The notes: a model not told the origin generated them from the letters alone. A stretch of 60,120 bases of DNA from Akkermansia muciniphila (GCA_945900455.1 CAMDJH010000005.1:1-60120); one strand, 5' to 3'. Positions 1 to 60,120 are shown, counted from the first letter of the stretch. A program made the numbers and translations.

Positions 1-147
1 GAAGGAGCCCAAATCTTCTGTCGGGTACGGAGTTATCTTTCTACCTGCAGGAAAAATGATCTCGCGCCGACTCAGGCCCTACATATTCTTTTCTCAGGAC
101 ACCTTCCGGATTTCATCGCTAAACTAGAATAAGTGCTGAATAGTTAC
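1..147 (+). mobile_element. IS66-family (ISBst12-like) insertion sequence, right end: transposase C-terminus (1..132) plus terminal inverted repeat (135..147)
   Basis: Frame 1 reads EGAQIFCRVRSYLSTCRKNDLAPTQALHILFSGHLPDFIAKLE* (TAA 130-132), matching the GAxxFCRxRSYxSTxRK C-terminus of single-ORF IS66 transposases. It is followed by GCTGAATAGTTAC (reverse complement GTAACTATTCAGC, a GTAA-type IS66 end). Not in the ORF track. Confidence 0.8.
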
Positions 148-199
148 CAATTATTGATACGGAGAGCGTTTGCGTGGAAGGATTGTGTTTCGCGAAACC

Positions 200-1138
200 A
201 TGCCACCGGAAATTCTTCTCATTGCGCCGCTGCCAGACTTCATCACGCAGCCGCTAGCGGAGCGCTACACCGTTCACGACTACTACCACACGGTTGACAA
301 ATCAGGACTGCTCGCGGCGGTCGGCGAGCGCATCACGGGCATCGTTGGCGTCGGGGGCAGTGTGGTGGGGGCGGCGCTGGCGGATCGGCTGCCGCGTTTG
401 CAGATCATCAGCGTTCACGGTGTGGGCTACGACGGCGTGGCCCTGGACTATTGCCGCGCTCGCGGCATTGCCGTGACGAATACGCCGGACGTGCTTACCG
501 ACGATGTGGCGGATATCGCGTTGGCGCTCGTACTGATGACCAGTCGAGGACTCCTCATCGCAAACCGTGCCCTGCACGCAGGAGACTGGGCCCGGGGCGC
601 CCGCACGTTGACGACGAAGATCGGTGGGCGGCGCGCGGGTATCTTGGGATTGGGACGCATTGGCAAGGCGATCGCGGCGCGGCTGGTGGCGTGTGGGATG
701 GAAATCGGGTACCACGGACGCGCCCCTCAGGCAAATGTGTCCTATGCCTATCATGGAAGCCTGATGGACCTGGCCGCCTGGTGTGATTATCTGATTGTGG
801 CCTGCCCGGGCGGTAATGCGACCCGGCATTTGATTCACGCCGGAGTGCTCGCGGCACTCGGTAGTACGGGAACTCTAGTCAATATTGCACGGGGTAGTAT
901 TGTGGATGAGCCGGCGCTCATTGACGCTCTGGAAAAGGGTATCATCAAGACGGTCGGGCTCGATGTTTTCGAGCATGAACCCACCGTGCCAGCGAAGCTA
1001 CTCGCCATGCCGCAAGTGGTGGTCCTGCCGCATATCGGCAGCGCAACCCGAGAAACGCGCGGGGCGATGGGGCAATTAGTGCTCGACAACTTCGAGGCGC
1101 ATTATGCGGGGCGCGCGCTGGTGACGCGAGTGGTATGA
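200..1138 (+). CDS. D-2-hydroxyacid dehydrogenase (glyoxylate/hydroxypyruvate reductase-like)
   Basis: GVGYDG, VTNTPDVLTDDVAD, Rossmann GLGRIG, NIARGSIVDE, LDVFEHEP, LPHIGSAT motifs; ATG 200 preferred over TTG 170. Confidence 0.92.
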   Translation: MPPEILLIAPLPDFITQPLAERYTVHDYYHTVDKSGLLAAVGERITGIVGVGGSVVGAALADRLPRLQIISVHGVGYDGVALDYCRARGIAVTNTPDVLTDDVADIALALVLMTSRGLLIANRALHAGDWARGARTLTTKIGGRRAGILGLGRIGKAIAARLVACGMEIGYHGRAPQANVSYAYHGSLMDLAAWCDYLIVACPGGNATRHLIHAGVLAALGSTGTLVNIARGSIVDEPALIDALEKGIIKTVGLDVFEHEPTVPAKLLAMPQVVVLPHIGSATRETRGAMGQLVLDNFEAHYAGRALVTRVV

Positions 1139-1250
1139 TGTTGAGAATGCGGCTCGACCCACCGATAACTGCGTGTTTCGATCCGGCCAAAAAGGAACTT
1201 CTAGTCGTGAGGATCGCATGCTTGACTGACCCGAGACATCTCAACTGTTC

Positions 1251-2015
1251 ATGATTCTCAACATCTCTCCATCTCCGAAGCGCGTGGGGTTGGTATTGGC
1301 CGCGGCGGGCTTCGTCACGGCTCTTCTGAGCGCGATATGCGACTTCGTCGGGCAACGCTATGACGTGGACCGCCTCTGGGCGGTGATGCGGCAGTTCAAC
1401 GTCACCGAGGAAGGTAACTTCGTGAACTGGTATCAATCGATGACACTCCTCGTGTGTGCTGCGCTGCTCGCAGCCATCGGCTCCGTGAAACGGAAGTCGG
1501 GTGGGCGATATCCCCGGCATTGGTTCTTTTTGGCGCTGGTTTTCTTGTTCGTCTCGATGGACGAGTCAGCACAGGTCCACGAAATGAGCGTCACGACCTT
1601 GATCGCGCAGTTTCGTGGCAAGCGGGAGACCGGCACCGATCCGGGGAAAAATCAGACTCTGGATGTCACGGAGAAAGAGGGCAAAGATGGCAACGACGGC
1701 AAAGAGGTCAAGGAGGACAATGCCGGATCCCGGTTGACGTGGATGTGGATCTATCTTCCGGTCTTTCTTATTATGGTTGCGATTTACTGGCGATTTTTTC
1801 TGGATTTGCCGCCCGGCAACCGGATGTTTTTCGTGATTGCGGCGACCCTCTATCTTGGCGGTGCCGTCGGCGTGGAAACGATGGGCGACCGTCTGGGAAT
1901 TCCCTTTGCGGACCAAGTCTCGGAATTGATGGAGATGTTGGGTGTGGCTGCGTTTGTATATACATTAATGGGCTATCTCGACGACCAAACATCAGCACCG
2001 AAAGCTCAAGCCTAA
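1251..2015 (+). CDS. Multi-pass membrane protein of unknown function (SxDExxxxHE type)
   Basis: About 6 hydrophobic segments, EEGN and SMDESAQVHE motifs, EELxEMxG-like VSELMEMLG; charged loop insertion. Confidence 0.75.
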   Translation: MILNISPSPKRVGLVLAAAGFVTALLSAICDFVGQRYDVDRLWAVMRQFNVTEEGNFVNWYQSMTLLVCAALLAAIGSVKRKSGGRYPRHWFFLALVFLFVSMDESAQVHEMSVTTLIAQFRGKRETGTDPGKNQTLDVTEKEGKDGNDGKEVKEDNAGSRLTWMWIYLPVFLIMVAIYWRFFLDLPPGNRMFFVIAATLYLGGAVGVETMGDRLGIPFADQVSELMEMLGVAAFVYTLMGYLDDQTSAPKAQA

Positions 2016-2133
2016 GCGGATCGCGCAATTTCAAACGCATGCCAAATAGGATCGATCGCATCAATATCCCCCGCCGGGCACGCTGACCTCGGAGGGCCTC
2101 TTGGTGTGTGTCGGCTCCCGGAATCCTCCACGA

Positions 2134-3438
2134 ATGATTGGCCACCTCCTACCCGCAAAGCACGTTCGAATGACGCTGGCGGCCGCTTTGGTATCGGCCC
2201 TCCTGGTGGGCGTTTGGCTGCTGATCGCTCTACCGCCGAGTTCCGATGTCTGGTTTTACCAGCATTGGAGCCGATTGGTGACGTTGCATGGCATCAGCGC
2301 GGCGTATTCCGGCGAACCCGTTAAGGACTACGTCGATTACCCGCCGTTCCTACTTTACCCGTGGCGATTGGTTGGCGGACTTTACCGGGCCTTCGGCAAC
2401 GCGGAGTTCGATGTGGACGAGATGAGCGTCAGTCGGGCCTTCTCATTCGGATTGTCGTCCATTGCTCTCGCGTTTCACCTCGCCACGGGCGTGGCGCTAT
2501 TTCTCCTCGGTCGACAGCGATTTGGCGAACGGCCGGCGGCGGCGGCGGCGATCGCGTATGTGGTCAATCCCGCCGCCGTTTTTAACGCCGGTCTTGGACT
2601 GTTGGATACGGTACATTCCTTCTGGCTCGTGGTGGCCTTCGGACTTGCCGAGGCCGGGCGGTCCCGCGCGGGCTGGATCGGGGCCGCACTCGCTGCGCTC
2701 ACGAAGCCGCAGACGTGGGGATTGATGCCGCTTTTTTTATGGCGACAATTGGCATTGCTCGGGTGGCGGAAATCCATTCCCGGTGCCGCCGCCGCCGTGA
2801 TCACGGTCGGGTTGGTGATCTTGCCGTTCCTCTTCCATGGTACGCTGCTCCCGCTGATCCAGCTCCCAATACACATGGGCAATATCGACGCCTTAGTCTC
2901 GGCGCAGGCGCACAATCTCTGGTGGTTGACAACGATGGGCCATGGTCTCGACGTACCCACTGACACGCTCCTGGTGGGACCGATTTCCTATCACTATGGG
3001 GCTTTGGGGCTCTTGGCGGCGTCCGGATTTCTCGTGCTCTGGCTGGCTCACGGGGCCTCGGAAGATAGAATGCTGGGGCTGCCGGCGTACCAGGCTTTTG
3101 CGTGGTTTTGCCTGACGACCCGTGCACACGAAAATCACTGGTTCTTCGTTTTGCCGTTGACAGCGCTGGCGTTGCCTACCGGCCGGCGCATGGTCCAGGT
3201 TTTCACGGCTATTTCCGTCACCGGCCTCGCCAACCTTGTCCTGCACGATCCCACAATCTTATCGTACTTGAAAAACGTCTGCTCCGACCGGGTGCTCCAC
3301 GCAATGGAATTGGCCAATTGCGTTGCCAATTTAACGCTGCTCACTCTCTGGACCGCCTGGCTTATCCGCACTCGCAGGACAGAAGCGGGTTCCAACCGCA
3401 TTCATCGCGGCTTGGAGGCTCGACGGGACCCCGCTTAG
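2134..3438 (+). CDS. GT-C fold integral membrane glycosyltransferase (GT87/mannosyltransferase-like)
   Basis: DYPP motif in first loop, NPA motif, TKPQ, C-terminal HEN(H)W, many TM helices; start uncertain (2101/2134/2170). Confidence 0.7.
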   Translation: MIGHLLPAKHVRMTLAAALVSALLVGVWLLIALPPSSDVWFYQHWSRLVTLHGISAAYSGEPVKDYVDYPPFLLYPWRLVGGLYRAFGNAEFDVDEMSVSRAFSFGLSSIALAFHLATGVALFLLGRQRFGERPAAAAAIAYVVNPAAVFNAGLGLLDTVHSFWLVVAFGLAEAGRSRAGWIGAALAALTKPQTWGLMPLFLWRQLALLGWRKSIPGAAAAVITVGLVILPFLFHGTLLPLIQLPIHMGNIDALVSAQAHNLWWLTTMGHGLDVPTDTLLVGPISYHYGALGLLAASGFLVLWLAHGASEDRMLGLPAYQAFAWFCLTTRAHENHWFFVLPLTALALPTGRRMVQVFTAISVTGLANLVLHDPTILSYLKNVCSDRVLHAMELANCVANLTLLTLWTAWLIRTRRTEAGSNRIHRGLEARRDPA

Positions 3439-3458
3439 CCCGATACTCTCCGGGTCTC

Positions 3459-5162
3459 GTGAGTGATTTGAAGACATCGGCAAGGCCCCGGCGCGTCGGG
3501 CTTATCTCCCTGGGCTGCGCCAAAAATCTCGTCGACGCCGAGATTATGCTTGGCTCGTTGCTGAAGGGAGGGGTGGAGATCGTCAATGACGCGAGTCAGG
3601 CCGACGCGATGATCGTGAATACGTGCTCGTTCATCGATGCGGCCCAGGAGGAGAGCGTGGATACAATCCTGGAATCCAGTGAAGTGCGGGAGGCCGGTAA
3701 CCGTGGCCAGGCACTCATTGTGTCCGGGTGTCTGCCGCAGCGTTTCCGTGAGGATCTGCCACGATTGATGCCGGAGGTCGATGCATTCATGGGCATTGAC
3801 CAAGTCGAGCAGGTGGGCCGGATTGTCGAAGAAGCGATTGCGAAACGGGCGGCGCGGCTGTCCGCTCCCGCGGATGCGATCGGAAAGCCGACGAAACGGG
3901 CCGGGAAAGTGAAATCAAAGCTGGCCAAATTGACTGTGGCAGGGGGGAAAGAAGATGGAAAAGGTCACAATCACGAAGAGAGTCTGCGGGAAAGCGGGCA
4001 CTTTGGTAAGACCCGACGCACCGTGATACCGCTGGCCGCAGGGACGCCAGTCCTGTCGGTCACCGTGCGACCGAACTACATTCCGCACTTCGAGTCGCCG
4101 CGATTCCGCCTGACTCCGAAGCATTTTGCCTACGTAAAGATTGCGGAGGGGTGCAATCATCCGTGCAGTTTTTGTATTATACCCCGGATGCGCGGTTCGC
4201 ATCGTAGCCGCCTTCCGAAGGACATTGTGGCGGAGGCCAAACAATTGATCGCCGACGGCGTAAAGGAGTTGAACCTGATTTCGCAGGACTCCACGTACTA
4301 CGGTCTGGACTTGCGTCCGAATCACAGCCGGGCGATTGCGTCCCCGGAAAAATTCACAGCTGCGACCCGAGCACTTGGAGAGGAGGGAACGACGCTCAGT
4401 CGGTTGCTTCGGGAGTTAAATGCCCTCGAAGGGGATTTTTGGATCCGGTTATTGTACACCCATCCGGCACACTGGACGGACGAATTGATTACCACGATGG
4501 CGGAGTGCGCCAAAGTGGCGCGCTATGTCGACATGCCGCTGCAGCATGTTCAGGACGACATGTTGACCCGGATGCGACGGGAGACGGACGGCCGATATAT
4601 TCGCGATCTGATTAGCCGGATCCGGGCGGGGATTCCCGGCATCGCGTTGCGGACGACCTTTATCGTTGGATTTCCGGGTGAGACCGAGGCCCATTTCCAG
4701 ACGTTGCTCGACTTCATCGAGGAAACCCGCTTCGAGCGGTTGGGGGTTTTTGGATACTCGCAGGAGGACGGGACGATTGCGGGCAAGATGGCGGGTCAGG
4801 TGACTCCGGCGAAGCGGCGTGACCGCCGCGAACGGGCGATGGCAATCCAGCAGAAGGTCGCGCGATCCGTTTCGGAGGCGGCGGTCGGGCGCCAAGTCCG
4901 CGTGCTGGTCGAAAAGGAAGCATCCGCCCGGGAACTGGTCGGGGCGTCGGTGAGTTCCTGGGAACACGGACTCATCCGAGGGCGGGAAACCCGGGGCGGG
5001 GAGTTGGCCTCCCGCGGTCGGTACCTGGTAGCGCGGGGCGAGGCGGATGCGCCGGACATTGACGGTCGCGTTTACATTCGTGGGCGTGCGGCGGTCGGCG
5101 AGTTCTCAAACGTGCGAATTATTGGGCACACCGACTACGATCTGATTGCGACGCCGATCTGA
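3459..5162 (+). CDS. rimO: Ribosomal protein S12 methylthiotransferase RimO
   Basis: SLGCAKNLVD, VNTCSFI, GCLPQR, radical-SAM CNHPCSFC, GEADAPDIDG TRAM end; start at GTG 3459 after upstream gene. Confidence 0.93.
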   Translation: MSDLKTSARPRRVGLISLGCAKNLVDAEIMLGSLLKGGVEIVNDASQADAMIVNTCSFIDAAQEESVDTILESSEVREAGNRGQALIVSGCLPQRFREDLPRLMPEVDAFMGIDQVEQVGRIVEEAIAKRAARLSAPADAIGKPTKRAGKVKSKLAKLTVAGGKEDGKGHNHEESLRESGHFGKTRRTVIPLAAGTPVLSVTVRPNYIPHFESPRFRLTPKHFAYVKIAEGCNHPCSFCIIPRMRGSHRSRLPKDIVAEAKQLIADGVKELNLISQDSTYYGLDLRPNHSRAIASPEKFTAATRALGEEGTTLSRLLRELNALEGDFWIRLLYTHPAHWTDELITTMAECAKVARYVDMPLQHVQDDMLTRMRRETDGRYIRDLISRIRAGIPGIALRTTFIVGFPGETEAHFQTLLDFIEETRFERLGVFGYSQEDGTIAGKMAGQVTPAKRRDRRERAMAIQQKVARSVSEAAVGRQVRVLVEKEASARELVGASVSSWEHGLIRGRETRGGELASRGRYLVARGEADAPDIDGRVYIRGRAAVGEFSNVRIIGHTDYDLIATPI

Positions 5163-5214
5163 TTTGCAGCTACCCGGGCTCGACCGAGTGCATCGGCTTT
5201 AGTACGATCCCGAC

Positions 5215-6294
5215 ATGATTGCTGGCCGCGCTGTCGTTTTCGTCATCGTTCTGTTGGCTCGCCTCTCCGCGGGTCCGCTGGAGGATTGGTCTCGCATGAA
5301 GCCGATGATTCCTCGGGGGTATCTCTGCCTGCGGGCGTCGGGACTTGTTCAGATTGATGGGCGATTGAACGATGCGGCGTGGCAGAAGGCGGCATGGACT
5401 GAGGAATTTGTGGATATTCGGGGCGCGACGATGCCCCGACCGTGGCACGCGACCCGCGCGAAGATGCTGTGGGATGATCAGTTTTTTTACATCGCCGCCC
5501 AACTCACCGAGCCGCATGTCTGGGGGACCATCACCCAGCGGGATGCCGTGATTTTTCAGGACAACGATTTCGAGGTGTTTATCGATCCGGATGGTGACGC
5601 ACACGAGTATTACGAGTTCGAGATGAACGCGCTGAACACCGTATGGGATTTGCGTCTGGTAAAACCGTATAAAGACGGCGCACCCGCGCTGAATGAATGG
5701 GATATTGCCGGTCTAAAGTCGGGGGTGCAGGTGGACGGGACGTTGAACGATTCGCGGGATGTGGACCGCCACTGGACGGTAGAAATCGCCATGCCCTGGA
5801 AGGCGCTCGGAGAATTTTCAACGGTGCCGTCGCCGCCCCGAGATGGAGACCGTTGGCGGGTTGATTTTTCCCGGGTTGAATGGAAGACGGAAATTGTGGA
5901 CGGGCGGTACCAGAAGGTCCCGAACCGTCCGGAAGAGAACTGGGTATGGTCACCCACCGGGATCGTTGACATGCATCGACCCGAGAAATGGGGATTAGTG
6001 CAATTCAGCTCCGCCACGCGTGGCGAACGCCGGGTGAGGCCTGGGCCGGTGGAAGTAGCGCGAGATCGGCTGCAGGAAATCTACTATCGTCAACGCGCGT
6101 TTCGGGAGACGAACAACCGGTTTGCGAAAGAACGTCCCGAAATTGGGATTACCGATCGATGGTGTCCGGGCTGCACAGTGGCCGCGACGCCGACCGGGTA
6201 CGAGGCGACCGCACCCGTCAGGACCCGTTCCCGGACAAAACCGATGACCGCGCACATTCGTCAGGACGCACGATTCTGGCTGACACCCAACTAG
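5215..6294 (+). CDS. Secreted carbohydrate-binding family 9-like (DOMON-like) protein
   Basis: Signal peptide; IDGRLNDAAW, KMLWDD, DNDFEVFIDP, YYEFEMN, WTVEIAMPW, NWVWSP..MHRPEKWG. Confidence 0.85.
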   Translation: MIAGRAVVFVIVLLARLSAGPLEDWSRMKPMIPRGYLCLRASGLVQIDGRLNDAAWQKAAWTEEFVDIRGATMPRPWHATRAKMLWDDQFFYIAAQLTEPHVWGTITQRDAVIFQDNDFEVFIDPDGDAHEYYEFEMNALNTVWDLRLVKPYKDGAPALNEWDIAGLKSGVQVDGTLNDSRDVDRHWTVEIAMPWKALGEFSTVPSPPRDGDRWRVDFSRVEWKTEIVDGRYQKVPNRPEENWVWSPTGIVDMHRPEKWGLVQFSSATRGERRVRPGPVEVARDRLQEIYYRQRAFRETNNRFAKERPEIGITDRWCPGCTVAATPTGYEATAPVRTRSRTKPMTAHIRQDARFWLTPN

Positions 6295-6310
6295 CTGGAC
6301 GACTGGAATC

Positions 6311-7357
6311 TCAGGTTCCCATTCCCGAGTGCATCCAGGGCAGGTCGAAACCCGGAGCGGTCACTTGTTCCCGTTTTTCAATCAGTTTGCGGAGCTTGCT
6401 GAGCGCCGTATTCTGTATTTGCCGGATTCGCTCTCGCGTGACGCCAAAGTAGGATCCCACTTCTTCGAGCGTTCGTTCGGCTCCACCATCGAGCCCAAAG
6501 CGGTACCGGAGGATGACGCTTTCGCGTTTGTCGAGTCGCTCGACGAATTCGCGGATCATCGAGTGGGTTGTGCCTTCGTCCAACTGCTCGTAGGCGGTCG
6601 TCATCTGTTCATCCGGCACAAGTTCTCCCAATCGGGTGTCGTCCTCGCCGTCTCCGATCGACGCATCCAGGGAGGTCGGTCGCCGGCTGGCCTCCCACAA
6701 TTCAGTGACCCGCGCCCGTTTCATTCCGAGTGCTTGGGCGAGTTCAAGATCCGTGGGATCCCGTCCCAGTTCCTCGTGCAACACCGCCGCGGCCCGCCGC
6801 ATCCGAGCGAGGAGATCGACCAAGTGAACGGGTATACGGATCGTCTTCCCCTGGTTCGCGAGAGCGCGCTTCACGGACTGTTTTATCCACCACGCCGCAT
6901 AGGTCGATAGCTTGGCTCCGCGATTGGGATCAAATCGTTCCACCGCTTTCATCAAGCCCATGTTGCCTTCATTGATGAGATCAAGCAGAGGCATCCCGAG
7001 GTTGTCGTAGTCACGGGCAATTTTTACGACGAGCCGCAGATTCGCTTTGATCATTAGTTCGCGGGCGGCGGCATCGCCACAGCGTATCCGTTTTGCAAGG
7101 GCGATCTCCTCCTGGGGTGTCAGTAGGGGAGTCTCGCCCGCTTCTCGCAGATAGAGGCGAAGACTATGGTCGCCGTCACGCCCGGATCGCTCCGCGACTG
7201 CTTCGGCTTGCGGCAATTCGGCCCGCGGGACCTGGATAGTCGGCCGAGGTCCCGGCGGCAGGTGGGCCGCCGAGACGCGCTTTCGGGCCGGCAAATTGGG
7301 GCGATTCACCCGATGAGAGATGGCTTCCTCAGCTGCAATGGCCTTTGTTTGATGCAT
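6311..7357 (-). CDS. RNA polymerase sigma-70 factor, RpoD/RpoS-like (no region 1.1)
   Basis: ANLRLVVKIA, DLINEGNMGLMKAVERFDP, STYAAWWIKQ, region 4.2 RTLEEVG..FGVTRERIRQIQ. Confidence 0.93.
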   Translation of the reverse strand: MHQTKAIAAEEAISHRVNRPNLPARKRVSAAHLPPGPRPTIQVPRAELPQAEAVAERSGRDGDHSLRLYLREAGETPLLTPQEEIALAKRIRCGDAAARELMIKANLRLVVKIARDYDNLGMPLLDLINEGNMGLMKAVERFDPNRGAKLSTYAAWWIKQSVKRALANQGKTIRIPVHLVDLLARMRRAAAVLHEELGRDPTDLELAQALGMKRARVTELWEASRRPTSLDASIGDGEDDTRLGELVPDEQMTTAYEQLDEGTTHSMIREFVERLDKRESVILRYRFGLDGGAERTLEEVGSYFGVTRERIRQIQNTALSKLRKLIEKREQVTAPGFDLPWMHSGMGT

Positions 7358-7470
7358 GACGTTTCCCTTTCCGACCAGACTGAAGCAATTATCCGGCCAA
7401 CTTTTAAGCGGTGCTTACAGGCGTCTAGCTTCGACCCCCAATAGCCAGGAGCCAGGGAACGGGCCCAAAG

Positions 7471-9765
7471 TCAGGGCTTCTTCAGTGATCGGTCGAAGGC
7501 GTCGGCCAAGGATCCCAAACCATCACTCTCACTAAACCTCGGCTTCGGCGCGAACGGCAGTTTGCCACCTGCAGGTCGGGGCGCTCCCGGGGAACTCCGC
7601 TGTTCTTTGGCCACACCAATCTCCGGATTCGCCTTCATCGAGAGCGCGATGCGCTTCCGTAGCAGGTCCACTTCGGTAACGGTAACCATCACTTTCTGCG
7701 AAACCTTGACCACCTCCGACGCGTCCTTCACGAAGCGGTCGGCGAGTTGGCTAACATGCACCAGTCCGTCCTGATGTACCCCGATGTCCACAAAGGCACC
7801 GAAGGCGGTCACGTTCGTGACGATGCCCGGCAGTTTCATCCCGGGCTTCAGGTCCTCCATCTTTTCAACGCCTTCCTTGAAGCTAAAGACCTCGAACCTC
7901 TCGCGCGGATCGCGCCCGGGCTTTGCCAATTCCTGCACGATGTCCTGAAGCGTAGGCAAACCGACGCCCTCACTAACGTATTTCTCCAGCTTCAATTTCT
8001 GGCGAGCCCCTCCATCCCTCAGCAAATCCTTGACCGTGCAACCGATGTCGCGGGCCATCGTATCCACCAGTGGGTACCGTTCCGGATGAACGGCACTCGC
8101 ATCGAGCGGGTGTTCGCCGTCGCGGATTCGGAGAAAACCGGCGGCCTGTTCAAACGCTTTTGGGCCGAGGCGTGTCACCTTTAGCAGTTGGCTGCGGGAC
8201 TTGAATGGGCCGTTCTCATTGCGGTGAGCAATGATATTCGCGGCAAGAGCGGGACCCAGTCCGGAGACGTAGCTCAGGAGCTGCTTGCTGGCGGTATTGA
8301 GCTCCACACCCACGCCGTTGACGCACGAGACGACCACGTCATCCAGGCTGCGCTTGAGCGCGTGCGGCTCCACGTCGTGCTGATATTGCCCGACGCCGAT
8401 GCTCTTGGGATCGAGCTTCACCAATTCGGCGAGGGGATCCATCAGGCGGCGTCCGATGCTGATCGAGCCCCGAACGGTCAGATCCTCCGTGGGAAATTCC
8501 TCGCGGGCAACATCGCTCGCCGAGTAGATCGAGGCGCCGCTCTCATTGACCATGACTACGGTGATAGCGGACGGAAGCTTCAGCAGCTTGATAAAGGTCT
8601 CCGTCTCACGCCCGGCGGTGCCATTGCCGATGGCGATGGCTTCGATATTGTATTTCTTGATGAGCGCCAGAATAACCTCAGCCGCCTCCCGAACCTGCGA
8701 TGCACCGGCGGCCGTTGGATAAATTACGTCGTGGTGTAGCAATTTTCCCTGGCGGTCGAGGCATACAACCTTGCAGCCGGTGCGGAATCCGGGGTCGATT
8801 GCCAGGACGTTTTTCTGGCCGAGAGCCGGCGCGAGCAGCAGCTCTCGCAGGTTTTCCGCGAAAACGCGGATGGCTTCGGCATCCGCTTTTTTCTTTGTCT
8901 CGATCCGAATTTCAACCTCGATGCCGAAGCCGAGCAAACGCTTGTAGCAGTCCTGGGTAGCGAGTCGGACCTGTTCGCCGCCGGGCTTGCCGGGCGCTTT
9001 GACGAAGAGCCCCTCCAGCGCCATGACCGCATCCGCTTCGGGTGGGGTGATACGGACCATCAGGAAGCCCTCGGTCTCGCCGCGACGAATGGCCAACAAG
9101 CGATGACTGGGGATGGTTTTCACCGGCTCGGTCCAATCAAAGTAATCCTTGAACTTCGCACCTTCGGTTTCCTTGCCGGCCAGAAGTTTCGACCGGACGG
9201 TGGCGGTATCCCAGAAGAGTCGACGGAGCTTCGCGCGGGCGACCGCGTCGTCGTTTATCCACTCCGCAATGATGTCCCGGGCACCCGACAGCGCCGCGTT
9301 GGCATCGATCACGAGCTTCTCGGTGTTGATGTATGCGGCGGCTTCCTTGACGGGATCCACGGCTTCTTGCTGCTGGAAAAGCAGAGTCGCCAGCGGCTCC
9401 AGGCCAGCTTCCTTCGCAAGGGTGGCCCGGGTGCGGCGTTTCGGGCGGTACGGCGCGTAGAGATCCTCCAGTGCGGTCATCGTCTCGGCCCCGGCAATGG
9501 CGTTCTTCAAGTCGTCGGTGAGCAGACTGCGTTCCTCCAGCGATTTTACGATCGATGTTTTGCGCTCGTCCAGTTCGGCGAGTTGAAGCATCCGATCCCG
9601 AATCGAGGTGATCGCAACCTCGTCCAGCGTGCCGGTCACTTCCTTCCGGTAACGAGCGATGAAGGGGACGGTGGCGCCGTCCGCAAACAGCTTGGCGGTG
9701 GCGGCAACCTGCCGGGCATGGATCTTCAACTCGGCGGCAATCTTCGCGACGTAGGATTCGTTCAT
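7471..9765 (-). CDS. tex: Tex-family transcription accessory protein (C-terminal S1 domain)
   Basis: GATVPFIARYRKE, IDPGFRTGCK, ESGASIYSAS, IGVGQYQHD, S1 domain FGAFVDIGVHQDGLVH; ATG 9765 (MNESY). Confidence 0.95.
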   Translation of the reverse strand: MNESYVAKIAAELKIHARQVAATAKLFADGATVPFIARYRKEVTGTLDEVAITSIRDRMLQLAELDERKTSIVKSLEERSLLTDDLKNAIAGAETMTALEDLYAPYRPKRRTRATLAKEAGLEPLATLLFQQQEAVDPVKEAAAYINTEKLVIDANAALSGARDIIAEWINDDAVARAKLRRLFWDTATVRSKLLAGKETEGAKFKDYFDWTEPVKTIPSHRLLAIRRGETEGFLMVRITPPEADAVMALEGLFVKAPGKPGGEQVRLATQDCYKRLLGFGIEVEIRIETKKKADAEAIRVFAENLRELLLAPALGQKNVLAIDPGFRTGCKVVCLDRQGKLLHHDVIYPTAAGASQVREAAEVILALIKKYNIEAIAIGNGTAGRETETFIKLLKLPSAITVVMVNESGASIYSASDVAREEFPTEDLTVRGSISIGRRLMDPLAELVKLDPKSIGVGQYQHDVEPHALKRSLDDVVVSCVNGVGVELNTASKQLLSYVSGLGPALAANIIAHRNENGPFKSRSQLLKVTRLGPKAFEQAAGFLRIRDGEHPLDASAVHPERYPLVDTMARDIGCTVKDLLRDGGARQKLKLEKYVSEGVGLPTLQDIVQELAKPGRDPRERFEVFSFKEGVEKMEDLKPGMKLPGIVTNVTAFGAFVDIGVHQDGLVHVSQLADRFVKDASEVVKVSQKVMVTVTEVDLLRKRIALSMKANPEIGVAKEQRSSPGAPRPAGGKLPFAPKPRFSESDGLGSLADAFDRSLKKP

Positions 9766-9907
9766 GAAATCGTAAGAGGCCGTGAATGCCGCCGAAGGCG
9801 ACGAGACGCAATACGAAACCCTCCTGCGGACCCTTTTTTTGCCACCGGGGCTGCAGGCTGAATCACGCCTTGCCCGAACTGCTGCGTCAGCGACCCTTCC
9901 TCCCGCC

Positions 9908-10828
9908 ATGATTATCAATTCGACGACCTCGAAGTTGGTTTGGGTGATGCTACTGCATACTGTTCTGGGGCTGCCTTGGGCGGTGACTGCGGCGGAGGAA
10001 CCAACCGAGGAGCGGTTCATCCCGAACTATGCCGCGGGTGACGCCTATTATCTGTGGAGCACGCGGACGGATCTCGAATTGGTTGCGGGGGCGACTGTGC
10101 AGGTGCAGGAAGCCGGCTTCAAAGCGCCCGTACCTGTATTCAGCAACGAACGTTCACGACTTACGGCAGGCGTGCAGTTGCGCTGGAACGTTTTGGATTT
10201 TGAGCGCAGCCCGACCTTCGGCGATTCGCTCGACCTTTATCGTCTGCAACTGCCGATTGATTTCTGGCACTCCTTCGATGATCGCTGGAAGGCGTGGGGC
10301 CGGGTGGAGCCGGGCTTGTTCACGGATTTCGAGAATGTCGATGACGATGCGTTTGCAGTGACGGTGCTAGCCGTGGGAAGTTATCAGTTCACGCCCCAGT
10401 TCAGCGCGGCCTTTGGTGTTTACTATTCGCGGGATCTTGGCGAAGACCGAGTGCTGCCGGCGCTAGGCGTGATTTGGAAGCCCGATCCGCACTGGAATGT
10501 GGGTCTGACATTTCCGCGTGCGACCGTTTCGTACGCTCCCACTCCCGCGTGGCTTTTCAGCGCCTTCGCGGGCCCGGGCGGCGCTGGATGGAGCGTTGCC
10601 GATCCGGCGACTGGCGAGAACCGAAGATTGAACTACACAAGCTGGCGGGGAGGCCTTGGGGCGGAGTACCAGTTTGCGAAAGTTGGACCCGCAGGACTCT
10701 GGGTCTTCCTGGCCGGCGGCTATCAGTTTCGTCAGGAATTGGAGATTAAAGACGGGGATACGTCGCTACTGGAAACGGATCTCGGGAATGGCCAGTTCGT
10801 GACCGGCGGCATCCGGCTCCGTTTTTGA
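9908..10828 (+). CDS. Outer-membrane beta-barrel protein (DUF6268-like)
   Basis: Signal peptide, alternating aromatic beta strands, LPALGVIWKP...FPR motif, C-terminal IRLRF (terminal Phe). Confidence 0.75.
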   Translation: MIINSTTSKLVWVMLLHTVLGLPWAVTAAEEPTEERFIPNYAAGDAYYLWSTRTDLELVAGATVQVQEAGFKAPVPVFSNERSRLTAGVQLRWNVLDFERSPTFGDSLDLYRLQLPIDFWHSFDDRWKAWGRVEPGLFTDFENVDDDAFAVTVLAVGSYQFTPQFSAAFGVYYSRDLGEDRVLPALGVIWKPDPHWNVGLTFPRATVSYAPTPAWLFSAFAGPGGAGWSVADPATGENRRLNYTSWRGGLGAEYQFAKVGPAGLWVFLAGGYQFRQELEIKDGDTSLLETDLGNGQFVTGGIRLRF

Positions 10829-10884
10829 CGTGGGAACTTGAATCAGCCTTGCGGAAGTTCGGACAATCAGCTTTGGGCAAACTC

Positions 10885-11040
10885 TCAGTGTCCAAGGCAT
10901 CCGTATTTGATGAACAGGCCCGCGTAAATGGCACCGCCGACCAGAAGAACCAGGGGGGCACCGGTCATGGCTTTTGCCGTACCAATCCCGAGGAGCACTC
11001 CGAAAACAAGGTAAACCAACATTGGCTTGATCAAATTCAT
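10885..11040 (-). CDS. Small two-TM membrane protein
   Basis: MNLIKPMLVYLVFGVLLGIG...YAGLFIKYGCLGH, two hydrophobic helices, fills intergenic space. Confidence 0.6.
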   Translation of the reverse strand: MNLIKPMLVYLVFGVLLGIGTAKAMTGAPLVLLVGGAIYAGLFIKYGCLGH

Positions 11041-11178
11041 GAAAAGTGACCCTAGAGTTTTTCGGATGTCTGACAAGTCAAACCCGAGCCGGTTGTTGCC
11101 CGAGGATGCTTTGCTTTATTTCGTGGCTTCCCGTGCGAATCCTACCGCGTGGTTCCGGTCGACGAGAGCCCGGACAAG

Positions 11179-11991
11179 TCATTTTCCCTGAGCCGTGACA
11201 TATTCCTTCGCCTTTGCGACGAAGGCGTCCGGGCTCTTTGCAAACTCTTGACTATCCGTTTCAATCGCCAGCTTTCCGGCGTAGTTGCTCTTTTTCAGCT
11301 CCGCAAATAGCCCTTTGAGATTGGCCTTCCCTTCACCGATGTGGGTATCGAAGGAGATATCGTCTCCTTGGGTTTTCTCGATGCGCTTATCCTTTAAGTG
11401 CAGATCAAACACTCGCCCATCGTACTCCTTGTAGACTTTGGCAGCGTCGAAACCTGCGCCGGTGATCCAGCCGATGTCCATGCAGACGCCGATCCGCCGG
11501 TCTCGATGCTGGATGATTTGCTTCACGATGGCCGGGTTTCCGTAGAGGGACTTGATTCCGTGATTGTGCACGGCGACTCGAATGTCGAACTCTTTCGCCA
11601 GAGCCTCCAGGTCGTCCCAGATCCGGAAATCGTTCGGCTCCACCACAATGACGCGGAATCCCATGAACTGGCAGAACTCAAAGAGGCGGCGGTTTTCTGC
11701 CTTGTCCATCGATGTCCCCGCAACTCCATAGGTGTAGGCATGCAGGCCATTCGCGGCGAGCTTCTCCTTCTTGGCGACCATCTCCTCCTTGGACTCCTTC
11801 TTGTAGTCGATATGGTTTGGAATCAACTGGAGCTCCTGAATTCCATGCTTTTTTGCGAAGACGACCACTTCATCGAACTTCATGTTGCGAAGGGTCCACG
11901 TCTGGATGGCGAGTTGATCGATCAGTTCACCGGCGGAAACCTCGGAGATCAAGATGACGGCCGACAGGCAGAGGGTAATTAGTTTCTTCAT
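11179..11991 (-). CDS. Secreted sugar phosphate isomerase/epimerase (xylose-isomerase-like TIM barrel)
   Basis: Signal peptide MKKLITLCL; AVHNHG, CMDIGW, DLHLKD, IGEGKANL, AIE motifs. Confidence 0.88.
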   Translation of the reverse strand: MKKLITLCLSAVILISEVSAGELIDQLAIQTWTLRNMKFDEVVVFAKKHGIQELQLIPNHIDYKKESKEEMVAKKEKLAANGLHAYTYGVAGTSMDKAENRRLFEFCQFMGFRVIVVEPNDFRIWDDLEALAKEFDIRVAVHNHGIKSLYGNPAIVKQIIQHRDRRIGVCMDIGWITGAGFDAAKVYKEYDGRVFDLHLKDKRIEKTQGDDISFDTHIGEGKANLKGLFAELKKSNYAGKLAIETDSQEFAKSPDAFVAKAKEYVTAQGK

Positions 11992-12193
11992 GGAAGGATC
12001 CCCAGAAGTAAGCCGGAGTTGAGCACTCTGGCAACCTCGAAACACCGAACAGCGGTGCCCGGGCGGAACTCGCAGGGGACACCGGGGTTCATCGGCCCTT
12101 GCACTTCGGATCCCCTGCGGATTGCAAGCGTGTCCCTCCGTCAGCAACTCGAATTGAAATCGCCGCCCACCGAAGGGTCTTTCTCCAGTGAAT

Positions 12194-12904
12194 ATGACCG
12201 ATCCAATCCGGATCCAAGACTTGGCCGTGCGGGATCGTCCTCGGGAACGCCTGGCCGAACAGGGCGCTGAATCCCTGCGGAATGCCGAATTGCTTGCGAT
12301 TCTGTTGCGGTCCGGCGTCCAAGGGGCGTCGGCGGTTCAGGTCGGCGAGAATTTGCTGCAACACTTTGGGACTCTCGATGGCCTGGCCCGGGCTCCCCTG
12401 GAACAATTGCGGGTGCGTGGCGTGGGTCGCGATAAGGCCATTGCTCTAAAGGCAGCCTTCACTCTGGCCCGTCGGATGGCAGACGATCTTCGGCGGGATT
12501 TGCCGCTGATGGAGCGCCCCGAGGCCATCGTCGCGGTGATGCGCGATGAAATGATCACCTATGAAACCGAGCACCTGAAGGTCCTGCTGTTGAACTCTCG
12601 CCGTAAGTTGATCCGGGTTGAAACCGTCGCGGCAGGACTTCTCGATCAGATTCTGGTCCATGCCCGGGAAGTCTTCCGGCCCGCCATTGCGGCCAATGCT
12701 CATTCCATTATTTTGGTTCATAATCATCCGAGCGGGGATCCGGTTCCCAGTGAAGCAGATACACGAGCCACTCGGGACTTGGTGCGGGCGGGCCAGCTGC
12801 TGAGAATTCCCGTTGTCGACCATGTCATCATCGGGCGTCGGAGTGAATCCTTTCCAGACGGCTGGGTTTCGCTACGTCAGATGGGAGTTGTGCCGGCCGA
12901 GTAG
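12194..12904 (+). CDS. radC: RadC/JAB-domain (UPF0758) protein
   Basis: RPRERL, ELLAILLRSG, VHAREVF, HNHPSGDPxPSxAD, DHVIIG. Confidence 0.93.
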   Translation: MTDPIRIQDLAVRDRPRERLAEQGAESLRNAELLAILLRSGVQGASAVQVGENLLQHFGTLDGLARAPLEQLRVRGVGRDKAIALKAAFTLARRMADDLRRDLPLMERPEAIVAVMRDEMITYETEHLKVLLLNSRRKLIRVETVAAGLLDQILVHAREVFRPAIAANAHSIILVHNHPSGDPVPSEADTRATRDLVRAGQLLRIPVVDHVIIGRRSESFPDGWVSLRQMGVVPAE

Positions 12905-13041
12905 CCCGCCACCGCCGGGCAGGCCGCGCTTGACGGCCACGGTGAATATGGAAGATCGTGAACACACAACTTTTGCTCCGCTCAATGCTCGAATTCCTAT
13001 TTGTTGCGCCGCGTCTCAAGAGTAAATTCACATCAATCGCT

Positions 13042-15696
13042 ATGCATTATCGAATCATTCGCCTGCTGTTCACTTTAGCCTTCTGGAGTGTCTGCTCGCA
13101 CCTCCGCGCGGCGGAGGTTTCCCCCAAACTGGCCCTCAAGAAGGGCGATCATATTGCCCTGATCGGCAATTCGACCGCCGACCGTATGCAGCACGACGGA
13201 TGGCTCGAGACGCTCATCGTGGCGAGCTTTCCTGAACACGACGTCGTCTTTCGGAATCTGGCCGCCACCGCGGATGAAGTCGCCACCTGGCATCGCTCCG
13301 AAAATTTTGGTTCGCGGGATGAGTGGTTGAAAAAGGTGCAGGCCGACGTAATTTTCGCGTTTTACGGCTTCAACGAATCGTTCAAAGGCGACGCTGGTTT
13401 GGCGAAGTTCAGGACGGATCTCGACAAGTTCATCAAGGACATCCGCGCCGCCGACTACAGCGGGAAGGGTTCGCCACGGTTGGTCCTCTTCAGCCCGATC
13501 GCCAACGAGAAAATCGACGACCCGAACCAGCCGGATCCGGCGGCAAACAACGCCAATCTGAGAAAATACACCGCTGCCATGGCCGAAATCGCCGCCATGA
13601 ATGGGGTGCCAATGGTCGATTTGTTCGCCATCTCCCAACGCCTCTACGCACCGATGGCCCGGCCCGGGCAGTCGTTGACCTTCAACACCTTTATGCTCAC
13701 GGAGGCCGGTAACAAGGCATTCGCTCCCGAAATTGTCCGAGATCTGTTCGGCGCAACCCGTCCGCTGGGAAACGTTGAGAAACTTCGTTCCGCGGTGAAC
13801 GACAAGAATGCCGAATGGCATGCGCGGTACCGAACCGTTGATGGCTATAACGTTTATGGGGGCCGTTCCAAGCTGACGTTCCCGAAGGCGGGCAAGGATT
13901 CTCAGAAAATCTCCAATTTCGACGTGATGCAGCAGGAAATGTCCCAGCGTGACGTGAAGACCGCGAATCGCGACCTGCGAGTGTGGGCGGTCGCCAAGGG
14001 CGGCGACCTGAAGGTTGATGATTCGAATCTGCCGGCCGTCGAGAAACTTCAATCCAACAAGCCTGACATCAAACCGTTCCTCAGCGGTGAAGAGGCCATC
14101 CAACACATGACCGTCCCGAAGGGGTGCAAGGTAACTCTATTCGCGAGTGAAGAACAGTTCCCTGAACTCGCCAGTCCCGTGCAGATGGCCTTCGATACCA
14201 AGGGTCGCCTCTGGGTTGCAGCGTGGCCGAGCTATCCAGAGCTTCGCCCGACCGATACCGTGAAGGACAAGTTGCTCATTTTTGAGGATCGCAAGGGTAC
14301 CGGGAAAGCGGATAAGATGACCGTTTTCATGGATGGGCTGAACTGCCCAACCGGATTTCAATTTTACAAGGACGGGGTCCTCGTGATGCAGGCCCCGGAT
14401 CTGTGGTTTGTTCGTGACACCGACGGCGATGGCAAGGCGGATTGGAAGGAACGAGTTCTGATGGGGATGGATTCCGCGGATTCGCATCACACCGCCAATG
14501 CCATGGTGCTCGATCCCGGCGGGGCCACCTACCTGAGCGATGGCGTATTTCATCGCACGCAGGTGGAAACCGCCATCGGGCCGGTCCGCAATTCAGACGG
14601 GTGCATCTATCGATTTGAACCGGTCACCGGAAAGTTTGAACGCTACGTTCCGTATGGTTTTGCCAATCCGCATGGGCGGGTTTTCGACCATTGGGGCAAT
14701 GACATCATCACCGATGCAACCGGCAATGAGAACTTCTTCGCCCCGGCGTTCAGCGGTTATTTGGAGTCCGGCAAGCACAAGGGAATGCAGCAATTCTGGA
14801 AACGCCCGTCCCGCCCGTGCCCGGCCACCGCCATTCTTTCCAGTCGTCACTTCCCGGAGGAATTCCAGAACAATTTCCTCAACGTCAACGTCATCGGGTT
14901 TCAGGGAATTTTCCGGGTGAAGGTCAGCGAGAGCGGTTCCGGGCTCGCCGGTGAAACCATTCCCGACGACTTGGTCAAGTCGGACGATCCCAACTTCCGC
15001 CCAATCGCCCTGGGGGTGGCACCCGACGGCTCCATTTACTTTTGCGACTGGGCCAAGCCGCTCATCGGTCACATGCAACATCACATCCGCGACCCAAATC
15101 GCGACAAGCAACACGGTCGTATCTATCGGATGACTTACGAAGGCCGCCCCTTGCTTTCGCCCGTGAAGATTGACGGCCAACCGATCGACGCACTGCTCGA
15201 GGCCCTCAAAACGCCCGAAGATGATGTGCGGACGCGGGCCAAAATTGAGCTGGGCAAACACGACAGCGCACGAGTGATCGCAGCGACCAAGACGTGGATG
15301 GCATCACTCGACAGCAAGGATCCCGAATACGAGCACCACAAGCTCGAAGCCCTCTGGGTTCATCAGTGGCAAAACGTCGTCGACGAATCCCTGCTCAAGC
15401 AGATACTCCGATCGCCCGACCACCGCGCCCGGGCGGCCGCCACCCGGGTGCTTTGCTACTGGCGTGATCGGGTGAAGGATCCGCTTGCACTCCTCAAAGT
15501 GCAGGTCGTTGATTCCCATCCGCGCGTCCGTCTGGAGGCGGTTCGGGCTTGCAGCTTTTTCACTACACGGGAGGCTGGGGATATCGCCTTGATGGCGCTC
15601 GATAAGGAGACGGATCCCAATAAACCTGACTATTACATCAAGTACTGCCTCGATGAGACCCTCAAGCAACTTGACAAGTACATGACGAAAAACTAG
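13042..15696 (+). CDS. Secreted PVC-type membrane-bound-dehydrogenase-domain protein: SGNH-like N-domain, beta-propeller and HEAT repeats
   Basis: Signal peptide; IALIGNS..DRMQH SGNH-like region; LFASEEQFPELASPVQMAFDTKGRLW, DTDGDGKAD, PDGSIYFCDW..LIGHMQH..RD; HPRVRLEAVRA HEAT. Confidence 0.85.
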   Translation: MHYRIIRLLFTLAFWSVCSHLRAAEVSPKLALKKGDHIALIGNSTADRMQHDGWLETLIVASFPEHDVVFRNLAATADEVATWHRSENFGSRDEWLKKVQADVIFAFYGFNESFKGDAGLAKFRTDLDKFIKDIRAADYSGKGSPRLVLFSPIANEKIDDPNQPDPAANNANLRKYTAAMAEIAAMNGVPMVDLFAISQRLYAPMARPGQSLTFNTFMLTEAGNKAFAPEIVRDLFGATRPLGNVEKLRSAVNDKNAEWHARYRTVDGYNVYGGRSKLTFPKAGKDSQKISNFDVMQQEMSQRDVKTANRDLRVWAVAKGGDLKVDDSNLPAVEKLQSNKPDIKPFLSGEEAIQHMTVPKGCKVTLFASEEQFPELASPVQMAFDTKGRLWVAAWPSYPELRPTDTVKDKLLIFEDRKGTGKADKMTVFMDGLNCPTGFQFYKDGVLVMQAPDLWFVRDTDGDGKADWKERVLMGMDSADSHHTANAMVLDPGGATYLSDGVFHRTQVETAIGPVRNSDGCIYRFEPVTGKFERYVPYGFANPHGRVFDHWGNDIITDATGNENFFAPAFSGYLESGKHKGMQQFWKRPSRPCPATAILSSRHFPEEFQNNFLNVNVIGFQGIFRVKVSESGSGLAGETIPDDLVKSDDPNFRPIALGVAPDGSIYFCDWAKPLIGHMQHHIRDPNRDKQHGRIYRMTYEGRPLLSPVKIDGQPIDALLEALKTPEDDVRTRAKIELGKHDSARVIAATKTWMASLDSKDPEYEHHKLEALWVHQWQNVVDESLLKQILRSPDHRARAAATRVLCYWRDRVKDPLALLKVQVVDSHPRVRLEAVRACSFFTTREAGDIALMALDKETDPNKPDYYIKYCLDETLKQLDKYMTKN

Positions 15697-15720
15697 TGGC
15701 CGATTGCCGCGTCAGTCTCA

Positions 15721-15761
15721 ACAAATCGGCATGAGCCTGTCATGGGGTCATGCCGATTTGT
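15721..15761. repeat. Perfect 14-bp inverted repeat between the two dehydrogenase-module genes
   Basis: ACAAATCGGCATGA (15721-34) / TCATGCCGATTTGT (15748-61); no U-tract. Confidence 0.8.
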
Positions 15762-15780
15762 CGTTGACTTGGTACGCATC

Positions 15781-17697
15781 ATGAACGTGAGAATCTTTAT
15801 CGTCTGGCTGTGCCTGCTTGCGGCCCTCCGTCCGCTGTTTTCAGTAACTGCGGCTGACGCGCCGGGCGGGGAGGCGAAGCCGCCGGAAGAAGGGGCCCGA
15901 AAGTTTTACTTACCCGCCAACCCGAGAGCGGCGGCCTACATGCTTGGGCGGCTGTCGAACAAGGAATTGCTGCAAGCTCCCCGAGTCGAGCCGGTGTTCA
16001 TTGCCATCCTTGAACGAACGGGGCTCGATTCAAAATACCGGGAGGAGGCTTTGGCGGGACTGGCGACATTGCACAAGACCGACCGTCTGAGCGAGTTGCT
16101 GGCGGCACTCGAGCGCCTGGACGCGCGGGGAACCAATTCCGCTCCGGCGATTCGCGATCTCACCGCGATGCTGGTGAAATCCAAGAGCCGGGATCTTGCC
16201 GAAAAAAAGTCTGGCCTTGAAACTCTGGTCGCCAAGGCCGAGCTACCATTGACACGGCGTGCGGCCTTCGCTGGGTGGGTCACGGCTGAAGGCAAACCCA
16301 ACCCTCTGTGGGATCAGGTGGCCCGGGATGAAACCAAGTTGGTCGATCTAGTGGGTGCCGTGCCGTTGCTAACCGATGCCTCGCTGCGGGCATCCTTTCA
16401 GCCGCTGATTGCACCGCTCGCCCAACGGGCAGCCACGCCGGAGTTACAGCAAGTGTCCATTCTGGCGCTGCCCGCAATGAAAGGGTACGAGGCGGTCAAC
16501 TATGCCGCGTTGGCCGGCCTGATTCGCGCCGGAACGGAACGAATTTCCGTGGTGCGAGCCTTGTTGCAACTTCCTCGTTCTTTTTGGCAGAAGGAATCCG
16601 CCGGACCCGTCGCGCAGAGCCTCTTGGACTACGCGGCCCAGGTTCCCCCAGACCGGCGCACGGAGGCGGATTTTCTTGATGCGGTTCAACTCGGCAATGA
16701 CCTTTCCTTGCTGCTTCCTGCCGATGACGGCAGGCGCATTCGCAAGGCCCTGGCAGAGCTCGGTGTCAGGGTGCTGGTCCTGAAGACCCTTCACGAGCAG
16801 ATGCTTTACGACAAGACCCGACTCGTCGTGGCGGCGGGGAAGCCGGTGGAAATCATTTTCGAGAACCCCGATTCCATGCCGCACAACTTCGTGATCACCG
16901 CACCGGGGGCCCGCGAGGAGATCGGCCGGATGGCCGACGCCATGATGCCCGACGCGGACGAGCAGGGGAGGATGTTCATCCCGAAGTCACCCAAGGTTCT
17001 TTTCGCTTCGAAGCTCGTCGACCCCGGGTCAACGTTAAGACTCAACTTCACCGCACCGACCGAGCCTGGGGAGTACAGCTATGTGTGCACGTTCCCCGGC
17101 CACTGGTTGCGGATGTTTGGAAGCTTGATTGTTGCCGCCGATGTGGAGGATTACCTTTCAAAAAACCCCGAGCCAGACGCGCCGAAGCTCATCGAATGGA
17201 AGGTGACCGACTTCACCGACGATTTGCAACGGGTGGATCATCACCGAAGTCACTCGGCTGGGAAGAATTTGTTCAGCTCGCTGGGTTGTGTTCAATGCCA
17301 TCAACTTGGCGTCGAGGGAGCGGCATTTGGACCCAGTCTTTCCGGAGTCTTTGCGCGCTGGAAGGGGGATAGCGGTGCGGTCTTGGAACAAATTTTGGAA
17401 CCGGCGAAAGCGGTGGACGAAAAATTCCGCGCGCAATCATTCGAACTCGGAGATGAAAACACGGTCGTCGGAATCGTGCTCGCCGAGGACGCCGAGAGTG
17501 TGACTCTCCAGACGGGTCCCTCCGCGGCTCTGATTCAGAAGATTCCAAAGGGTTCCATCAAATCCAGGGCAACCCAACAAGGCTCACTCATGCCGGGCGG
17601 TCTGCTCAACCTGATCAACAAGGAACAGATCTTGGACCTGCTGGCCTATCTGCTCGCCGAAGGCAATGCCGACCATGCCGCCTTCAAGCACGAGTGA
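15781..17697 (+). CDS. Secreted HEAT-repeat, type-1 copper cupredoxin (auracyanin/azurin-like) and monoheme cytochrome c protein
   Basis: Signal peptide; MPHN and CTFPGHWLRM Cu ligands; CVQCH heme motif followed by FGPSL...ILEP...SLMP. Confidence 0.88.
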   Translation: MNVRIFIVWLCLLAALRPLFSVTAADAPGGEAKPPEEGARKFYLPANPRAAAYMLGRLSNKELLQAPRVEPVFIAILERTGLDSKYREEALAGLATLHKTDRLSELLAALERLDARGTNSAPAIRDLTAMLVKSKSRDLAEKKSGLETLVAKAELPLTRRAAFAGWVTAEGKPNPLWDQVARDETKLVDLVGAVPLLTDASLRASFQPLIAPLAQRAATPELQQVSILALPAMKGYEAVNYAALAGLIRAGTERISVVRALLQLPRSFWQKESAGPVAQSLLDYAAQVPPDRRTEADFLDAVQLGNDLSLLLPADDGRRIRKALAELGVRVLVLKTLHEQMLYDKTRLVVAAGKPVEIIFENPDSMPHNFVITAPGAREEIGRMADAMMPDADEQGRMFIPKSPKVLFASKLVDPGSTLRLNFTAPTEPGEYSYVCTFPGHWLRMFGSLIVAADVEDYLSKNPEPDAPKLIEWKVTDFTDDLQRVDHHRSHSAGKNLFSSLGCVQCHQLGVEGAAFGPSLSGVFARWKGDSGAVLEQILEPAKAVDEKFRAQSFELGDENTVVGIVLAEDAESVTLQTGPSAALIQKIPKGSIKSRATQQGSLMPGGLLNLINKEQILDLLAYLLAEGNADHAAFKHE

Positions 17698-17720
17698 GAA
17701 TCGCTCGGCGGCGCGGCGGT

Positions 17721-17830
17721 GGGTGTGGGACAAAACTTTCCGTCGAGGAGATCCCGATCATGGCATCGACCCGTTTGCAGCCGTAACGTGGGTGATTCTG
17801 GAAATCGTGAAGATTTTTATCATGCACCCC
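17721..17830. mobile_element. Candidate MITE, 110 bp, flanked by a 13-bp direct repeat
   Basis: GCGGCGCGGCGGT at 17708-17720 and 17831-17843; ends GGGTGTGGGACAAAA vs reverse complement GGGGTGCATGATAAAA (imperfect TIR). Confidence 0.45.
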
Positions 17831-17861
17831 GCGGCGCGGCGGTTTCGCCATCGGGCAAAGC

Positions 17862-17890
17862 TTGACGCGTTTCCTGCCCCTTCCTAGGTT
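17862..17890 (+). promoter_or_regulatory. Putative sigma-70 promoter of tig
   Basis: TTGACG-N17-TAGGTT, about 60 bp upstream of ATG 17950. Confidence 0.55.
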
Positions 17891-17949
17891 GGGGGTCTTT
17901 GCCGGTCTGGCCGTCCCTGGCCGGCTCACGATTCCTAAACACGCAGAAC

Positions 17950-19263
17950 ATGAACGTTTCCGTTGATCACCTTGGTCCCTGCAAAAAATTGCTCCGCGTC
18001 GAAGTGCCCCTGGAGGCGGTCAATACCGCCTTTGGTGACGTTTCCAAACAGTTCCGAAAGGAGGCTCAACTTCCCGGATTTCGGCCGGGGCGCGCTCCGG
18101 AGCATTTGATCGTCAAGGCGTATGAACCTCGAATTCTCGAGGAAACCCGTAAGAAGTTGTTCGAGAATTCCTATCGCGCGGCCGCCCAGCAGGAAAAACT
18201 GGAAGTCATCGTGACGCTGAACGTCGAGGAGCAGCAGTTCGGCCGTGGCCTGCCCTATGCCTACAACGTTACATGCGAGGTGGTACCCGTCTTTACCGTC
18301 CCAGAATACAAGGGCTTGGCGGCCCGACGAGAGATTGCGGTCCCCTCGGACGCGGACGTGGATCGAGCGACGAACATTCTCCGGGAACAGCAGGTGAAGT
18401 ACAACGACGTCCCCCGCGAATTGCGGGATGGCGACGTGGCCGTCGTCAACTACACCGCGACCATCGATGGAAAGCCTCTCACGGAGATCGCCCCCACGGC
18501 CCGAGGCCTGACGGAGAAACAGAATTTTTGGATCGCCGTTGCCAAGGATTCTTTCCTTCCCGGATTCACCGAGCAACTGCATGGTGCAAATATCGGCGAT
18601 CGACGTTCTGTACAGGTCGAGTTTCCCGCCGAGTTTGTTTCCGCTGAACTTTCAAAAAAAATCGCCGTCTATGACGTCGAAATCGTTGGGGTGAAGGAAA
18701 AAATCCTGCCCGAAGTGAATGAGGAATTCGCCCGGTCATTGGGCGCAGACACCGTTCAAGAGCTGCTCGATGGGATTCGCCGGGATCTGCAGAACGAGCT
18801 GATTCACCGCCAAAAGAGGGACGTGCGCGACCAGTTGCTCAAGGAACTCCTCTCTCGCGTCGAGTTGGATCTTCCCGAGAGCGTTGTCGCAAGCGAAACT
18901 CGCGATCTGGTTTATAACATCGTCAATGAGAACCAGAAGCGGGGCGTTCCGAAGGAAGCAATCGAGCAGAAGAAGGATGATATCTATGCCGGCGCGAGCC
19001 GCACCGCCCGTGAGCGCGTGAAGGCGGCATTCGTCCTAAACCGGATTGCCCGAGCCGAGAAAATCAAAGCGGAGCAAAGAGATGTCATCAATCGTGTCGG
19101 TGCGCTCGCCCAGCAGAATGAAGTGAGCATGGAAAAGATGATCAAGCTGATCCAGGAGCGGGGAGGATTCAGCGATATTGAGCAAGGCGTCGTTACCGAC
19201 AAGGTCATGGATTTTCTCGAACTGAACGCAAAAATCGACGATGTGCCGTCGACTCGCTCGTGA
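17950..19263 (+). CDS. tig: Trigger factor
   Basis: LPGFRPGRAP ribosome-binding signature, FKBP domain FLPGFTEQLHG, C-terminal SurA-like region. Confidence 0.95.
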   Translation: MNVSVDHLGPCKKLLRVEVPLEAVNTAFGDVSKQFRKEAQLPGFRPGRAPEHLIVKAYEPRILEETRKKLFENSYRAAAQQEKLEVIVTLNVEEQQFGRGLPYAYNVTCEVVPVFTVPEYKGLAARREIAVPSDADVDRATNILREQQVKYNDVPRELRDGDVAVVNYTATIDGKPLTEIAPTARGLTEKQNFWIAVAKDSFLPGFTEQLHGANIGDRRSVQVEFPAEFVSAELSKKIAVYDVEIVGVKEKILPEVNEEFARSLGADTVQELLDGIRRDLQNELIHRQKRDVRDQLLKELLSRVELDLPESVVASETRDLVYNIVNENQKRGVPKEAIEQKKDDIYAGASRTARERVKAAFVLNRIARAEKIKAEQRDVINRVGALAQQNEVSMEKMIKLIQERGGFSDIEQGVVTDKVMDFLELNAKIDDVPSTRS

Positions 19264-19297
19264 CGGTAGATCCCGCTCTGTGACCAGGGTGTCCTTC

Positions 19298-19327
19298 GGG
19301 TGGCCTCAAGAGGCCGCCCTTTTTTTT
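19298..19327 (+). terminator. Intrinsic terminator after tig
   Basis: GGGTGGCCTC-AA-GAGGCCGCCC stem followed by T8. Confidence 0.8.
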
Positions 19328-19391
19328 CGTTTTTTCCTGAGGAAATGGCGCCTTGCGATCGCTCGGTTTGCCGGGTTTACTCCGATCGGGC

Positions 19392-20306
19392 ATGCGCACC
19401 AGATCTGTCTTCTCCTTGGCACTCCGCCTCCTCTCAATCGGTCTCTTATGGGCTTTTACGGTCGCTCCCTTCGCAGCGGAGCCCTCCGTTGCGGAGAAGC
19501 CTGTCGACCCGCCGCCGCAACAGGATCCGCTGGAACGGTTCCAATGGCTAAACGGTCCGGCCACGGCCGACTTGCGGTCACGGGCCCGGTTGCGTTTGCC
19601 CGCTGGATTTCGATTCGTTGAGTCCGGGGATGCGCAGAAAATCTTGAAGTTGATGGGCAATTCGCCCCATGGCAACGAGCTGGGTCTGGTGGAGTCTCGA
19701 TCGAATCACTGGTGGGCGATCTTTAGTTTTGATGAGGTCGGATATGTCAAGGACGACGAAAAGAAGGATTTGGATGCGGATAAATTGCTAGTACGAATGC
19801 GGCAGGGAGTCGATGAAGATAACAAGCGTCGAAAATCCGAGGGGATCCCAACTCTGGAAATTCTCGGATGGCATGTGGCACCGAAATTCAATGACGAGAC
19901 CAAGAACCTGGAGTGGTCACTCCTCGGCCAGAGCGCTGGAGAGAAGTTTGTGAATTATAACGTGCGACTCCTCGGTCGCAAAGGGGTCACGGAAGTGACC
20001 CTGATCGAAGATTTTGAAAAAGTGGATGCAGCAATGCCCGAGTTTCGGAGGATGTTGAACTCATTTCAGTATTCCCAGGGTGAAAACTACGCGGAGTTTC
20101 GGCAGGGCGATAAGATTGCGCAGTATGGATTGGGCGCACTGGTTCTGGGAGGCACGGCGGCCGCTGCTTATAAGCTTGGATTCTTCGGATTGGCTGCGGG
20201 TTTTCTGAAAAAGGCATTCAAGTTTATCGTGGTGGGTGTGGTGGCCTGCGGTGCCTGGATCAAGAAGGTCCTCACCGGCCGAAAGTCAGGCAGAAGTGAA
20301 GTATAA
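19392..20306 (+). CDS. DUF2167-family membrane-anchored protein
   Basis: GYVKDD, NYNVRLLGRKGV, YAEFRQGDKIAQYGLGALV motifs; N-terminal signal, C-terminal TM. Confidence 0.85.
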   Translation: MRTRSVFSLALRLLSIGLLWAFTVAPFAAEPSVAEKPVDPPPQQDPLERFQWLNGPATADLRSRARLRLPAGFRFVESGDAQKILKLMGNSPHGNELGLVESRSNHWWAIFSFDEVGYVKDDEKKDLDADKLLVRMRQGVDEDNKRRKSEGIPTLEILGWHVAPKFNDETKNLEWSLLGQSAGEKFVNYNVRLLGRKGVTEVTLIEDFEKVDAAMPEFRRMLNSFQYSQGENYAEFRQGDKIAQYGLGALVLGGTAAAAYKLGFFGLAAGFLKKAFKFIVVGVVACGAWIKKVLTGRKSGRSEV

Positions 20307-20400
20307 AACCGGGCGACGGGTTCGAGAGCGGCTGCTGCCGAGGCAATGATGCGTCCGGGGCTGGGATTGAATCTCAACGCTGCTTCCGAAATGGTTCACC

Positions 20401-21564
20401 ATGTCTGATCGCCAGTACCTATTGCTGGTTTTGGGATTCCTGGCCGTTACGGAATGTTTGTTCTGGGTGCGCCGCGGAGGTGTGGTCTTCCGACGAATGA
20501 TAACTCGGCGTTGGCACGCCGTTGTCCGCAGCGAGGCAATCAGCAATCACCATGGCGACTTGCATTGGTGTTGGCCGTTCCCCCCCGCTGGCAGCGTCTA
20601 CATCGCACGCAGTTGGCCCTTCGTCGCGGGGCCAGACGGCATTGCAAATGCCCAGGTGGAATGTCTGCATCCCTCGGGTCACGCCAGCACGGCGTCCGCG
20701 TTCTTCCCGTGGGCGGCCATTCGCGACGTAGTGGCTGACGGAAAGGTCCTGCGGATTAATGGTCAGCCGCTGTTTCGGAGCGATTCACCGTACGAACCTC
20801 TTCATTTTGAAGCTCTGCTGCGGGATCTTTCCCGACTTCCCGCCGCAGATCGTGCAACACGACTGCGCGAGTCCTTGCGGCAATCGTTTGACCGCGGGGC
20901 GTTGCAGACTTGCCGGGCGAATTTCACCCAACAGACGGCGAATTGGGTGACCGCCTGCACTGGGTTTTGGATTTTTCTTTTGATCGCATGCCCGGGGCTC
21001 CTGTGGCGGTTCGGTTGGCTCCCCGCCGTGTGGTGGCTGGCACCTGCGCTCCTCCTGCAATTGGCGTGGATCGTAGCTGGATTCATCCGACTCCACCGAA
21101 TGTTTTTTCCGGCGGCCAGCGATGAGCGATTCAAGCTGGCGTTGGTTTATGCCCTGGCACCGGTTTCCGCAACCCGTGCCCCGGATTCGTTGTCGCGCCC
21201 GTTGCTCGGTTCATTCCATCCACTCTGTGTGGCGGGTGAGTTGCTCCATTCTGAGGCGCTTGGGCCCCTGGCTGAACGTATCTGGCGGGATCTTCACTAT
21301 CCCCGGCCGGTGACGCTGGATTCGAGGATACCGGAGGTTGCCGCCGTGGAGGCCTGGTTTCGGTCGGAGATTAAATGTCGGGTGGAAGTCCTCTTGCGGG
21401 ACGTAAACTTGGATTCCGCTCTTTGGGAGCGGCCGCCGGTGCCAAGCGACCCGATGCATTCGCGGTATTGTCCGCGCTGCTTAAGTCAGTTCACCGAAGA
21501 GGCGAGGACCTGTGTCGACTGCGGCGGCCATCCGCTGTTTTCGATGCTCCTGCCCGTCGATTGA
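20401..21564 (+). CDS. Membrane protein of unknown function with C-terminal zinc ribbon
   Basis: N-terminal and central TM segments; C-terminal YCPRC...CVDCGG. Confidence 0.7.
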   Translation: MSDRQYLLLVLGFLAVTECLFWVRRGGVVFRRMITRRWHAVVRSEAISNHHGDLHWCWPFPPAGSVYIARSWPFVAGPDGIANAQVECLHPSGHASTASAFFPWAAIRDVVADGKVLRINGQPLFRSDSPYEPLHFEALLRDLSRLPAADRATRLRESLRQSFDRGALQTCRANFTQQTANWVTACTGFWIFLLIACPGLLWRFGWLPAVWWLAPALLLQLAWIVAGFIRLHRMFFPAASDERFKLALVYALAPVSATRAPDSLSRPLLGSFHPLCVAGELLHSEALGPLAERIWRDLHYPRPVTLDSRIPEVAAVEAWFRSEIKCRVEVLLRDVNLDSALWERPPVPSDPMHSRYCPRCLSQFTEEARTCVDCGGHPLFSMLLPVD

Positions 21565-21570
21565 AGCTCC

Positions 21571-21805
21571 CTTCGTGGCTTCGCGACTTCGCGCGAGTAT
21601 TCGGGTTCGCGGAGTCAGAAACTCCCGCAACCGGCAGGACGGAGACCTGCCTTTGGAGATTGGGCATTTTTTGGCCCCCTCTGGCTTTCCTTCGTCAGAA
21701 AATGGCCAATCTCCACGTTCAACATGGGCACCAGGTTTTCATTCGTGTCATTCGTGGGCGCACCCGCATTTTCTTTTGCCCACGAATCACACCAATCACA
21801 CGAAT
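21571..21805. repeat. Cluster of REP-like short repeats and hairpins
   Basis: CTTCGTGG-CTTCGCGA-CTTCGCGC (21571-94); hairpins 21609-28 and 21633-51; 17-bp IR 21654-70/21699-715 (1 mismatch); ATTCGTGTCATTCGTGGGC / GCCCACGAATCACACCAATCACACGAAT (21741-21805). Confidence 0.65.
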
Positions 21806-21888
21806 GCCTGAACCGATTGATGCGGGATTCGATAACGCCGATGGTTTCGAAGTTTGCGTGTTGAATCCGCGTTTGCTTGGATGAGTGG

Positions 21889-22377
21889 GTGAAACTCCCT
21901 CATCAGATCGCGACGCTCCTGTATTGTTTCAATGAAGGCGGTGACGTCTTGCTTCTGCACCGCAGTCAGGAGCCAAACGCGGGCCTTTGGAGTCCGCCGG
22001 GCGGCAAACTCAAGGCGGAGTACGGCGAATCGCCCTATGCGTGTGCTTGTCGTGAGGCTTTCGAAGAGATCGGCATTGCTCTGGCGCCGTCCGATTTGCA
22101 TTTGACCGGCATCATCAGCGAGCATGGGTATTCGGGAACAGCCCATTGGCTTTTGTTTCTTTTCGAAGTGCGCACCCGATTGCGGCAGCTTCCCCCTCCG
22201 CACCGGGAGGGGGGGTTCGGTTTCTTTTCGCGACCAGCCCTCAATGAACTGCCATTGCCGAGTACCGACCGAGAACAGCTCTGGCCCCTGTTTTGGAAGC
22301 ATCGGGGTGGCTATTTTGCCGCCCATTGCCACTGTCATCCGGGCGGCCCGGATGTTTGGACACTGGAAGAGTCTTGA
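21889..22377 (+). CDS. NUDIX hydrolase (MutT-like)
   Basis: Nudix box GGKLKAEYGESPYACACREAFEEIG; start GTG 21889 or TTG 21877. Confidence 0.88.
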   Translation: MKLPHQIATLLYCFNEGGDVLLLHRSQEPNAGLWSPPGGKLKAEYGESPYACACREAFEEIGIALAPSDLHLTGIISEHGYSGTAHWLLFLFEVRTRLRQLPPPHREGGFGFFSRPALNELPLPSTDREQLWPLFWKHRGGYFAAHCHCHPGGPDVWTLEES

Positions 22378-22442
22378 TTCCGCCGCCGACCGGGGGAAGA
22401 ATTTGCTGCGGAACCGAAATGTGACCCACCTGGAGGCACACC

Positions 22443-23003
22443 ATGGATGATCCACTGAATCTCGATGGCCGTTTTATGCAGGAGGCCTTACGGCAGGCTC
22501 GGCGTGCCTATGACGCCGCTGAGGTTCCGGTGGGAGCGGTGGTTGTCCGGGGGGGGAAGATTATCGGACGGGCCTTTAATCAGGTGGAACTTTTGAAGGA
22601 TGCGACGGCCCACGCGGAAATGCTGGCTCTGACCCAGGCGCAATCGGCCGTCGGTGACTGGCGACTGACGGATTGCACTCTGTATGTGACCAAGGAGCCA
22701 TGCCCCATGTGTGCGGGAGCTGTGGTCCATTGCCGTTGCGCCCGCGTCGTGTTCGGTGCCCCGGATCCAAAAGGAGGCGCTGCGGGAGGGGCTCTCAACC
22801 TCTTACAATTTCCCACGCTGAATCACCGCTGCGAAATCACCAGCGGGGTCCGCAGCGAAGAATGTACCACACTGCTCCGTCAATTCTTCGGCGAACAACG
22901 GACCCTCAACCGGGCACTACGGCTTTCGAGCACGCCTCGCGTTGCCGGGTCCAATCCGCCGGGTGGCTTCAAACCGGAAACACCTGGAGAGCCCGATCGC
23001 TGA
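22443..23003 (+). CDS. tadA: tRNA adenosine(34) deaminase
   Basis: EVPVGAVVV, TAHAEM, LYVTKEPCPMCAGA, DPKGGAAG, LNHR. Confidence 0.92.
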   Translation: MDDPLNLDGRFMQEALRQARRAYDAAEVPVGAVVVRGGKIIGRAFNQVELLKDATAHAEMLALTQAQSAVGDWRLTDCTLYVTKEPCPMCAGAVVHCRCARVVFGAPDPKGGAAGGALNLLQFPTLNHRCEITSGVRSEECTTLLRQFFGEQRTLNRALRLSSTPRVAGSNPPGGFKPETPGEPDR

Positions 23004-23017
23004 AGGCAGGTTCACGA

Positions 23018-23332
23018 TCAGCTGACCGCGATCAGTGACACCTTCCTCCCGCCGGTGTCCCGGCCGACACCGTGTGCCTTGGGGTCCAGAAGGATATTTC
23101 CATCGGCGTAGAACGCGTAGTGATGATGCCCGTGCGATAGCGGAAACTGGATCTGCCAGGAACCGTCGAAGTGTTGATGCATCGGGTTCGCGTTCGGGTG
23201 CCAATCATTGAAATCCCCAATGAGTGAGACCGCCGCGGCACCCGGCGCAATGCAGATGAAATTGGTCGGTCGCACCGTTTTCTTTGCCGACAAACGACTG
23301 TTCGAATTTCCGAGAGAATGGCTGGAATGCAT
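23018..23332 (-). CDS. Stand-alone CBM48/AMPK-type glycogen-binding protein
   Basis: APGAAAVSLIGDFNDW...GSW..L..G.HHY.F.ADG...DP. Confidence 0.8.
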   Translation of the reverse strand: MHSSHSLGNSNSRLSAKKTVRPTNFICIAPGAAAVSLIGDFNDWHPNANPMHQHFDGSWQIQFPLSHGHHHYAFYADGNILLDPKAHGVGRDTGGRKVSLIAVS

Positions 23333-23502
23333 AGCTGCTTCGTTGGACCGGCCTCCCTTGGAAAAATTCCGCAGGGGAAGATCCGGTACGGGCGCTAAAG
23401 AGCGAATCTCGTGCCATCCATCAAGATCAATCGATGAAAAATGAGATCGAATTTTCTAAGCGTCGGTTGTTTGGGGGGTCCTTTTGTGCCAAGCTGCTTT
23501 CC

Positions 23503-23706
23503 GTGGACTGGCAACAACCTATCGCCTTGGCGGTCGTCATCGCGACAGCCGCGACGGTCCTCTGGCGATTGTTTCGCCCCGCGCGGTTTCGGCTGAACAA
23601 GTCACTCCCCTGCGGGTGTGCGGGTGCCGGATCCGGCATTCGTCCGCCGGGTTTGCTCGTTCACTCCCGCCGCGGTGAACGGCCCACCGTTTCCATGAAG
23701 CATTGA
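23503..23706 (+). CDS. Small single-TM Cys-containing protein (FeoB-associated Cys-rich membrane protein-like)
   Basis: GTG start MDWQQPIALAVV..., TM helix then LPCGC. Confidence 0.55.
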   Translation: MDWQQPIALAVVIATAATVLWRLFRPARFRLNKSLPCGCAGAGSGIRPPGLLVHSRRGERPTVSMKH

Positions 23707-23734
23707 TGAACAGCCCCGGCCTTTCACCCGTCTC

Positions 23735-24472
23735 ATGCCTACCGTGAATCGATTTCATGCCCATGCCTTGGGTGCTTTTCTTATTCTCCACACCGTTGCA
23801 CTCGGCTCTCCCGAGACCGAGGCAGGGCAGGCGCTGGCGGCTGAATTACGTCAACAACGGCCCTCGGAGGGCTCCACTAACTTAGCCCGGCTCCGGTTAA
23901 TCGACCCAGACGGTCGGAGAAGAACCGTTCCGGTGACGATTACCACCCATGTTGGCGATGCTCAATGGACGGTCCGGTACGAGGCGGTTCGGACGCCCGG
24001 CGGGGCAGGGGAGACGGTCACCATTGTATATCGGGACCGCCAGGCGCCCGTGTACGAAATCGCCCAGGCCGGAAAAGCTCCCGGGCGATTGACGGGCGAG
24101 GCGGCGTTCACGTCCTTCGCTGGATCCGATTTCTGGTTCGCTGACCTTGGCCGGGAATTCCTCCACTGGCCGGATCAACGAATCGTCGGCCGCGAACCTC
24201 ACAGCGGCCGGATGTGTGGGAAACTGGAAAGCGTCAACCCGTCCACCAACGGTTACGCCCGGGTGATTTCATGGGTGGATGCTGAGTACAACGGGCTGTT
24301 GGGTGCTGAGGCCTATGATACCCAGGGACGGTTGGTGAAACGTTTCGCGACCGGCAGCATTCAGCGGCACGGCGAGGGCTACATGCTGAAGGATGTTAAG
24401 ATCCGCGACTCGCGCAAAGATTCCGTCACCGAGCTCGAGTTTGAGCAGCCGGCCCGCCCGACAAACCCCTGA
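23735..24472 (+). CDS. LolA-like outer-membrane lipoprotein-sorting family protein
   Basis: Signal peptide; FAGSDFWFADL, Y.RVISWVD, EAYD..G.LVK motifs. Confidence 0.8.
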   Translation: MPTVNRFHAHALGAFLILHTVALGSPETEAGQALAAELRQQRPSEGSTNLARLRLIDPDGRRRTVPVTITTHVGDAQWTVRYEAVRTPGGAGETVTIVYRDRQAPVYEIAQAGKAPGRLTGEAAFTSFAGSDFWFADLGREFLHWPDQRIVGREPHSGRMCGKLESVNPSTNGYARVISWVDAEYNGLLGAEAYDTQGRLVKRFATGSIQRHGEGYMLKDVKIRDSRKDSVTELEFEQPARPTNP

Positions 24473-24502
24473 GGGCCTGTTCGGAATTTTTAGACGGGCT
24501 CT
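24472..24502. terminator. Hairpin between convergent genes (bidirectional terminator or IS-end-like REP)
   Basis: AGGGCCTGTT...GACGGGCTCT pairs with G-U wobbles. Confidence 0.4.
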
Positions 24503-24516
24503 AAGCCTGGTGGATC

Positions 24517-27264
24517 TCAAAGATTCCGGCGCCGATTCAACACCGTTAGCAGGGCCGGAAGAAAGGTGAGTCCGGCAACCATGCAGGTGGTCGTTCCGAC
24601 GGCCATCACCGCTCCCAGGCTGCGGATGCCCGTGTGCTCGGCGATCAATAGGCTGCCGAATCCCGCAATGGTCGTAAGACCGGAAACAAAAACCGCTTTA
24701 CCGGTGCTTTTTGCCAGGATCGAGGGATTTTTCTCCTCCGCAAAACGATTAAGGATATGGATTCCGTTAGTGACGCCGATTCCAATGACCAGCGGGAGGG
24801 TCATGATGTTCGCCGGATTGAATGGGATGCCCGTCCAACCCATGAAGCCAATCATCCAGATAGCGCCGATCATCACCGGCAGGAGGGACAGAATCACACT
24901 TAACACGCGCCGGAAATGGATGTAGACGAGAACGATTATGGCGACGAGCGCCCATCCGGCCGCCTCCACGTAACTCGTCTTTAGCAGGCTGGTGTACTCC
25001 AGCAGTTGAACGGGTGTTCCCGTCACATCGGGATCCACAGTCCGGAGCTCGCGAACAAATTCCTCCTGCGCGTCGCGCTGCCAGGCATCCCGCCGCGGGT
25101 AAACTTGGATCAGGTGTTTTCCATGGATCCCGAGAAATCGGTGCCGCATGGCAATCGGCAGATCGTCCGCTTGAAGCCCCGAGCTGGAATCCTGCGTGCG
25201 CAAGGTTTCGAAGGTGTCTCGGAGGTCCGAAAACAGCGCTTGCTGAAAATACCCCAATCGGACCGCATTCTCGCTCTTCCTTCCCTGGTGCATCGCATAC
25301 CGCAACGTTCCAAGGGTTCCGCGCAACGACAACACATTGGTCAATAGTACGCCCTGGTTCGTTTCGCCTCGGAGGGTGTCGGCAATGAGTCCCAGGTACC
25401 CCTGCAGCGACCACAAAATATTGCTAAGTTCACTGATCTCCACGGGCTTTAGGTCCGGTTCCCCAAACTGAAAGCTGGATACCGCAGATCGGATCCGGGC
25501 CACGTGCACCAGTTTGCCAGTCGCGCTCTGGTCAAGATACTGCGCCATGGAATCGTTGGTGAATACGGACGGAAGCGCCCGGAGCTTCTCCTCGATCAGG
25601 CGAGCCTCGGGCAGGGAATTCGCCACAATCGCCCCGTATAAAACCGAACGTTCACTCGAACGGATTAATTTCTTTTCGAAGATCACCGAATCGAGTCTCG
25701 GACTCTGCATGTTGAGAAGGTTGTAGTCGAAAAACACCGCGGGAAATTGAACGATCGACAGCAGACAAACGACGGAAACGACCCCGATCACCGTCCAGGG
25801 CCGATCCAGCCAGAGACGCTCGAATCGAGCTCGCGAGTCCGGTACGGATCCGCCCGTCGACCCCGCAGAAGGCGTCGCATCGGTCCTCGCCTCATTCGGG
25901 TCAATCGCGTTCTGACGGCTTCGGCGCAGCAGGAGCACCGGTAGCAGAGTCATCATCGGTACGAGACAGATCAGCATGCCCCCCCCCGTGATGATCCCCA
26001 TCTCCTGGATTCCCTTGAAATCCGTCAGTGCCATTGCGAAAAATGCCCCGGCCGTTGTAAAGCAGCCGGTGAAGATGCCTTGCCCCGTATTGACAATGGC
26101 CTTTTCCATCGCGGCGCGCGGGCTTTGACCGAGGCGCAGTTCTTCCTCGTAGCGCGTGATCAGGTGAACTCCGAAGTCGATTGCCAGTCCGATCAGCATG
26201 GGAACAAACGTGATCGTAAGAATGTTGAGATGACCGATTACCAGGGTCGTATAGCCTAGTGTATATCCCAGGCCGATCACGAGGCAGAGAACGGCCTGCA
26301 GGGGCCGGCCGGTCTCGCCGTAGCCGAAAACAAAGATCGCGGCAACGATCACCAGAGAGAGGATCGTGGCGCGGGTCGAGTCGTGCTGAGACTGCTGCAT
26401 TTCGTCGTATTCCAGAACGGGTTCGCCCGTGATGCCGACGTTGACGCCGGGCACCTCTCGGTGAGTTTCGTCAATCAGCCTGCGAAATAGCGCCACAGCG
26501 GCCGGACCCAACGATTCAAGACGTGCCTTGGCTGTAGCGATATAGATTCGGCCGTGGTCAAAGGTGATGTATTTTGCCCGTTCCGCCTCCGGTCCCGCGC
26601 CAAACAGGGCATCGACTCCCGGGGAGGGAGCGATGCCAGATTTCCCCAGGCTTTCATTGGCCCGACGAACAATCCGTTCGAGAGCCGGCAGGGCGCGAAC
26701 CATCGATTCGTTCGCAGCCGATGTCTCCCGCTTGGCCGTCCGAATCTGGTGGTTTACCGATCCGAAAAGTGTCGTGAGGTTGCTGGCACTGGCAAACTGC
26801 TGGATGAAGGGTCGGTACTCGGCAATCGTGCGACTCAATTCCTCGAGGTCTGGCTCCGGAACAAAAAGTAGGGCCTTCCGCCCCATCAATTTAAGATCCC
26901 CCTTGAAGAGAACATCCTCCAGCAGGTTCGTCGGGTGGACGGTCGTGGAGTGGCTTTCCAGGCGTGCGCCGAGTCGCTCGATAAATTGCCTGTTTTTCTC
27001 GTGATCCTCGCTTTCCACCACCGCGACCAAGTCGTCCTGGACCGGAAATTCCTTCTTAAACAGCTGGAAATTCCGGTGGTACCGCTTCTCCGCACCGACC
27101 AGATTTTTGCGGTCGAGGTCCGGCTTTAAGAATCTCCACGTCCCCCCCACAGCGATCAGGAACAGCACGATCTGAGGCCAGAGGATCCAATCGGGCCGGT
27201 GGTAAAGCAGATCGGCCAACCGACGAAGGATGCGGACGGCAAAAGTATCGTGTTCGGCGGACAT
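24517..27264 (-). CDS. MMPL/RND-family lipid transporter (HpnN-like)
   Basis: Two MMPL halves: TGEPVL..E, GLAIDFGVH..RYEEE, TGTPV, FNPANI..LPLVIGIGV; ATG 27264 (MSAEH). Confidence 0.88.
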   Translation of the reverse strand: MSAEHDTFAVRILRRLADLLYHRPDWILWPQIVLFLIAVGGTWRFLKPDLDRKNLVGAEKRYHRNFQLFKKEFPVQDDLVAVVESEDHEKNRQFIERLGARLESHSTTVHPTNLLEDVLFKGDLKLMGRKALLFVPEPDLEELSRTIAEYRPFIQQFASASNLTTLFGSVNHQIRTAKRETSAANESMVRALPALERIVRRANESLGKSGIAPSPGVDALFGAGPEAERAKYITFDHGRIYIATAKARLESLGPAAVALFRRLIDETHREVPGVNVGITGEPVLEYDEMQQSQHDSTRATILSLVIVAAIFVFGYGETGRPLQAVLCLVIGLGYTLGYTTLVIGHLNILTITFVPMLIGLAIDFGVHLITRYEEELRLGQSPRAAMEKAIVNTGQGIFTGCFTTAGAFFAMALTDFKGIQEMGIITGGGMLICLVPMMTLLPVLLLRRSRQNAIDPNEARTDATPSAGSTGGSVPDSRARFERLWLDRPWTVIGVVSVVCLLSIVQFPAVFFDYNLLNMQSPRLDSVIFEKKLIRSSERSVLYGAIVANSLPEARLIEEKLRALPSVFTNDSMAQYLDQSATGKLVHVARIRSAVSSFQFGEPDLKPVEISELSNILWSLQGYLGLIADTLRGETNQGVLLTNVLSLRGTLGTLRYAMHQGRKSENAVRLGYFQQALFSDLRDTFETLRTQDSSSGLQADDLPIAMRHRFLGIHGKHLIQVYPRRDAWQRDAQEEFVRELRTVDPDVTGTPVQLLEYTSLLKTSYVEAAGWALVAIIVLVYIHFRRVLSVILSLLPVMIGAIWMIGFMGWTGIPFNPANIMTLPLVIGIGVTNGIHILNRFAEEKNPSILAKSTGKAVFVSGLTTIAGFGSLLIAEHTGIRSLGAVMAVGTTTCMVAGLTFLPALLTVLNRRRNL

Positions 27265-27545
27265 GGCGGGCGACACGATCAAGCAGGGCTGGGGCGAACA
27301 TGCCAAGCCAGGAAACAAGAAAGATGCGCGGCTGGAGGTCGACGGACGGCACATTTTCAATGTCGAATTGAGCCAGTTCCAAGAAACTCATCAGATCGGT
27401 GCGTGACGAACCGCTCCCGCTGTGTTCAAATGCATCTGTGACCCGCATTTTTGAAACCTGTGAGCAGGTTGTTCCGGATTTTATGTTTTTCTGTTTGACC
27501 CGGTGGCGTCACTTCTTTAATTACCCAGCAGCTTTTCCGACTTCG

Positions 27546-27578
27546 CTCGCTCGCGGGGATTCCGCGGCGAGTTTTTTT
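27546..27578 (+). promoter_or_regulatory. Terminator-like hairpin plus T7 in the 5' leader of the pilM operon (possible attenuator)
   Basis: CTCGC(T)CGCGGG-GAT-TCCGCGGCGAG-TTTTTTT, 35 bp before ATG 27613; the upstream gene is divergent. Confidence 0.5.
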
Positions 27579-27612
27579 ATCGCGTTGATTCCGTGACCGC
27601 GAGAGCAAGAAC

Positions 27613-29475
27613 ATGTTGAAATCGAAGACTATCCTCGGGGTTGATTTTGGGGCCGGCTGCCTCAAGGCGGCCGAATTCGCTCCTGGCGACGACGGGGGGC
27701 TGAAGCTCCTCCGTTTCGCGGTGAAGCCGTTGGGCCTCGCAGGGTCTCAGGACGCCGCGCGTGACAACGTCGTCAAGAAAGCCTTTGGAGAATTGATTAC
27801 GGAGGGTGGATTCGTTGCCCGCGATGCCAATGTCTGCGCCCCCGGTTTCCAAGTCTTCTCCAAGTTTATCAAGCTGCCGCCGGTTGATACGTCCAAGGTC
27901 ACTCAGATAATTCAGTACGAGGCTCAGCAAAATATCCCATTTCCGTTGGCGGAGGCAGTTTGGGACTATCAGATCCTCGGAACGAGCACGGGTGGAGAAT
28001 TAGAGGTTCTTTTGGTTGCCATTAAGGCGGACCTCGTCGAAAAGCTGTTCAGCACGAGTGAATCCACCGGCCTACGAACACAGATGGTGGATGTTTCCAT
28101 GGCCGCGCTGGCAAATGCCTTCCGGTTCAATTATCCCGACGCGGAAGGATGCTCTCTCCTGATCGATCTCGGGGCGAAGACGAGTAATGTGCTCCTGTTT
28201 GAAAAGAACAAGTTCTACACCCGAGGCATCAATATTGGCGCGAATGCAGTCACCCAAGAGTTTGCCGCCGAGGCCAAATTGCCCTTTGCGGAAGCCGAGA
28301 AGTTCAAGATCTCAGACGGATTCGTCAGCCTTGGCGGTGCGTACGAGGAGCCCGACAACCCACGCCTCGCGACGGTATCCAAGGTAGCCCGTAACGTGTT
28401 GACTCGTCTCCATTTGCAGGTCAACCAGACGATCCAGTTTTACCGAACTCAGCAGGGTGGCTCGGTGCCATCCCAGGTTTATCTCTGCGGCGGTGGCTCC
28501 ATCATGCCTTATGCCACTCAGTTTTTTCAGGAAAAACTAAACCTGCCTGTCGAATTTTTTAACCCGTTCCGAAGTGTTCAGGTGGACGCAGGCGTCAATG
28601 TCGCCGAACTGGAAAAATATGCTCAGTGCTTCGGCGAAGTCGTTGGGCTCGGCCTTCGCAATATTGCCCAGTGCCCGGTCGAGTTAGACCTCACTCCGAA
28701 AGCTTCCAAGTCCCGACAAGAGTTCAACAGTAAGAAACCTTTCCTCGTCGGAGCTCTTGCCGCCCTTGCTTTGGGTGGTTTCGCGTATGGCTTCTTTAAT
28801 ACTCGGGTGGCGGAAGCCAAACAGAAGGCGTTGGACGATATCAAGGTCCAGTTGGATCCGCTGCAGAATACGGAAAGCCGCCTTAAGACTGAGGAGGCCA
28901 AACTCAAGGCGGCCACCGACGAAACAGAATTGCTGGCCGGGTTTGTCCGGGAGAAAACGTATTGGGGCGATATCCTTACCGAAATTCGCCGCGTCTTAAT
29001 GATGACGGAGGCGGGCACGCAGCAGAAACTCGGACGTCCGGCCGGGGTCTGGATCGACAAATTACTCTCGGTGGAGCCCACCAATCCGGATGGAGAGACC
29101 GCTGAAGAAGCCCCCGTAATGCGGTCGATGTTCATGGACCCTATCTTGATGAAGCGCTATGGCCTCAGAATGCCCGGCATGATGGCGCCTTCGGCGGATT
29201 CCGATTCAGCCGAGGGGACGGGAGCGGCGAAAAAACCCGAGAAAAACACGAACGAAGTCGCCACGGTGACTGTGACAATGCGCGCCGTCAGTCTCCGCCA
29301 GTCCAATCCGAACGCTGACAATGAGTTGGCGTATGACCTTCTGAATGAACTTAAGGCGAGTCGTTTTTTTGACGAAAAGGAGACCGTCCTCTCCGGCAAT
29401 CTGAATCAGGAGGAACATTCGCCGACATACACCTTCGACGTGAAGCTCAAATTGAAGCGTCCGATCAAGCTCTGA
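27613..29475 (+). CDS. pilM: Type IV pilus/T2SS assembly protein, PilM-PilN fusion (Amuc_1101-like)
   Basis: Actin-like GVDFGAG, YEAQQNIPFPL..WDYQ, LIDLGA, LCGGGS; PVELDLTP (PilN INLLP-like); TM helix; coiled coil and periplasmic domain. Confidence 0.88.
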   Translation: MLKSKTILGVDFGAGCLKAAEFAPGDDGGLKLLRFAVKPLGLAGSQDAARDNVVKKAFGELITEGGFVARDANVCAPGFQVFSKFIKLPPVDTSKVTQIIQYEAQQNIPFPLAEAVWDYQILGTSTGGELEVLLVAIKADLVEKLFSTSESTGLRTQMVDVSMAALANAFRFNYPDAEGCSLLIDLGAKTSNVLLFEKNKFYTRGINIGANAVTQEFAAEAKLPFAEAEKFKISDGFVSLGGAYEEPDNPRLATVSKVARNVLTRLHLQVNQTIQFYRTQQGGSVPSQVYLCGGGSIMPYATQFFQEKLNLPVEFFNPFRSVQVDAGVNVAELEKYAQCFGEVVGLGLRNIAQCPVELDLTPKASKSRQEFNSKKPFLVGALAALALGGFAYGFFNTRVAEAKQKALDDIKVQLDPLQNTESRLKTEEAKLKAATDETELLAGFVREKTYWGDILTEIRRVLMMTEAGTQQKLGRPAGVWIDKLLSVEPTNPDGETAEEAPVMRSMFMDPILMKRYGLRMPGMMAPSADSDSAEGTGAAKKPEKNTNEVATVTVTMRAVSLRQSNPNADNELAYDLLNELKASRFFDEKETVLSGNLNQEEHSPTYTFDVKLKLKRPIKL

Positions 29476-29481
29476 CCCGCT

Positions 29482-30546
29482 ATGGCCTGGATCAAGCGTA
29501 ATCTCTACTTCGTGCTCGGCCTCGCCGCCGCGGCAGTCCTGTTGGGTGTCGGTATCTGGTCCTCCCTCGGCAGAAAAGCCGCCGCCGACGAGGTAGCTTC
29601 AAATTTGGAAGCTGCATCCACGGGTCTGAATCAGTTGATCGACCGCAAGCCGTTTCCCAGCGAAGAAAACATCAAGGCCGCCCGCCTCGAAACCGAGCGA
29701 GTGCTCCAGTTTAAGACGAATTCCCTCAAGCGGTTCCCCGAAGTGGTTGTTTCCACCAACATGACGACGGCGCAGTTTAAAGCGCTTCTCGAAGTTGCCG
29801 TCACAGAATTGGAGCGTGTCGCGGAGCGAAACGGAGTCAAACTGCCCGCTAAGTATGGCTTTACGTTCGCTGAACAACGCAAAGAATTGGTTTTGGATGA
29901 GAAGAAGCTTCCCGTCCTGGCGGGCCAGGTTCTTGACATCCAGACCCTCTGCCGAATTATTTTCGAGGCACGTATCAATGAATTGAACACCGTGCGAAGA
30001 CCCACCCTAATGTCGAATGACATGGGAAGCAGTTTCCATTCACGAAAATCCAATCGCGACGACAAGGTTGGCCTTTTGGATACTCCGTACGAAATTTCCT
30101 TTAACTGCTTTTCTTCCGAACTGGCCGCTGTTCTGTCGGGCTTGGCCAATGCACCGCAGATGTTGGTGGTGAAAAGTATCAATGTTGAACGTAACGCGGC
30201 ACCGGAAACCGAAACCCCCTCTTCGACACCCTTTTCGACCGGAGGACTTCCCGGTGGAATGGACCCGATGATTGCGGCGCGGTACGGAATGCGCGGACGC
30301 TACGGCATGGGAGGTATGGGTGGCATGCCCCCACCGGTAACGCCTCCACCAGCTGCCAAGACGGGCGCGGAAATCGACGAGAAATTTGTTCGAGTGACAC
30401 TGGGTGTCAATGTTGTCCGGCCAGCGCCTGCTGGACCGAAAGCAGCTTCGGCTCCAAAAATGCCATCGGCTGAAACGGATCCTGCCGCTCCGGCTGCTCC
30501 CGCTGAAAACAAATCGGCTGCGGGCAAGGCGGATGATTCCCAGTAA
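29482..30546 (+). CDS. Amuc_1100-family (PilO/GspM-like) protein
   Basis: MAWIKRN + TM, PFPSEENI, Y.FTF..Q, PYEISF.C...ELA.VL; position between pilM and the secretin. Confidence 0.75.
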   Translation: MAWIKRNLYFVLGLAAAAVLLGVGIWSSLGRKAAADEVASNLEAASTGLNQLIDRKPFPSEENIKAARLETERVLQFKTNSLKRFPEVVVSTNMTTAQFKALLEVAVTELERVAERNGVKLPAKYGFTFAEQRKELVLDEKKLPVLAGQVLDIQTLCRIIFEARINELNTVRRPTLMSNDMGSSFHSRKSNRDDKVGLLDTPYEISFNCFSSELAAVLSGLANAPQMLVVKSINVERNAAPETETPSSTPFSTGGLPGGMDPMIAARYGMRGRYGMGGMGGMPPPVTPPPAAKTGAEIDEKFVRVTLGVNVVRPAPAGPKAASAPKMPSAETDPAAPAAPAENKSAAGKADDSQ

Positions 30547-30582
30547 CGTCTTACACCCTCTTCGACCTCCTGAATCGCCTTC

Positions 30583-31398
30583 ATGGACTTCATTAAGAAA
30601 CAATACGAGAAGATCCTTCTCAGTGCCGTCCTACTCGCCTTGGCAGTGGGTGCTTTCTTGCTGACCCTCCACGTCGAGAGCGTCAAGGCAAACATCGCGG
30701 AACAAGGTAAAGTTCGGAGCACTCGAACGAAGGCTGCATTGGTCCCAATGGATCTTTCGACAAATCTGGAAGCTCTTCAGCGCCTGTCCGGACCGATTGC
30801 GCTCAATTTTTCTGGCAGCCCTTCCTCTGGACACAATCTCGTTAACCCTCTCCGATGGATCAAGGACCGAAATAGCCAGGTGGTTCTTGAACGTCCCGGT
30901 GTTGGCCGCGGCCCTTCGGGCCTTTCCCTCACTCGGACAATTCCCTTACCGCTGCTCGTTTCGTACGAGGGGGCCGCCGGCACCGGAGAAGATCTTCGCT
31001 ACCTATTCCGCATCGAGAAGCAGTACGCCCGCAAGGCGGATGCCCGCCGGGCAACTGTCGTTTCGGTGACTTTGAATAACAAGACCCCGGACAGTCTGTT
31101 TTCTCTCCGTGAAGTCCGGGGCTCCAAAGAGGCTCCCACTGAAGTGGTCATCGAAATGCTCGACGGTGGAGAGCGACTTACCCTTACGCGGGAAAAACGC
31201 TTTTCACGCACCATGGGGTATATGGCCGATCTGAGGCAGGATTTCGATAACAAGAGTTTTTCGGGCAAGCGGTTGGATGAAACCGTCCCGATCGGTGGCA
31301 AGAACTACAAGGTTGTTGCCATCGGCAAAGATGAGGTTGTAGTCTCCGACCCCGAATCCCAGAAGCGTACGGTCATCCGTTCCGCCTCTACGCCCTGA
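30583..31398 (+). CDS. Amuc_1099-family-like protein (PilP/GspC position)
   Basis: MDFIKKQYEKILL N-terminal TM; C-terminal YKVVAIGKDEVVVSD beta domain; synteny. Confidence 0.65.
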   Translation: MDFIKKQYEKILLSAVLLALAVGAFLLTLHVESVKANIAEQGKVRSTRTKAALVPMDLSTNLEALQRLSGPIALNFSGSPSSGHNLVNPLRWIKDRNSQVVLERPGVGRGPSGLSLTRTIPLPLLVSYEGAAGTGEDLRYLFRIEKQYARKADARRATVVSVTLNNKTPDSLFSLREVRGSKEAPTEVVIEMLDGGERLTLTREKRFSRTMGYMADLRQDFDNKSFSGKRLDETVPIGGKNYKVVAIGKDEVVVSDPESQKRTVIRSASTP

Positions 31399-31435
31399 TT
31401 TCCAATTATTTTCAGTCATAAACGTGAAGAACCCC

Positions 31436-34327
31436 ATGTCTAAAGCGTCGTCTATTCTTGGTGCCTTGTTCCTCTGCATGGCCACGCACAGTGCTTTCGC
31501 ACAGTCCGGAGCTGCCCCCAATGCCGAAGAGGAGGCCGTGCGTCGTCAGGAGAAATCCGTCCTACTCCGCAAGACTCTCGAATCCGCCGACAGCGCCCGC
31601 AAGATCGGCGACCTACCCACTTCCGCCAAACTGTATGAGGATTCGTGGACTTTGGTGGAAAGCCTCGGTTCCGCCGCGGATGCCGAGCGTGCGGACACGG
31701 TGACTGGATTCACCAACGTGCGTCTTAGTCTCGCAGATCGAGCGGTGAAGGATGGACAATACAAAGAAGCCGACCTCCATATCGCCCGTGCACTAAAGGT
31801 GGACCCCAACAACCTGCGCGCACAAAAAATGAAGAGCGAGAATGACAAGAAGATGGCCGATTTGGTCGGGCAAACGCCAAGTGACGCCACGCAGGCGCTT
31901 GTTCCTGCTTTCCAGGAGAATGTGGTCAAATCCAGTACGATGGTGCAGGACGGCCGTCTGCTTCTGGAAATGGGCAAGCTCGATGAAGCCGAAAGCCGTT
32001 TGAAGGAAGCCGTAAAATTGAACCCTGAAAACTCAGGGGCCTACTACTACTTGAGCCTTGTCAAGGAGCGCCGCTTTAGTCGGGAACTAAAAAAGCGGGA
32101 ACAGGTTAGCAAAGACAAGTTGGTGGAGATCGAAAAGGCATGGAATCCTTCGAACACAGCAAAGCTCCTGCCGCAGCATTCGAACCCGTTTACCAGAACG
32201 AACCGGATCACCACCGGAAGTGGACGGCAGCTAATTCAGCACAAGCTCGACACGATTCATATCGATGATCTCAAATTTCCGGAATCTCTTAGTCTCGGTG
32301 AAGTGGTCAAGACTCTCGATGAACAGGCACGAAAACGTGATCCCGAAGGCAGAGGCATCAATTTCATCATTAGCTCTACGCTTGATCCGTTTACCCCGCA
32401 GGCGGCGACAACGGTCGATCCAGCCACCGGCCTGCCACAGGCCGCCCAGGCCGCCGAGGCTGTTGACCTTAATTCAATCAACATCCGCCTCTCAACGACG
32501 CTCCGAAATATACGTCTCACCGACGCGATCGACGCGATAATCAAGACCGCTGAGAAACCAATCAAAGTCTCAATCGAAGAATATGCGGTCATATTCACGC
32601 AGGCTCGGCCTGAACCGTTGCAGTTGTATACTCGACGATTTAGGGTCGATCCCAACACCTTCATGCAAGGTTTGGAAAGCGTTGTCGGTCAACCATTCGG
32701 TGACATCCAGGTCGGAGGGCAGGGCGGCGGCGGCGGCGGCGGTGGTGGTGGCGGCGGCGGCGGCAGTGGTGGCGGCCAAGGCGGAACCAGTATCTATAGC
32801 ATTCCCCGCGTTGAAGTATCGTCGCCGGTCTCGGGAGGTGGGGGATCAAGCGGCGGTGGTGGTGGTGGTAGTTCCGGTGGCGGTGGCGGTGGCGGTGGCG
32901 GTGGCTTCGGAATCGCCAACGTTTCACGCACAAACCTAATGGCCAATGTTCAGGTGCTCGTGCGCGACTTTTTCCGGGCTGCCGGCGTTGATTTTCCGCA
33001 AACTGTGGCGGCTGGACAAGGCGGCGGCGTTGGCGGTGGAGGGGGTGGGGCCGGCGGTGGTTTTGGCCTCGCGGCGCAGGGCGGCGATCCAGGTTCAAAT
33101 CAAAAGGCGCTCTTCTTCAATGATCGGACTGGAATTCTCTTCATCCGTGCCACTCTCTCCGATCTTGATATTATCGAACAGGCGATTCAGGCCCTCAATG
33201 TTGCTCCGCCTCAGGTTACCATCGAAACCAAGTTCGCCGAAGTTGTTCAAGCGGATAAAAAGGCTCTTGGATTCGATTGGTTCCTCGGGAACCTACTCTT
33301 CGGCGGAGGAGGTATAGTCGGTGCACAAGGTGGATCGGCCCCGACGATGGCAGGCAGGCCATCCAAGGCGAATCCCAGCGGTACTTTCCCGGGCTATCCG
33401 AGCTATCCTGACAACAACGGACCCTCCGCAACGCTCATTCCGACCACGCACATTCCAACGTCGCCCACGGATCAAAAAATCACCGGAGGAGTTCGCAATT
33501 CTGTCGCAACCACTCTTGGAGGCGATCTAACCCAGATCCCCGCCCTCGCCACGGTCACGGGGATCTTAACGGATCCACAGTTTCGCGTCGTCATCCGTGC
33601 CATCGAGCAACGAGATGGATCCGATTTGCTCTCCGCTCCAAAAGTAACCACACTCAGCGGACGTCAAGCTAAGATTCAGGTCGCTGACGTCCGAACCATT
33701 GTAACGGGCGTTGGCAACGGACAAGGTAACCAAAATGGTAACGGCGGATCGAGTGGTGGTGGTGGTGGTGGTGCTTCCAGTGGTGGTTCTGCCAATAATA
33801 TTTTCACCCCTGGGTCTGTGGCAATCACGTACTCGCTTCAGGCCATTCCGTTCGGCCCTGAAATGGACGTCATCCCTTATGTGTCCGCCGACGACGTCTC
33901 CATCCAAATGACCTTGATCCCAAGCTATACCGAATTCATCGGCTATGATGATCCGGGCGATTTCGTCCCTCAGGTTCAAGCGGTCGGTACTATCGCAGCG
34001 CAACCGCTCAAAGCGACATTGCCTCTGCCTCACTTTCGAGCGCGCTCTGTGACCACTTCCGCAATCGTTTGGGACGGACAAACGATCGTTCTCGGAGGTC
34101 TAATTGCTGAGGACGTTCGAAAATTGAAGGATAAAGTTCCGTTCTTGGGTGACATCCCGTTCCTGGGCCGCCTCTTCCGCAGCGAATCCAGCAGCACCGC
34201 GAAAAGGAACCTCATGATATTCGTTACGCCAACCATTGTGGATCCCGCCGGAAATCGGGTTCATGATCCAAACAATATGCCGTACGATCCTAATTCAGTC
34301 CCGTCCCAACCCACGGCCTCGCGCTAA
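31436..34327 (+). CDS. Secretin (PilQ/GspD family, Amuc_1098-like) with N-terminal TPRs and Gly-rich inserts
   Basis: Signal peptide; TPRs; PPQVTIETKF, DLLSAPKVTTLSG, DGQTIVLGGLI, KVPFLGDIPFLGRLFRS, NLMIFVTPTI; start 31424 or 31436. Confidence 0.95.
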   Translation: MSKASSILGALFLCMATHSAFAQSGAAPNAEEEAVRRQEKSVLLRKTLESADSARKIGDLPTSAKLYEDSWTLVESLGSAADAERADTVTGFTNVRLSLADRAVKDGQYKEADLHIARALKVDPNNLRAQKMKSENDKKMADLVGQTPSDATQALVPAFQENVVKSSTMVQDGRLLLEMGKLDEAESRLKEAVKLNPENSGAYYYLSLVKERRFSRELKKREQVSKDKLVEIEKAWNPSNTAKLLPQHSNPFTRTNRITTGSGRQLIQHKLDTIHIDDLKFPESLSLGEVVKTLDEQARKRDPEGRGINFIISSTLDPFTPQAATTVDPATGLPQAAQAAEAVDLNSINIRLSTTLRNIRLTDAIDAIIKTAEKPIKVSIEEYAVIFTQARPEPLQLYTRRFRVDPNTFMQGLESVVGQPFGDIQVGGQGGGGGGGGGGGGGGSGGGQGGTSIYSIPRVEVSSPVSGGGGSSGGGGGGSSGGGGGGGGGGFGIANVSRTNLMANVQVLVRDFFRAAGVDFPQTVAAGQGGGVGGGGGGAGGGFGLAAQGGDPGSNQKALFFNDRTGILFIRATLSDLDIIEQAIQALNVAPPQVTIETKFAEVVQADKKALGFDWFLGNLLFGGGGIVGAQGGSAPTMAGRPSKANPSGTFPGYPSYPDNNGPSATLIPTTHIPTSPTDQKITGGVRNSVATTLGGDLTQIPALATVTGILTDPQFRVVIRAIEQRDGSDLLSAPKVTTLSGRQAKIQVADVRTIVTGVGNGQGNQNGNGGSSGGGGGGASSGGSANNIFTPGSVAITYSLQAIPFGPEMDVIPYVSADDVSIQMTLIPSYTEFIGYDDPGDFVPQVQAVGTIAAQPLKATLPLPHFRARSVTTSAIVWDGQTIVLGGLIAEDVRKLKDKVPFLGDIPFLGRLFRSESSSTAKRNLMIFVTPTIVDPAGNRVHDPNNMPYDPNSVPSQPTASR
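32714..33086 (+). repeat. GGC/GGT trinucleotide runs encoding poly-Gly tracts in the secretin (a further tract at about 33713-33790)
   Basis: e.g. GGQGGGGGGGGGGGGGGGSGGGQGG and GGGGSSGGGGGGSSGGGGGGGGGG. Confidence 0.9.
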
Positions 34328-34456
34328 TCTCTAATTAGAGAAATCTCCGGAACCCCCACTTGGCTTGCAAATTGCTCCAATCACACTCGTAAATGATAGC
34401 TACCCGGTCAGTGAGCGGACAGATCAAGCTCGGCAACTTGACGAATGACGTCTCCA

Positions 34457-36360
34457 TGAGCACCTCTTACGTGCAACGGATCAAGATTGGAAGCCGCTGG
34501 TCTGACTCGCTTCGAATGCTACTTCCCGGGGTTTTGGCCTCGTTCGTTGGCCTGGGATTGCTCGCTGACGCCCTTCAGCCCGTCGGATCGGATTTCCTTC
34601 TGACGGGACATCTGCCCGGCGATCAGTTGAATCCGGATGCTGCCGCCAATGGGAATGGCGGTTATCTGGTCTGGCAGGACAATGCAACCGATGCTCAGGG
34701 ATTGGGAATCAGCGCCCGGAAAATCTCCGCTCAACTGACCGGTATTCTGAGCTCGTTTCGAGTTAATTCTATCGGTGGGGGCGATCAGGAAAATCCAACG
34801 GTGGGTCTCTTGTCCCACGGTGGTGCAGTCTTTGCCTGGCAGGGGGGGCGTCAGGGCTTTCAGCGCGTTTTTGGAAAAACCTTGGCCGCGGATGGTACTT
34901 TTCAGACGGATGATGTCGCTTTAAGCCCCGAGTCTCAACTTAACGCTGTCGCGCCTTCGGTGGCGGGCTTGGCCGATGGTTCTGCGGTAATTTGCTGGTC
35001 CGCCACCGGCGGGGATGGAGATATGATGGGGGTTTTCGCAAGACTACTAGCCCCAAATGGCTCCCCGATCGGAGGCGTTCTACAAATCAACCAGACTACC
35101 CGCTACAATCAGCGAACCCCCCGCATCACGGCGCTTTCGGACGGTGGTTTTGCCGTTGCCTGGATTTCCGAACAACAGCGTGGCGTCGGAACGGTGGATG
35201 TATTCGGCCGAATCTATTCACCCTCCGGTGAAGCGAAAACCAGCGAGTTCCGAATCAATACGGCCAATCGCACCTGTGGGAATCCAGCGGTTTGCCGTTT
35301 GTCCGGCGGCGGTTTCCTCGCTGCTTGGTCGGAAGCAGATCTAAAATCATCCGATGGCAACTGGTCGCTCGTATCGCGGTCCTTTGACGCAGCGGGCACG
35401 GCTCAATCCGACACTCAATTCCTTGCCCAGGAACCCGGTCGGGACGCTATCGCGGTCCGTCTGGAATCGATCGGCAATTCAATTTCAGCATCTTGGTTTA
35501 TTGCCGCACCCAATACTCGTACCTGGGCCGTTCAAGTACGCTCGATATCTGCCGATGGGCGGTCGTTCGGAGAGACAATCACTTCCCTCAATACCGCCGT
35601 CGCCAGCTTCCAATCTCGCCCTCTCTTTATCGGTGATCCGAATGGCGCTGCGCTCCACGTTTGGCCCCGGTTTGAAGGGATCGACGCGGGCGTGGACTTA
35701 GTCGGACAGCGCTTCGCCCCGACGGCCCTGCCTCTCTCCGCCCCTGACCGTCCGCTCGTCAACGCGATTTCACCCAGTCGGCTCAGCGTTACTTGGCCCG
35801 AAATGGAAGGTCTGCCGATCGTCGGCTTCGAGATCAGTTTCGACGGTGGGCAATCGACACCCTGCACCACCAGCTACTGTCTTTCTCCGCTCTTCCTTCC
35901 AGGTACGACCCACAACGTTCGACTCGCCTACCGGTTGAGCGACGGGCGTGTATCCCCTCTTTCGGAAGCCACCGCGGCGACTACCTGGGGCGAAGACGCC
36001 AATGGGGATGGCCTCCCGGATGATTGGCAACGACTCTACTGGGGCGAGGATGACAGGGCATGGCCTTCTGTCAGTGCCGATTCGGACGGTGACGGCGCCG
36101 ATAATGCGACGGAATTCCGCACCGGAACGAGTCCCGTAGATCCCACTAGTGTTCTTCGCATGAGAATCGAATCGTCGTCCCTGAGCCCCCTGCTGACCTG
36201 GAACACCCAGCCCGGTTTTGTTTATACATTGGAGGTCAGCTCTGATCTCAAACAATGGCGGAAGACGGGTTCGCCAAGGTTTGCGCATGGATCCGTCGAT
36301 TCAGTACCCATTAACGGCGATCTCCTCCGCACCTTTTACCGGGTGACACGTCTTCGTTGA
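34457..36360 (+). CDS. Exported beta-propeller-repeat protein with FN3-like domain, DxDGDG (TSP3-like) Ca motifs and conserved C-terminal domain
   Basis: At least 5 repeats F.VN...G.Q..P.V..L..GG.V..W; DANGDGLPDDWQ..DSDGDG..N..EF..GT.P.D; ends TFYRVTRLR; start uncertain (34393/34457/34517). Confidence 0.75.
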
Positions 36361-36365
36361 AGCCT

Positions 36366-37970
36366 ATGATTCGTCTTTTTCCCATATTCGGGTTGGTGGC
36401 AGCACTCTTGGTCTCGGGTAGTCGCGTTTGCGGCTTCGCAGTCCTCGGTCAGCAGGAGGAGTGGATGGACGCCGAGCTTACGTACTTCACCGACGCCGAC
36501 CCCAATGGCATCATTGATATTGGCGGACCCAAGAATCTGGGCGATGAATACCGCTGGCACTCTGCGGTTTTCACGTACGCCCTCGACCTTGGCTTCGTGA
36601 ACTATTTCGGAAGCGACGGTATTCGGGCGGTCGACGCCGCCTTTCAGATTCTCAACAGTCTTCCCCCTGCGAGCCAGATGTCTGAACTGTTGTCAGAATT
36701 CCCAAACGACACTCGCCGATTCAATGGAACCGCATCTGCGTTGGGGGTTGCTGACCTGAAGACGTTTGTTCTTAGCTATGCCCTCTCATCGCTCGGTGTC
36801 GGAGCAGCCGAACGATGGGTCTATACTCTGCGCGACCGGTTTCTCCGCGATACGATTCCGTTCTACACGGTGATTCAACGAAATTTTGATCCCGTGACCT
36901 TGAATCCATCCCTGTATGTCAACGGTCAATTATACTCCTACAACGTGCAGCAGGTATCAATTAATCCGGACCGCTGGGATGCATCCGAACGGCCTGTCTT
37001 GCCCGGGATTCCGTCGTTCAGCACCGTTGCCAGTTTCATGAACGGTCATCAAGGATTGTCCGACGGCGTGTTTGTCACCGGGCTGACCCGCGAGGATGTC
37101 GGGGCGTGGCGCTATCTCTATTCCCCGTACAATTATAATTTCACTATTTTGCCCACCAATGTCGTTGCCTCCCCGGGGAAACTACCCACCAATCCTCAAA
37201 TAACAACCAATAGTCCGGGTGTTTTCATCGATCTTAATTCCCTGCTTTCGGTCGTTACATCTCCCTGGGATGTTCCCGGAAGCATCCTATTTTTTGGCGG
37301 CTCAAATAATACATCCGGATCCATTTCGAACCCGAATCTGAACGGTCCCGCATGGGGCCTTCCCGGAAACATCGCGTTCTTCACCAACGGAACCCCGGGG
37401 ACGGGGGGAGGTTCATCGGATGGAACTTCAATTCTTCCGAGCAGCGTCGATGGAAACGGCGGTAAAGTTCGCGGTGGGATCGATAAAATTGTGTTCGTTC
37501 GCGTGCCTTACGACTCGGTGGTGGGTGTGATCCCCGGAATTCCCAATGTCCGCTACCAAGATCGGTTTGTTGTAAATGGACAGGTTAGAACCCAAATTGT
37601 GCAGCGCATAATCAACGTTCCAGACTTACTCATTTCTGCGGCAGATGCTGGGACAAGAGACGGGGTTCCGATCCGATCCTTCATCAGTGGTGACACCTTC
37701 CGTTGGGACAATTACCTTCGGAATTATTATTCCACCAACACTCTTGTTTCTCCCCCTCTACTGGGCCTTGAATCGATCGTGGGCCCCGGAAGTGTGCAGA
37801 CGCCGATTTTCTTGACGATTAACAAACTTGGAGCGTTCAGAATTCAACGCGAAGGCCCGGGAGGAGGATCCTTGCCAGCGACTTGGGGGTGGTTTGATGG
37901 ATCAACCAATCCTCCAGTGGTCTTCCCGGTTGGCACCAGTCTTCGTGATCTGGAAATAACCGTTCCGTAA
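36366..37970 (+). CDS. Exported protein with degenerate matrixin/metzincin-like domain
   Basis: Signal peptide; YRW...FTYALD..IRAVDAAF; DLKTFVLSYALSSLGV in register with DLxxVAxHExGHxLGL; GLTREDVGAWRYLY; start ATG 36366 or TTG 36357. Confidence 0.65.
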   Translation: MIRLFPIFGLVAALLVSGSRVCGFAVLGQQEEWMDAELTYFTDADPNGIIDIGGPKNLGDEYRWHSAVFTYALDLGFVNYFGSDGIRAVDAAFQILNSLPPASQMSELLSEFPNDTRRFNGTASALGVADLKTFVLSYALSSLGVGAAERWVYTLRDRFLRDTIPFYTVIQRNFDPVTLNPSLYVNGQLYSYNVQQVSINPDRWDASERPVLPGIPSFSTVASFMNGHQGLSDGVFVTGLTREDVGAWRYLYSPYNYNFTILPTNVVASPGKLPTNPQITTNSPGVFIDLNSLLSVVTSPWDVPGSILFFGGSNNTSGSISNPNLNGPAWGLPGNIAFFTNGTPGTGGGSSDGTSILPSSVDGNGGKVRGGIDKIVFVRVPYDSVVGVIPGIPNVRYQDRFVVNGQVRTQIVQRIINVPDLLISAADAGTRDGVPIRSFISGDTFRWDNYLRNYYSTNTLVSPPLLGLESIVGPGSVQTPIFLTINKLGAFRIQREGPGGGSLPATWGWFDGSTNPPVVFPVGTSLRDLEITVP

Positions 37971-38004
37971 AACCCATAGTGCTCACTTTGTGCTAGGAAG
38001 AACC

Positions 38005-41000
38005 ATGAAGTTTTCTGTAATTGGAACCGCGTTATTCCTGGCCGTGATGGCTTTGGACATGGCAGCCCAGTCCGTATATCTGAATACTCAGAATGCCACT
38101 GCCCCAGACCAGATCGATGCCACCATTTTCATTAACCGCGGTACGTTTACCGCCGATCGGACCCTGCTGCCTTATGACTTCCAAAACACGTTGGTGTTTA
38201 CGAACAAGGGATTGATGGACGGCGTTCTTTCGGGAGGCGGTGGGTTCGGATTTTTTGCAAGTGTGTTCGCGGGCTATCGCTTTGATTACACGGATAGCTT
38301 GGGTGTTCGGAGACCTTCCCAAATATTTTTCAACTCCGACGCTGGCAAAGTTGACCTCGGAACCGAGGTGGCGGACCTGACCCAGTTGGGGTCCTTTCCA
38401 ACCCTTGATATCCGGGCCACCAATATTGTCAGCCGCGGCGAGCTGTCGGCTAGTGCAATTGGTGTCATTCGACTGACGGGAGATCACGTCGATCTTCGTG
38501 AGGGACTCATCAATGTCAGACCGCTTTTATCCGGGTCTGCATCGTCATCGACCAATGATTTCAATCCGGATGTCGCCCTGCAGGATGTCGCGTGGGGAAT
38601 CGGTGAAGTGGGTGTAAAACTTTCCTCCTTCGTTACCATCACCACTAAGACAGCGCCGACCAAGCTGCCATTTCTTGCGAGTGCCCTCACACCACGGTAT
38701 ATCGAAACAAATGTTGCAGGGCGTGAATTTCGGGACATTATCGCCATCCCATCGACCCCGATTGACCCCGCACCGGCCCACTTCTTTATCAACAAACTGA
38801 GCGAATCCAATCAATTCGTCCAAGGGGTGATTTTGCGTATTACGGATCCGACGATCCAGTCCAAGGTCACGTTTCATAATGTTGAACTGCCGGACGATCC
38901 CTATGGCCGGGTACTGGTTGACGTTTTCACGACGGAGCGAAACGAAATTACGGGTGTCCTTGACGAGCGCCATCTATATATCTTGGACGATTTAGCGAAA
39001 GGTCTGACACCAGTCTTTCTAACGAACCTCAATACGCTGAACACTTTCCGACCCTCGAATTTTGATGTTCGCCGAAGCCGTCCTCCGGGTCTGGACAAAG
39101 GTTCCATTTCGAACGCCCCGGTAGTCCCTGTGGATCTATTCACGAAATATTTCAACAAGGCCTACCCGTCTGGGTTGGACTATACCAACAAGACGGTGAC
39201 GAATATTTATTCCGCGTATCATGTGAGGGTGTCGGACCCCACGGACTCTTCAACTGGCACGGGTTTTACCGATGCCAGCCTCGGGGCCCTTCAATATTCC
39301 GGTCGAGTTGAGATCGATGCCAATGTTCTTGATATGACTCACACCCGTATTCGCGCTGAGGGTGCCGTATCGATCAAGGCCAATCATTTGCTAAACCTGG
39401 ATAGTGCCTTCATTGATTCGCCAAGGCTTTATTATGACATCGGAACGACCAACGAGGTCCTGGATCTGAAGCCCCTCAGCAAAAAGCAAGTGACGCGGTT
39501 GGATGGGAATGTTCGGATGTTCTCAACCCAATGGACCAATTTCGTCGAAGTGACGATTACGAATCCCCCCGTTGCGGCGGCTGCCAGTGTTCCGCGGGGA
39601 GCAAAATTGGCGAGCAATGGAGAAGGAGAAGGGGGAGGGGGTACCACCGAAGGGACTACGGAAACCTTGCACTTCGAAACCGGCTTTCACGTGCTAGTCG
39701 TTGATATTGGCCTTACCGCACTTCAACCCGTCGACGTCAAGAGCCTGACGACGCATGCCAAGCACGTGACGATCCCGGACAATGTTGCGATCAGTGGGAG
39801 TCTTCTCATGGATGCAACCGACCTCACGATCGGGGGCGACTTCTCGGCGCCCGAATTCAGTTCCGTGACAAATTTTCCGAACCTCACCTTGCTTACTAAC
39901 AAGGGTTCTATTTTCACGGGTTCCAGGGATATTCACTTGGGGGACCAGGGATCCCCAAAGATGGAAGTAATCCAGAACTCCGGACAGATCATCGCGTCCG
40001 GTCAGTTTTACAAAACAGATCGTTTTGTGAACCGAGGTTTTATGACCAACAGTGGTCAGCAGGAGATCGGAATTGAGAGCAAGACCTTGATTATGGAGAA
40101 TGGAACGATGGGTTCCATGGGTGAGGTCATGCTCAAGACCGAGGATTTTGTGACGCTCGACAACACGCTGGTCTCCGGATCCTTCCTGACGATGGATATC
40201 AGTTCGAGCGTTACGGATACGGTCGCGCGGCGTGGTTCCACCATTTCAGCCGGCCGCGGTATTACCTTGGTTCGGAAGCCCCAGCGCGGTGATTTTATGG
40301 CGACAAGGGTCCAGCTCGCTCTGCCTGCGCTTTATCGATCGGCAACTCTGAATTGGGCGGGGAGTGACGTGGGAGTGAATGTAACGGGCTTTACCAATAA
40401 TGCTGCCGTCGGAATTCTATCGTTGCGGGGCGACACGGGCGCCCGGTTTGACGTTACCGGATCTTCCGGGCCGGGAGCGATCTACGTTGATTTGCTCGAT
40501 ATCGGCACGAACATGCTGAAGGAGCTTGATTCGTTCCTAAACATTGCGCCGAATTTTACCATCTACTACGCGGCGGCGACCAATGTATTGGCCGAAGTTC
40601 TCGACGGAAAGCTGGACGGACGGCTTCGTTGGGTGTCTGCGTATTTGGGACCCTACAGCACGGTCGAAGTTGCTCTTGAGAGTGGTGAAGTCGTGAAGGT
40701 CAACAAGGGCGTCGCAGAAAGTTTGAAGCTGGATTACGATGGGGACGGTATACCAAACGGATTGGATCCAAGCCCTTTCGAGCGACCCGTAGTGAAGATT
40801 GATTCCATCTCCGTGGTGAACAAGCCGCCCCGGACCGCCATTGTGGTTTGGACGGCAGCGCCAGTCTCCTCCTATATACTCGAGAGCATCAGCACGTTGA
40901 AGTCCACGAATTGGGTTACGGTGAAGTCGATCTTTAACCCCGCCACGGCGCCTGCTCCGCTCTCGGTCGAAGACGTGGTTCCCCCCTCCAGCACAGAGAA

Positions 41001-41031
41001 ATACTATCGATTGCGCTTGGTGCTTCCGTAA
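38005..41031 (+). CDS. Large exported beta-rich (beta-helix-like) protein with DxDGDG motif and conserved C-terminal domain
   Basis: Signal peptide MKFSVIG..AAQ; repeated N-x-G-x-(I/F/M) turns; DYDGDGIPN; ends KYYRLRLVLP. Confidence 0.75.
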   Translation: MKFSVIGTALFLAVMALDMAAQSVYLNTQNATAPDQIDATIFINRGTFTADRTLLPYDFQNTLVFTNKGLMDGVLSGGGGFGFFASVFAGYRFDYTDSLGVRRPSQIFFNSDAGKVDLGTEVADLTQLGSFPTLDIRATNIVSRGELSASAIGVIRLTGDHVDLREGLINVRPLLSGSASSSTNDFNPDVALQDVAWGIGEVGVKLSSFVTITTKTAPTKLPFLASALTPRYIETNVAGREFRDIIAIPSTPIDPAPAHFFINKLSESNQFVQGVILRITDPTIQSKVTFHNVELPDDPYGRVLVDVFTTERNEITGVLDERHLYILDDLAKGLTPVFLTNLNTLNTFRPSNFDVRRSRPPGLDKGSISNAPVVPVDLFTKYFNKAYPSGLDYTNKTVTNIYSAYHVRVSDPTDSSTGTGFTDASLGALQYSGRVEIDANVLDMTHTRIRAEGAVSIKANHLLNLDSAFIDSPRLYYDIGTTNEVLDLKPLSKKQVTRLDGNVRMFSTQWTNFVEVTITNPPVAAAASVPRGAKLASNGEGEGGGGTTEGTTETLHFETGFHVLVVDIGLTALQPVDVKSLTTHAKHVTIPDNVAISGSLLMDATDLTIGGDFSAPEFSSVTNFPNLTLLTNKGSIFTGSRDIHLGDQGSPKMEVIQNSGQIIASGQFYKTDRFVNRGFMTNSGQQEIGIESKTLIMENGTMGSMGEVMLKTEDFVTLDNTLVSGSFLTMDISSSVTDTVARRGSTISAGRGITLVRKPQRGDFMATRVQLALPALYRSATLNWAGSDVGVNVTGFTNNAAVGILSLRGDTGARFDVTGSSGPGAIYVDLLDIGTNMLKELDSFLNIAPNFTIYYAAATNVLAEVLDGKLDGRLRWVSAYLGPYSTVEVALESGEVVKVNKGVAESLKLDYDGDGIPNGLDPSPFERPVVKIDSISVVNKPPRTAIVVWTAAPVSSYILESISTLKSTNWVTVKSIFNPATAPAPLSVEDVVPPSSTEKYYRLRLVLP

Positions 41032-41070
41032 GGGTTGCCAGTCCAGTCGCGGATGGGATTTCTATTCACT

Positions 41071-41097
41071 AGCCGTGCATGGGTGCACGGCTTTTTT
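41071..41097 (+). terminator. Intrinsic terminator closing the secretin operon
   Basis: AGCCGTGCA-TGGG-TGCACGGCT followed by T-tract. Confidence 0.85.
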
Positions 41098-41173
41098 CTT
41101 GCACGGATTTGAGAGCGGCCTGGACCTTACAGCAGAGGAGTAGTGAGTCGAAGGACGGCACGGATCGACTTCT

Positions 41174-41764
41174 ATGATTGCGATTGGCATAACCGGTGGA
41201 ATTGGGATGGGTAAATCCACGGCCGCGGCGTGGTTGTGCAAGCGAGGAGAATCGGTCTGCGACACGGATATTCTCGCCCGGGATTTGGTTATGCCCGGCC
41301 AACCCGCTTTGAAGGAGATCGTCGATCGGTTTGGGCCCACTGCCTTGGAGCCGGATGGTCAACTCGATCGACGATGGCTCGCGGAACGGGTTTTCACGGA
41401 TGATTCAGCTCGGAATCAACTTGAGCAAATCCTGCACCCGAGGATTCATGAGAAATGGAAATCCTGGGTGACGCAAGCCGGTCTCCAGGGCGCTACCCGT
41501 GCGTTCGTGGTGATCCCGTTGCTTTTTGAAAAGGGCTACCAATCGGAGTTCGACCAAGTAGTTTGCCTCGGGTGCACGGCCGGAACCCAGCGGCGTCGAT
41601 TGCGTGAAAGGGGTTGGAACGACTCCCAAATCTCGCAACGAAATGCGACGCAATTGACGACCGATTTCAAAATGGCTCATTCCAATTTTGTCGTCTGGAC
41701 GGAAGGGCTCCTGGCGGTTCATGAATCCCAGTGGACTCTTGTTTTGGCGAGGCTTGGGGGCTAA
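41174..41764 (+). CDS. coaE: Dephospho-CoA kinase
   Basis: GITGGIGMGKST, LDRRWLA..VF, LEQILHP, IPLLFE. Confidence 0.93.
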   Translation: MIAIGITGGIGMGKSTAAAWLCKRGESVCDTDILARDLVMPGQPALKEIVDRFGPTALEPDGQLDRRWLAERVFTDDSARNQLEQILHPRIHEKWKSWVTQAGLQGATRAFVVIPLLFEKGYQSEFDQVVCLGCTAGTQRRRLRERGWNDSQISQRNATQLTTDFKMAHSNFVVWTEGLLAVHESQWTLVLARLGG

Positions 41765-41775
41765 TGGCCACCGGA

Positions 41776-42345
41776 CTACTTGCTTCCGGGCTTCACTGCG
41801 GGTATTTCCGCGAGGTCGGCTGGGAGTTGGTCCGGGGAAAACGTTTCAACCTCAAGCGCAATCAGCGAGAACGTCGGAACTCCCAGATCTACTTTCCCGT
41901 TGGAACGATCCACGATCATTCCCACTCCGACCACGGTGCCACCGTGCCGGCGAACAATCTCCATGGTTTCGTTCACGCGGCCTCCTTTTGTCACGACGTC
42001 TTCCACCACTAGGCAGCGCTCGCCCGATCCGATTTTGAATCCCCGGCGGAAGACTAAACTTCCGTCGTCATTCTTTTCCGCAAAGACGAACCGGCATCCC
42101 AGTTGGCGTGCCACTTCTTGGCCAATCACCAACCCACCCAGGGCCGGGGCGATAATCGTCCTCGGCTGCAGATGCCGAACCTTTGCGCTGAGCGCAGCTC
42201 CGAATCGCTCGACCAGCGGCATTTCCTGCAGCGCGAGGGCGCATTGGAAAAATTGCCGGCTGTGCAGACCGCTTCGCAGGACAAAATGCCCGTCGAGCAA
42301 GGCACCGGTTTTGCGGAATAACTGCAGTGCATCGGTCGTTGTCAT
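41776..42345 (-). CDS. pyrE: Orotate phosphoribosyltransferase
   Basis: GHFVLRSGLHS, PRPP-binding VVEDVVTKGG, IVDRS, KPGSK end. Confidence 0.93.
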   Translation of the reverse strand: MTTTDALQLFRKTGALLDGHFVLRSGLHSRQFFQCALALQEMPLVERFGAALSAKVRHLQPRTIIAPALGGLVIGQEVARQLGCRFVFAEKNDDGSLVFRRGFKIGSGERCLVVEDVVTKGGRVNETMEIVRRHGGTVVGVGMIVDRSNGKVDLGVPTFSLIALEVETFSPDQLPADLAEIPAVKPGSK

Positions 42346-42394
42346 TGGCGGCCAAGCCTAGGAGGCAACACGACTGCGACAAGCTTGAATCCGT

Positions 42395-43048
42395 TCATGG
42401 CTTTGCTGCGGATGGGCAAAGGATCCTAAGCTCACAGCCCGGACAGTCCGGCTTTCTGGCAGTGCAGCGGCGCCGACCGTGCCAGATCAGCCAATGGCTG
42501 AAAGCAGTCCAAGACTCCACGGGAACAAGCTGTCGGAGGGATTGTTCAATTTTTACCGGTGATGATTCCGAACTCAGCCCGAGGCGCTGGGCGAGGCGGG
42601 CGACGTGCGTATCGACCACGATGCCCAGGTTTAGCCCAAAGGCCGTTCCCAGCACAACATTCGCCGTCTTGCGACCCACCCCCGCGAGAGCGGTCAGCTC
42701 TGCCATCGTCCGGGGCACCTCGCCTCCGTACCGGTCGACCAGTGCTCGACAGCAGGCCTGGATGTTGCGGGCTTTACTGCGATATAACCCAATACGCCGG
42801 ATGTCTTCGGCCAACTTCGCGAGGTCCGCCTCCGCAAAGTCACGGGCCGTTCGGTACTTGTGGAATAAGTCGTTGGTTACGACGTTGACTTGCCGGTCGG
42901 TCGATTGGGCGGAGAGAATTGTCGCGATGAGGAGCTCGAACGGTGAGCGGTGGTTAAGTTCGCAGTGAGCGTCCGGGTAGCCGATCCCGAGCGCCGCAAT
43001 GATCTGAGCGGTCCTTTTCCGGCGATCAACTTGGGATTCGCGACGCAT
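42395..43048 (-). CDS. nth: Endonuclease III
   Basis: LLIATILSAQSTD, HhH LAGVGRKTANV, VDTHV, CTARKPDCPGC..C 4Fe-4S; ATG 43048. Confidence 0.95.
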   Translation of the reverse strand: MRRESQVDRRKRTAQIIAALGIGYPDAHCELNHRSPFELLIATILSAQSTDRQVNVVTNDLFHKYRTARDFAEADLAKLAEDIRRIGLYRSKARNIQACCRALVDRYGGEVPRTMAELTALAGVGRKTANVVLGTAFGLNLGIVVDTHVARLAQRLGLSSESSPVKIEQSLRQLVPVESWTAFSHWLIWHGRRRCTARKPDCPGCELRILCPSAAKP

Positions 43049-43097
43049 GCGGCGGCTGGCCAAGGTAACCGAGACAGAGCAAGAGAACGCGTGCGAT

Positions 43098-44468
43098 TCA
43101 GCGGTCCTTCGGCCTTGCCTCCCGGTAGGCTTCGGCAAGAAGTGTCACCGGGTGGACAATACGCAGGTCCATGCCGCGTTGGCGGCATCCGTTTTGGATT
43201 TGCAGCAGGCAACCTGGATTTCCCGTGGCGACCGTGGTGGCACCGGTCGTTACGATATGATCGACTTTACGATCGAGAAGCTGTCCTGCCATCTCGGGTT
43301 GGGTAAGATTGTAGATACCGGCGCTCCCGCAGCACCATGTAGATTCGGGGAGCTCGATCAGCTCGACCCCAGGAATTGCCTTCAAGACCTGTCTCGGCTG
43401 GCTGGTGATCTTCTGCCCATGGCAAAGGTGGCACGCCTCGTGATAGGTCACCCGCTGCGTCACCGCCGAAGCCGTCGCCGGTGGCTGAACACCAATTTCC
43501 ACCAACCACTCGTGGATGTCTTTTACCTTGCGATCCCATTCGGCCGCGCGAACCGCGTAGTAGGGATCGTCCGCGAGCAAATGGGAATAATGCTTCAGGT
43601 GCGACCCGCATCCGGCTGCATTGGTGATGATTGCGTCATATTGCCCGGGCGGAAATTGGTCGATCGCTTTTCGGGCGAGCGCTTGGGCCAGTTCCCATTC
43701 CCCATTGTGAGCGTGGAGCGAGCCGCAGCATCCCTGCTCGGGAGGCGTATGGACTTCGCACCCGCTCTGGGCCAGGACTTCGACCGTGTCCCGGTTGACG
43801 TCGCTAAAAATCAAGTCCTGAGCGCACCCTGTCAGCATCGCTACGCGGTATCGTGCAATCCCGCGGGGTGGCGTCACCGGCGAGATCAAGTCTGAAGAGA
43901 AATTTGGCTGGATCGTCGGAGTCATCGCCTCGAGTTCCCGAAGGCGGCGGGGAAGAAGATTGAGGATCCCGCTTCGGCGCACGAGCGTTTGCAGGCCGAG
44001 TTGCTGCCAAAGCCGCAGGAGCGAGCCGACCCATTGGAGTCGAGCGTGCTCCATGAAAAGCCACCGCAACGTAAAGCCCCGGATGAGCGATCGCCGTGGC
44101 GAGTTCAAGACGCCAACGCGCTCCGCTTCGGCGCGAGCGTGTTCGAAGAGCTCGGCGTAATTGACGCCGGCGGGACAGGCTGTCATGCAGGCAAGGCAGC
44201 CCAGACAGAAATACATTTCGTCGGCGAACGCCTTGGTCGGTTCCAGGCGATCGTCCGCGATGGCCCGCATCAGTGCGATGCGTCCCCGTGGACTGTTCCG
44301 TTCCAGGTGGGTTGCGTCATACGTGGGACAGGTCGGCAGGCACAGACCACAGTGCATGCACTGTTGGACCACCGAGTAGTCAAGATCCTTGAGATGAGAT
44401 CGGACGCCGGACATCGTGCGTTGGAGAGTGGCGGTCCCGACAGGAGGTGTCGCTAGCAAAATCGGCAT
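43098..44468 (-). CDS. glcF: Glycolate oxidase Fe-S subunit-like (GlcF) protein
   Basis: CMHCGLCLPTCP, CLGCLACMTACP, CCG domains (GCCGSL, YHEACHL, WCCGSAG, NPGC); start 44414 or 44468. Confidence 0.85.
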   Translation of the reverse strand: MPILLATPPVGTATLQRTMSGVRSHLKDLDYSVVQQCMHCGLCLPTCPTYDATHLERNSPRGRIALMRAIADDRLEPTKAFADEMYFCLGCLACMTACPAGVNYAELFEHARAEAERVGVLNSPRRSLIRGFTLRWLFMEHARLQWVGSLLRLWQQLGLQTLVRRSGILNLLPRRLRELEAMTPTIQPNFSSDLISPVTPPRGIARYRVAMLTGCAQDLIFSDVNRDTVEVLAQSGCEVHTPPEQGCCGSLHAHNGEWELAQALARKAIDQFPPGQYDAIITNAAGCGSHLKHYSHLLADDPYYAVRAAEWDRKVKDIHEWLVEIGVQPPATASAVTQRVTYHEACHLCHGQKITSQPRQVLKAIPGVELIELPESTWCCGSAGIYNLTQPEMAGQLLDRKVDHIVTTGATTVATGNPGCLLQIQNGCRQRGMDLRIVHPVTLLAEAYREARPKDR

Positions 44469-44569
44469 AACCTCATCTTGTGGTTGTTTGACGCAGATTG
44501 AATGTCTGGTACTGTGACCCTGGATTCCAGTTTGTGTGGGCAAGTTTTTCCAAGACGAAGCCTTGGGCA

Positions 44570-44830
44570 ATGGCCGATGCCGGCGGTTTGAACGTGACTC
44601 TTCTGCCGTCGCAGTTCACTCCGCGCCGCTGTGGCTTGGAATTTGATTCGCAGTGCCGTTGGCCCTTGTTCTCGGAGCTGAAAATCTCCGTCCGGACCGC
44701 CGGACGGGAGTTTTTGATTTGCGCTGAGGTTGTTGCGTGCGACCCGGTCGACGGTGGAATCTGGCGGGTAGCCGTCTTTTTCCTTCAGATTTCGAGCCGC
44801 CCCTCGCAGATTACGTGGCTGGTTGCCTAG
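44570..44830 (+). CDS. Small PilZ-like beta-barrel protein
   Basis: GLEFDS...LFSELKISV...CAEVVAC....WRVAVFF pattern; directly upstream of the PilT/PilU gene; no RxxxR motif. Confidence 0.5.
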   Translation: MADAGGLNVTLLPSQFTPRRCGLEFDSQCRWPLFSELKISVRTAGREFLICAEVVACDPVDGGIWRVAVFFLQISSRPSQITWLVA

Positions 44831-44881
44831 CGCTTGCCGGGCAACTCCGAGGCGGCGTCGGTTGGGGAGCTTGTATTTTAT

Positions 44882-45970
44882 ATGGAATTACTTCGAGGAA
44901 TTTTGAAAGCCGCCGTCGATGGCGGTGCATCCGACATCCACATCAAGATCGGTGCTCCGGTGATAGTTCGAATCAATCGCCAGTTGATCGCGGTTGATGC
45001 GCCGTCACCGACCACGGCATGGCTCGACAACGTGGTCGAGAAAATGGTCCCGTCGCATGCAAAAAAGCGGCTGGAGGAGGATCGAGAAGTTGATTTCAGT
45101 TACTTTGAGCAGGGGATTGGGCGGTTCCGCACGAACATTTTTCAGCAACGGGGAAGCTTCGCTCTCGCGATGCGTTACGTGAAGACGCAGGTGCCGAGCT
45201 TCGAGGAGTTGGGATTGCTGCCGATCATCAAGGAAATCGCTAAGGCTCCGCGCGGGATCGTGCTCGTGGCCGGAACGACTGGCTGCGGAAAGTCGACGAC
45301 TCTGGCCGCGATGATCGAGCACATTAACGCCAGCTTCAAGAAGCACATTATCACCCTCGAAGATCCAATCGAATTCGTCTTCGACGATAACCAAAGCGTG
45401 ATCGAACAGCGGGAAATCGGGCTGGACAGTGCCAGCTTTGAGCAGGGGCTCAAACATGTGCTTCGCCAGGATCCCGACATTATCATGGTCGGTGAGATGC
45501 GGGATTCCATTTCCTTTCAGGCCGCCATGAGCGCTGCCGATACGGGACATTTGGTCCTTTCAACCTTGCATACGCAGAATGCCGCACAATCGATCGGGCG
45601 AATTCTCGATTTCTTCCGCCCCGAGGAACGGGAACAAATCCGCCGCCAATTGGCGGCAACGCTCCGGGCCGTCATCTGCCAACGAATGGTCGGAACAATT
45701 TCCGGCGGCGTGACGCCGGCCCTTGAGATCCTGATCAACACCCCCACGGTGAAAAAAATGCTCGAAGAAAACCGCTTGGAAAAAATCGGAGCCGCCATCG
45801 AAACGGCTCGTGACGATGGCATGCAGACCTTTAATCAGGCGATGTACGATCTCGTGAAGGAGCGCAAAATCTCCGAGAAAGAAGCCCTCACGAAAGCCAG
45901 CAACCCGCAGGCCCTCGAAATGATGTTCAAGGGAATCTTCCTCGACGAAGGGCGCCGCATTCTCTCGTAA
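44882..45970 (+). CDS. PilT/PilU-family type IV pilus ATPase
   Basis: ASDIHI, Walker A GTTGCGKST, TLEDPIE, LRQDPDIIMVGEMRD, TGHLVLSTLHT, GMQTFNQ; lacks AIRNLIRE (has TVKKMLEE), so PilU-like. Confidence 0.92.
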   Translation: MELLRGILKAAVDGGASDIHIKIGAPVIVRINRQLIAVDAPSPTTAWLDNVVEKMVPSHAKKRLEEDREVDFSYFEQGIGRFRTNIFQQRGSFALAMRYVKTQVPSFEELGLLPIIKEIAKAPRGIVLVAGTTGCGKSTTLAAMIEHINASFKKHIITLEDPIEFVFDDNQSVIEQREIGLDSASFEQGLKHVLRQDPDIIMVGEMRDSISFQAAMSAADTGHLVLSTLHTQNAAQSIGRILDFFRPEEREQIRRQLAATLRAVICQRMVGTISGGVTPALEILINTPTVKKMLEENRLEKIGAAIETARDDGMQTFNQAMYDLVKERKISEKEALTKASNPQALEMMFKGIFLDEGRRILS

Positions 45971-45983
45971 GAGCCCGCAAGCG

Positions 45984-47258
45984 TCAGGCCGCAGCCGCAG
46001 AATGCTTCCGATCCAGCATGGGCTTGGCTTCCCCTCGGACGACCGCCCGATTGATCCTGACGCCCACGATGTCTCCAGAACCCGGAAGTTCGAACATAAC
46101 GTCTCTCATTAATCGTTCCATCATGGCACGTAGTGCCCGAGCTCCGGTCCCCTTCCGGATGGCTTGCGTGGCAAGCTCTCGGACGGCATCCGGCGTCAGG
46201 ACCAGCTCCGCTCCATCCAATGACAAGAGCCGGGAGAATTGCTTTACCAGGGAGTTCTTGGGCTCGGTGAGAATCTGCACGAGCTGATCTTCGGAGAGCT
46301 CGTCCAGAATCGTCACGACGGGAAGTCGGCCGATAAACTCCGGGATGAAACCGTAGGTCAGCAGATCCTCGGGCTCGATCTTATGAAGGATCTCTTGCGT
46401 CGTTGCCTTGGCGGCTTCGATGGATTCCGGACCCGCCGAAAATCCCATGACGCGCCGGCCAAGGCGCCGCTGAATCACGCGGTCAATGCCCACAAACGCT
46501 CCGCCGCAGATGAACAAAATATTGGTTGTATCGACCTTGATGTACTCCTGCTGAGGATGCTTGCGCCCCCCTTGCGGTGGAACACTGCAGAGAGTGCCTT
46601 CTAAAATCTTCAGCAAACCCTGCTGAACTCCTTCGCCGCTCACGTCCCGGGTGATCGACACGTTTTCCGTTTTGCGTGCGATCTTGTCGATTTCGTCAAT
46701 GTACACGATTCCGACCTGTGCCCGCTTGACGTCATAGTCGGCATTGTGCAGCAGGCGGAGGATGATGTTTTCAACGTCCTCCCCCACGTATCCAGCCTCC
46801 GTGATGGATGTGGCGTCAGCGATTGCAAATGGAACATCCAGGATTCGCGCCAGCGTTCGGGCGAGCATCGTCTTCCCTGAACCCGTCGGCCCCACCACCA
46901 GCACGTTGCTTTTTTCCAATTCAACACCACCCTCGGCGGGCGCGGGAATCTCGGCCCCCACTCCGTTCGACAAGATTCGCTTGTAGTGATTGTACACTGC
47001 GACCGCGAGTGTCCGCTTGGCTTCGTCCTGGCCAATTACAAATTGATCCAGATGGGCTTTGATCGCAGCAGGTTTTGGGACTGTCAGGGAGTGAACCTGC
47101 TTCTGGACGTCCTGTTTCAATTCCTTATCCAGGAGCGTCTTGCAAGTCACCACGCACGTATCGCAGATGTACACCCCGGGACCGGCGATCAGCTTTTTCA
47201 CCTCGGCACGCGACTTGCCGCAAAAGCTGCACATGGTGATCTGGGATGCTCGGGCCAT
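45984..47258 (-). CDS. clpX: ATP-dependent Clp protease ATP-binding subunit
   Basis: CSFCGK..CDTC zinc domain, [29 protein letters not shown]. Confidence 0.97.
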
Positions 47259-47288
47259 AGGCGGGGAACTAGTCGAAGTGGCGGGTGA

Positions 47289-47936
47289 TCAGGGAGCCTT
47301 TGGCGCATCGGTGGCAACCACGATGGGAATTTCCCGACGACTGGTAACGACCTCATCGACCAGTCCAAATGCCTTGGCGTCCTCGGAGCTCATGAAATTG
47401 TCCCGGTCGCACGCCTTTTCGACAATGGCATAGGGCTGGCCGGTGTGTTTACTGAGGATGGTATTGAGACGTTGTTTGAGTTTCAGCATATAGTTCACTC
47501 GGATTTCAACGTCACTAGCCTGGCCCTCCGCCCCACCGAGCACTTGGTGGATCATGATGTTTGCATTCGGTAGTGCAAATCGTTTTCCCTTCGTGCCACC
47601 CGCCAGCAGGACCGCTCCCATGCTCGCTGCCTGTCCGATACAGTAAGTGTTCACGTCGCAGGTGAGCCATTGCATTGTATCGTAAATGGCCAAGCCCGCA
47701 GTGACGCTGCCGCCCGGCGAATTGATATAGAAGTGGATGTCCTTCTTCGGATCATTCATCTGGAGGAAGAGAAACTGCGCAACAATCACATTCGCCACCA
47801 TGTCATCCACCGGCGTGCCGAGGAATATGATCCGGTCCACCAGCAATCGGGAGTAAAGGTCGTAACCTCGCTCGCCGCGGCCGGTTTGTTCAATGACATA
47901 CGGGATCGAGAAATTTTGGATGGGCTCGTTTTTCAA
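47289..47936 (-). CDS. clpP: ATP-dependent Clp protease proteolytic subunit
   Basis: [28 protein letters not shown]; TTG start. Confidence 0.96.
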
Positions 47937-47998
47937 GGCCCGCTAAAGCTAGGAGGGGCGTTCGAGACCGTCAAGGTGGCCCCCTGCTCCATGAACCA

Positions 47999-48066
47999 CC
48001 CCGTCACCCTGCCCTCTCGCCGCCATTTCGAGTGGGGGAGAGGGTGTCCGAAGGGCGGGTGAGGGG
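47999..48066. repeat. REP-like palindromic element (CCCTCACCC/CCCTCTC type)
   Basis: CCCCGTCACCCTGCCCT ... AGGGCGGGTGAGGGG outer IR; CCCTCTC/GAGAGGG inner IR. Confidence 0.65.
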
Positions 48067-48069
48067 ACG

Positions 48070-49533
48070 CTACGCGATGATTTCTTGGATGGGCTTCCCG
48101 TGGTCGATTTCGAGGCGTTTGCGCCCGGGAATCTCGAGTTTGCGCGAATCGAGCCCCAATTGGTGAAGGAGGGTCGCGTGGATGTCCGTGACATAATGAC
48201 GATTCTCGGTGGCGTGGAACCCGATTTCATCGGTTGCGCCGTGGACGACCCCGCGTTTCAACCCGCCCCCGGCCATCCAGACCGTGAATCCGAAGATGTG
48301 ATGATCCCGGCCGTCCGAGCCTTGAGTGCCGGGCGTGCGTCCAAACTCGGTGGCGAAAATGACGAGCGTCTCATCCAGCAAGCCACGGCGGTCGAGGTCT
48401 TCGAGCAGACCGCCGATCGGTTGATCCACGGCCAGGGCATTGGTGGTGTGGTTCTTTTTGAGACCCCCATGGGCATCCCAAGCGCCGGCACCGCCTCCGC
48501 CGTGTTGGATCTGAATGAAGCGCACGCCGCGTTCGACGAAGCGTCGCGCCGCCAAGAGTTGCATCCCGAAGTCCCGGCAGTGGGGTTGATCCAACCCGTA
48601 GAGTGCCTTCGTCTCCTCCGTTTCCTTGGAGAAATCCACGACGCCCGGGACGGATTGCTGCATGCGGAATGCCAGTTCGTAGGAGGCGACGCGTGCAGCG
48701 ATGGCGGGGTCCTGAGGATACTCGACCCCTCGCAGACCATTGAGACGTTGGATCAAGTCCATTCCGATGCGCTGGGCGTCACTTGAAAACGGGCGCTCGG
48801 GACGGCCGAAGTCCAAGGGATTACTGGGGTCGATGCGAAGGGGGACCGCGTCGTGGGCGGGGCCGAGGTAGTGGCCATCCCGTTTGTTCCAATACTCGCG
48901 CGTGCCCATCGAAATGAATTGGGGTAGGTTTTCATTCAACGAACCCAACCCGTAGTGGACCCAGGCGCCGAGCGTCGGAAAGTCGCCGTCGTTTTGATGG
49001 CGCCCCGAATGGAATTGAGTTTGAGCGCCGTGATTGCTGTCCGTGGTCCAGAGTGAACGGACGATTGCCAGTCGATCCACGTTGCGGGCCACATGGGGAA
49101 ACCAATCGCTGACCTCGATGCCGCTCTTGCCGTGTTGTTTGAAGCCGATTTGGAGTGGAAAGAGGGTGTTCCGCTGGTTTCCGTTCGCGTCGGGAACTAC
49201 CAGTCTTTCGAGAGCGAGCTTCTTCGGATTTTGGACGTCGGCGAACGGCGTTTCGGCGATGGTTTTGCCGGCGTATTTTGTCAGCATGGGCTTCGGGTCG
49301 AAGCTTTCCATGTGACTGATCCCGCCGTTCATAAAGAGCCAGATGACGCTTTTTGCTTTCGGAGTGCGGTGCGGTTGGCCGGTGGCAGGACTCCAAACGT
49401 CGGTGCTTGCCAACCCATCGCGTTGCAGCATGGCTCCCAAGGCAAGTCCGGTGAACCCCATCCCCACATCGGCCAAAAACGTGCGGCGACGGAGGCATCC
49501 AGAGGAGAGACTCGGTTGAATTCGGTTCGTCAT
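48070..49533 (-). CDS. DUF1501-family Tat-exported protein
   Basis: RRRTFL Tat motif, [49 protein letters not shown]. Confidence 0.92.
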
Positions 49534-49574
49534 GGTGCGAGGTCTTTATTGAAGTGGGAGGCGCGGAACTGGAT

Positions 49575-52382
49575 TCAGCGCAGGGTAACAAAATCGTTGT
49601 GGTTGATCAGAGCCCAAATCAGGTGGGCGCGGGCTGGGTCTTCGGTTCCTGCGGAGTCGGTGATCTCGGGATATTTGCGCCAAGCATCCAATGCGAGCTG
49701 GCTTTGGGCGACTTCAGCATTGCCGGCGGCGAAGCCTAACACCGCTTCGAAGGCGCTCCGAATAAAGGCCTCGTCGTCCATGGGGTGGTTGGCACCGGAT
49801 TCTTCCCGATGGCTCAGGCGGGTCGCAATCTGGGCGGCGGCGTCCAAGGCGAGTCGGCTGTTGGAAAGTGCCAGGGCTTGCTGTGGCACAATCGTCTGCT
49901 CGCGCCGATAGCACTCTTTCACGTTCGCTTCGTCGAAGGTTGTGAGGAAAAGGTTTCGGTCGTTGTTCGAGTGATAGAAGTAGAGGCTGCGCCGCGTGGA
50001 CGCGGCCTGATCTGAGGACGCCACCGAGGGTCCACCGAGGGTCAAGTCGAGGATGCCGGCCATGGATAGCATCGAGTCGCGGACAACTTGAGCTTCCAGT
50101 CGGATCGGTGACCGACGCCACCAGCGGAGGTTGTCCGGATCTTTCGCACCATTGAGTTCCGCTCCGGCGACCGAGGAATTCATGCGGTAGGTGGCCGAGT
50201 TTACGATGAGGCGATGCAGGTGTTTCAGACTCCACCCGCTGTCGATCAATTCACAGGCAAGCCAATCAATCAGCTCGCGGTGAATCGGTGGCGGGCTCTT
50301 GCGTCCGAAATCGAAAACGGTGGCCACTAACGGAGTTCCGAGATGCCGGTTCCAAAGATGATTGACGGCGACTCGAGCGGTTAGCGGGTTGCGAGCATCG
50401 GTGATCCACTCGGCCAGGGCCTTGCGTCGCCCCGTGCTCTTCGGTTGGAAAGCCACGGTGGGGTCGTCCTTGGTCGAATCGAGAAACCGCGTCGGGGTCC
50501 AGAGAGCTCCGGGCAGTCGGGCATACGATTCATCCTTGCCGACAGGGGCCGCGAATTGCTGCTGGGCTTTATCGAGGGCTTCTTGAGCTTTTTTGAGATC
50601 TTTTTCGACGGAATCCTTTTTGTCCGCCGCGGCCTGAAGCCGCTTGAGCTCGGCGGTGGCGAGACCGTGGCGTGCTTTGGCGAGGGCCACGTCACGCTCG
50701 GCGCGGACTGCGGCATGATTCGCGTCGATTTCGACCGGTGCCCGGGAGGGATTGATTTCGGGATTTCGGCTGTCCTTTCGGGCCCAGGATGCCTGCATGG
50801 ATTCCGAGCGCCGTTCGACGCTGGTGAACTCGGTCTGCGCCAACGCCAGGGTCGACTCGGCGAGCCGCAATTCGCCTTGCGCTTCAGCGATCGCGTTGGT
50901 CGCGGTTGGGGCGTCGGTTCTCTGAAGTCTCTGGAGTTTGGCTTGGGCTTTCTCGAGAGCCGCCGCCAGAGGCTCGATTTTTGACTGCGCTGCGGCTCGA
51001 TGCCCAGCCAACACCCAGGGACGGCGTTCGGGCTCCCAGGCTTCGTTGGGCAGCGTCACAGCCTGGATCCTCAGTGGACTGAACGTTAGAACGGAAGGGA
51101 TTCCTGGGGCGAGGGGGTTCGCCTTGTCCGGGTTGTTCTCCTGGCCCCGAACGAAGCGGTAGGTGGGATTGTCGGGCCAGCCGTCGTAGGCTCGGGGGAT
51201 GCCATCGCGAGCGAGATCCGCCTCTCCGGGCAGGCCATCCAAGCGGACGTGGTACGGTTCGAAAAACGCCCGCATCCGATAGAAATCCTCTTGAGAAAAG
51301 GGGTCGTACTTGTGGTCATGACATTTGGCGCAATTCAGCGTCAGGCCGAGCAACCCTTTGCTCACGTGTTCGACCGTTTCCTCGAGCCACTGATTGCGAT
51401 TGAACAGGAAAAAATTGCGGGCCAAATAGCCGGAGGCGCGCAGTTTGCTGAGGTCGTTTGGATACAGTTCGTCCGCGGCGAGCATTTGTCGGATCATTTC
51501 GTCGTAGGGCAGATCTGCATTCAACGATTCCACGATCCAATCCCGCCAGTGCCAGATGTGTTTCTGGCTATTCCGCAGTTGGTCACCCAGGCCCCACCAA
51601 TCGCTGTAGCGCCAGATGTCCATCCAGTGCCGTGCCCAACGTTCGCCGTGGCGCGGATCTTCCAACAGACGTTCGACGGTTCGCTCGTACCAATCCGGCG
51701 AGGGATCGCGCTCGGCGGCCGCCATCTCGCCCGCCGTTGGCGGCAGGCCGACGAGATCAAGATGCAGGCGCCGCAACAATATCGGACGGCCGGCTTCCGG
51801 CTGATGGGTAAGCGAGTGAGCTTCGTGTTCCCGTGCGATGAAGGCGTCGATTGGGTTCTTCAGCCAGGCCGGGTCGCGGGTCATCGGCGGTGCCGGGCGT
51901 GTTTGGGGGCGAAAAGCCCAATGCTCCGATGGATCCGCCTCGGGTTGCTCGTCGGTCGGTGCGGGGGCGCCGGCCTGGATCCACTCCCGGACACGCCGGA
52001 TCTCCGATTCGGAAAACGGCTCGCCTTCATGCTCGGGCGGCATGCGTTCCTTGAGGTCGCCCGTGGACATGCGCGCGATCAGGGGACTCTTGCCGGCGTC
52101 TCCCCGCTGCAGAGCCGGTCCGGACTTCCCACCCTTGATCATGAGTTCGACGGTGTCCAACCGCAGCCCCGACTTTTGCTTGAGGGCTCCGTGACACGGA
52201 GTGCAATGAATCCGAAACAAGGGTTTGATGTCCTTGGGGTAGTCAATGTCGCCGCGCGCCATCGATAGCAGTAGGCTCATCGCGAAAGCCGGCAAGACAA
52301 CGAGCGGCGCCGCACGGCGCCGGCGCTGTTGAGCGCAGGGCGCACTGGGTAGAGTCGCGGAGCGATTCAGCGCGGGAGCCAT
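49575..52382 (-). CDS. Planctomycete cytochrome c plus DUF1549/DUF1553 (PSCyt1/PSCyt2/PSD1) protein
   Basis: CTPCHG, HWAF, NPIDAFI, GERWARHWMD, CAKCHDHKYDP, NPLTARVAVN, PQQAL. Confidence 0.92.
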   Translation of the reverse strand: MAPALNRSATLPSAPCAQQRRRRAAPLVVLPAFAMSLLLSMARGDIDYPKDIKPLFRIHCTPCHGALKQKSGLRLDTVELMIKGGKSGPALQRGDAGKSPLIARMSTGDLKERMPPEHEGEPFSESEIRRVREWIQAGAPAPTDEQPEADPSEHWAFRPQTRPAPPMTRDPAWLKNPIDAFIAREHEAHSLTHQPEAGRPILLRRLHLDLVGLPPTAGEMAAAERDPSPDWYERTVERLLEDPRHGERWARHWMDIWRYSDWWGLGDQLRNSQKHIWHWRDWIVESLNADLPYDEMIRQMLAADELYPNDLSKLRASGYLARNFFLFNRNQWLEETVEHVSKGLLGLTLNCAKCHDHKYDPFSQEDFYRMRAFFEPYHVRLDGLPGEADLARDGIPRAYDGWPDNPTYRFVRGQENNPDKANPLAPGIPSVLTFSPLRIQAVTLPNEAWEPERRPWVLAGHRAAAQSKIEPLAAALEKAQAKLQRLQRTDAPTATNAIAEAQGELRLAESTLALAQTEFTSVERRSESMQASWARKDSRNPEINPSRAPVEIDANHAAVRAERDVALAKARHGLATAELKRLQAAADKKDSVEKDLKKAQEALDKAQQQFAAPVGKDESYARLPGALWTPTRFLDSTKDDPTVAFQPKSTGRRKALAEWITDARNPLTARVAVNHLWNRHLGTPLVATVFDFGRKSPPPIHRELIDWLACELIDSGWSLKHLHRLIVNSATYRMNSSVAGAELNGAKDPDNLRWWRRSPIRLEAQVVRDSMLSMAGILDLTLGGPSVASSDQAASTRRSLYFYHSNNDRNLFLTTFDEANVKECYRREQTIVPQQALALSNSRLALDAAAQIATRLSHREESGANHPMDDEAFIRSAFEAVLGFAAGNAEVAQSQLALDAWRKYPEITDSAGTEDPARAHLIWALINHNDFVTLR

Positions 52383-52548
52383 AGATTCAAAGCCTGAGGC
52401 GATGGGATAGTTGACGAAAGAATGGTCACGAAAGCAATGTGAGGATTCGATCTGTCCGTCCTCTTGACCGCAAATCTACTTGACCCCTTACGCCATCGGT
52501 GAGCCAGTCGAGGACAGCTTGAAAAGGCAGATTGAATGAGGCACACCC

Positions 52549-54127
52549 ATGAAAACGCCTATGAACACGAGCTCACCCTCGTCGTGAATTCCTCGCCGAT
52601 GTTGGTCGGGGAATGCTAGTCGCCACCGTCGGCTTCGAAACCGCCCACGGACTTGGCCTCGCTCCGACCCTGACCGGTGACTCGAATGAATTGTCCTTTG
52701 GTGCCATGGAACCGCTGGTTCGTCTGATGCAGGATACGCCTGCCACCCGCCTTCTTCCCGAGCTGACGGAAAAACTTCACTCGGGCACGGATCTCCGTCA
52801 GTTGGTGGCGGCGGCCGCGCTGGCCAATGCCCGTACGTTTGGCGGCGAGGACTACGTGGGCTTCCACACCATGATGGCCCTCGCACCGGCGTTCCACATG
52901 GCGCAGGAGCTCCCCACCGCATTGCAACCGCTGCCTGTCTTCAAGGTGCTGTATCGCAATACCCATCGCATCCAGGAAAACGGCGGTCGCAAGAGCGAAG
53001 TGCTGCATGCCGTCAAACCTGCGGCACTCTCCCCGGGTCGGCCTGGCGGTGAACGGCTGCGCGACGCGGTTCGCGAGAAAGATATCACGGCCGCCGAGCA
53101 AACCTTTGCCGCGCTCGCGGAGGGGTCGGTCGACGACGCCTTCAATCATCTGCTGATGGCCGTGCAGGACAACACCGAGGTTCACCGGGTCGTGCTTCCA
53201 TACCGCGCCTGGGACATGCTTGGCATTATCGGCCGGGATCAGGCTCACACGTTGCTCCGTCAATCGGTGCGTTATTGCGTGAAGGCCGAGTCGTGGCCGC
53301 GCACCGAAACCTGGAACGAGCCCCGCTCCCTTCTCCCGAAACTTCTCGACGAGCATAAACTCCTCGGGCGCAGTCCCGGCAATCTCCCGGCCGAAGACAA
53401 ATGGGTGGCGGAATTTAGTCAGACCCTCTTCAAATCATCGCCCACTCAGGCTGCATCTGCCGCCGCGACGGCGCTCGCGGAAGGGATTGATCCGGCGGCG
53501 ATCGGCGAAGCACTCACGCTCGCTGCCAATCAACTCGTTCTCCGTGACATGGGGCGCACGCCTCGCGATGAAGTTTTCGGTAAGCCGATTGGGAGTGTTC
53601 ACGGGGATTCCATTGGGGTCCATGCCACGGATTCCGCCAACGCCTGGCGCAATCTCGCGCGGGTGGGCAACGCCCGGAATTGCTTCGCCAGTCTCATTCT
53701 CGGTGCCTATCAAATGGCTCTCGACCGCACCGCGCGCGGCGGTGATTTCCTCAACTGGAAGCCATTGCCCTACGGCTGGCAGTTGGATCAGGTCGAGAAG
53801 GTGACCGATCCCGCGACGCTGCTTCGCGACGCCGACGAGGCGATTCGTGGGAACTTACAGGCACGTGCGTCCGCGCTCATTCATCGCTACGGCGAACTCG
53901 GGCATGCCCCGAGGCCGGTATTTGACCTGCTCTTGCGCTACGCTGTGAGCGAGGATGGCTCGTTGCACGCGGAAAAATTTTATCGAACTTCATCCGAAGA
54001 ATTCGCGGCAACCCGCCCGGCCTTTCGCTGGCGGCATCTCGTGGCGCTGGCCCGCGTGACCGCGAGCGAATATGGCCGACCCGCTCCGGGTCTGGCGGAG
54101 GCCCGATCGTTGCTCAAGATCAGCTGA
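52549..54127 (+). pseudogene. Conserved PVC-type hypothetical Tat-exported protein with a +1 frameshift in its signal peptide (intact ORF 52613..54127)
   Basis: RREFLADVGRG lies in frame upstream of ATG 52613 but after an in-frame TGA (52562); ATGs 52549 and 52561 are one base out; removing one C of CCC 52576-78 restores MNTSSPRREFL... Confidence 0.65.
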
Positions 54128-54133
54128 GTCCGA

Positions 54134-56239
54134 TTAGCGGAGTCTTGTACGATCGAACGCGCCGGCGGAGCGGATTTCCCGCTGCGCGAGAAGCCACTTT
54201 CGCCGCTGGGTGATGTTGTGCTTGATCGATGCGATCGAGCGATCGAATCGGGCCTGGGCCCTTTCCGGTTTTTCGCCGTGAAGTCCGGCCCGGTAGGCGA
54301 CCTCCCCTTCCAGTCGGCTCCGGTAGCCGTCCAGGATCGGGAAAAGTCGTTCTTCGGTGAACGCCGTTTCCAGCAATTCCCGAATGCGGGCGAGGTAGTA
54401 AGGGCGCAACTGCGGGTTGGCGAGAAGCGGCTTCGAAAACCATCCTCCGGGACGCCACCAAGGGCTGTCGATGGCCGTAAGGTCTTGCGGTGGCTGCGCC
54501 TGAGTCCAGCCCGGTGGAACGTCGCCCGCCGCCCCGTAGCTCAGTGGGAGTTCGTAAAAAGTCTGATTGGCGGGAATACCGTCATAGTAACCAAATGTCT
54601 TGTCCTGATCCCAGGGGTACATCTCCCATTTCCCAGTCCCCTTGACATCATGGTAGGTGAAGTAGCCGTTGAAGAATCCGTCCCAATAGGACAACAGGGA
54701 ATTGACCGCAAAATAATTGATCACTTGCTCGACGTTGAATTCGCGCCGGATCAATTCCCACTGTTCGGCACTCTGGGTTCGATCGAGATCCGCCACGAGT
54801 CTTTCAAGATCCCCGTGCCCGGTATAGGGATTGGTTTTCTTTTCATGCTGATTGGTGAGGCCATTCTCATACCAGAGCAGTTTGTAGAGGTTGCCGTCGT
54901 CGCGCAGGCCGTTACGATGCAGAAAGGTCTTGTTCGGTTGCTCAATGAGCAACTGATATCCGACGGGGCGACCATTGTCCCATACCCGCACAAAATCCGT
55001 CAGGCAGGCGGCATTTCCCGCCTTGCGGTACAGCATGAAGGCAAGCGGTTCCGCCAGGATGAATCGTTCGTTCTCTTCAAAAATCAGGCTGATAGTCGAC
55101 ATTCCGTTCAAGGGTCGATCCTTATGGAAGTGGACTTTCCGCCCGGCGGGCCTATCGGCGACCGTTACGAAATCATAGACCGTCGGGGGATGACCTCCGG
55201 GCTCCACCCACACCACGGCGCTGTGTCCCTGAACGGGCAGTTCCATTTCCGGCGGCCGTCCAATTAAGAAACGGGGTGCCTGGCTTCCGGGATCGTGCTT
55301 CCGGGCGTCTTCATCTGTTTGGATAATCAACACCCACGGCACTCGGTCCGGCGCAATGTTTGTGTGTACAAATATGGAAATGGCCGGACGCGGCTCGGTG
55401 GGTGCAGGGTACACTCGTCTTAGCCCCGCAGTGTCGGTGGCACCGATCCGGAATCGCATAAGGGACATCTGCGGCTGTCCGGGTATGGTTCCTCGGAACC
55501 GATTGTTCGTCACCCGTGTCATCCGAACCGATTTTTCGGGCGTCTCGGACCCGACGGATGCCACTCGGTATAGCAGTTCCACATCGCGCAATCCGGCATC
55601 GGAGGTAACGTCCGCCTCAACGATGACGGGTTGCGAGGGACCCGGGCTTGCCGGAAGCGATTCGATGCGGTTGATGATTGGCGGCAGGCCGGCGAGGTCG
55701 ATCGAATTGGGTTTTCCTGGTGATCCACCGGGGCGTAGAGGGGCCGCGGAGAGAGGGGAACCCGTCCAATTGTCCGGGAGACTTCCCGAAACGTTTTGGG
55801 AAATCCTCTCGAGCGACGCGGAGAATCCGTCGGCCGCCCGAGGCCAGGGAGCGCGGTCATCGTATCGCAACGTATCGACAACGCCGCCCTCGGCGTTGCG
55901 GAGTTGGAGTCGCTCTCCGCTCCGTTTCAGATTTCCTTTAAACTCCCCCAGCGGAATGGTGTCGTAAAACGATTGGAAGACCTGACGGTTCTGGCATACC
56001 ACCCCATAGCCCCTCGCCGGAATGTAGCTTGCCGTCGGAAACGTATACTCAACCCCTTTCGAAAACGCCCATCCCGATAGATCCACGGCTTGGTCCGAGG
56101 CATTGCGCAGCTCCACAAATTGCAGATTATGGAGATCGCCCGGGGCGTGATACATGATTTCATTGATTATAACCTGCGCCCGGACGGAGCCGGTCGCTAG
56201 GACTACAATCGTACAAAACAGACGCCAGGGCTGGGACAT
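54134..56239 (-). CDS. Secreted CotH-family kinase with N-terminal lamin-tail domain
   Basis: VIINEIMYH..FVEL.N..VDLSGW (LTD), G.SLER, LAEPLAF.LY, WDGFF..Y, WEMYPWDQDKTFG. Confidence 0.85.
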   Translation of the reverse strand: MSQPWRLFCTIVVLATGSVRAQVIINEIMYHAPGDLHNLQFVELRNASDQAVDLSGWAFSKGVEYTFPTASYIPARGYGVVCQNRQVFQSFYDTIPLGEFKGNLKRSGERLQLRNAEGGVVDTLRYDDRAPWPRAADGFSASLERISQNVSGSLPDNWTGSPLSAAPLRPGGSPGKPNSIDLAGLPPIINRIESLPASPGPSQPVIVEADVTSDAGLRDVELLYRVASVGSETPEKSVRMTRVTNNRFRGTIPGQPQMSLMRFRIGATDTAGLRRVYPAPTEPRPAISIFVHTNIAPDRVPWVLIIQTDEDARKHDPGSQAPRFLIGRPPEMELPVQGHSAVVWVEPGGHPPTVYDFVTVADRPAGRKVHFHKDRPLNGMSTISLIFEENERFILAEPLAFMLYRKAGNAACLTDFVRVWDNGRPVGYQLLIEQPNKTFLHRNGLRDDGNLYKLLWYENGLTNQHEKKTNPYTGHGDLERLVADLDRTQSAEQWELIRREFNVEQVINYFAVNSLLSYWDGFFNGYFTYHDVKGTGKWEMYPWDQDKTFGYYDGIPANQTFYELPLSYGAAGDVPPGWTQAQPPQDLTAIDSPWWRPGGWFSKPLLANPQLRPYYLARIRELLETAFTEERLFPILDGYRSRLEGEVAYRAGLHGEKPERAQARFDRSIASIKHNITQRRKWLLAQREIRSAGAFDRTRLR

Positions 56240-56296
56240 ACAGGGGTGGGAGACCTTATCCCGCGAGTATTTGTTTCAGAAATCTTTCCGCCCTAC

Positions 56297-59200
56297 TCAA
56301 TCCAAGGGCGGAATCAGTCGGTACCATTTTGGCGACGACGAAAGGCTGTCGATCATCTCATACTGACCGGACGGCGACTGCAAGATGAAGACGTCTTCCC
56401 ATTCTGTTAAGTCAATCGACTGCTGAAGCTGATAGGGAACCGACGGTAGTCCCTGGGCCGAAAGAGTCAGGATTCCGTTGGCACCGAGATTCAACTGCAT
56501 CGTGGGTAATCCCGAGGGATGTACCTCCAACGTGGCCTCCTCCGTGCTGTTTGTGCCCGCCGTGTTGAACACCACACATCGATAGGTGCCCTGGGCGGCC
56601 AAGCTTGCCTTGGGAATCACGTAGTTGCTGCTATTGGCGCCGGCGATCACTTGTTGATTAAATAGCCACTGATATTCTGGAACCGGTATTCCCGTGCCCC
56701 ACACCTTGAAAATAGCGGGAAATCCCGGTCGGATTGTTTGGTCGAGAGGCTGAAGCGTGACAGTCGGCGGTTGATAAAGGGTGAGGGTTACGACGGATGA
56801 TGTGACGCTTCCCTTGGAATTGTTGGCGACAGCGTAGTACTCGCCGGCCTTCGAGAGTTGAAGGTTCAGGAGGGTGAGTGAGGGGTCCGTGGCAGAAAGG
56901 GGGGCGTTATTGAAATACCACTGAAACGTTGGGGCCGGCGTGCCAGTCGCCTGGACGTTGAATGTCGCGGTTTCGCCGGTGAGCCGCGTCAAAGAAACCG
57001 GTTGCAGGGTAAAGCTGGGAGCGACCGTGAAATCCAGGGTAAGCGTGGCTTCGTCGCTGGTGGCGGAGCCCCCCGGATTGGTGACCACCACCCGATAGGT
57101 TCCGGCGTTGGCTGCCTGGACGTTATTCCGGGTGAGAGTGGCCGCGGTGGCGCCGGGGACGGGGACGCCTTTGAACTGCCACTGAAAGCTGGGAGCCGGA
57201 AAACCCGTGGCCGCCGCTTGAAACGTTGCCGTTTCGCCCGGTCGATGAGTCTGAGAGCCGAGCTGAAGCGTGACAGTCGGCGGTTGATAAAGGGTGAGGG
57301 TTACGACGGATGATGTGACGCTTCCCTTGGAATTGTTGGCGACAGCGTAGTACTCGCCGGCCTTCGAGAGTTGAAGGTTCAGGAGGGTGAGGGAGGGGTC
57401 CGTGACGGAAAGGGGGGCGTTATTGAAATACCACTGCAACGTCGGGGTTGGCGTGCCATTCGCCAGCACGCTGAATGTCGCGGTTTCGCCGGTGAGCCGC
57501 GTCAAAGAAACCGGTTGCAGAGTAAAGCTGGGAGCGACCGTGAAATCCAGGGTAAGCGTGGCTTCGTCGCTGGTGGCAGAGCCAGCCGGATTGGTGACCA
57601 CCACCCGATAGGGTCCGGCGTCGGCTGCTTGGACGTTATTCCGGGTGAGAGTGGCCGCGGTGGCGCCGGGGATGGCGACGCCTTTGAACTGCCACTGAAA
57701 GCTGGGAGCCGGAAAACCCGTGGCCGCCGCTTGAAACGTTGCCGTTTCGCCCGGTCGATGAGTCTGAGAGCCGAGCTGAAGCGTGACGGCCGGAATCTGG
57801 TGGACTGTCAGAGCGGCGGCCGGTGAGGGCGTGACACCCGCGACGTTTGATGCCGAAACCGTGTAGTTCCCCGCCTGGTTCAATTGAAGTCCCGGCAGGT
57901 TGAGAGTTGGGGTGGTGATGCCGAGTGGACTTCCATTGAAAAACCAGGCGTAAGTGGGAGCGGGGACTCCTTCTGCCAGTGCTGTAAAAACGGCGGTCTC
58001 TCCCTTAAGCTTGAGTTGTGGGGCCGGGACTTGAGTGAAGATTGGAGCATACTGAACGACCAACACGACCTCCGACGACAACGTCGAAGACAAATCATCC
58101 GTTACGCGAACGCGATACCGTCCGCTATCGGGCGGTTGGACCGGGGGAAGAGTTAAAGTAGCATCAATCGCCCCGGGGATATCCACTCCATCTTTGATCC
58201 ATTGGTACCGGAGCGTTCCCACTCCCTCGACAATAACGCGTAGCACGTGCGGAGAGTTTCGTAACAGAACAGCCCCAATCGGCGGAGTGACAATCCGAAG
58301 AGGAACTCCCAGCCGATAGTTGATTTGGGCAATCCCGCCTGGTCCGTCCACCGCCAAGTAATAGATTTTTCCCGCCTGGCAAGGGAATGAAATCCGGCTC
58401 GCCGTACCCAGTCCGGGAGCGTTGTTGTTGCACGCGACGTTGACCAGGCCATCGAAGAGGCCCGTGCCGGTGCCGTTGTCAAAATAGGCGGCGAGAACGG
58501 TGTCGTAGTCACTGCCCACGGTATCGGCCACCAGGATTCCGTCGGCCGCAGTCTGAATCGTGTACCACTCCGAATGACCGCCGGCGACGCCGCAGTGGAG
58601 AGGCTCGCCTTCCTCGGTGGTCGCGTCTTTCGTATTGAATATCTGCGTCCCGGAGGTGCCTGCGGCTAGGCCCAGACGCCGCCCGGTCCCACTCCCCAAC
58701 AGGGAGCCGTGAACCGACGCGCCAGCAAATGAATATTCTACCGCGGAAGCAAACGAATCCTCGGCGAGCACCTGGGTATCGGTGTTGTCGCTGCGTTGCG
58801 AAATCTGCAGGTCAATCTCCTTGCTTCGCGTGGTCAACCGAACTCCTCCCTTAGTGGTCGTCACATCGCAAAAGTAGGTGCCGACATGACTACGGGTAAT
58901 GGAGTCAAGGACGAGCGAGCTGCCGAGCTGATTCGGGAGCGGCACGCCGTTCTGCGACCATAGGAATGCGGCGGAGTCGGCCCCGCCCAAATCCACCGCA
59001 GCCGGAATGGAAACAGGCGCCAAGGGGAGAAAACTCTTACTGACCAGCACAGTTGTGAAAACGGGCAGCAATAGCAGGGTTTCTTGCACGTTCCACGTCA
59101 GAACGATGTCGCCGGTCGCCACCACAGACCGAGTCAACGTCGTCAACGATTTCGTCGTCGAACCGCGTCCGTCGACCGCAATGAAGTAGACTTGTCCAGA

Positions 59201-59899
59201 CCGAACGTTGAACGAAACTTTGCTGGTGCGAAGGGCGGTCGACTTGTCGTTGCTGGAGGCCACTTCCTTAAGACTTCGATAGACGGGAGCATTGAGGTCG
59301 GCACCGGTGTAGACGGCGAGCAGTGTGTCGAACGTGCTGCCCTCCGTGCTGAAACTGGCAATGCCCGAGACGGAGGGAACCCAGGCCAACCAGACGGAAG
59401 CGCCGCCCGTGTTGCCTGCATGGAGGGGTTCTCCCGCCGTTCGGTCGACGGTCATTCGTACGTTGGATCCCCCGCCGACGCCGCTGTTGCCGCGAAGCTG
59501 ATTGGCGGGACCGCGTCGGAGAATTTCCGGCGCATCGAGTTCATCCGTGAAGGGTAGGAGCGGAACGTTTGGAACAAGTTTGGCAGTGGTGCTATAGGCG
59601 GTGCCGAGACTGTTCGCGACCACCACGCGATACGAACCACCGTTCTCTGCCTGGAAACTGCGGAAGGAATGCGAGAAAGCGGTTGCCGACGGAATGTTCA
59701 CTCCATTCAATTGCCATTGGTAGGTCAATGGCGATGCGCCGGTTGCTCGGACCGACAGATTCACAGAAGTGCCCAGGGTCACCGGGCTTGTGGGCGACAC
59801 GGGTTGGGCGACAATGGCCGGTGCTTGAGCGTGAATCCGCGCCGCCATCCACACGCAACACCACACGGTGGCGCACCCAGTTGTAAATAATCGTTTCAT
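56297..59899 (-). CDS. Large exported Ig-domain repeat surface protein with conserved C-terminal domain
   Basis: Signal peptide; many Ig domains (YQW..G..I.GAT...G.Y.V.V.N); two EPLH.G..GG.S.W / GS.[FY]DT.LA.Y domains; ends PKWYRLIPPLD. Confidence 0.9.
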   Translation of the reverse strand: MKRLFTTGCATVWCCVWMAARIHAQAPAIVAQPVSPTSPVTLGTSVNLSVRATGASPLTYQWQLNGVNIPSATAFSHSFRSFQAENGGSYRVVVANSLGTAYSTTAKLVPNVPLLPFTDELDAPEILRRGPANQLRGNSGVGGGSNVRMTVDRTAGEPLHAGNTGGASVWLAWVPSVSGIASFSTEGSTFDTLLAVYTGADLNAPVYRSLKEVASSNDKSTALRTSKVSFNVRSGQVYFIAVDGRGSTTKSLTTLTRSVVATGDIVLTWNVQETLLLLPVFTTVLVSKSFLPLAPVSIPAAVDLGGADSAAFLWSQNGVPLPNQLGSSLVLDSITRSHVGTYFCDVTTTKGGVRLTTRSKEIDLQISQRSDNTDTQVLAEDSFASAVEYSFAGASVHGSLLGSGTGRRLGLAAGTSGTQIFNTKDATTEEGEPLHCGVAGGHSEWYTIQTAADGILVADTVGSDYDTVLAAYFDNGTGTGLFDGLVNVACNNNAPGLGTASRISFPCQAGKIYYLAVDGPGGIAQINYRLGVPLRIVTPPIGAVLLRNSPHVLRVIVEGVGTLRYQWIKDGVDIPGAIDATLTLPPVQPPDSGRYRVRVTDDLSSTLSSEVVLVVQYAPIFTQVPAPQLKLKGETAVFTALAEGVPAPTYAWFFNGSPLGITTPTLNLPGLQLNQAGNYTVSASNVAGVTPSPAAALTVHQIPAVTLQLGSQTHRPGETATFQAAATGFPAPSFQWQFKGVAIPGATAATLTRNNVQAADAGPYRVVVTNPAGSATSDEATLTLDFTVAPSFTLQPVSLTRLTGETATFSVLANGTPTPTLQWYFNNAPLSVTDPSLTLLNLQLSKAGEYYAVANNSKGSVTSSVVTLTLYQPPTVTLQLGSQTHRPGETATFQAAATGFPAPSFQWQFKGVPVPGATAATLTRNNVQAANAGTYRVVVTNPGGSATSDEATLTLDFTVAPSFTLQPVSLTRLTGETATFNVQATGTPAPTFQWYFNNAPLSATDPSLTLLNLQLSKAGEYYAVANNSKGSVTSSVVTLTLYQPPTVTLQPLDQTIRPGFPAIFKVWGTGIPVPEYQWLFNQQVIAGANSSNYVIPKASLAAQGTYRCVVFNTAGTNSTEEATLEVHPSGLPTMQLNLGANGILTLSAQGLPSVPYQLQQSIDLTEWEDVFILQSPSGQYEMIDSLSSSPKWYRLIPPLD
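56749..57787. repeat. Near-identical 513-bp tandem duplication (two Ig domains per unit)
   Basis: GCTGAAGCGTGAC recurs at 56749, 57262 and 57775 (period 513 bp = 171 aa); intervening DNA near-identical. Confidence 0.95.
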
Positions 59900-60120
59900 C
59901 GTCTCCCGCACCCGATAGTCAAAGGGGACCGTGGCAAAAATTCAAGGCTGTGTGAGCAGTTCCTACTCCGAAGGGTGCATCTCACGGAAAGGGTGGTTTT
60001 CTCGAGTGACAGTAAGATGAGATAAAAAATGCGCTGAGATTGCGAAGAGATTGTGGTCAGCCAGAAGGCTGGACGGAGAACTGCGCGTGTGGGAATAACT
60101 GCTGCCAGTAGCCGTTTCGC

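Follow-up and report, generated by a model that had tools for sequence, protein, structure and literature searches.

The C-terminal tails of three exported proteins encoded in the window (the whole stretch of DNA analysed, 60,120 nucleotides) are in all likelihood ordinary members, one of them divergent, of a very large family that is absent from domain catalogues. Each tail very probably represents a portable, autonomously folding, six-stranded β-sandwich of about 70 residues that resembles a fibronectin type III (Fn3) domain and stops after strand F. We are similarly confident that this module is shared by unrelated, mostly Sec-exported proteins of the Verrucomicrobiota, in which it is usually the last domain. 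It appears to be an end-module in general use among exported proteins, not a tag tied to the adjacent secretin. Two of the three proteins, P1 and P2, are encoded in a secretin operon together with a tailless protein, P4, and the third, P3, is encoded on the minus strand:

27613..29475, plus strand: PilM-like protein, 620 residues, first operon gene (Pfam PilM_2, 120 bits, residues 9-350)
29482..30546, plus strand: Amuc_1100-like protein, 354 residues (NCBIfam Amuc_1100_fam, 62.6 bits, below the cut-off of 180)
30583..31398, plus strand: conserved 271-residue protein in the slot upstream of the secretin (orthologues in syntenic loci)
31424..34327, plus strand: PilQ-like TPR-secretin, 967 residues (Pfam Secretin, 114.5 bits, cut-off 27.5, and TPR)
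34393..36360, plus strand: P1, exported, 655 residues as the longest ORF (orthologues in 20 of 20 syntenic loci)
35992..36162, plus strand: two DxDGDG motifs of P1, TSP3-like and of calcium-binding type, residues 535 and 563 (pattern)
36154..36357, plus strand: tail domain of P1, residues 588-655 (leave-out HMM; AF2 model)
36357..37970, plus strand: P4, exported, 537 residues, no tail, order-restricted family (relatives and phylum genomes)
37990..41031, plus strand: P2, exported, 1013 residues (ORF; orthologues in syntenic loci)
40726..40791, plus strand: DxDGDG motif of P2, residue 915 (pattern)
40789..41028, plus strand: tail domain of P2, residues 934-1013 (leave-out HMMs)
41174..41764, plus strand: coaE, dephospho-CoA kinase (NCBIfam TIGR00152, 139 bits)
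56297..59911, minus strand: P3, exported, 1204 residues, immunoglobulin-type repeats and divergent tail (Pfam Ig_3, I-set)
56300..56506, minus strand: tail domain of P3, residues 1136-1204 (leave-out HMMs, divergent)

The PilM-like first gene is longer than PilM alone and is kept in 20 syntenic loci, among which the position of the Amuc_1100-like gene is also conserved. The 271-residue protein matched no Pfam or NCBIfam family, and the TPR region of the secretin is N-terminal. The coaE gene forms the conserved 3′ boundary of the locus and is found after the secretin block both in this order and in other families. Hydrophobic, signal-like segments were recognized by eye at the N-termini of P1, P2 and P3; in P1 this segment requires an internal start, probably residue 42 (nt 34516). 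P1 is laid out as repeated propeller-like units, the DxDGDG motifs and the tail, and P2 as a part that belongs to no known family, a DYDGDG motif and the tail. P4, found in 37 of 41 relatives, returned no fold match in the PDB and no known family.

ORF translations and HMMs identify the C-termini of P1 and P2 as the same domain of about 70 residues, and the C-terminus of P3 as a divergent copy of it. Pairwise identities among the aligned tails are 22-29%, and all three have in common a W, a Y, an L, a W and an aromatic-aromatic-Arg motif. Models containing no window sequence, run against 37,354 ORFs, found each tail at the right place. Two such leave-out HMMs yielded E-values of 3e-7 (31.6 bits) and 7e-5 for P1, of 2.5e-5 and 2.2e-7 for P2, and of 0.018 (16.3 bits) and 0.0012 (20.7 bits) for P3, the last at the exact C-terminus. 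Because of these values, P1 and P2 are, on sequence grounds, solid members of the family, and P3 is a divergent member of borderline significance. An HMM built from the three tails alone and counted genome-wide, a check that the earlier note had suggested, recovered further C-terminal copies. Its description of three exported proteins that end alike is borne out, all three ORFs being present as described, and so is its claim that the passengers are unrelated: P3 consists of Ig repeats, and neither P1 nor P2 matches any Pfam family. The shared domain is larger than the approximately 60 residues it had given, its size being nearer 70.

An AF2 model of the P1 tail has six strands (pLDDT 81.5, pTM 0.69). 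Its best structure matches are Fn3 domains, namely a tissue-factor fragment (VIA Z = 6.7, r.m.s.d. = 3.0, 66 aligned) and the Fn3-like protein 3mpc from C. thermocellum (VIA Z = 5.9). The top three VIA scores (Z = 6.7, 5.9 and 5.9) are weak, as are the Foldseek matches to Fn3 structures (best E = 0.05, probability up to 0.98), and a T9SS CTD, that of PorZ, is among the structural ties (Z = 5.3). The tail profile also matches the 3mpc sequence (E = 7.8e-5). In this alignment the last strand of the tail pairs with the Fn3 F strand, 29 residues of 3mpc are left over, and nothing in the tail corresponds to the Fn3 G strand. The aromatic-aromatic-Arg motif is located on the last strand and is followed by 3-6 residues, often with a final Pro. 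The conserved positions (W, Y, L, aromatic-aromatic) correspond to Fn3 core residues and do not hint at a binding surface. A scan of 43 tails against Pfam and NCBIfam returned no family for the domain, with no match to PF00041 (Fn3) at E-values up to 1, and the look-alikes found in the ESM Atlas are unnamed Verrucomicrobiota clusters. The model, the Fn3 matches and the 131 carrier ORFs described below agree with the terminal β-sandwich that had been postulated, and show it on many unrelated exported proteins.

A DxDGDG motif precedes the tail in both operon proteins, as had been noticed before, with two copies in P1 and one in P2; a pattern scan found none in P3. P1 and P2 show this pattern, yet as whole proteins they match no Pfam entry, TSP3_bac (PF18884) included, and TSP3_bac itself was matched by 2 of 43 scanned tail segments and by 3 of 40 carriers. 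Genome-wide, just 25 of 135 tail copies have a DxDGDG within 70 residues upstream. Going by the pattern, the motif is a frequent neighbour of the tail that lies outside the domain itself.

The 135 tail copies of this genome are distributed over 131 ORFs, and 113 of them (84%) end within 10 residues of the C-terminus. The expectation that the domain would always be C-terminal therefore holds as a strong preference but not as a rule, since 17 of the 131 carriers have non-terminal copies only and tandem arrays exist. Some copies directly follow signal peptides in giant proteins, and in other sequences 2-10 strong copies are arrayed in tandem with a period of about 75 residues, the next copy beginning about 10 residues past the motif. 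World-wide, 93,631 cluster representatives match the tail; among the top 150 of these, 113 end in a tail copy, and tandem arrays are common there. Within the phylum, the tail is present in 185 of 401 genomes. When the best match was inspected in each of 40 other genomes, a stop codon followed within 10 codons in 36 of 40, and 36 of the 39 determinable cases were terminal, although the use of the best match only, with a model made from terminal copies, favours terminal copies. Pro occupies the last position of 58 of 113 terminal carriers, compared to a background of 11%. Among 40 carriers drawn at random from 82 eligible ones, 54 distinct Pfam families were represented, for example subtilase, thermolysin, cyclophilin, CotH, LTD, YHYH and Ig. 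A signal-peptide heuristic was positive for 61 of 113 carriers versus 1256 of 4487 background genes; this heuristic demonstrably misses real signal peptides, that of P3 among them, and the term “exported” is only partly documented.

In the operon, the gene order P1-P4-P2 is kept in 20 of 20 syntenic loci, and P4 is the sole member that bears no tail. This cassette behind the secretin is limited to one order, where it lies between the PilMNOPQ-like secretin operon and coaE. The tail is kept in 17 of 20 P1 orthologues and scores above threshold in 14 of 19 P2 orthologues, with three more below threshold, and 9 cassette loci encode a further giant tail-bearing protein. In one genome, P1 and P2 both bear another shared C-terminal module instead of the tail. 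No cassette locus mixes the two tail types, a pattern based on a single alt/alt and a single none/alt locus.

The earlier note had proposed, as one of two options, that the adjacent secretin recognizes the tail, and that the tail should co-occur with the Amuc_1098-type locus and be rare where this secretin is missing. The genomes of the phylum lend no support to a specific tie. A secretin-type gene was found in 393 of 401 genomes, and because this gene type is nearly universal, its presence in 184 of 185 tail-positive genomes is uninformative; the exception, G204, has tails and no secretin match in a search that covered its sequence except for 8,000 withheld bases. The secretin type without tails was found in at least 208 genomes. 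The secretin exceeds the curated Amuc_1098 cut-off in 29 genomes, 16 of which have no tail, and in the Akkermansia-type genus the tail was found in 2 of 28 genomes, both times weakly. When the genes behind the secretin were inspected in 20 tail-positive genomes, drawn from 20 other families, a single marginal carrier was seen. The P4 family is present in 4 of 401 genomes and the tail in 185, so P4 cannot be the general partner of the tail, and the domain is common in genomes without the cassette. The two carriers within the operon, which had been taken as the key hint, amount to a weak one, as 20 of the roughly 125 carriers, in a genome of about 4,836 genes, have another carrier within two genes, compared to 10.6 expected by chance. 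The specific tie between tail and secretin is thus weak.

By analogy with SLH, GW, LysM or choline-binding repeats, the tail may act as a non-covalent retention or docking module that would hold exo-enzymes, adhesins and cassette proteins at the cell surface via a common envelope component. Surface anchoring, in this putative sense, is the best reading of what had been inferred earlier. Tandem arrays and copies behind signal peptides resemble a binding module more than a signal, and in the cassette the tail is used like a tag, with P1, P2 and the giant protein of 9 loci all carrying it. Taken as a whole, family identity together with a retention or docking function, the statement is tentative, and we lean slightly to the side of doubt. 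The terminal bias could come from a module spread by 3′ recombination and not from function, and the conservation of Fn3 core residues, with no sign of a binding surface, also counts against retention. Both observations would suit a passive module, one that serves as a shortened Fn3 spacer or caps the fold, has neither a targeting nor a binding role and became terminal through 3′-end recombination. The stalk-like tandem arrays, the fact that bacterial exo-enzymes often have Fn3-like modules as linkers (3mpc and 5g56 are examples) and the finding that no machinery co-varied with the tail in the tests run are consistent with this. We nevertheless consider a passive role unlikely: ordinary Fn3 linkers lie between domains while most copies here are terminal, the 3-6 residue overhang is fixed and has a Pro-rich last position, the family is huge and lineage-restricted, and the cassette proteins jointly retain the same tail type.

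A folded C-terminal export signal, similar to the T9SS CTD and read by the PilQ-like secretin for outer-membrane crossing, was the main reading of the earlier note; it would be less likely than a retention module, and we regard it as distinctly improbable. It would account for the strong C-terminal bias on exported proteins, for the finding that throughout an order the secretin operon encodes P1, P2 and, in many cases, another carrier, and for the N-terminal TPR region of the secretin, and the PorZ match is in line with it. The secretin-type gene in 184 of 185 tail-positive genomes speaks for such a signal and against retention, but near-universal secretins strip this co-occurrence of information. 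The tailless genomes that have the secretin type or exceed the Amuc_1098 cut-off, tail-positive G204, the confinement of the operon linkage and of P4, and the single marginal carrier in 20 other families all argue against it, and internal, N-terminal and tandem copies are ill-suited to a terminal translocation signal. Alternatively, P1, P2 and the variable fourth protein might use their tails to dock on P4 or on each other and so build a secretin-associated surface complex. The invariant P1-P4-P2 order, the tailless state of P4 alone and the unmixed tail types would fit, but the rarity of P4 relative to the tail and the approximately 129 other carriers of this genome that lie outside the cassette make such an assembly highly improbable. 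A more far-reaching reading, improbable in our view, would make the tail a common address tag in a surface-sorting or retention pathway, so far undescribed, of free-living Verrucomicrobiota. In this order, P1, P2 and a variable giant protein would then be a dedicated tagged set that, along with P4, was wired into the PilMNOPQ-type secretin operon, with the secretin as candidate conduit and P4 as candidate adaptor, and the second tail type, to which both P1 and P2 have switched in one relative, would mark a second address.

Little is understood of the way in which Verrucomicrobia and related bacteria deliver their many giant exo-proteins and enzymes to the outer membrane or past it. Here, one small, uncatalogued domain ends about 2-3% of the proteins of a genome; the family offers a handle for better annotation and flags what is probably the exoproteome of these bacteria of soil and freshwater. 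The value of the finding is mainly negative, in that the link to the Akkermansia-type secretin locus is not general beyond one order.

Among known systems, the tail is close to Fn3 (PF00041; 3mpc), with which it shares a Trp on strand B, a Tyr on strand C, an aromatic pair on strand F and its occurrence on extracellular bacterial enzymes. It differs in having six strands instead of seven (A-G), with the protein stopping 3-6 residues past F, in a near-invariant Arg where Fn3 has a third aromatic residue, and in being overwhelmingly the last domain and not a linker. In Bacteroidota, the type A CTD of the T9SS (TIGR04183 / PF18962, Por_Secre_tail) is likewise a small, Ig-like sandwich, and dozens to hundreds of unrelated exported proteins per genome carry it at their extreme C-terminus. 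The tail, in contrast, also occurs internally, N-terminally and in tandem and, to our knowledge, no cleavage or attachment to lipid or LPS is known for it. Neither P1-P3 nor the 43 tails (E up to 1) matched the CTD families, and the sole genomic match (22.3 bits) lies inside a 3615-residue ORF, 2968 residues from its end, and is not a tail. PorV (NF033710) was not found in this genome (90% complete), while the control matched in Bacteroides; a SprA search matched none of the control genomes and is uninformative. The missing family HMM match and the non-terminal and tandem copies speak against the tail as a T9SS CTD. PEP-CTERM/exosortase signals (TIGR02595) are also a C-terminal feature common to many exported Verrucomicrobiota proteins, but they consist of a short motif, a transmembrane helix and basic residues, whereas the tail is a soluble folded domain. 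The tails of P1-P3 end in a β-strand and 3-6 residues that contain no PEP motif, hydrophobic helix or basic cluster, which speaks against this assignment too; none of the 8 PEP-CTERM-like ORFs of the genome, collected with our own pattern search and not an HMM, carries the tail.

The pilus-like Amuc_1098-Amuc_1102 cluster, whose PilQ/Amuc_1098 is given in a passage of PMC4960237 as the most abundant outer-membrane protein in Akkermansia muciniphila, has the same core as the operon in the window, with a PilM-like protein, an Amuc_1100-like protein, a small protein and a TPR-secretin. The operon's proteins score below the curated cut-offs (342.9 bits versus 750 for the secretin in Amuc_1098_fam, NF042912, and 62.6 versus 180 for the Amuc_1100-like protein), and P1-P4-P2 were added behind the secretin in its order. 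SLH, GW, LysM and choline-binding repeats are portable, autonomously folding modules located N- or C-terminally in exported proteins, frequently as multiple copies and on many unrelated passengers. The tail has no relation to them in sequence or fold and, as its host is diderm, its target would be a component of the outer membrane or of the surface glycans.

P1 and P2, two of the three proteins with similar C-terminal ends, are encoded behind a secretin gene and are separated by P4, a protein without the roughly 70-residue terminal domain, here called the tail; P1-P4-P2 is referred to as the cassette. The third, P3, lies apart on the opposite strand. The source genome (G000) comprises 6.43 Mb in 420 contigs, of which the window is C5, and is 90% complete. 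The plus-strand genes between 27613 and 41764, from the PilM-like gene through coaE, are closely packed.

Genes of the secretin locus, and P3 (coordinates, strand, description)
27613-29475, plus, PilM-like gene (Pfam PilM_2)
29482-30546, plus, Amuc_1100-like gene (62.6 bits; the curated cut-off of 180 is not reached)
30583-31398, plus, gene for a 271-residue protein
31424-34327, plus, TPR-secretin (Pfam Secretin, 114.5 bits; Amuc_1098_fam, 342.9 bits, under the cut-off of 750)
34393-36360, plus, P1
36357-37970, plus, P4
37990-41031, plus, P2
41174-41764, plus, coaE
56297-59911, minus, P3, an Ig-repeat protein

Neither P1 nor P2 belongs to any Pfam family at E-values up to 1. In the N-terminal two thirds of P1 (34393-36000, plus strand), a Gly-Gly-aromatic-x-Val/Ala-Ala-Trp unit occurs about five times, likewise without a family match, and this pattern suggests a β-propeller of a type present in large calcium-binding exoproteins. 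Directly downstream of P3 lies a gene for an LTD and CotH kinase-like protein without a tail (54134-56239, minus), and beyond it one for a planctomycete-type PSCyt1/PSCyt2/PSD1 protein (49575-52382, minus).

Over their final ~70 residues, the three proteins align with 22-29% identity; one Trp, one Tyr and one Leu, another Trp, and an aromatic-aromatic-Arg motif located 4-5 residues before the stop are common to all. Models built without window sequences recovered all three tails at the right place, with E-values of 3e-7 and 7e-5 for P1, 2.5e-5 and 2.2e-7 for P2, and 0.018 and 0.0012 for P3, so that the similarity described in the earlier note is borne out. Judged by sequence, P1 and P2 are firm members of the tail family and P3 is a divergent one. 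The DxDGDG motifs reported upstream of the tail are present in both operon proteins (P1 residues 535 and 563, P2 residue 915) and absent from P3.

An HMM of the three tails, the genome-wide survey that had been proposed, detected further copies elsewhere in the genome, mostly C-terminal; iterated to convergence on the 37,354 ORFs, it yielded 135 copies in 131 carriers. Most copies (113) stop no more than 10 residues short of the C-terminus, four stop 11-50 residues from it and 18 farther away. A terminal copy is found in 114 carriers; the expectation that the tail is always C-terminal fails for the other 17, which have non-terminal copies only, several of them giant proteins with the copy immediately after a signal peptide. 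Giant proteins that have their single copy near the N-terminus and lack a C-terminal one are encoded on the contigs C8:24004-32061 (minus), C187:9428-13063 (plus), C53:7188-13961 (plus) and C178:1624-3546 (plus); in the C53 protein, the copy immediately follows a signal-peptide-like segment. In terminal carriers, mostly 4-5 residues separate the motif from the end, and the last residue is Pro in 58 of 113 cases, compared to 11% of the background; Pro is so often the last residue simply because the domain ends there.

The tail is portable, mostly terminal, and found on diverse exoproteins: forty carriers drawn at random from 82 eligible ones returned 54 different Pfam families, and carrier families include subtilase, thermolysin, cyclophilin, FGE-sulfatase, CotH, LTD, YHYH and Ig. 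An initial signal-peptide heuristic was too crude, flagging 39% of the background. A second one flagged 61 of 113 carriers versus 1256 of 4487 background genes, yet it misses obvious cases, including that of P3. Because the heuristics are crude and have known misses, we regard export as only partly shown; the passengers, and inspection of the sequences, make it plausible.

Beyond this genome, the tail matches 93,631 cluster representatives out of 1.84 billion at E-values up to 1e-3, and 5,850 at 1e-10. The 150 best-scoring representatives, a selection that favours multi-copy proteins, were re-scanned locally: in 113 a copy closes the protein, and many consist of 2-10 strong copies in tandem. 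The remaining 37 of these 150 are giant proteins in which numerous weak internal matches occur, probably generic Fn3-like repeats. When the top match was taken from each of 40 genomes, 36 were followed by a stop within 10 codons, three ran on for at least 60 codons and one reached a contig end; as the model derives from terminal copies, this check is biased towards them.

The cassette itself is well conserved among close relatives. Of 41 relatives belonging to the same family and order, 37 have a P4 homologue, and 20 syntenic loci from 20 genomes keep the order PilM-like gene, Amuc_1100-like gene, 271-residue gene, secretin, P1, P4, P2. A further tail carrier of 800-1850 residues follows P2 in nine loci, and coaE ends the block wherever the fetched stretch extends far enough. 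The P1 orthologues retain the tail in 17 of the 20 loci, and the P2 orthologues have it above threshold in 14 of 19 complete genes, with three more giving sub-threshold terminal matches (8.6-16.3 bits) that include the motif. P4 is conserved and exported, and has no relatives in Pfam, NCBIfam or the PDB. Its structure model has a pLDDT of 66.2 overall, with a confident N-terminal domain (residues ~55-270, pLDDT 85-93), and all its Foldseek matches have E-values of 1.7 or higher. The similarity of the N-terminal domain to matrix-metalloprotease catalytic domains is faint, consisting of a few local matches of 34-48 residues (E ~2.5-3), which were discounted; no HExxH motif was seen in the translation.

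According to the earlier note, the tail is a candidate sorting signal analogous to the C-terminal domain (CTD) of the type IX secretion system (T9SS), recognised by the adjacent secretin system or used for surface anchoring. We assessed the secretin link through co-occurrence, P4 synteny, the spread of the P4 family and the genes behind other secretins, and an export signal for the secretin now appears improbable. The operon with two carriers had been offered as the key hint, but 20 of the 125 carriers lie no more than two genes from another one, where 10.6 are expected (maximum 24 in 1000 shuffles); since clustering is only about two-fold, two carriers in one operon constitute a weak hint. 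With the Amuc_1098 family model, 393 of the 401 genomes in the phylum sample yield a secretin-type gene, so that simple co-occurrence is uninformative: such a gene is present in all tail-positive genomes except one (G204) and equally in at least 208 tail-free genomes. The exception was rejected as counter-evidence, as 8,000 bases are missing from the searched sequence. In 29 genomes the secretin scores above the curated Amuc_1098 cut-off; 16 of these lack tails and 13 have them (three weakly). The tail occurs in two of 28 genomes of the Akkermansia-like genus g8, both weak, and in two of 65 of the family f23.

Within 14.5 kb behind the secretin in 20 tail-positive genomes from 20 other families (two loci being shortened by contig ends), we found one marginal carrier (E = 9.6e-4), located 11.7 kb from the secretin and beyond coaE. 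The usual genes there are one for ~290 residues, one for ~700 residues, and coaE. The secretin-coaE linkage is kept across many families of the phylum (loci L112-L131; window 31424-41764), and in the present taxonomic order P1-P4-P2 occupies the place of the ~290- and ~700-residue genes. A profile of 21 P4 sequences matched four of 401 genomes, three of this order plus one weak match, compared to 185 of 401 for the tail; the cassette is therefore order-specific and the tail is not, and outside one order the tail is not tied to the secretin operon. That the tail might serve as an assembly element internal to the cassette, together with P4, seems very improbable to us.

In two relatives, the tail of cassette proteins is replaced. 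The P1 and P2 orthologues of genome G433 both end in a different, mutually similar module of ~100 residues, which is also present on the P2 orthologue of genome G434, where the P1 orthologue is truncated.

Second portable C-terminal module, ~100 residues, of the cassette orthologues in G433 (P1, P2) and G434 (P2) (fetched locus, coordinates, strand)
L069:11488-11802, minus
L069:5361-5675, minus
L056:14454-14768, plus

This module has four matches in G433, eight in G434, ten in G330 and zero in G000 and G410; Fn3-like tails persist beside it (109 matches in G433, 60 in G434). Where both ends are readable, P1 and P2 both carry the tail in 16 loci (including the three sub-threshold P2 matches) and both the alternative module in one; the remaining combinations are none with alternative (one) and none with tail (one), and no pair is mixed. 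Such matching would be expected if proteins that act together need a common address or partner and, anecdotally, speaks for a tag-like role. The most likely role of the tail would be non-covalent retention or docking at the surface: like anchoring modules, it functions at both protein ends and as several copies, and the tail types of the cassette proteins match. We put forward tentatively the complete statement, which combines this role with the nature, portability and operon-independence of the family. A passive spacer or cap we consider less likely.

Full-text literature searches returned nothing on the tail, and the related papers treat the Akkermansia locus only, one of them (PMC4960237) with an outer-membrane proteome in Supplementary Table S2. 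Of the T9SS machinery, PorV has no match in the genome (with a valid control), the SprA model (TIGR04189) is uninformative as it matched none of the control genomes, and the sole match to Por_Secre_tail, the T9SS CTD, is a marginal one (22.3 bits; C120:16464-16589, minus) deep inside an ORF of 3615 residues. No Pfam or NCBIfam model covers the tail: 43 tails scanned singly gave scattered sub-threshold matches only, with TSP3_bac matching two of the 43 segments on the DxDGDG stretch upstream. AlphaFold2, run on the alignment of these tails, returned a small six-stranded sandwich with good confidence (pLDDT 81.5, pTM 0.69) whose nearest solved structures are Fn3 domains, all weak matches. The best Foldseek E-value is 0.05 (cytokine receptors, tissue factor, fibronectin); VIA-align gave Z = 6.7 for a tissue-factor fragment (r.m.s.d. 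= 3.0, 66 residues aligned), Z = 5.9 for the Fn3-like protein 3mpc from Clostridium thermocellum, and Z = 5.3 for the T9SS CTD of PorZ, tied with dozens of Ig-like folds. Look-alikes in the ESM Atlas are unnamed Verrucomicrobiota clusters. The tail profile also matches the chitosan-binding CBM32 modules 2rv9, 4zxe and 4zy9 across 55 residues (E = 2e-5); homology extending over the entire domain was rejected, as the superposition is poor (Foldseek rank 48, TM 0.35, r.m.s.d. 13), and the similarity looks like a common strand-loop-strand motif.

The profile matches the 3mpc sequence with E = 7.8e-5, placing the aromatic-aromatic-Arg strand on the F strand of Fn3, which reads Tyr-Tyr-Tyr-Val-Val in 3mpc. 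Whereas 3mpc continues for 29 residues after this strand, the tail ends there. In tandem arrays of other organisms, which have a period of ~75 residues, the next copy starts ~10 residues past the motif, and the missing G strand is therefore intrinsic to the family. We class the tail as a six-stranded Fn3-like variant outside PF00041; it represents a large, uncatalogued family.
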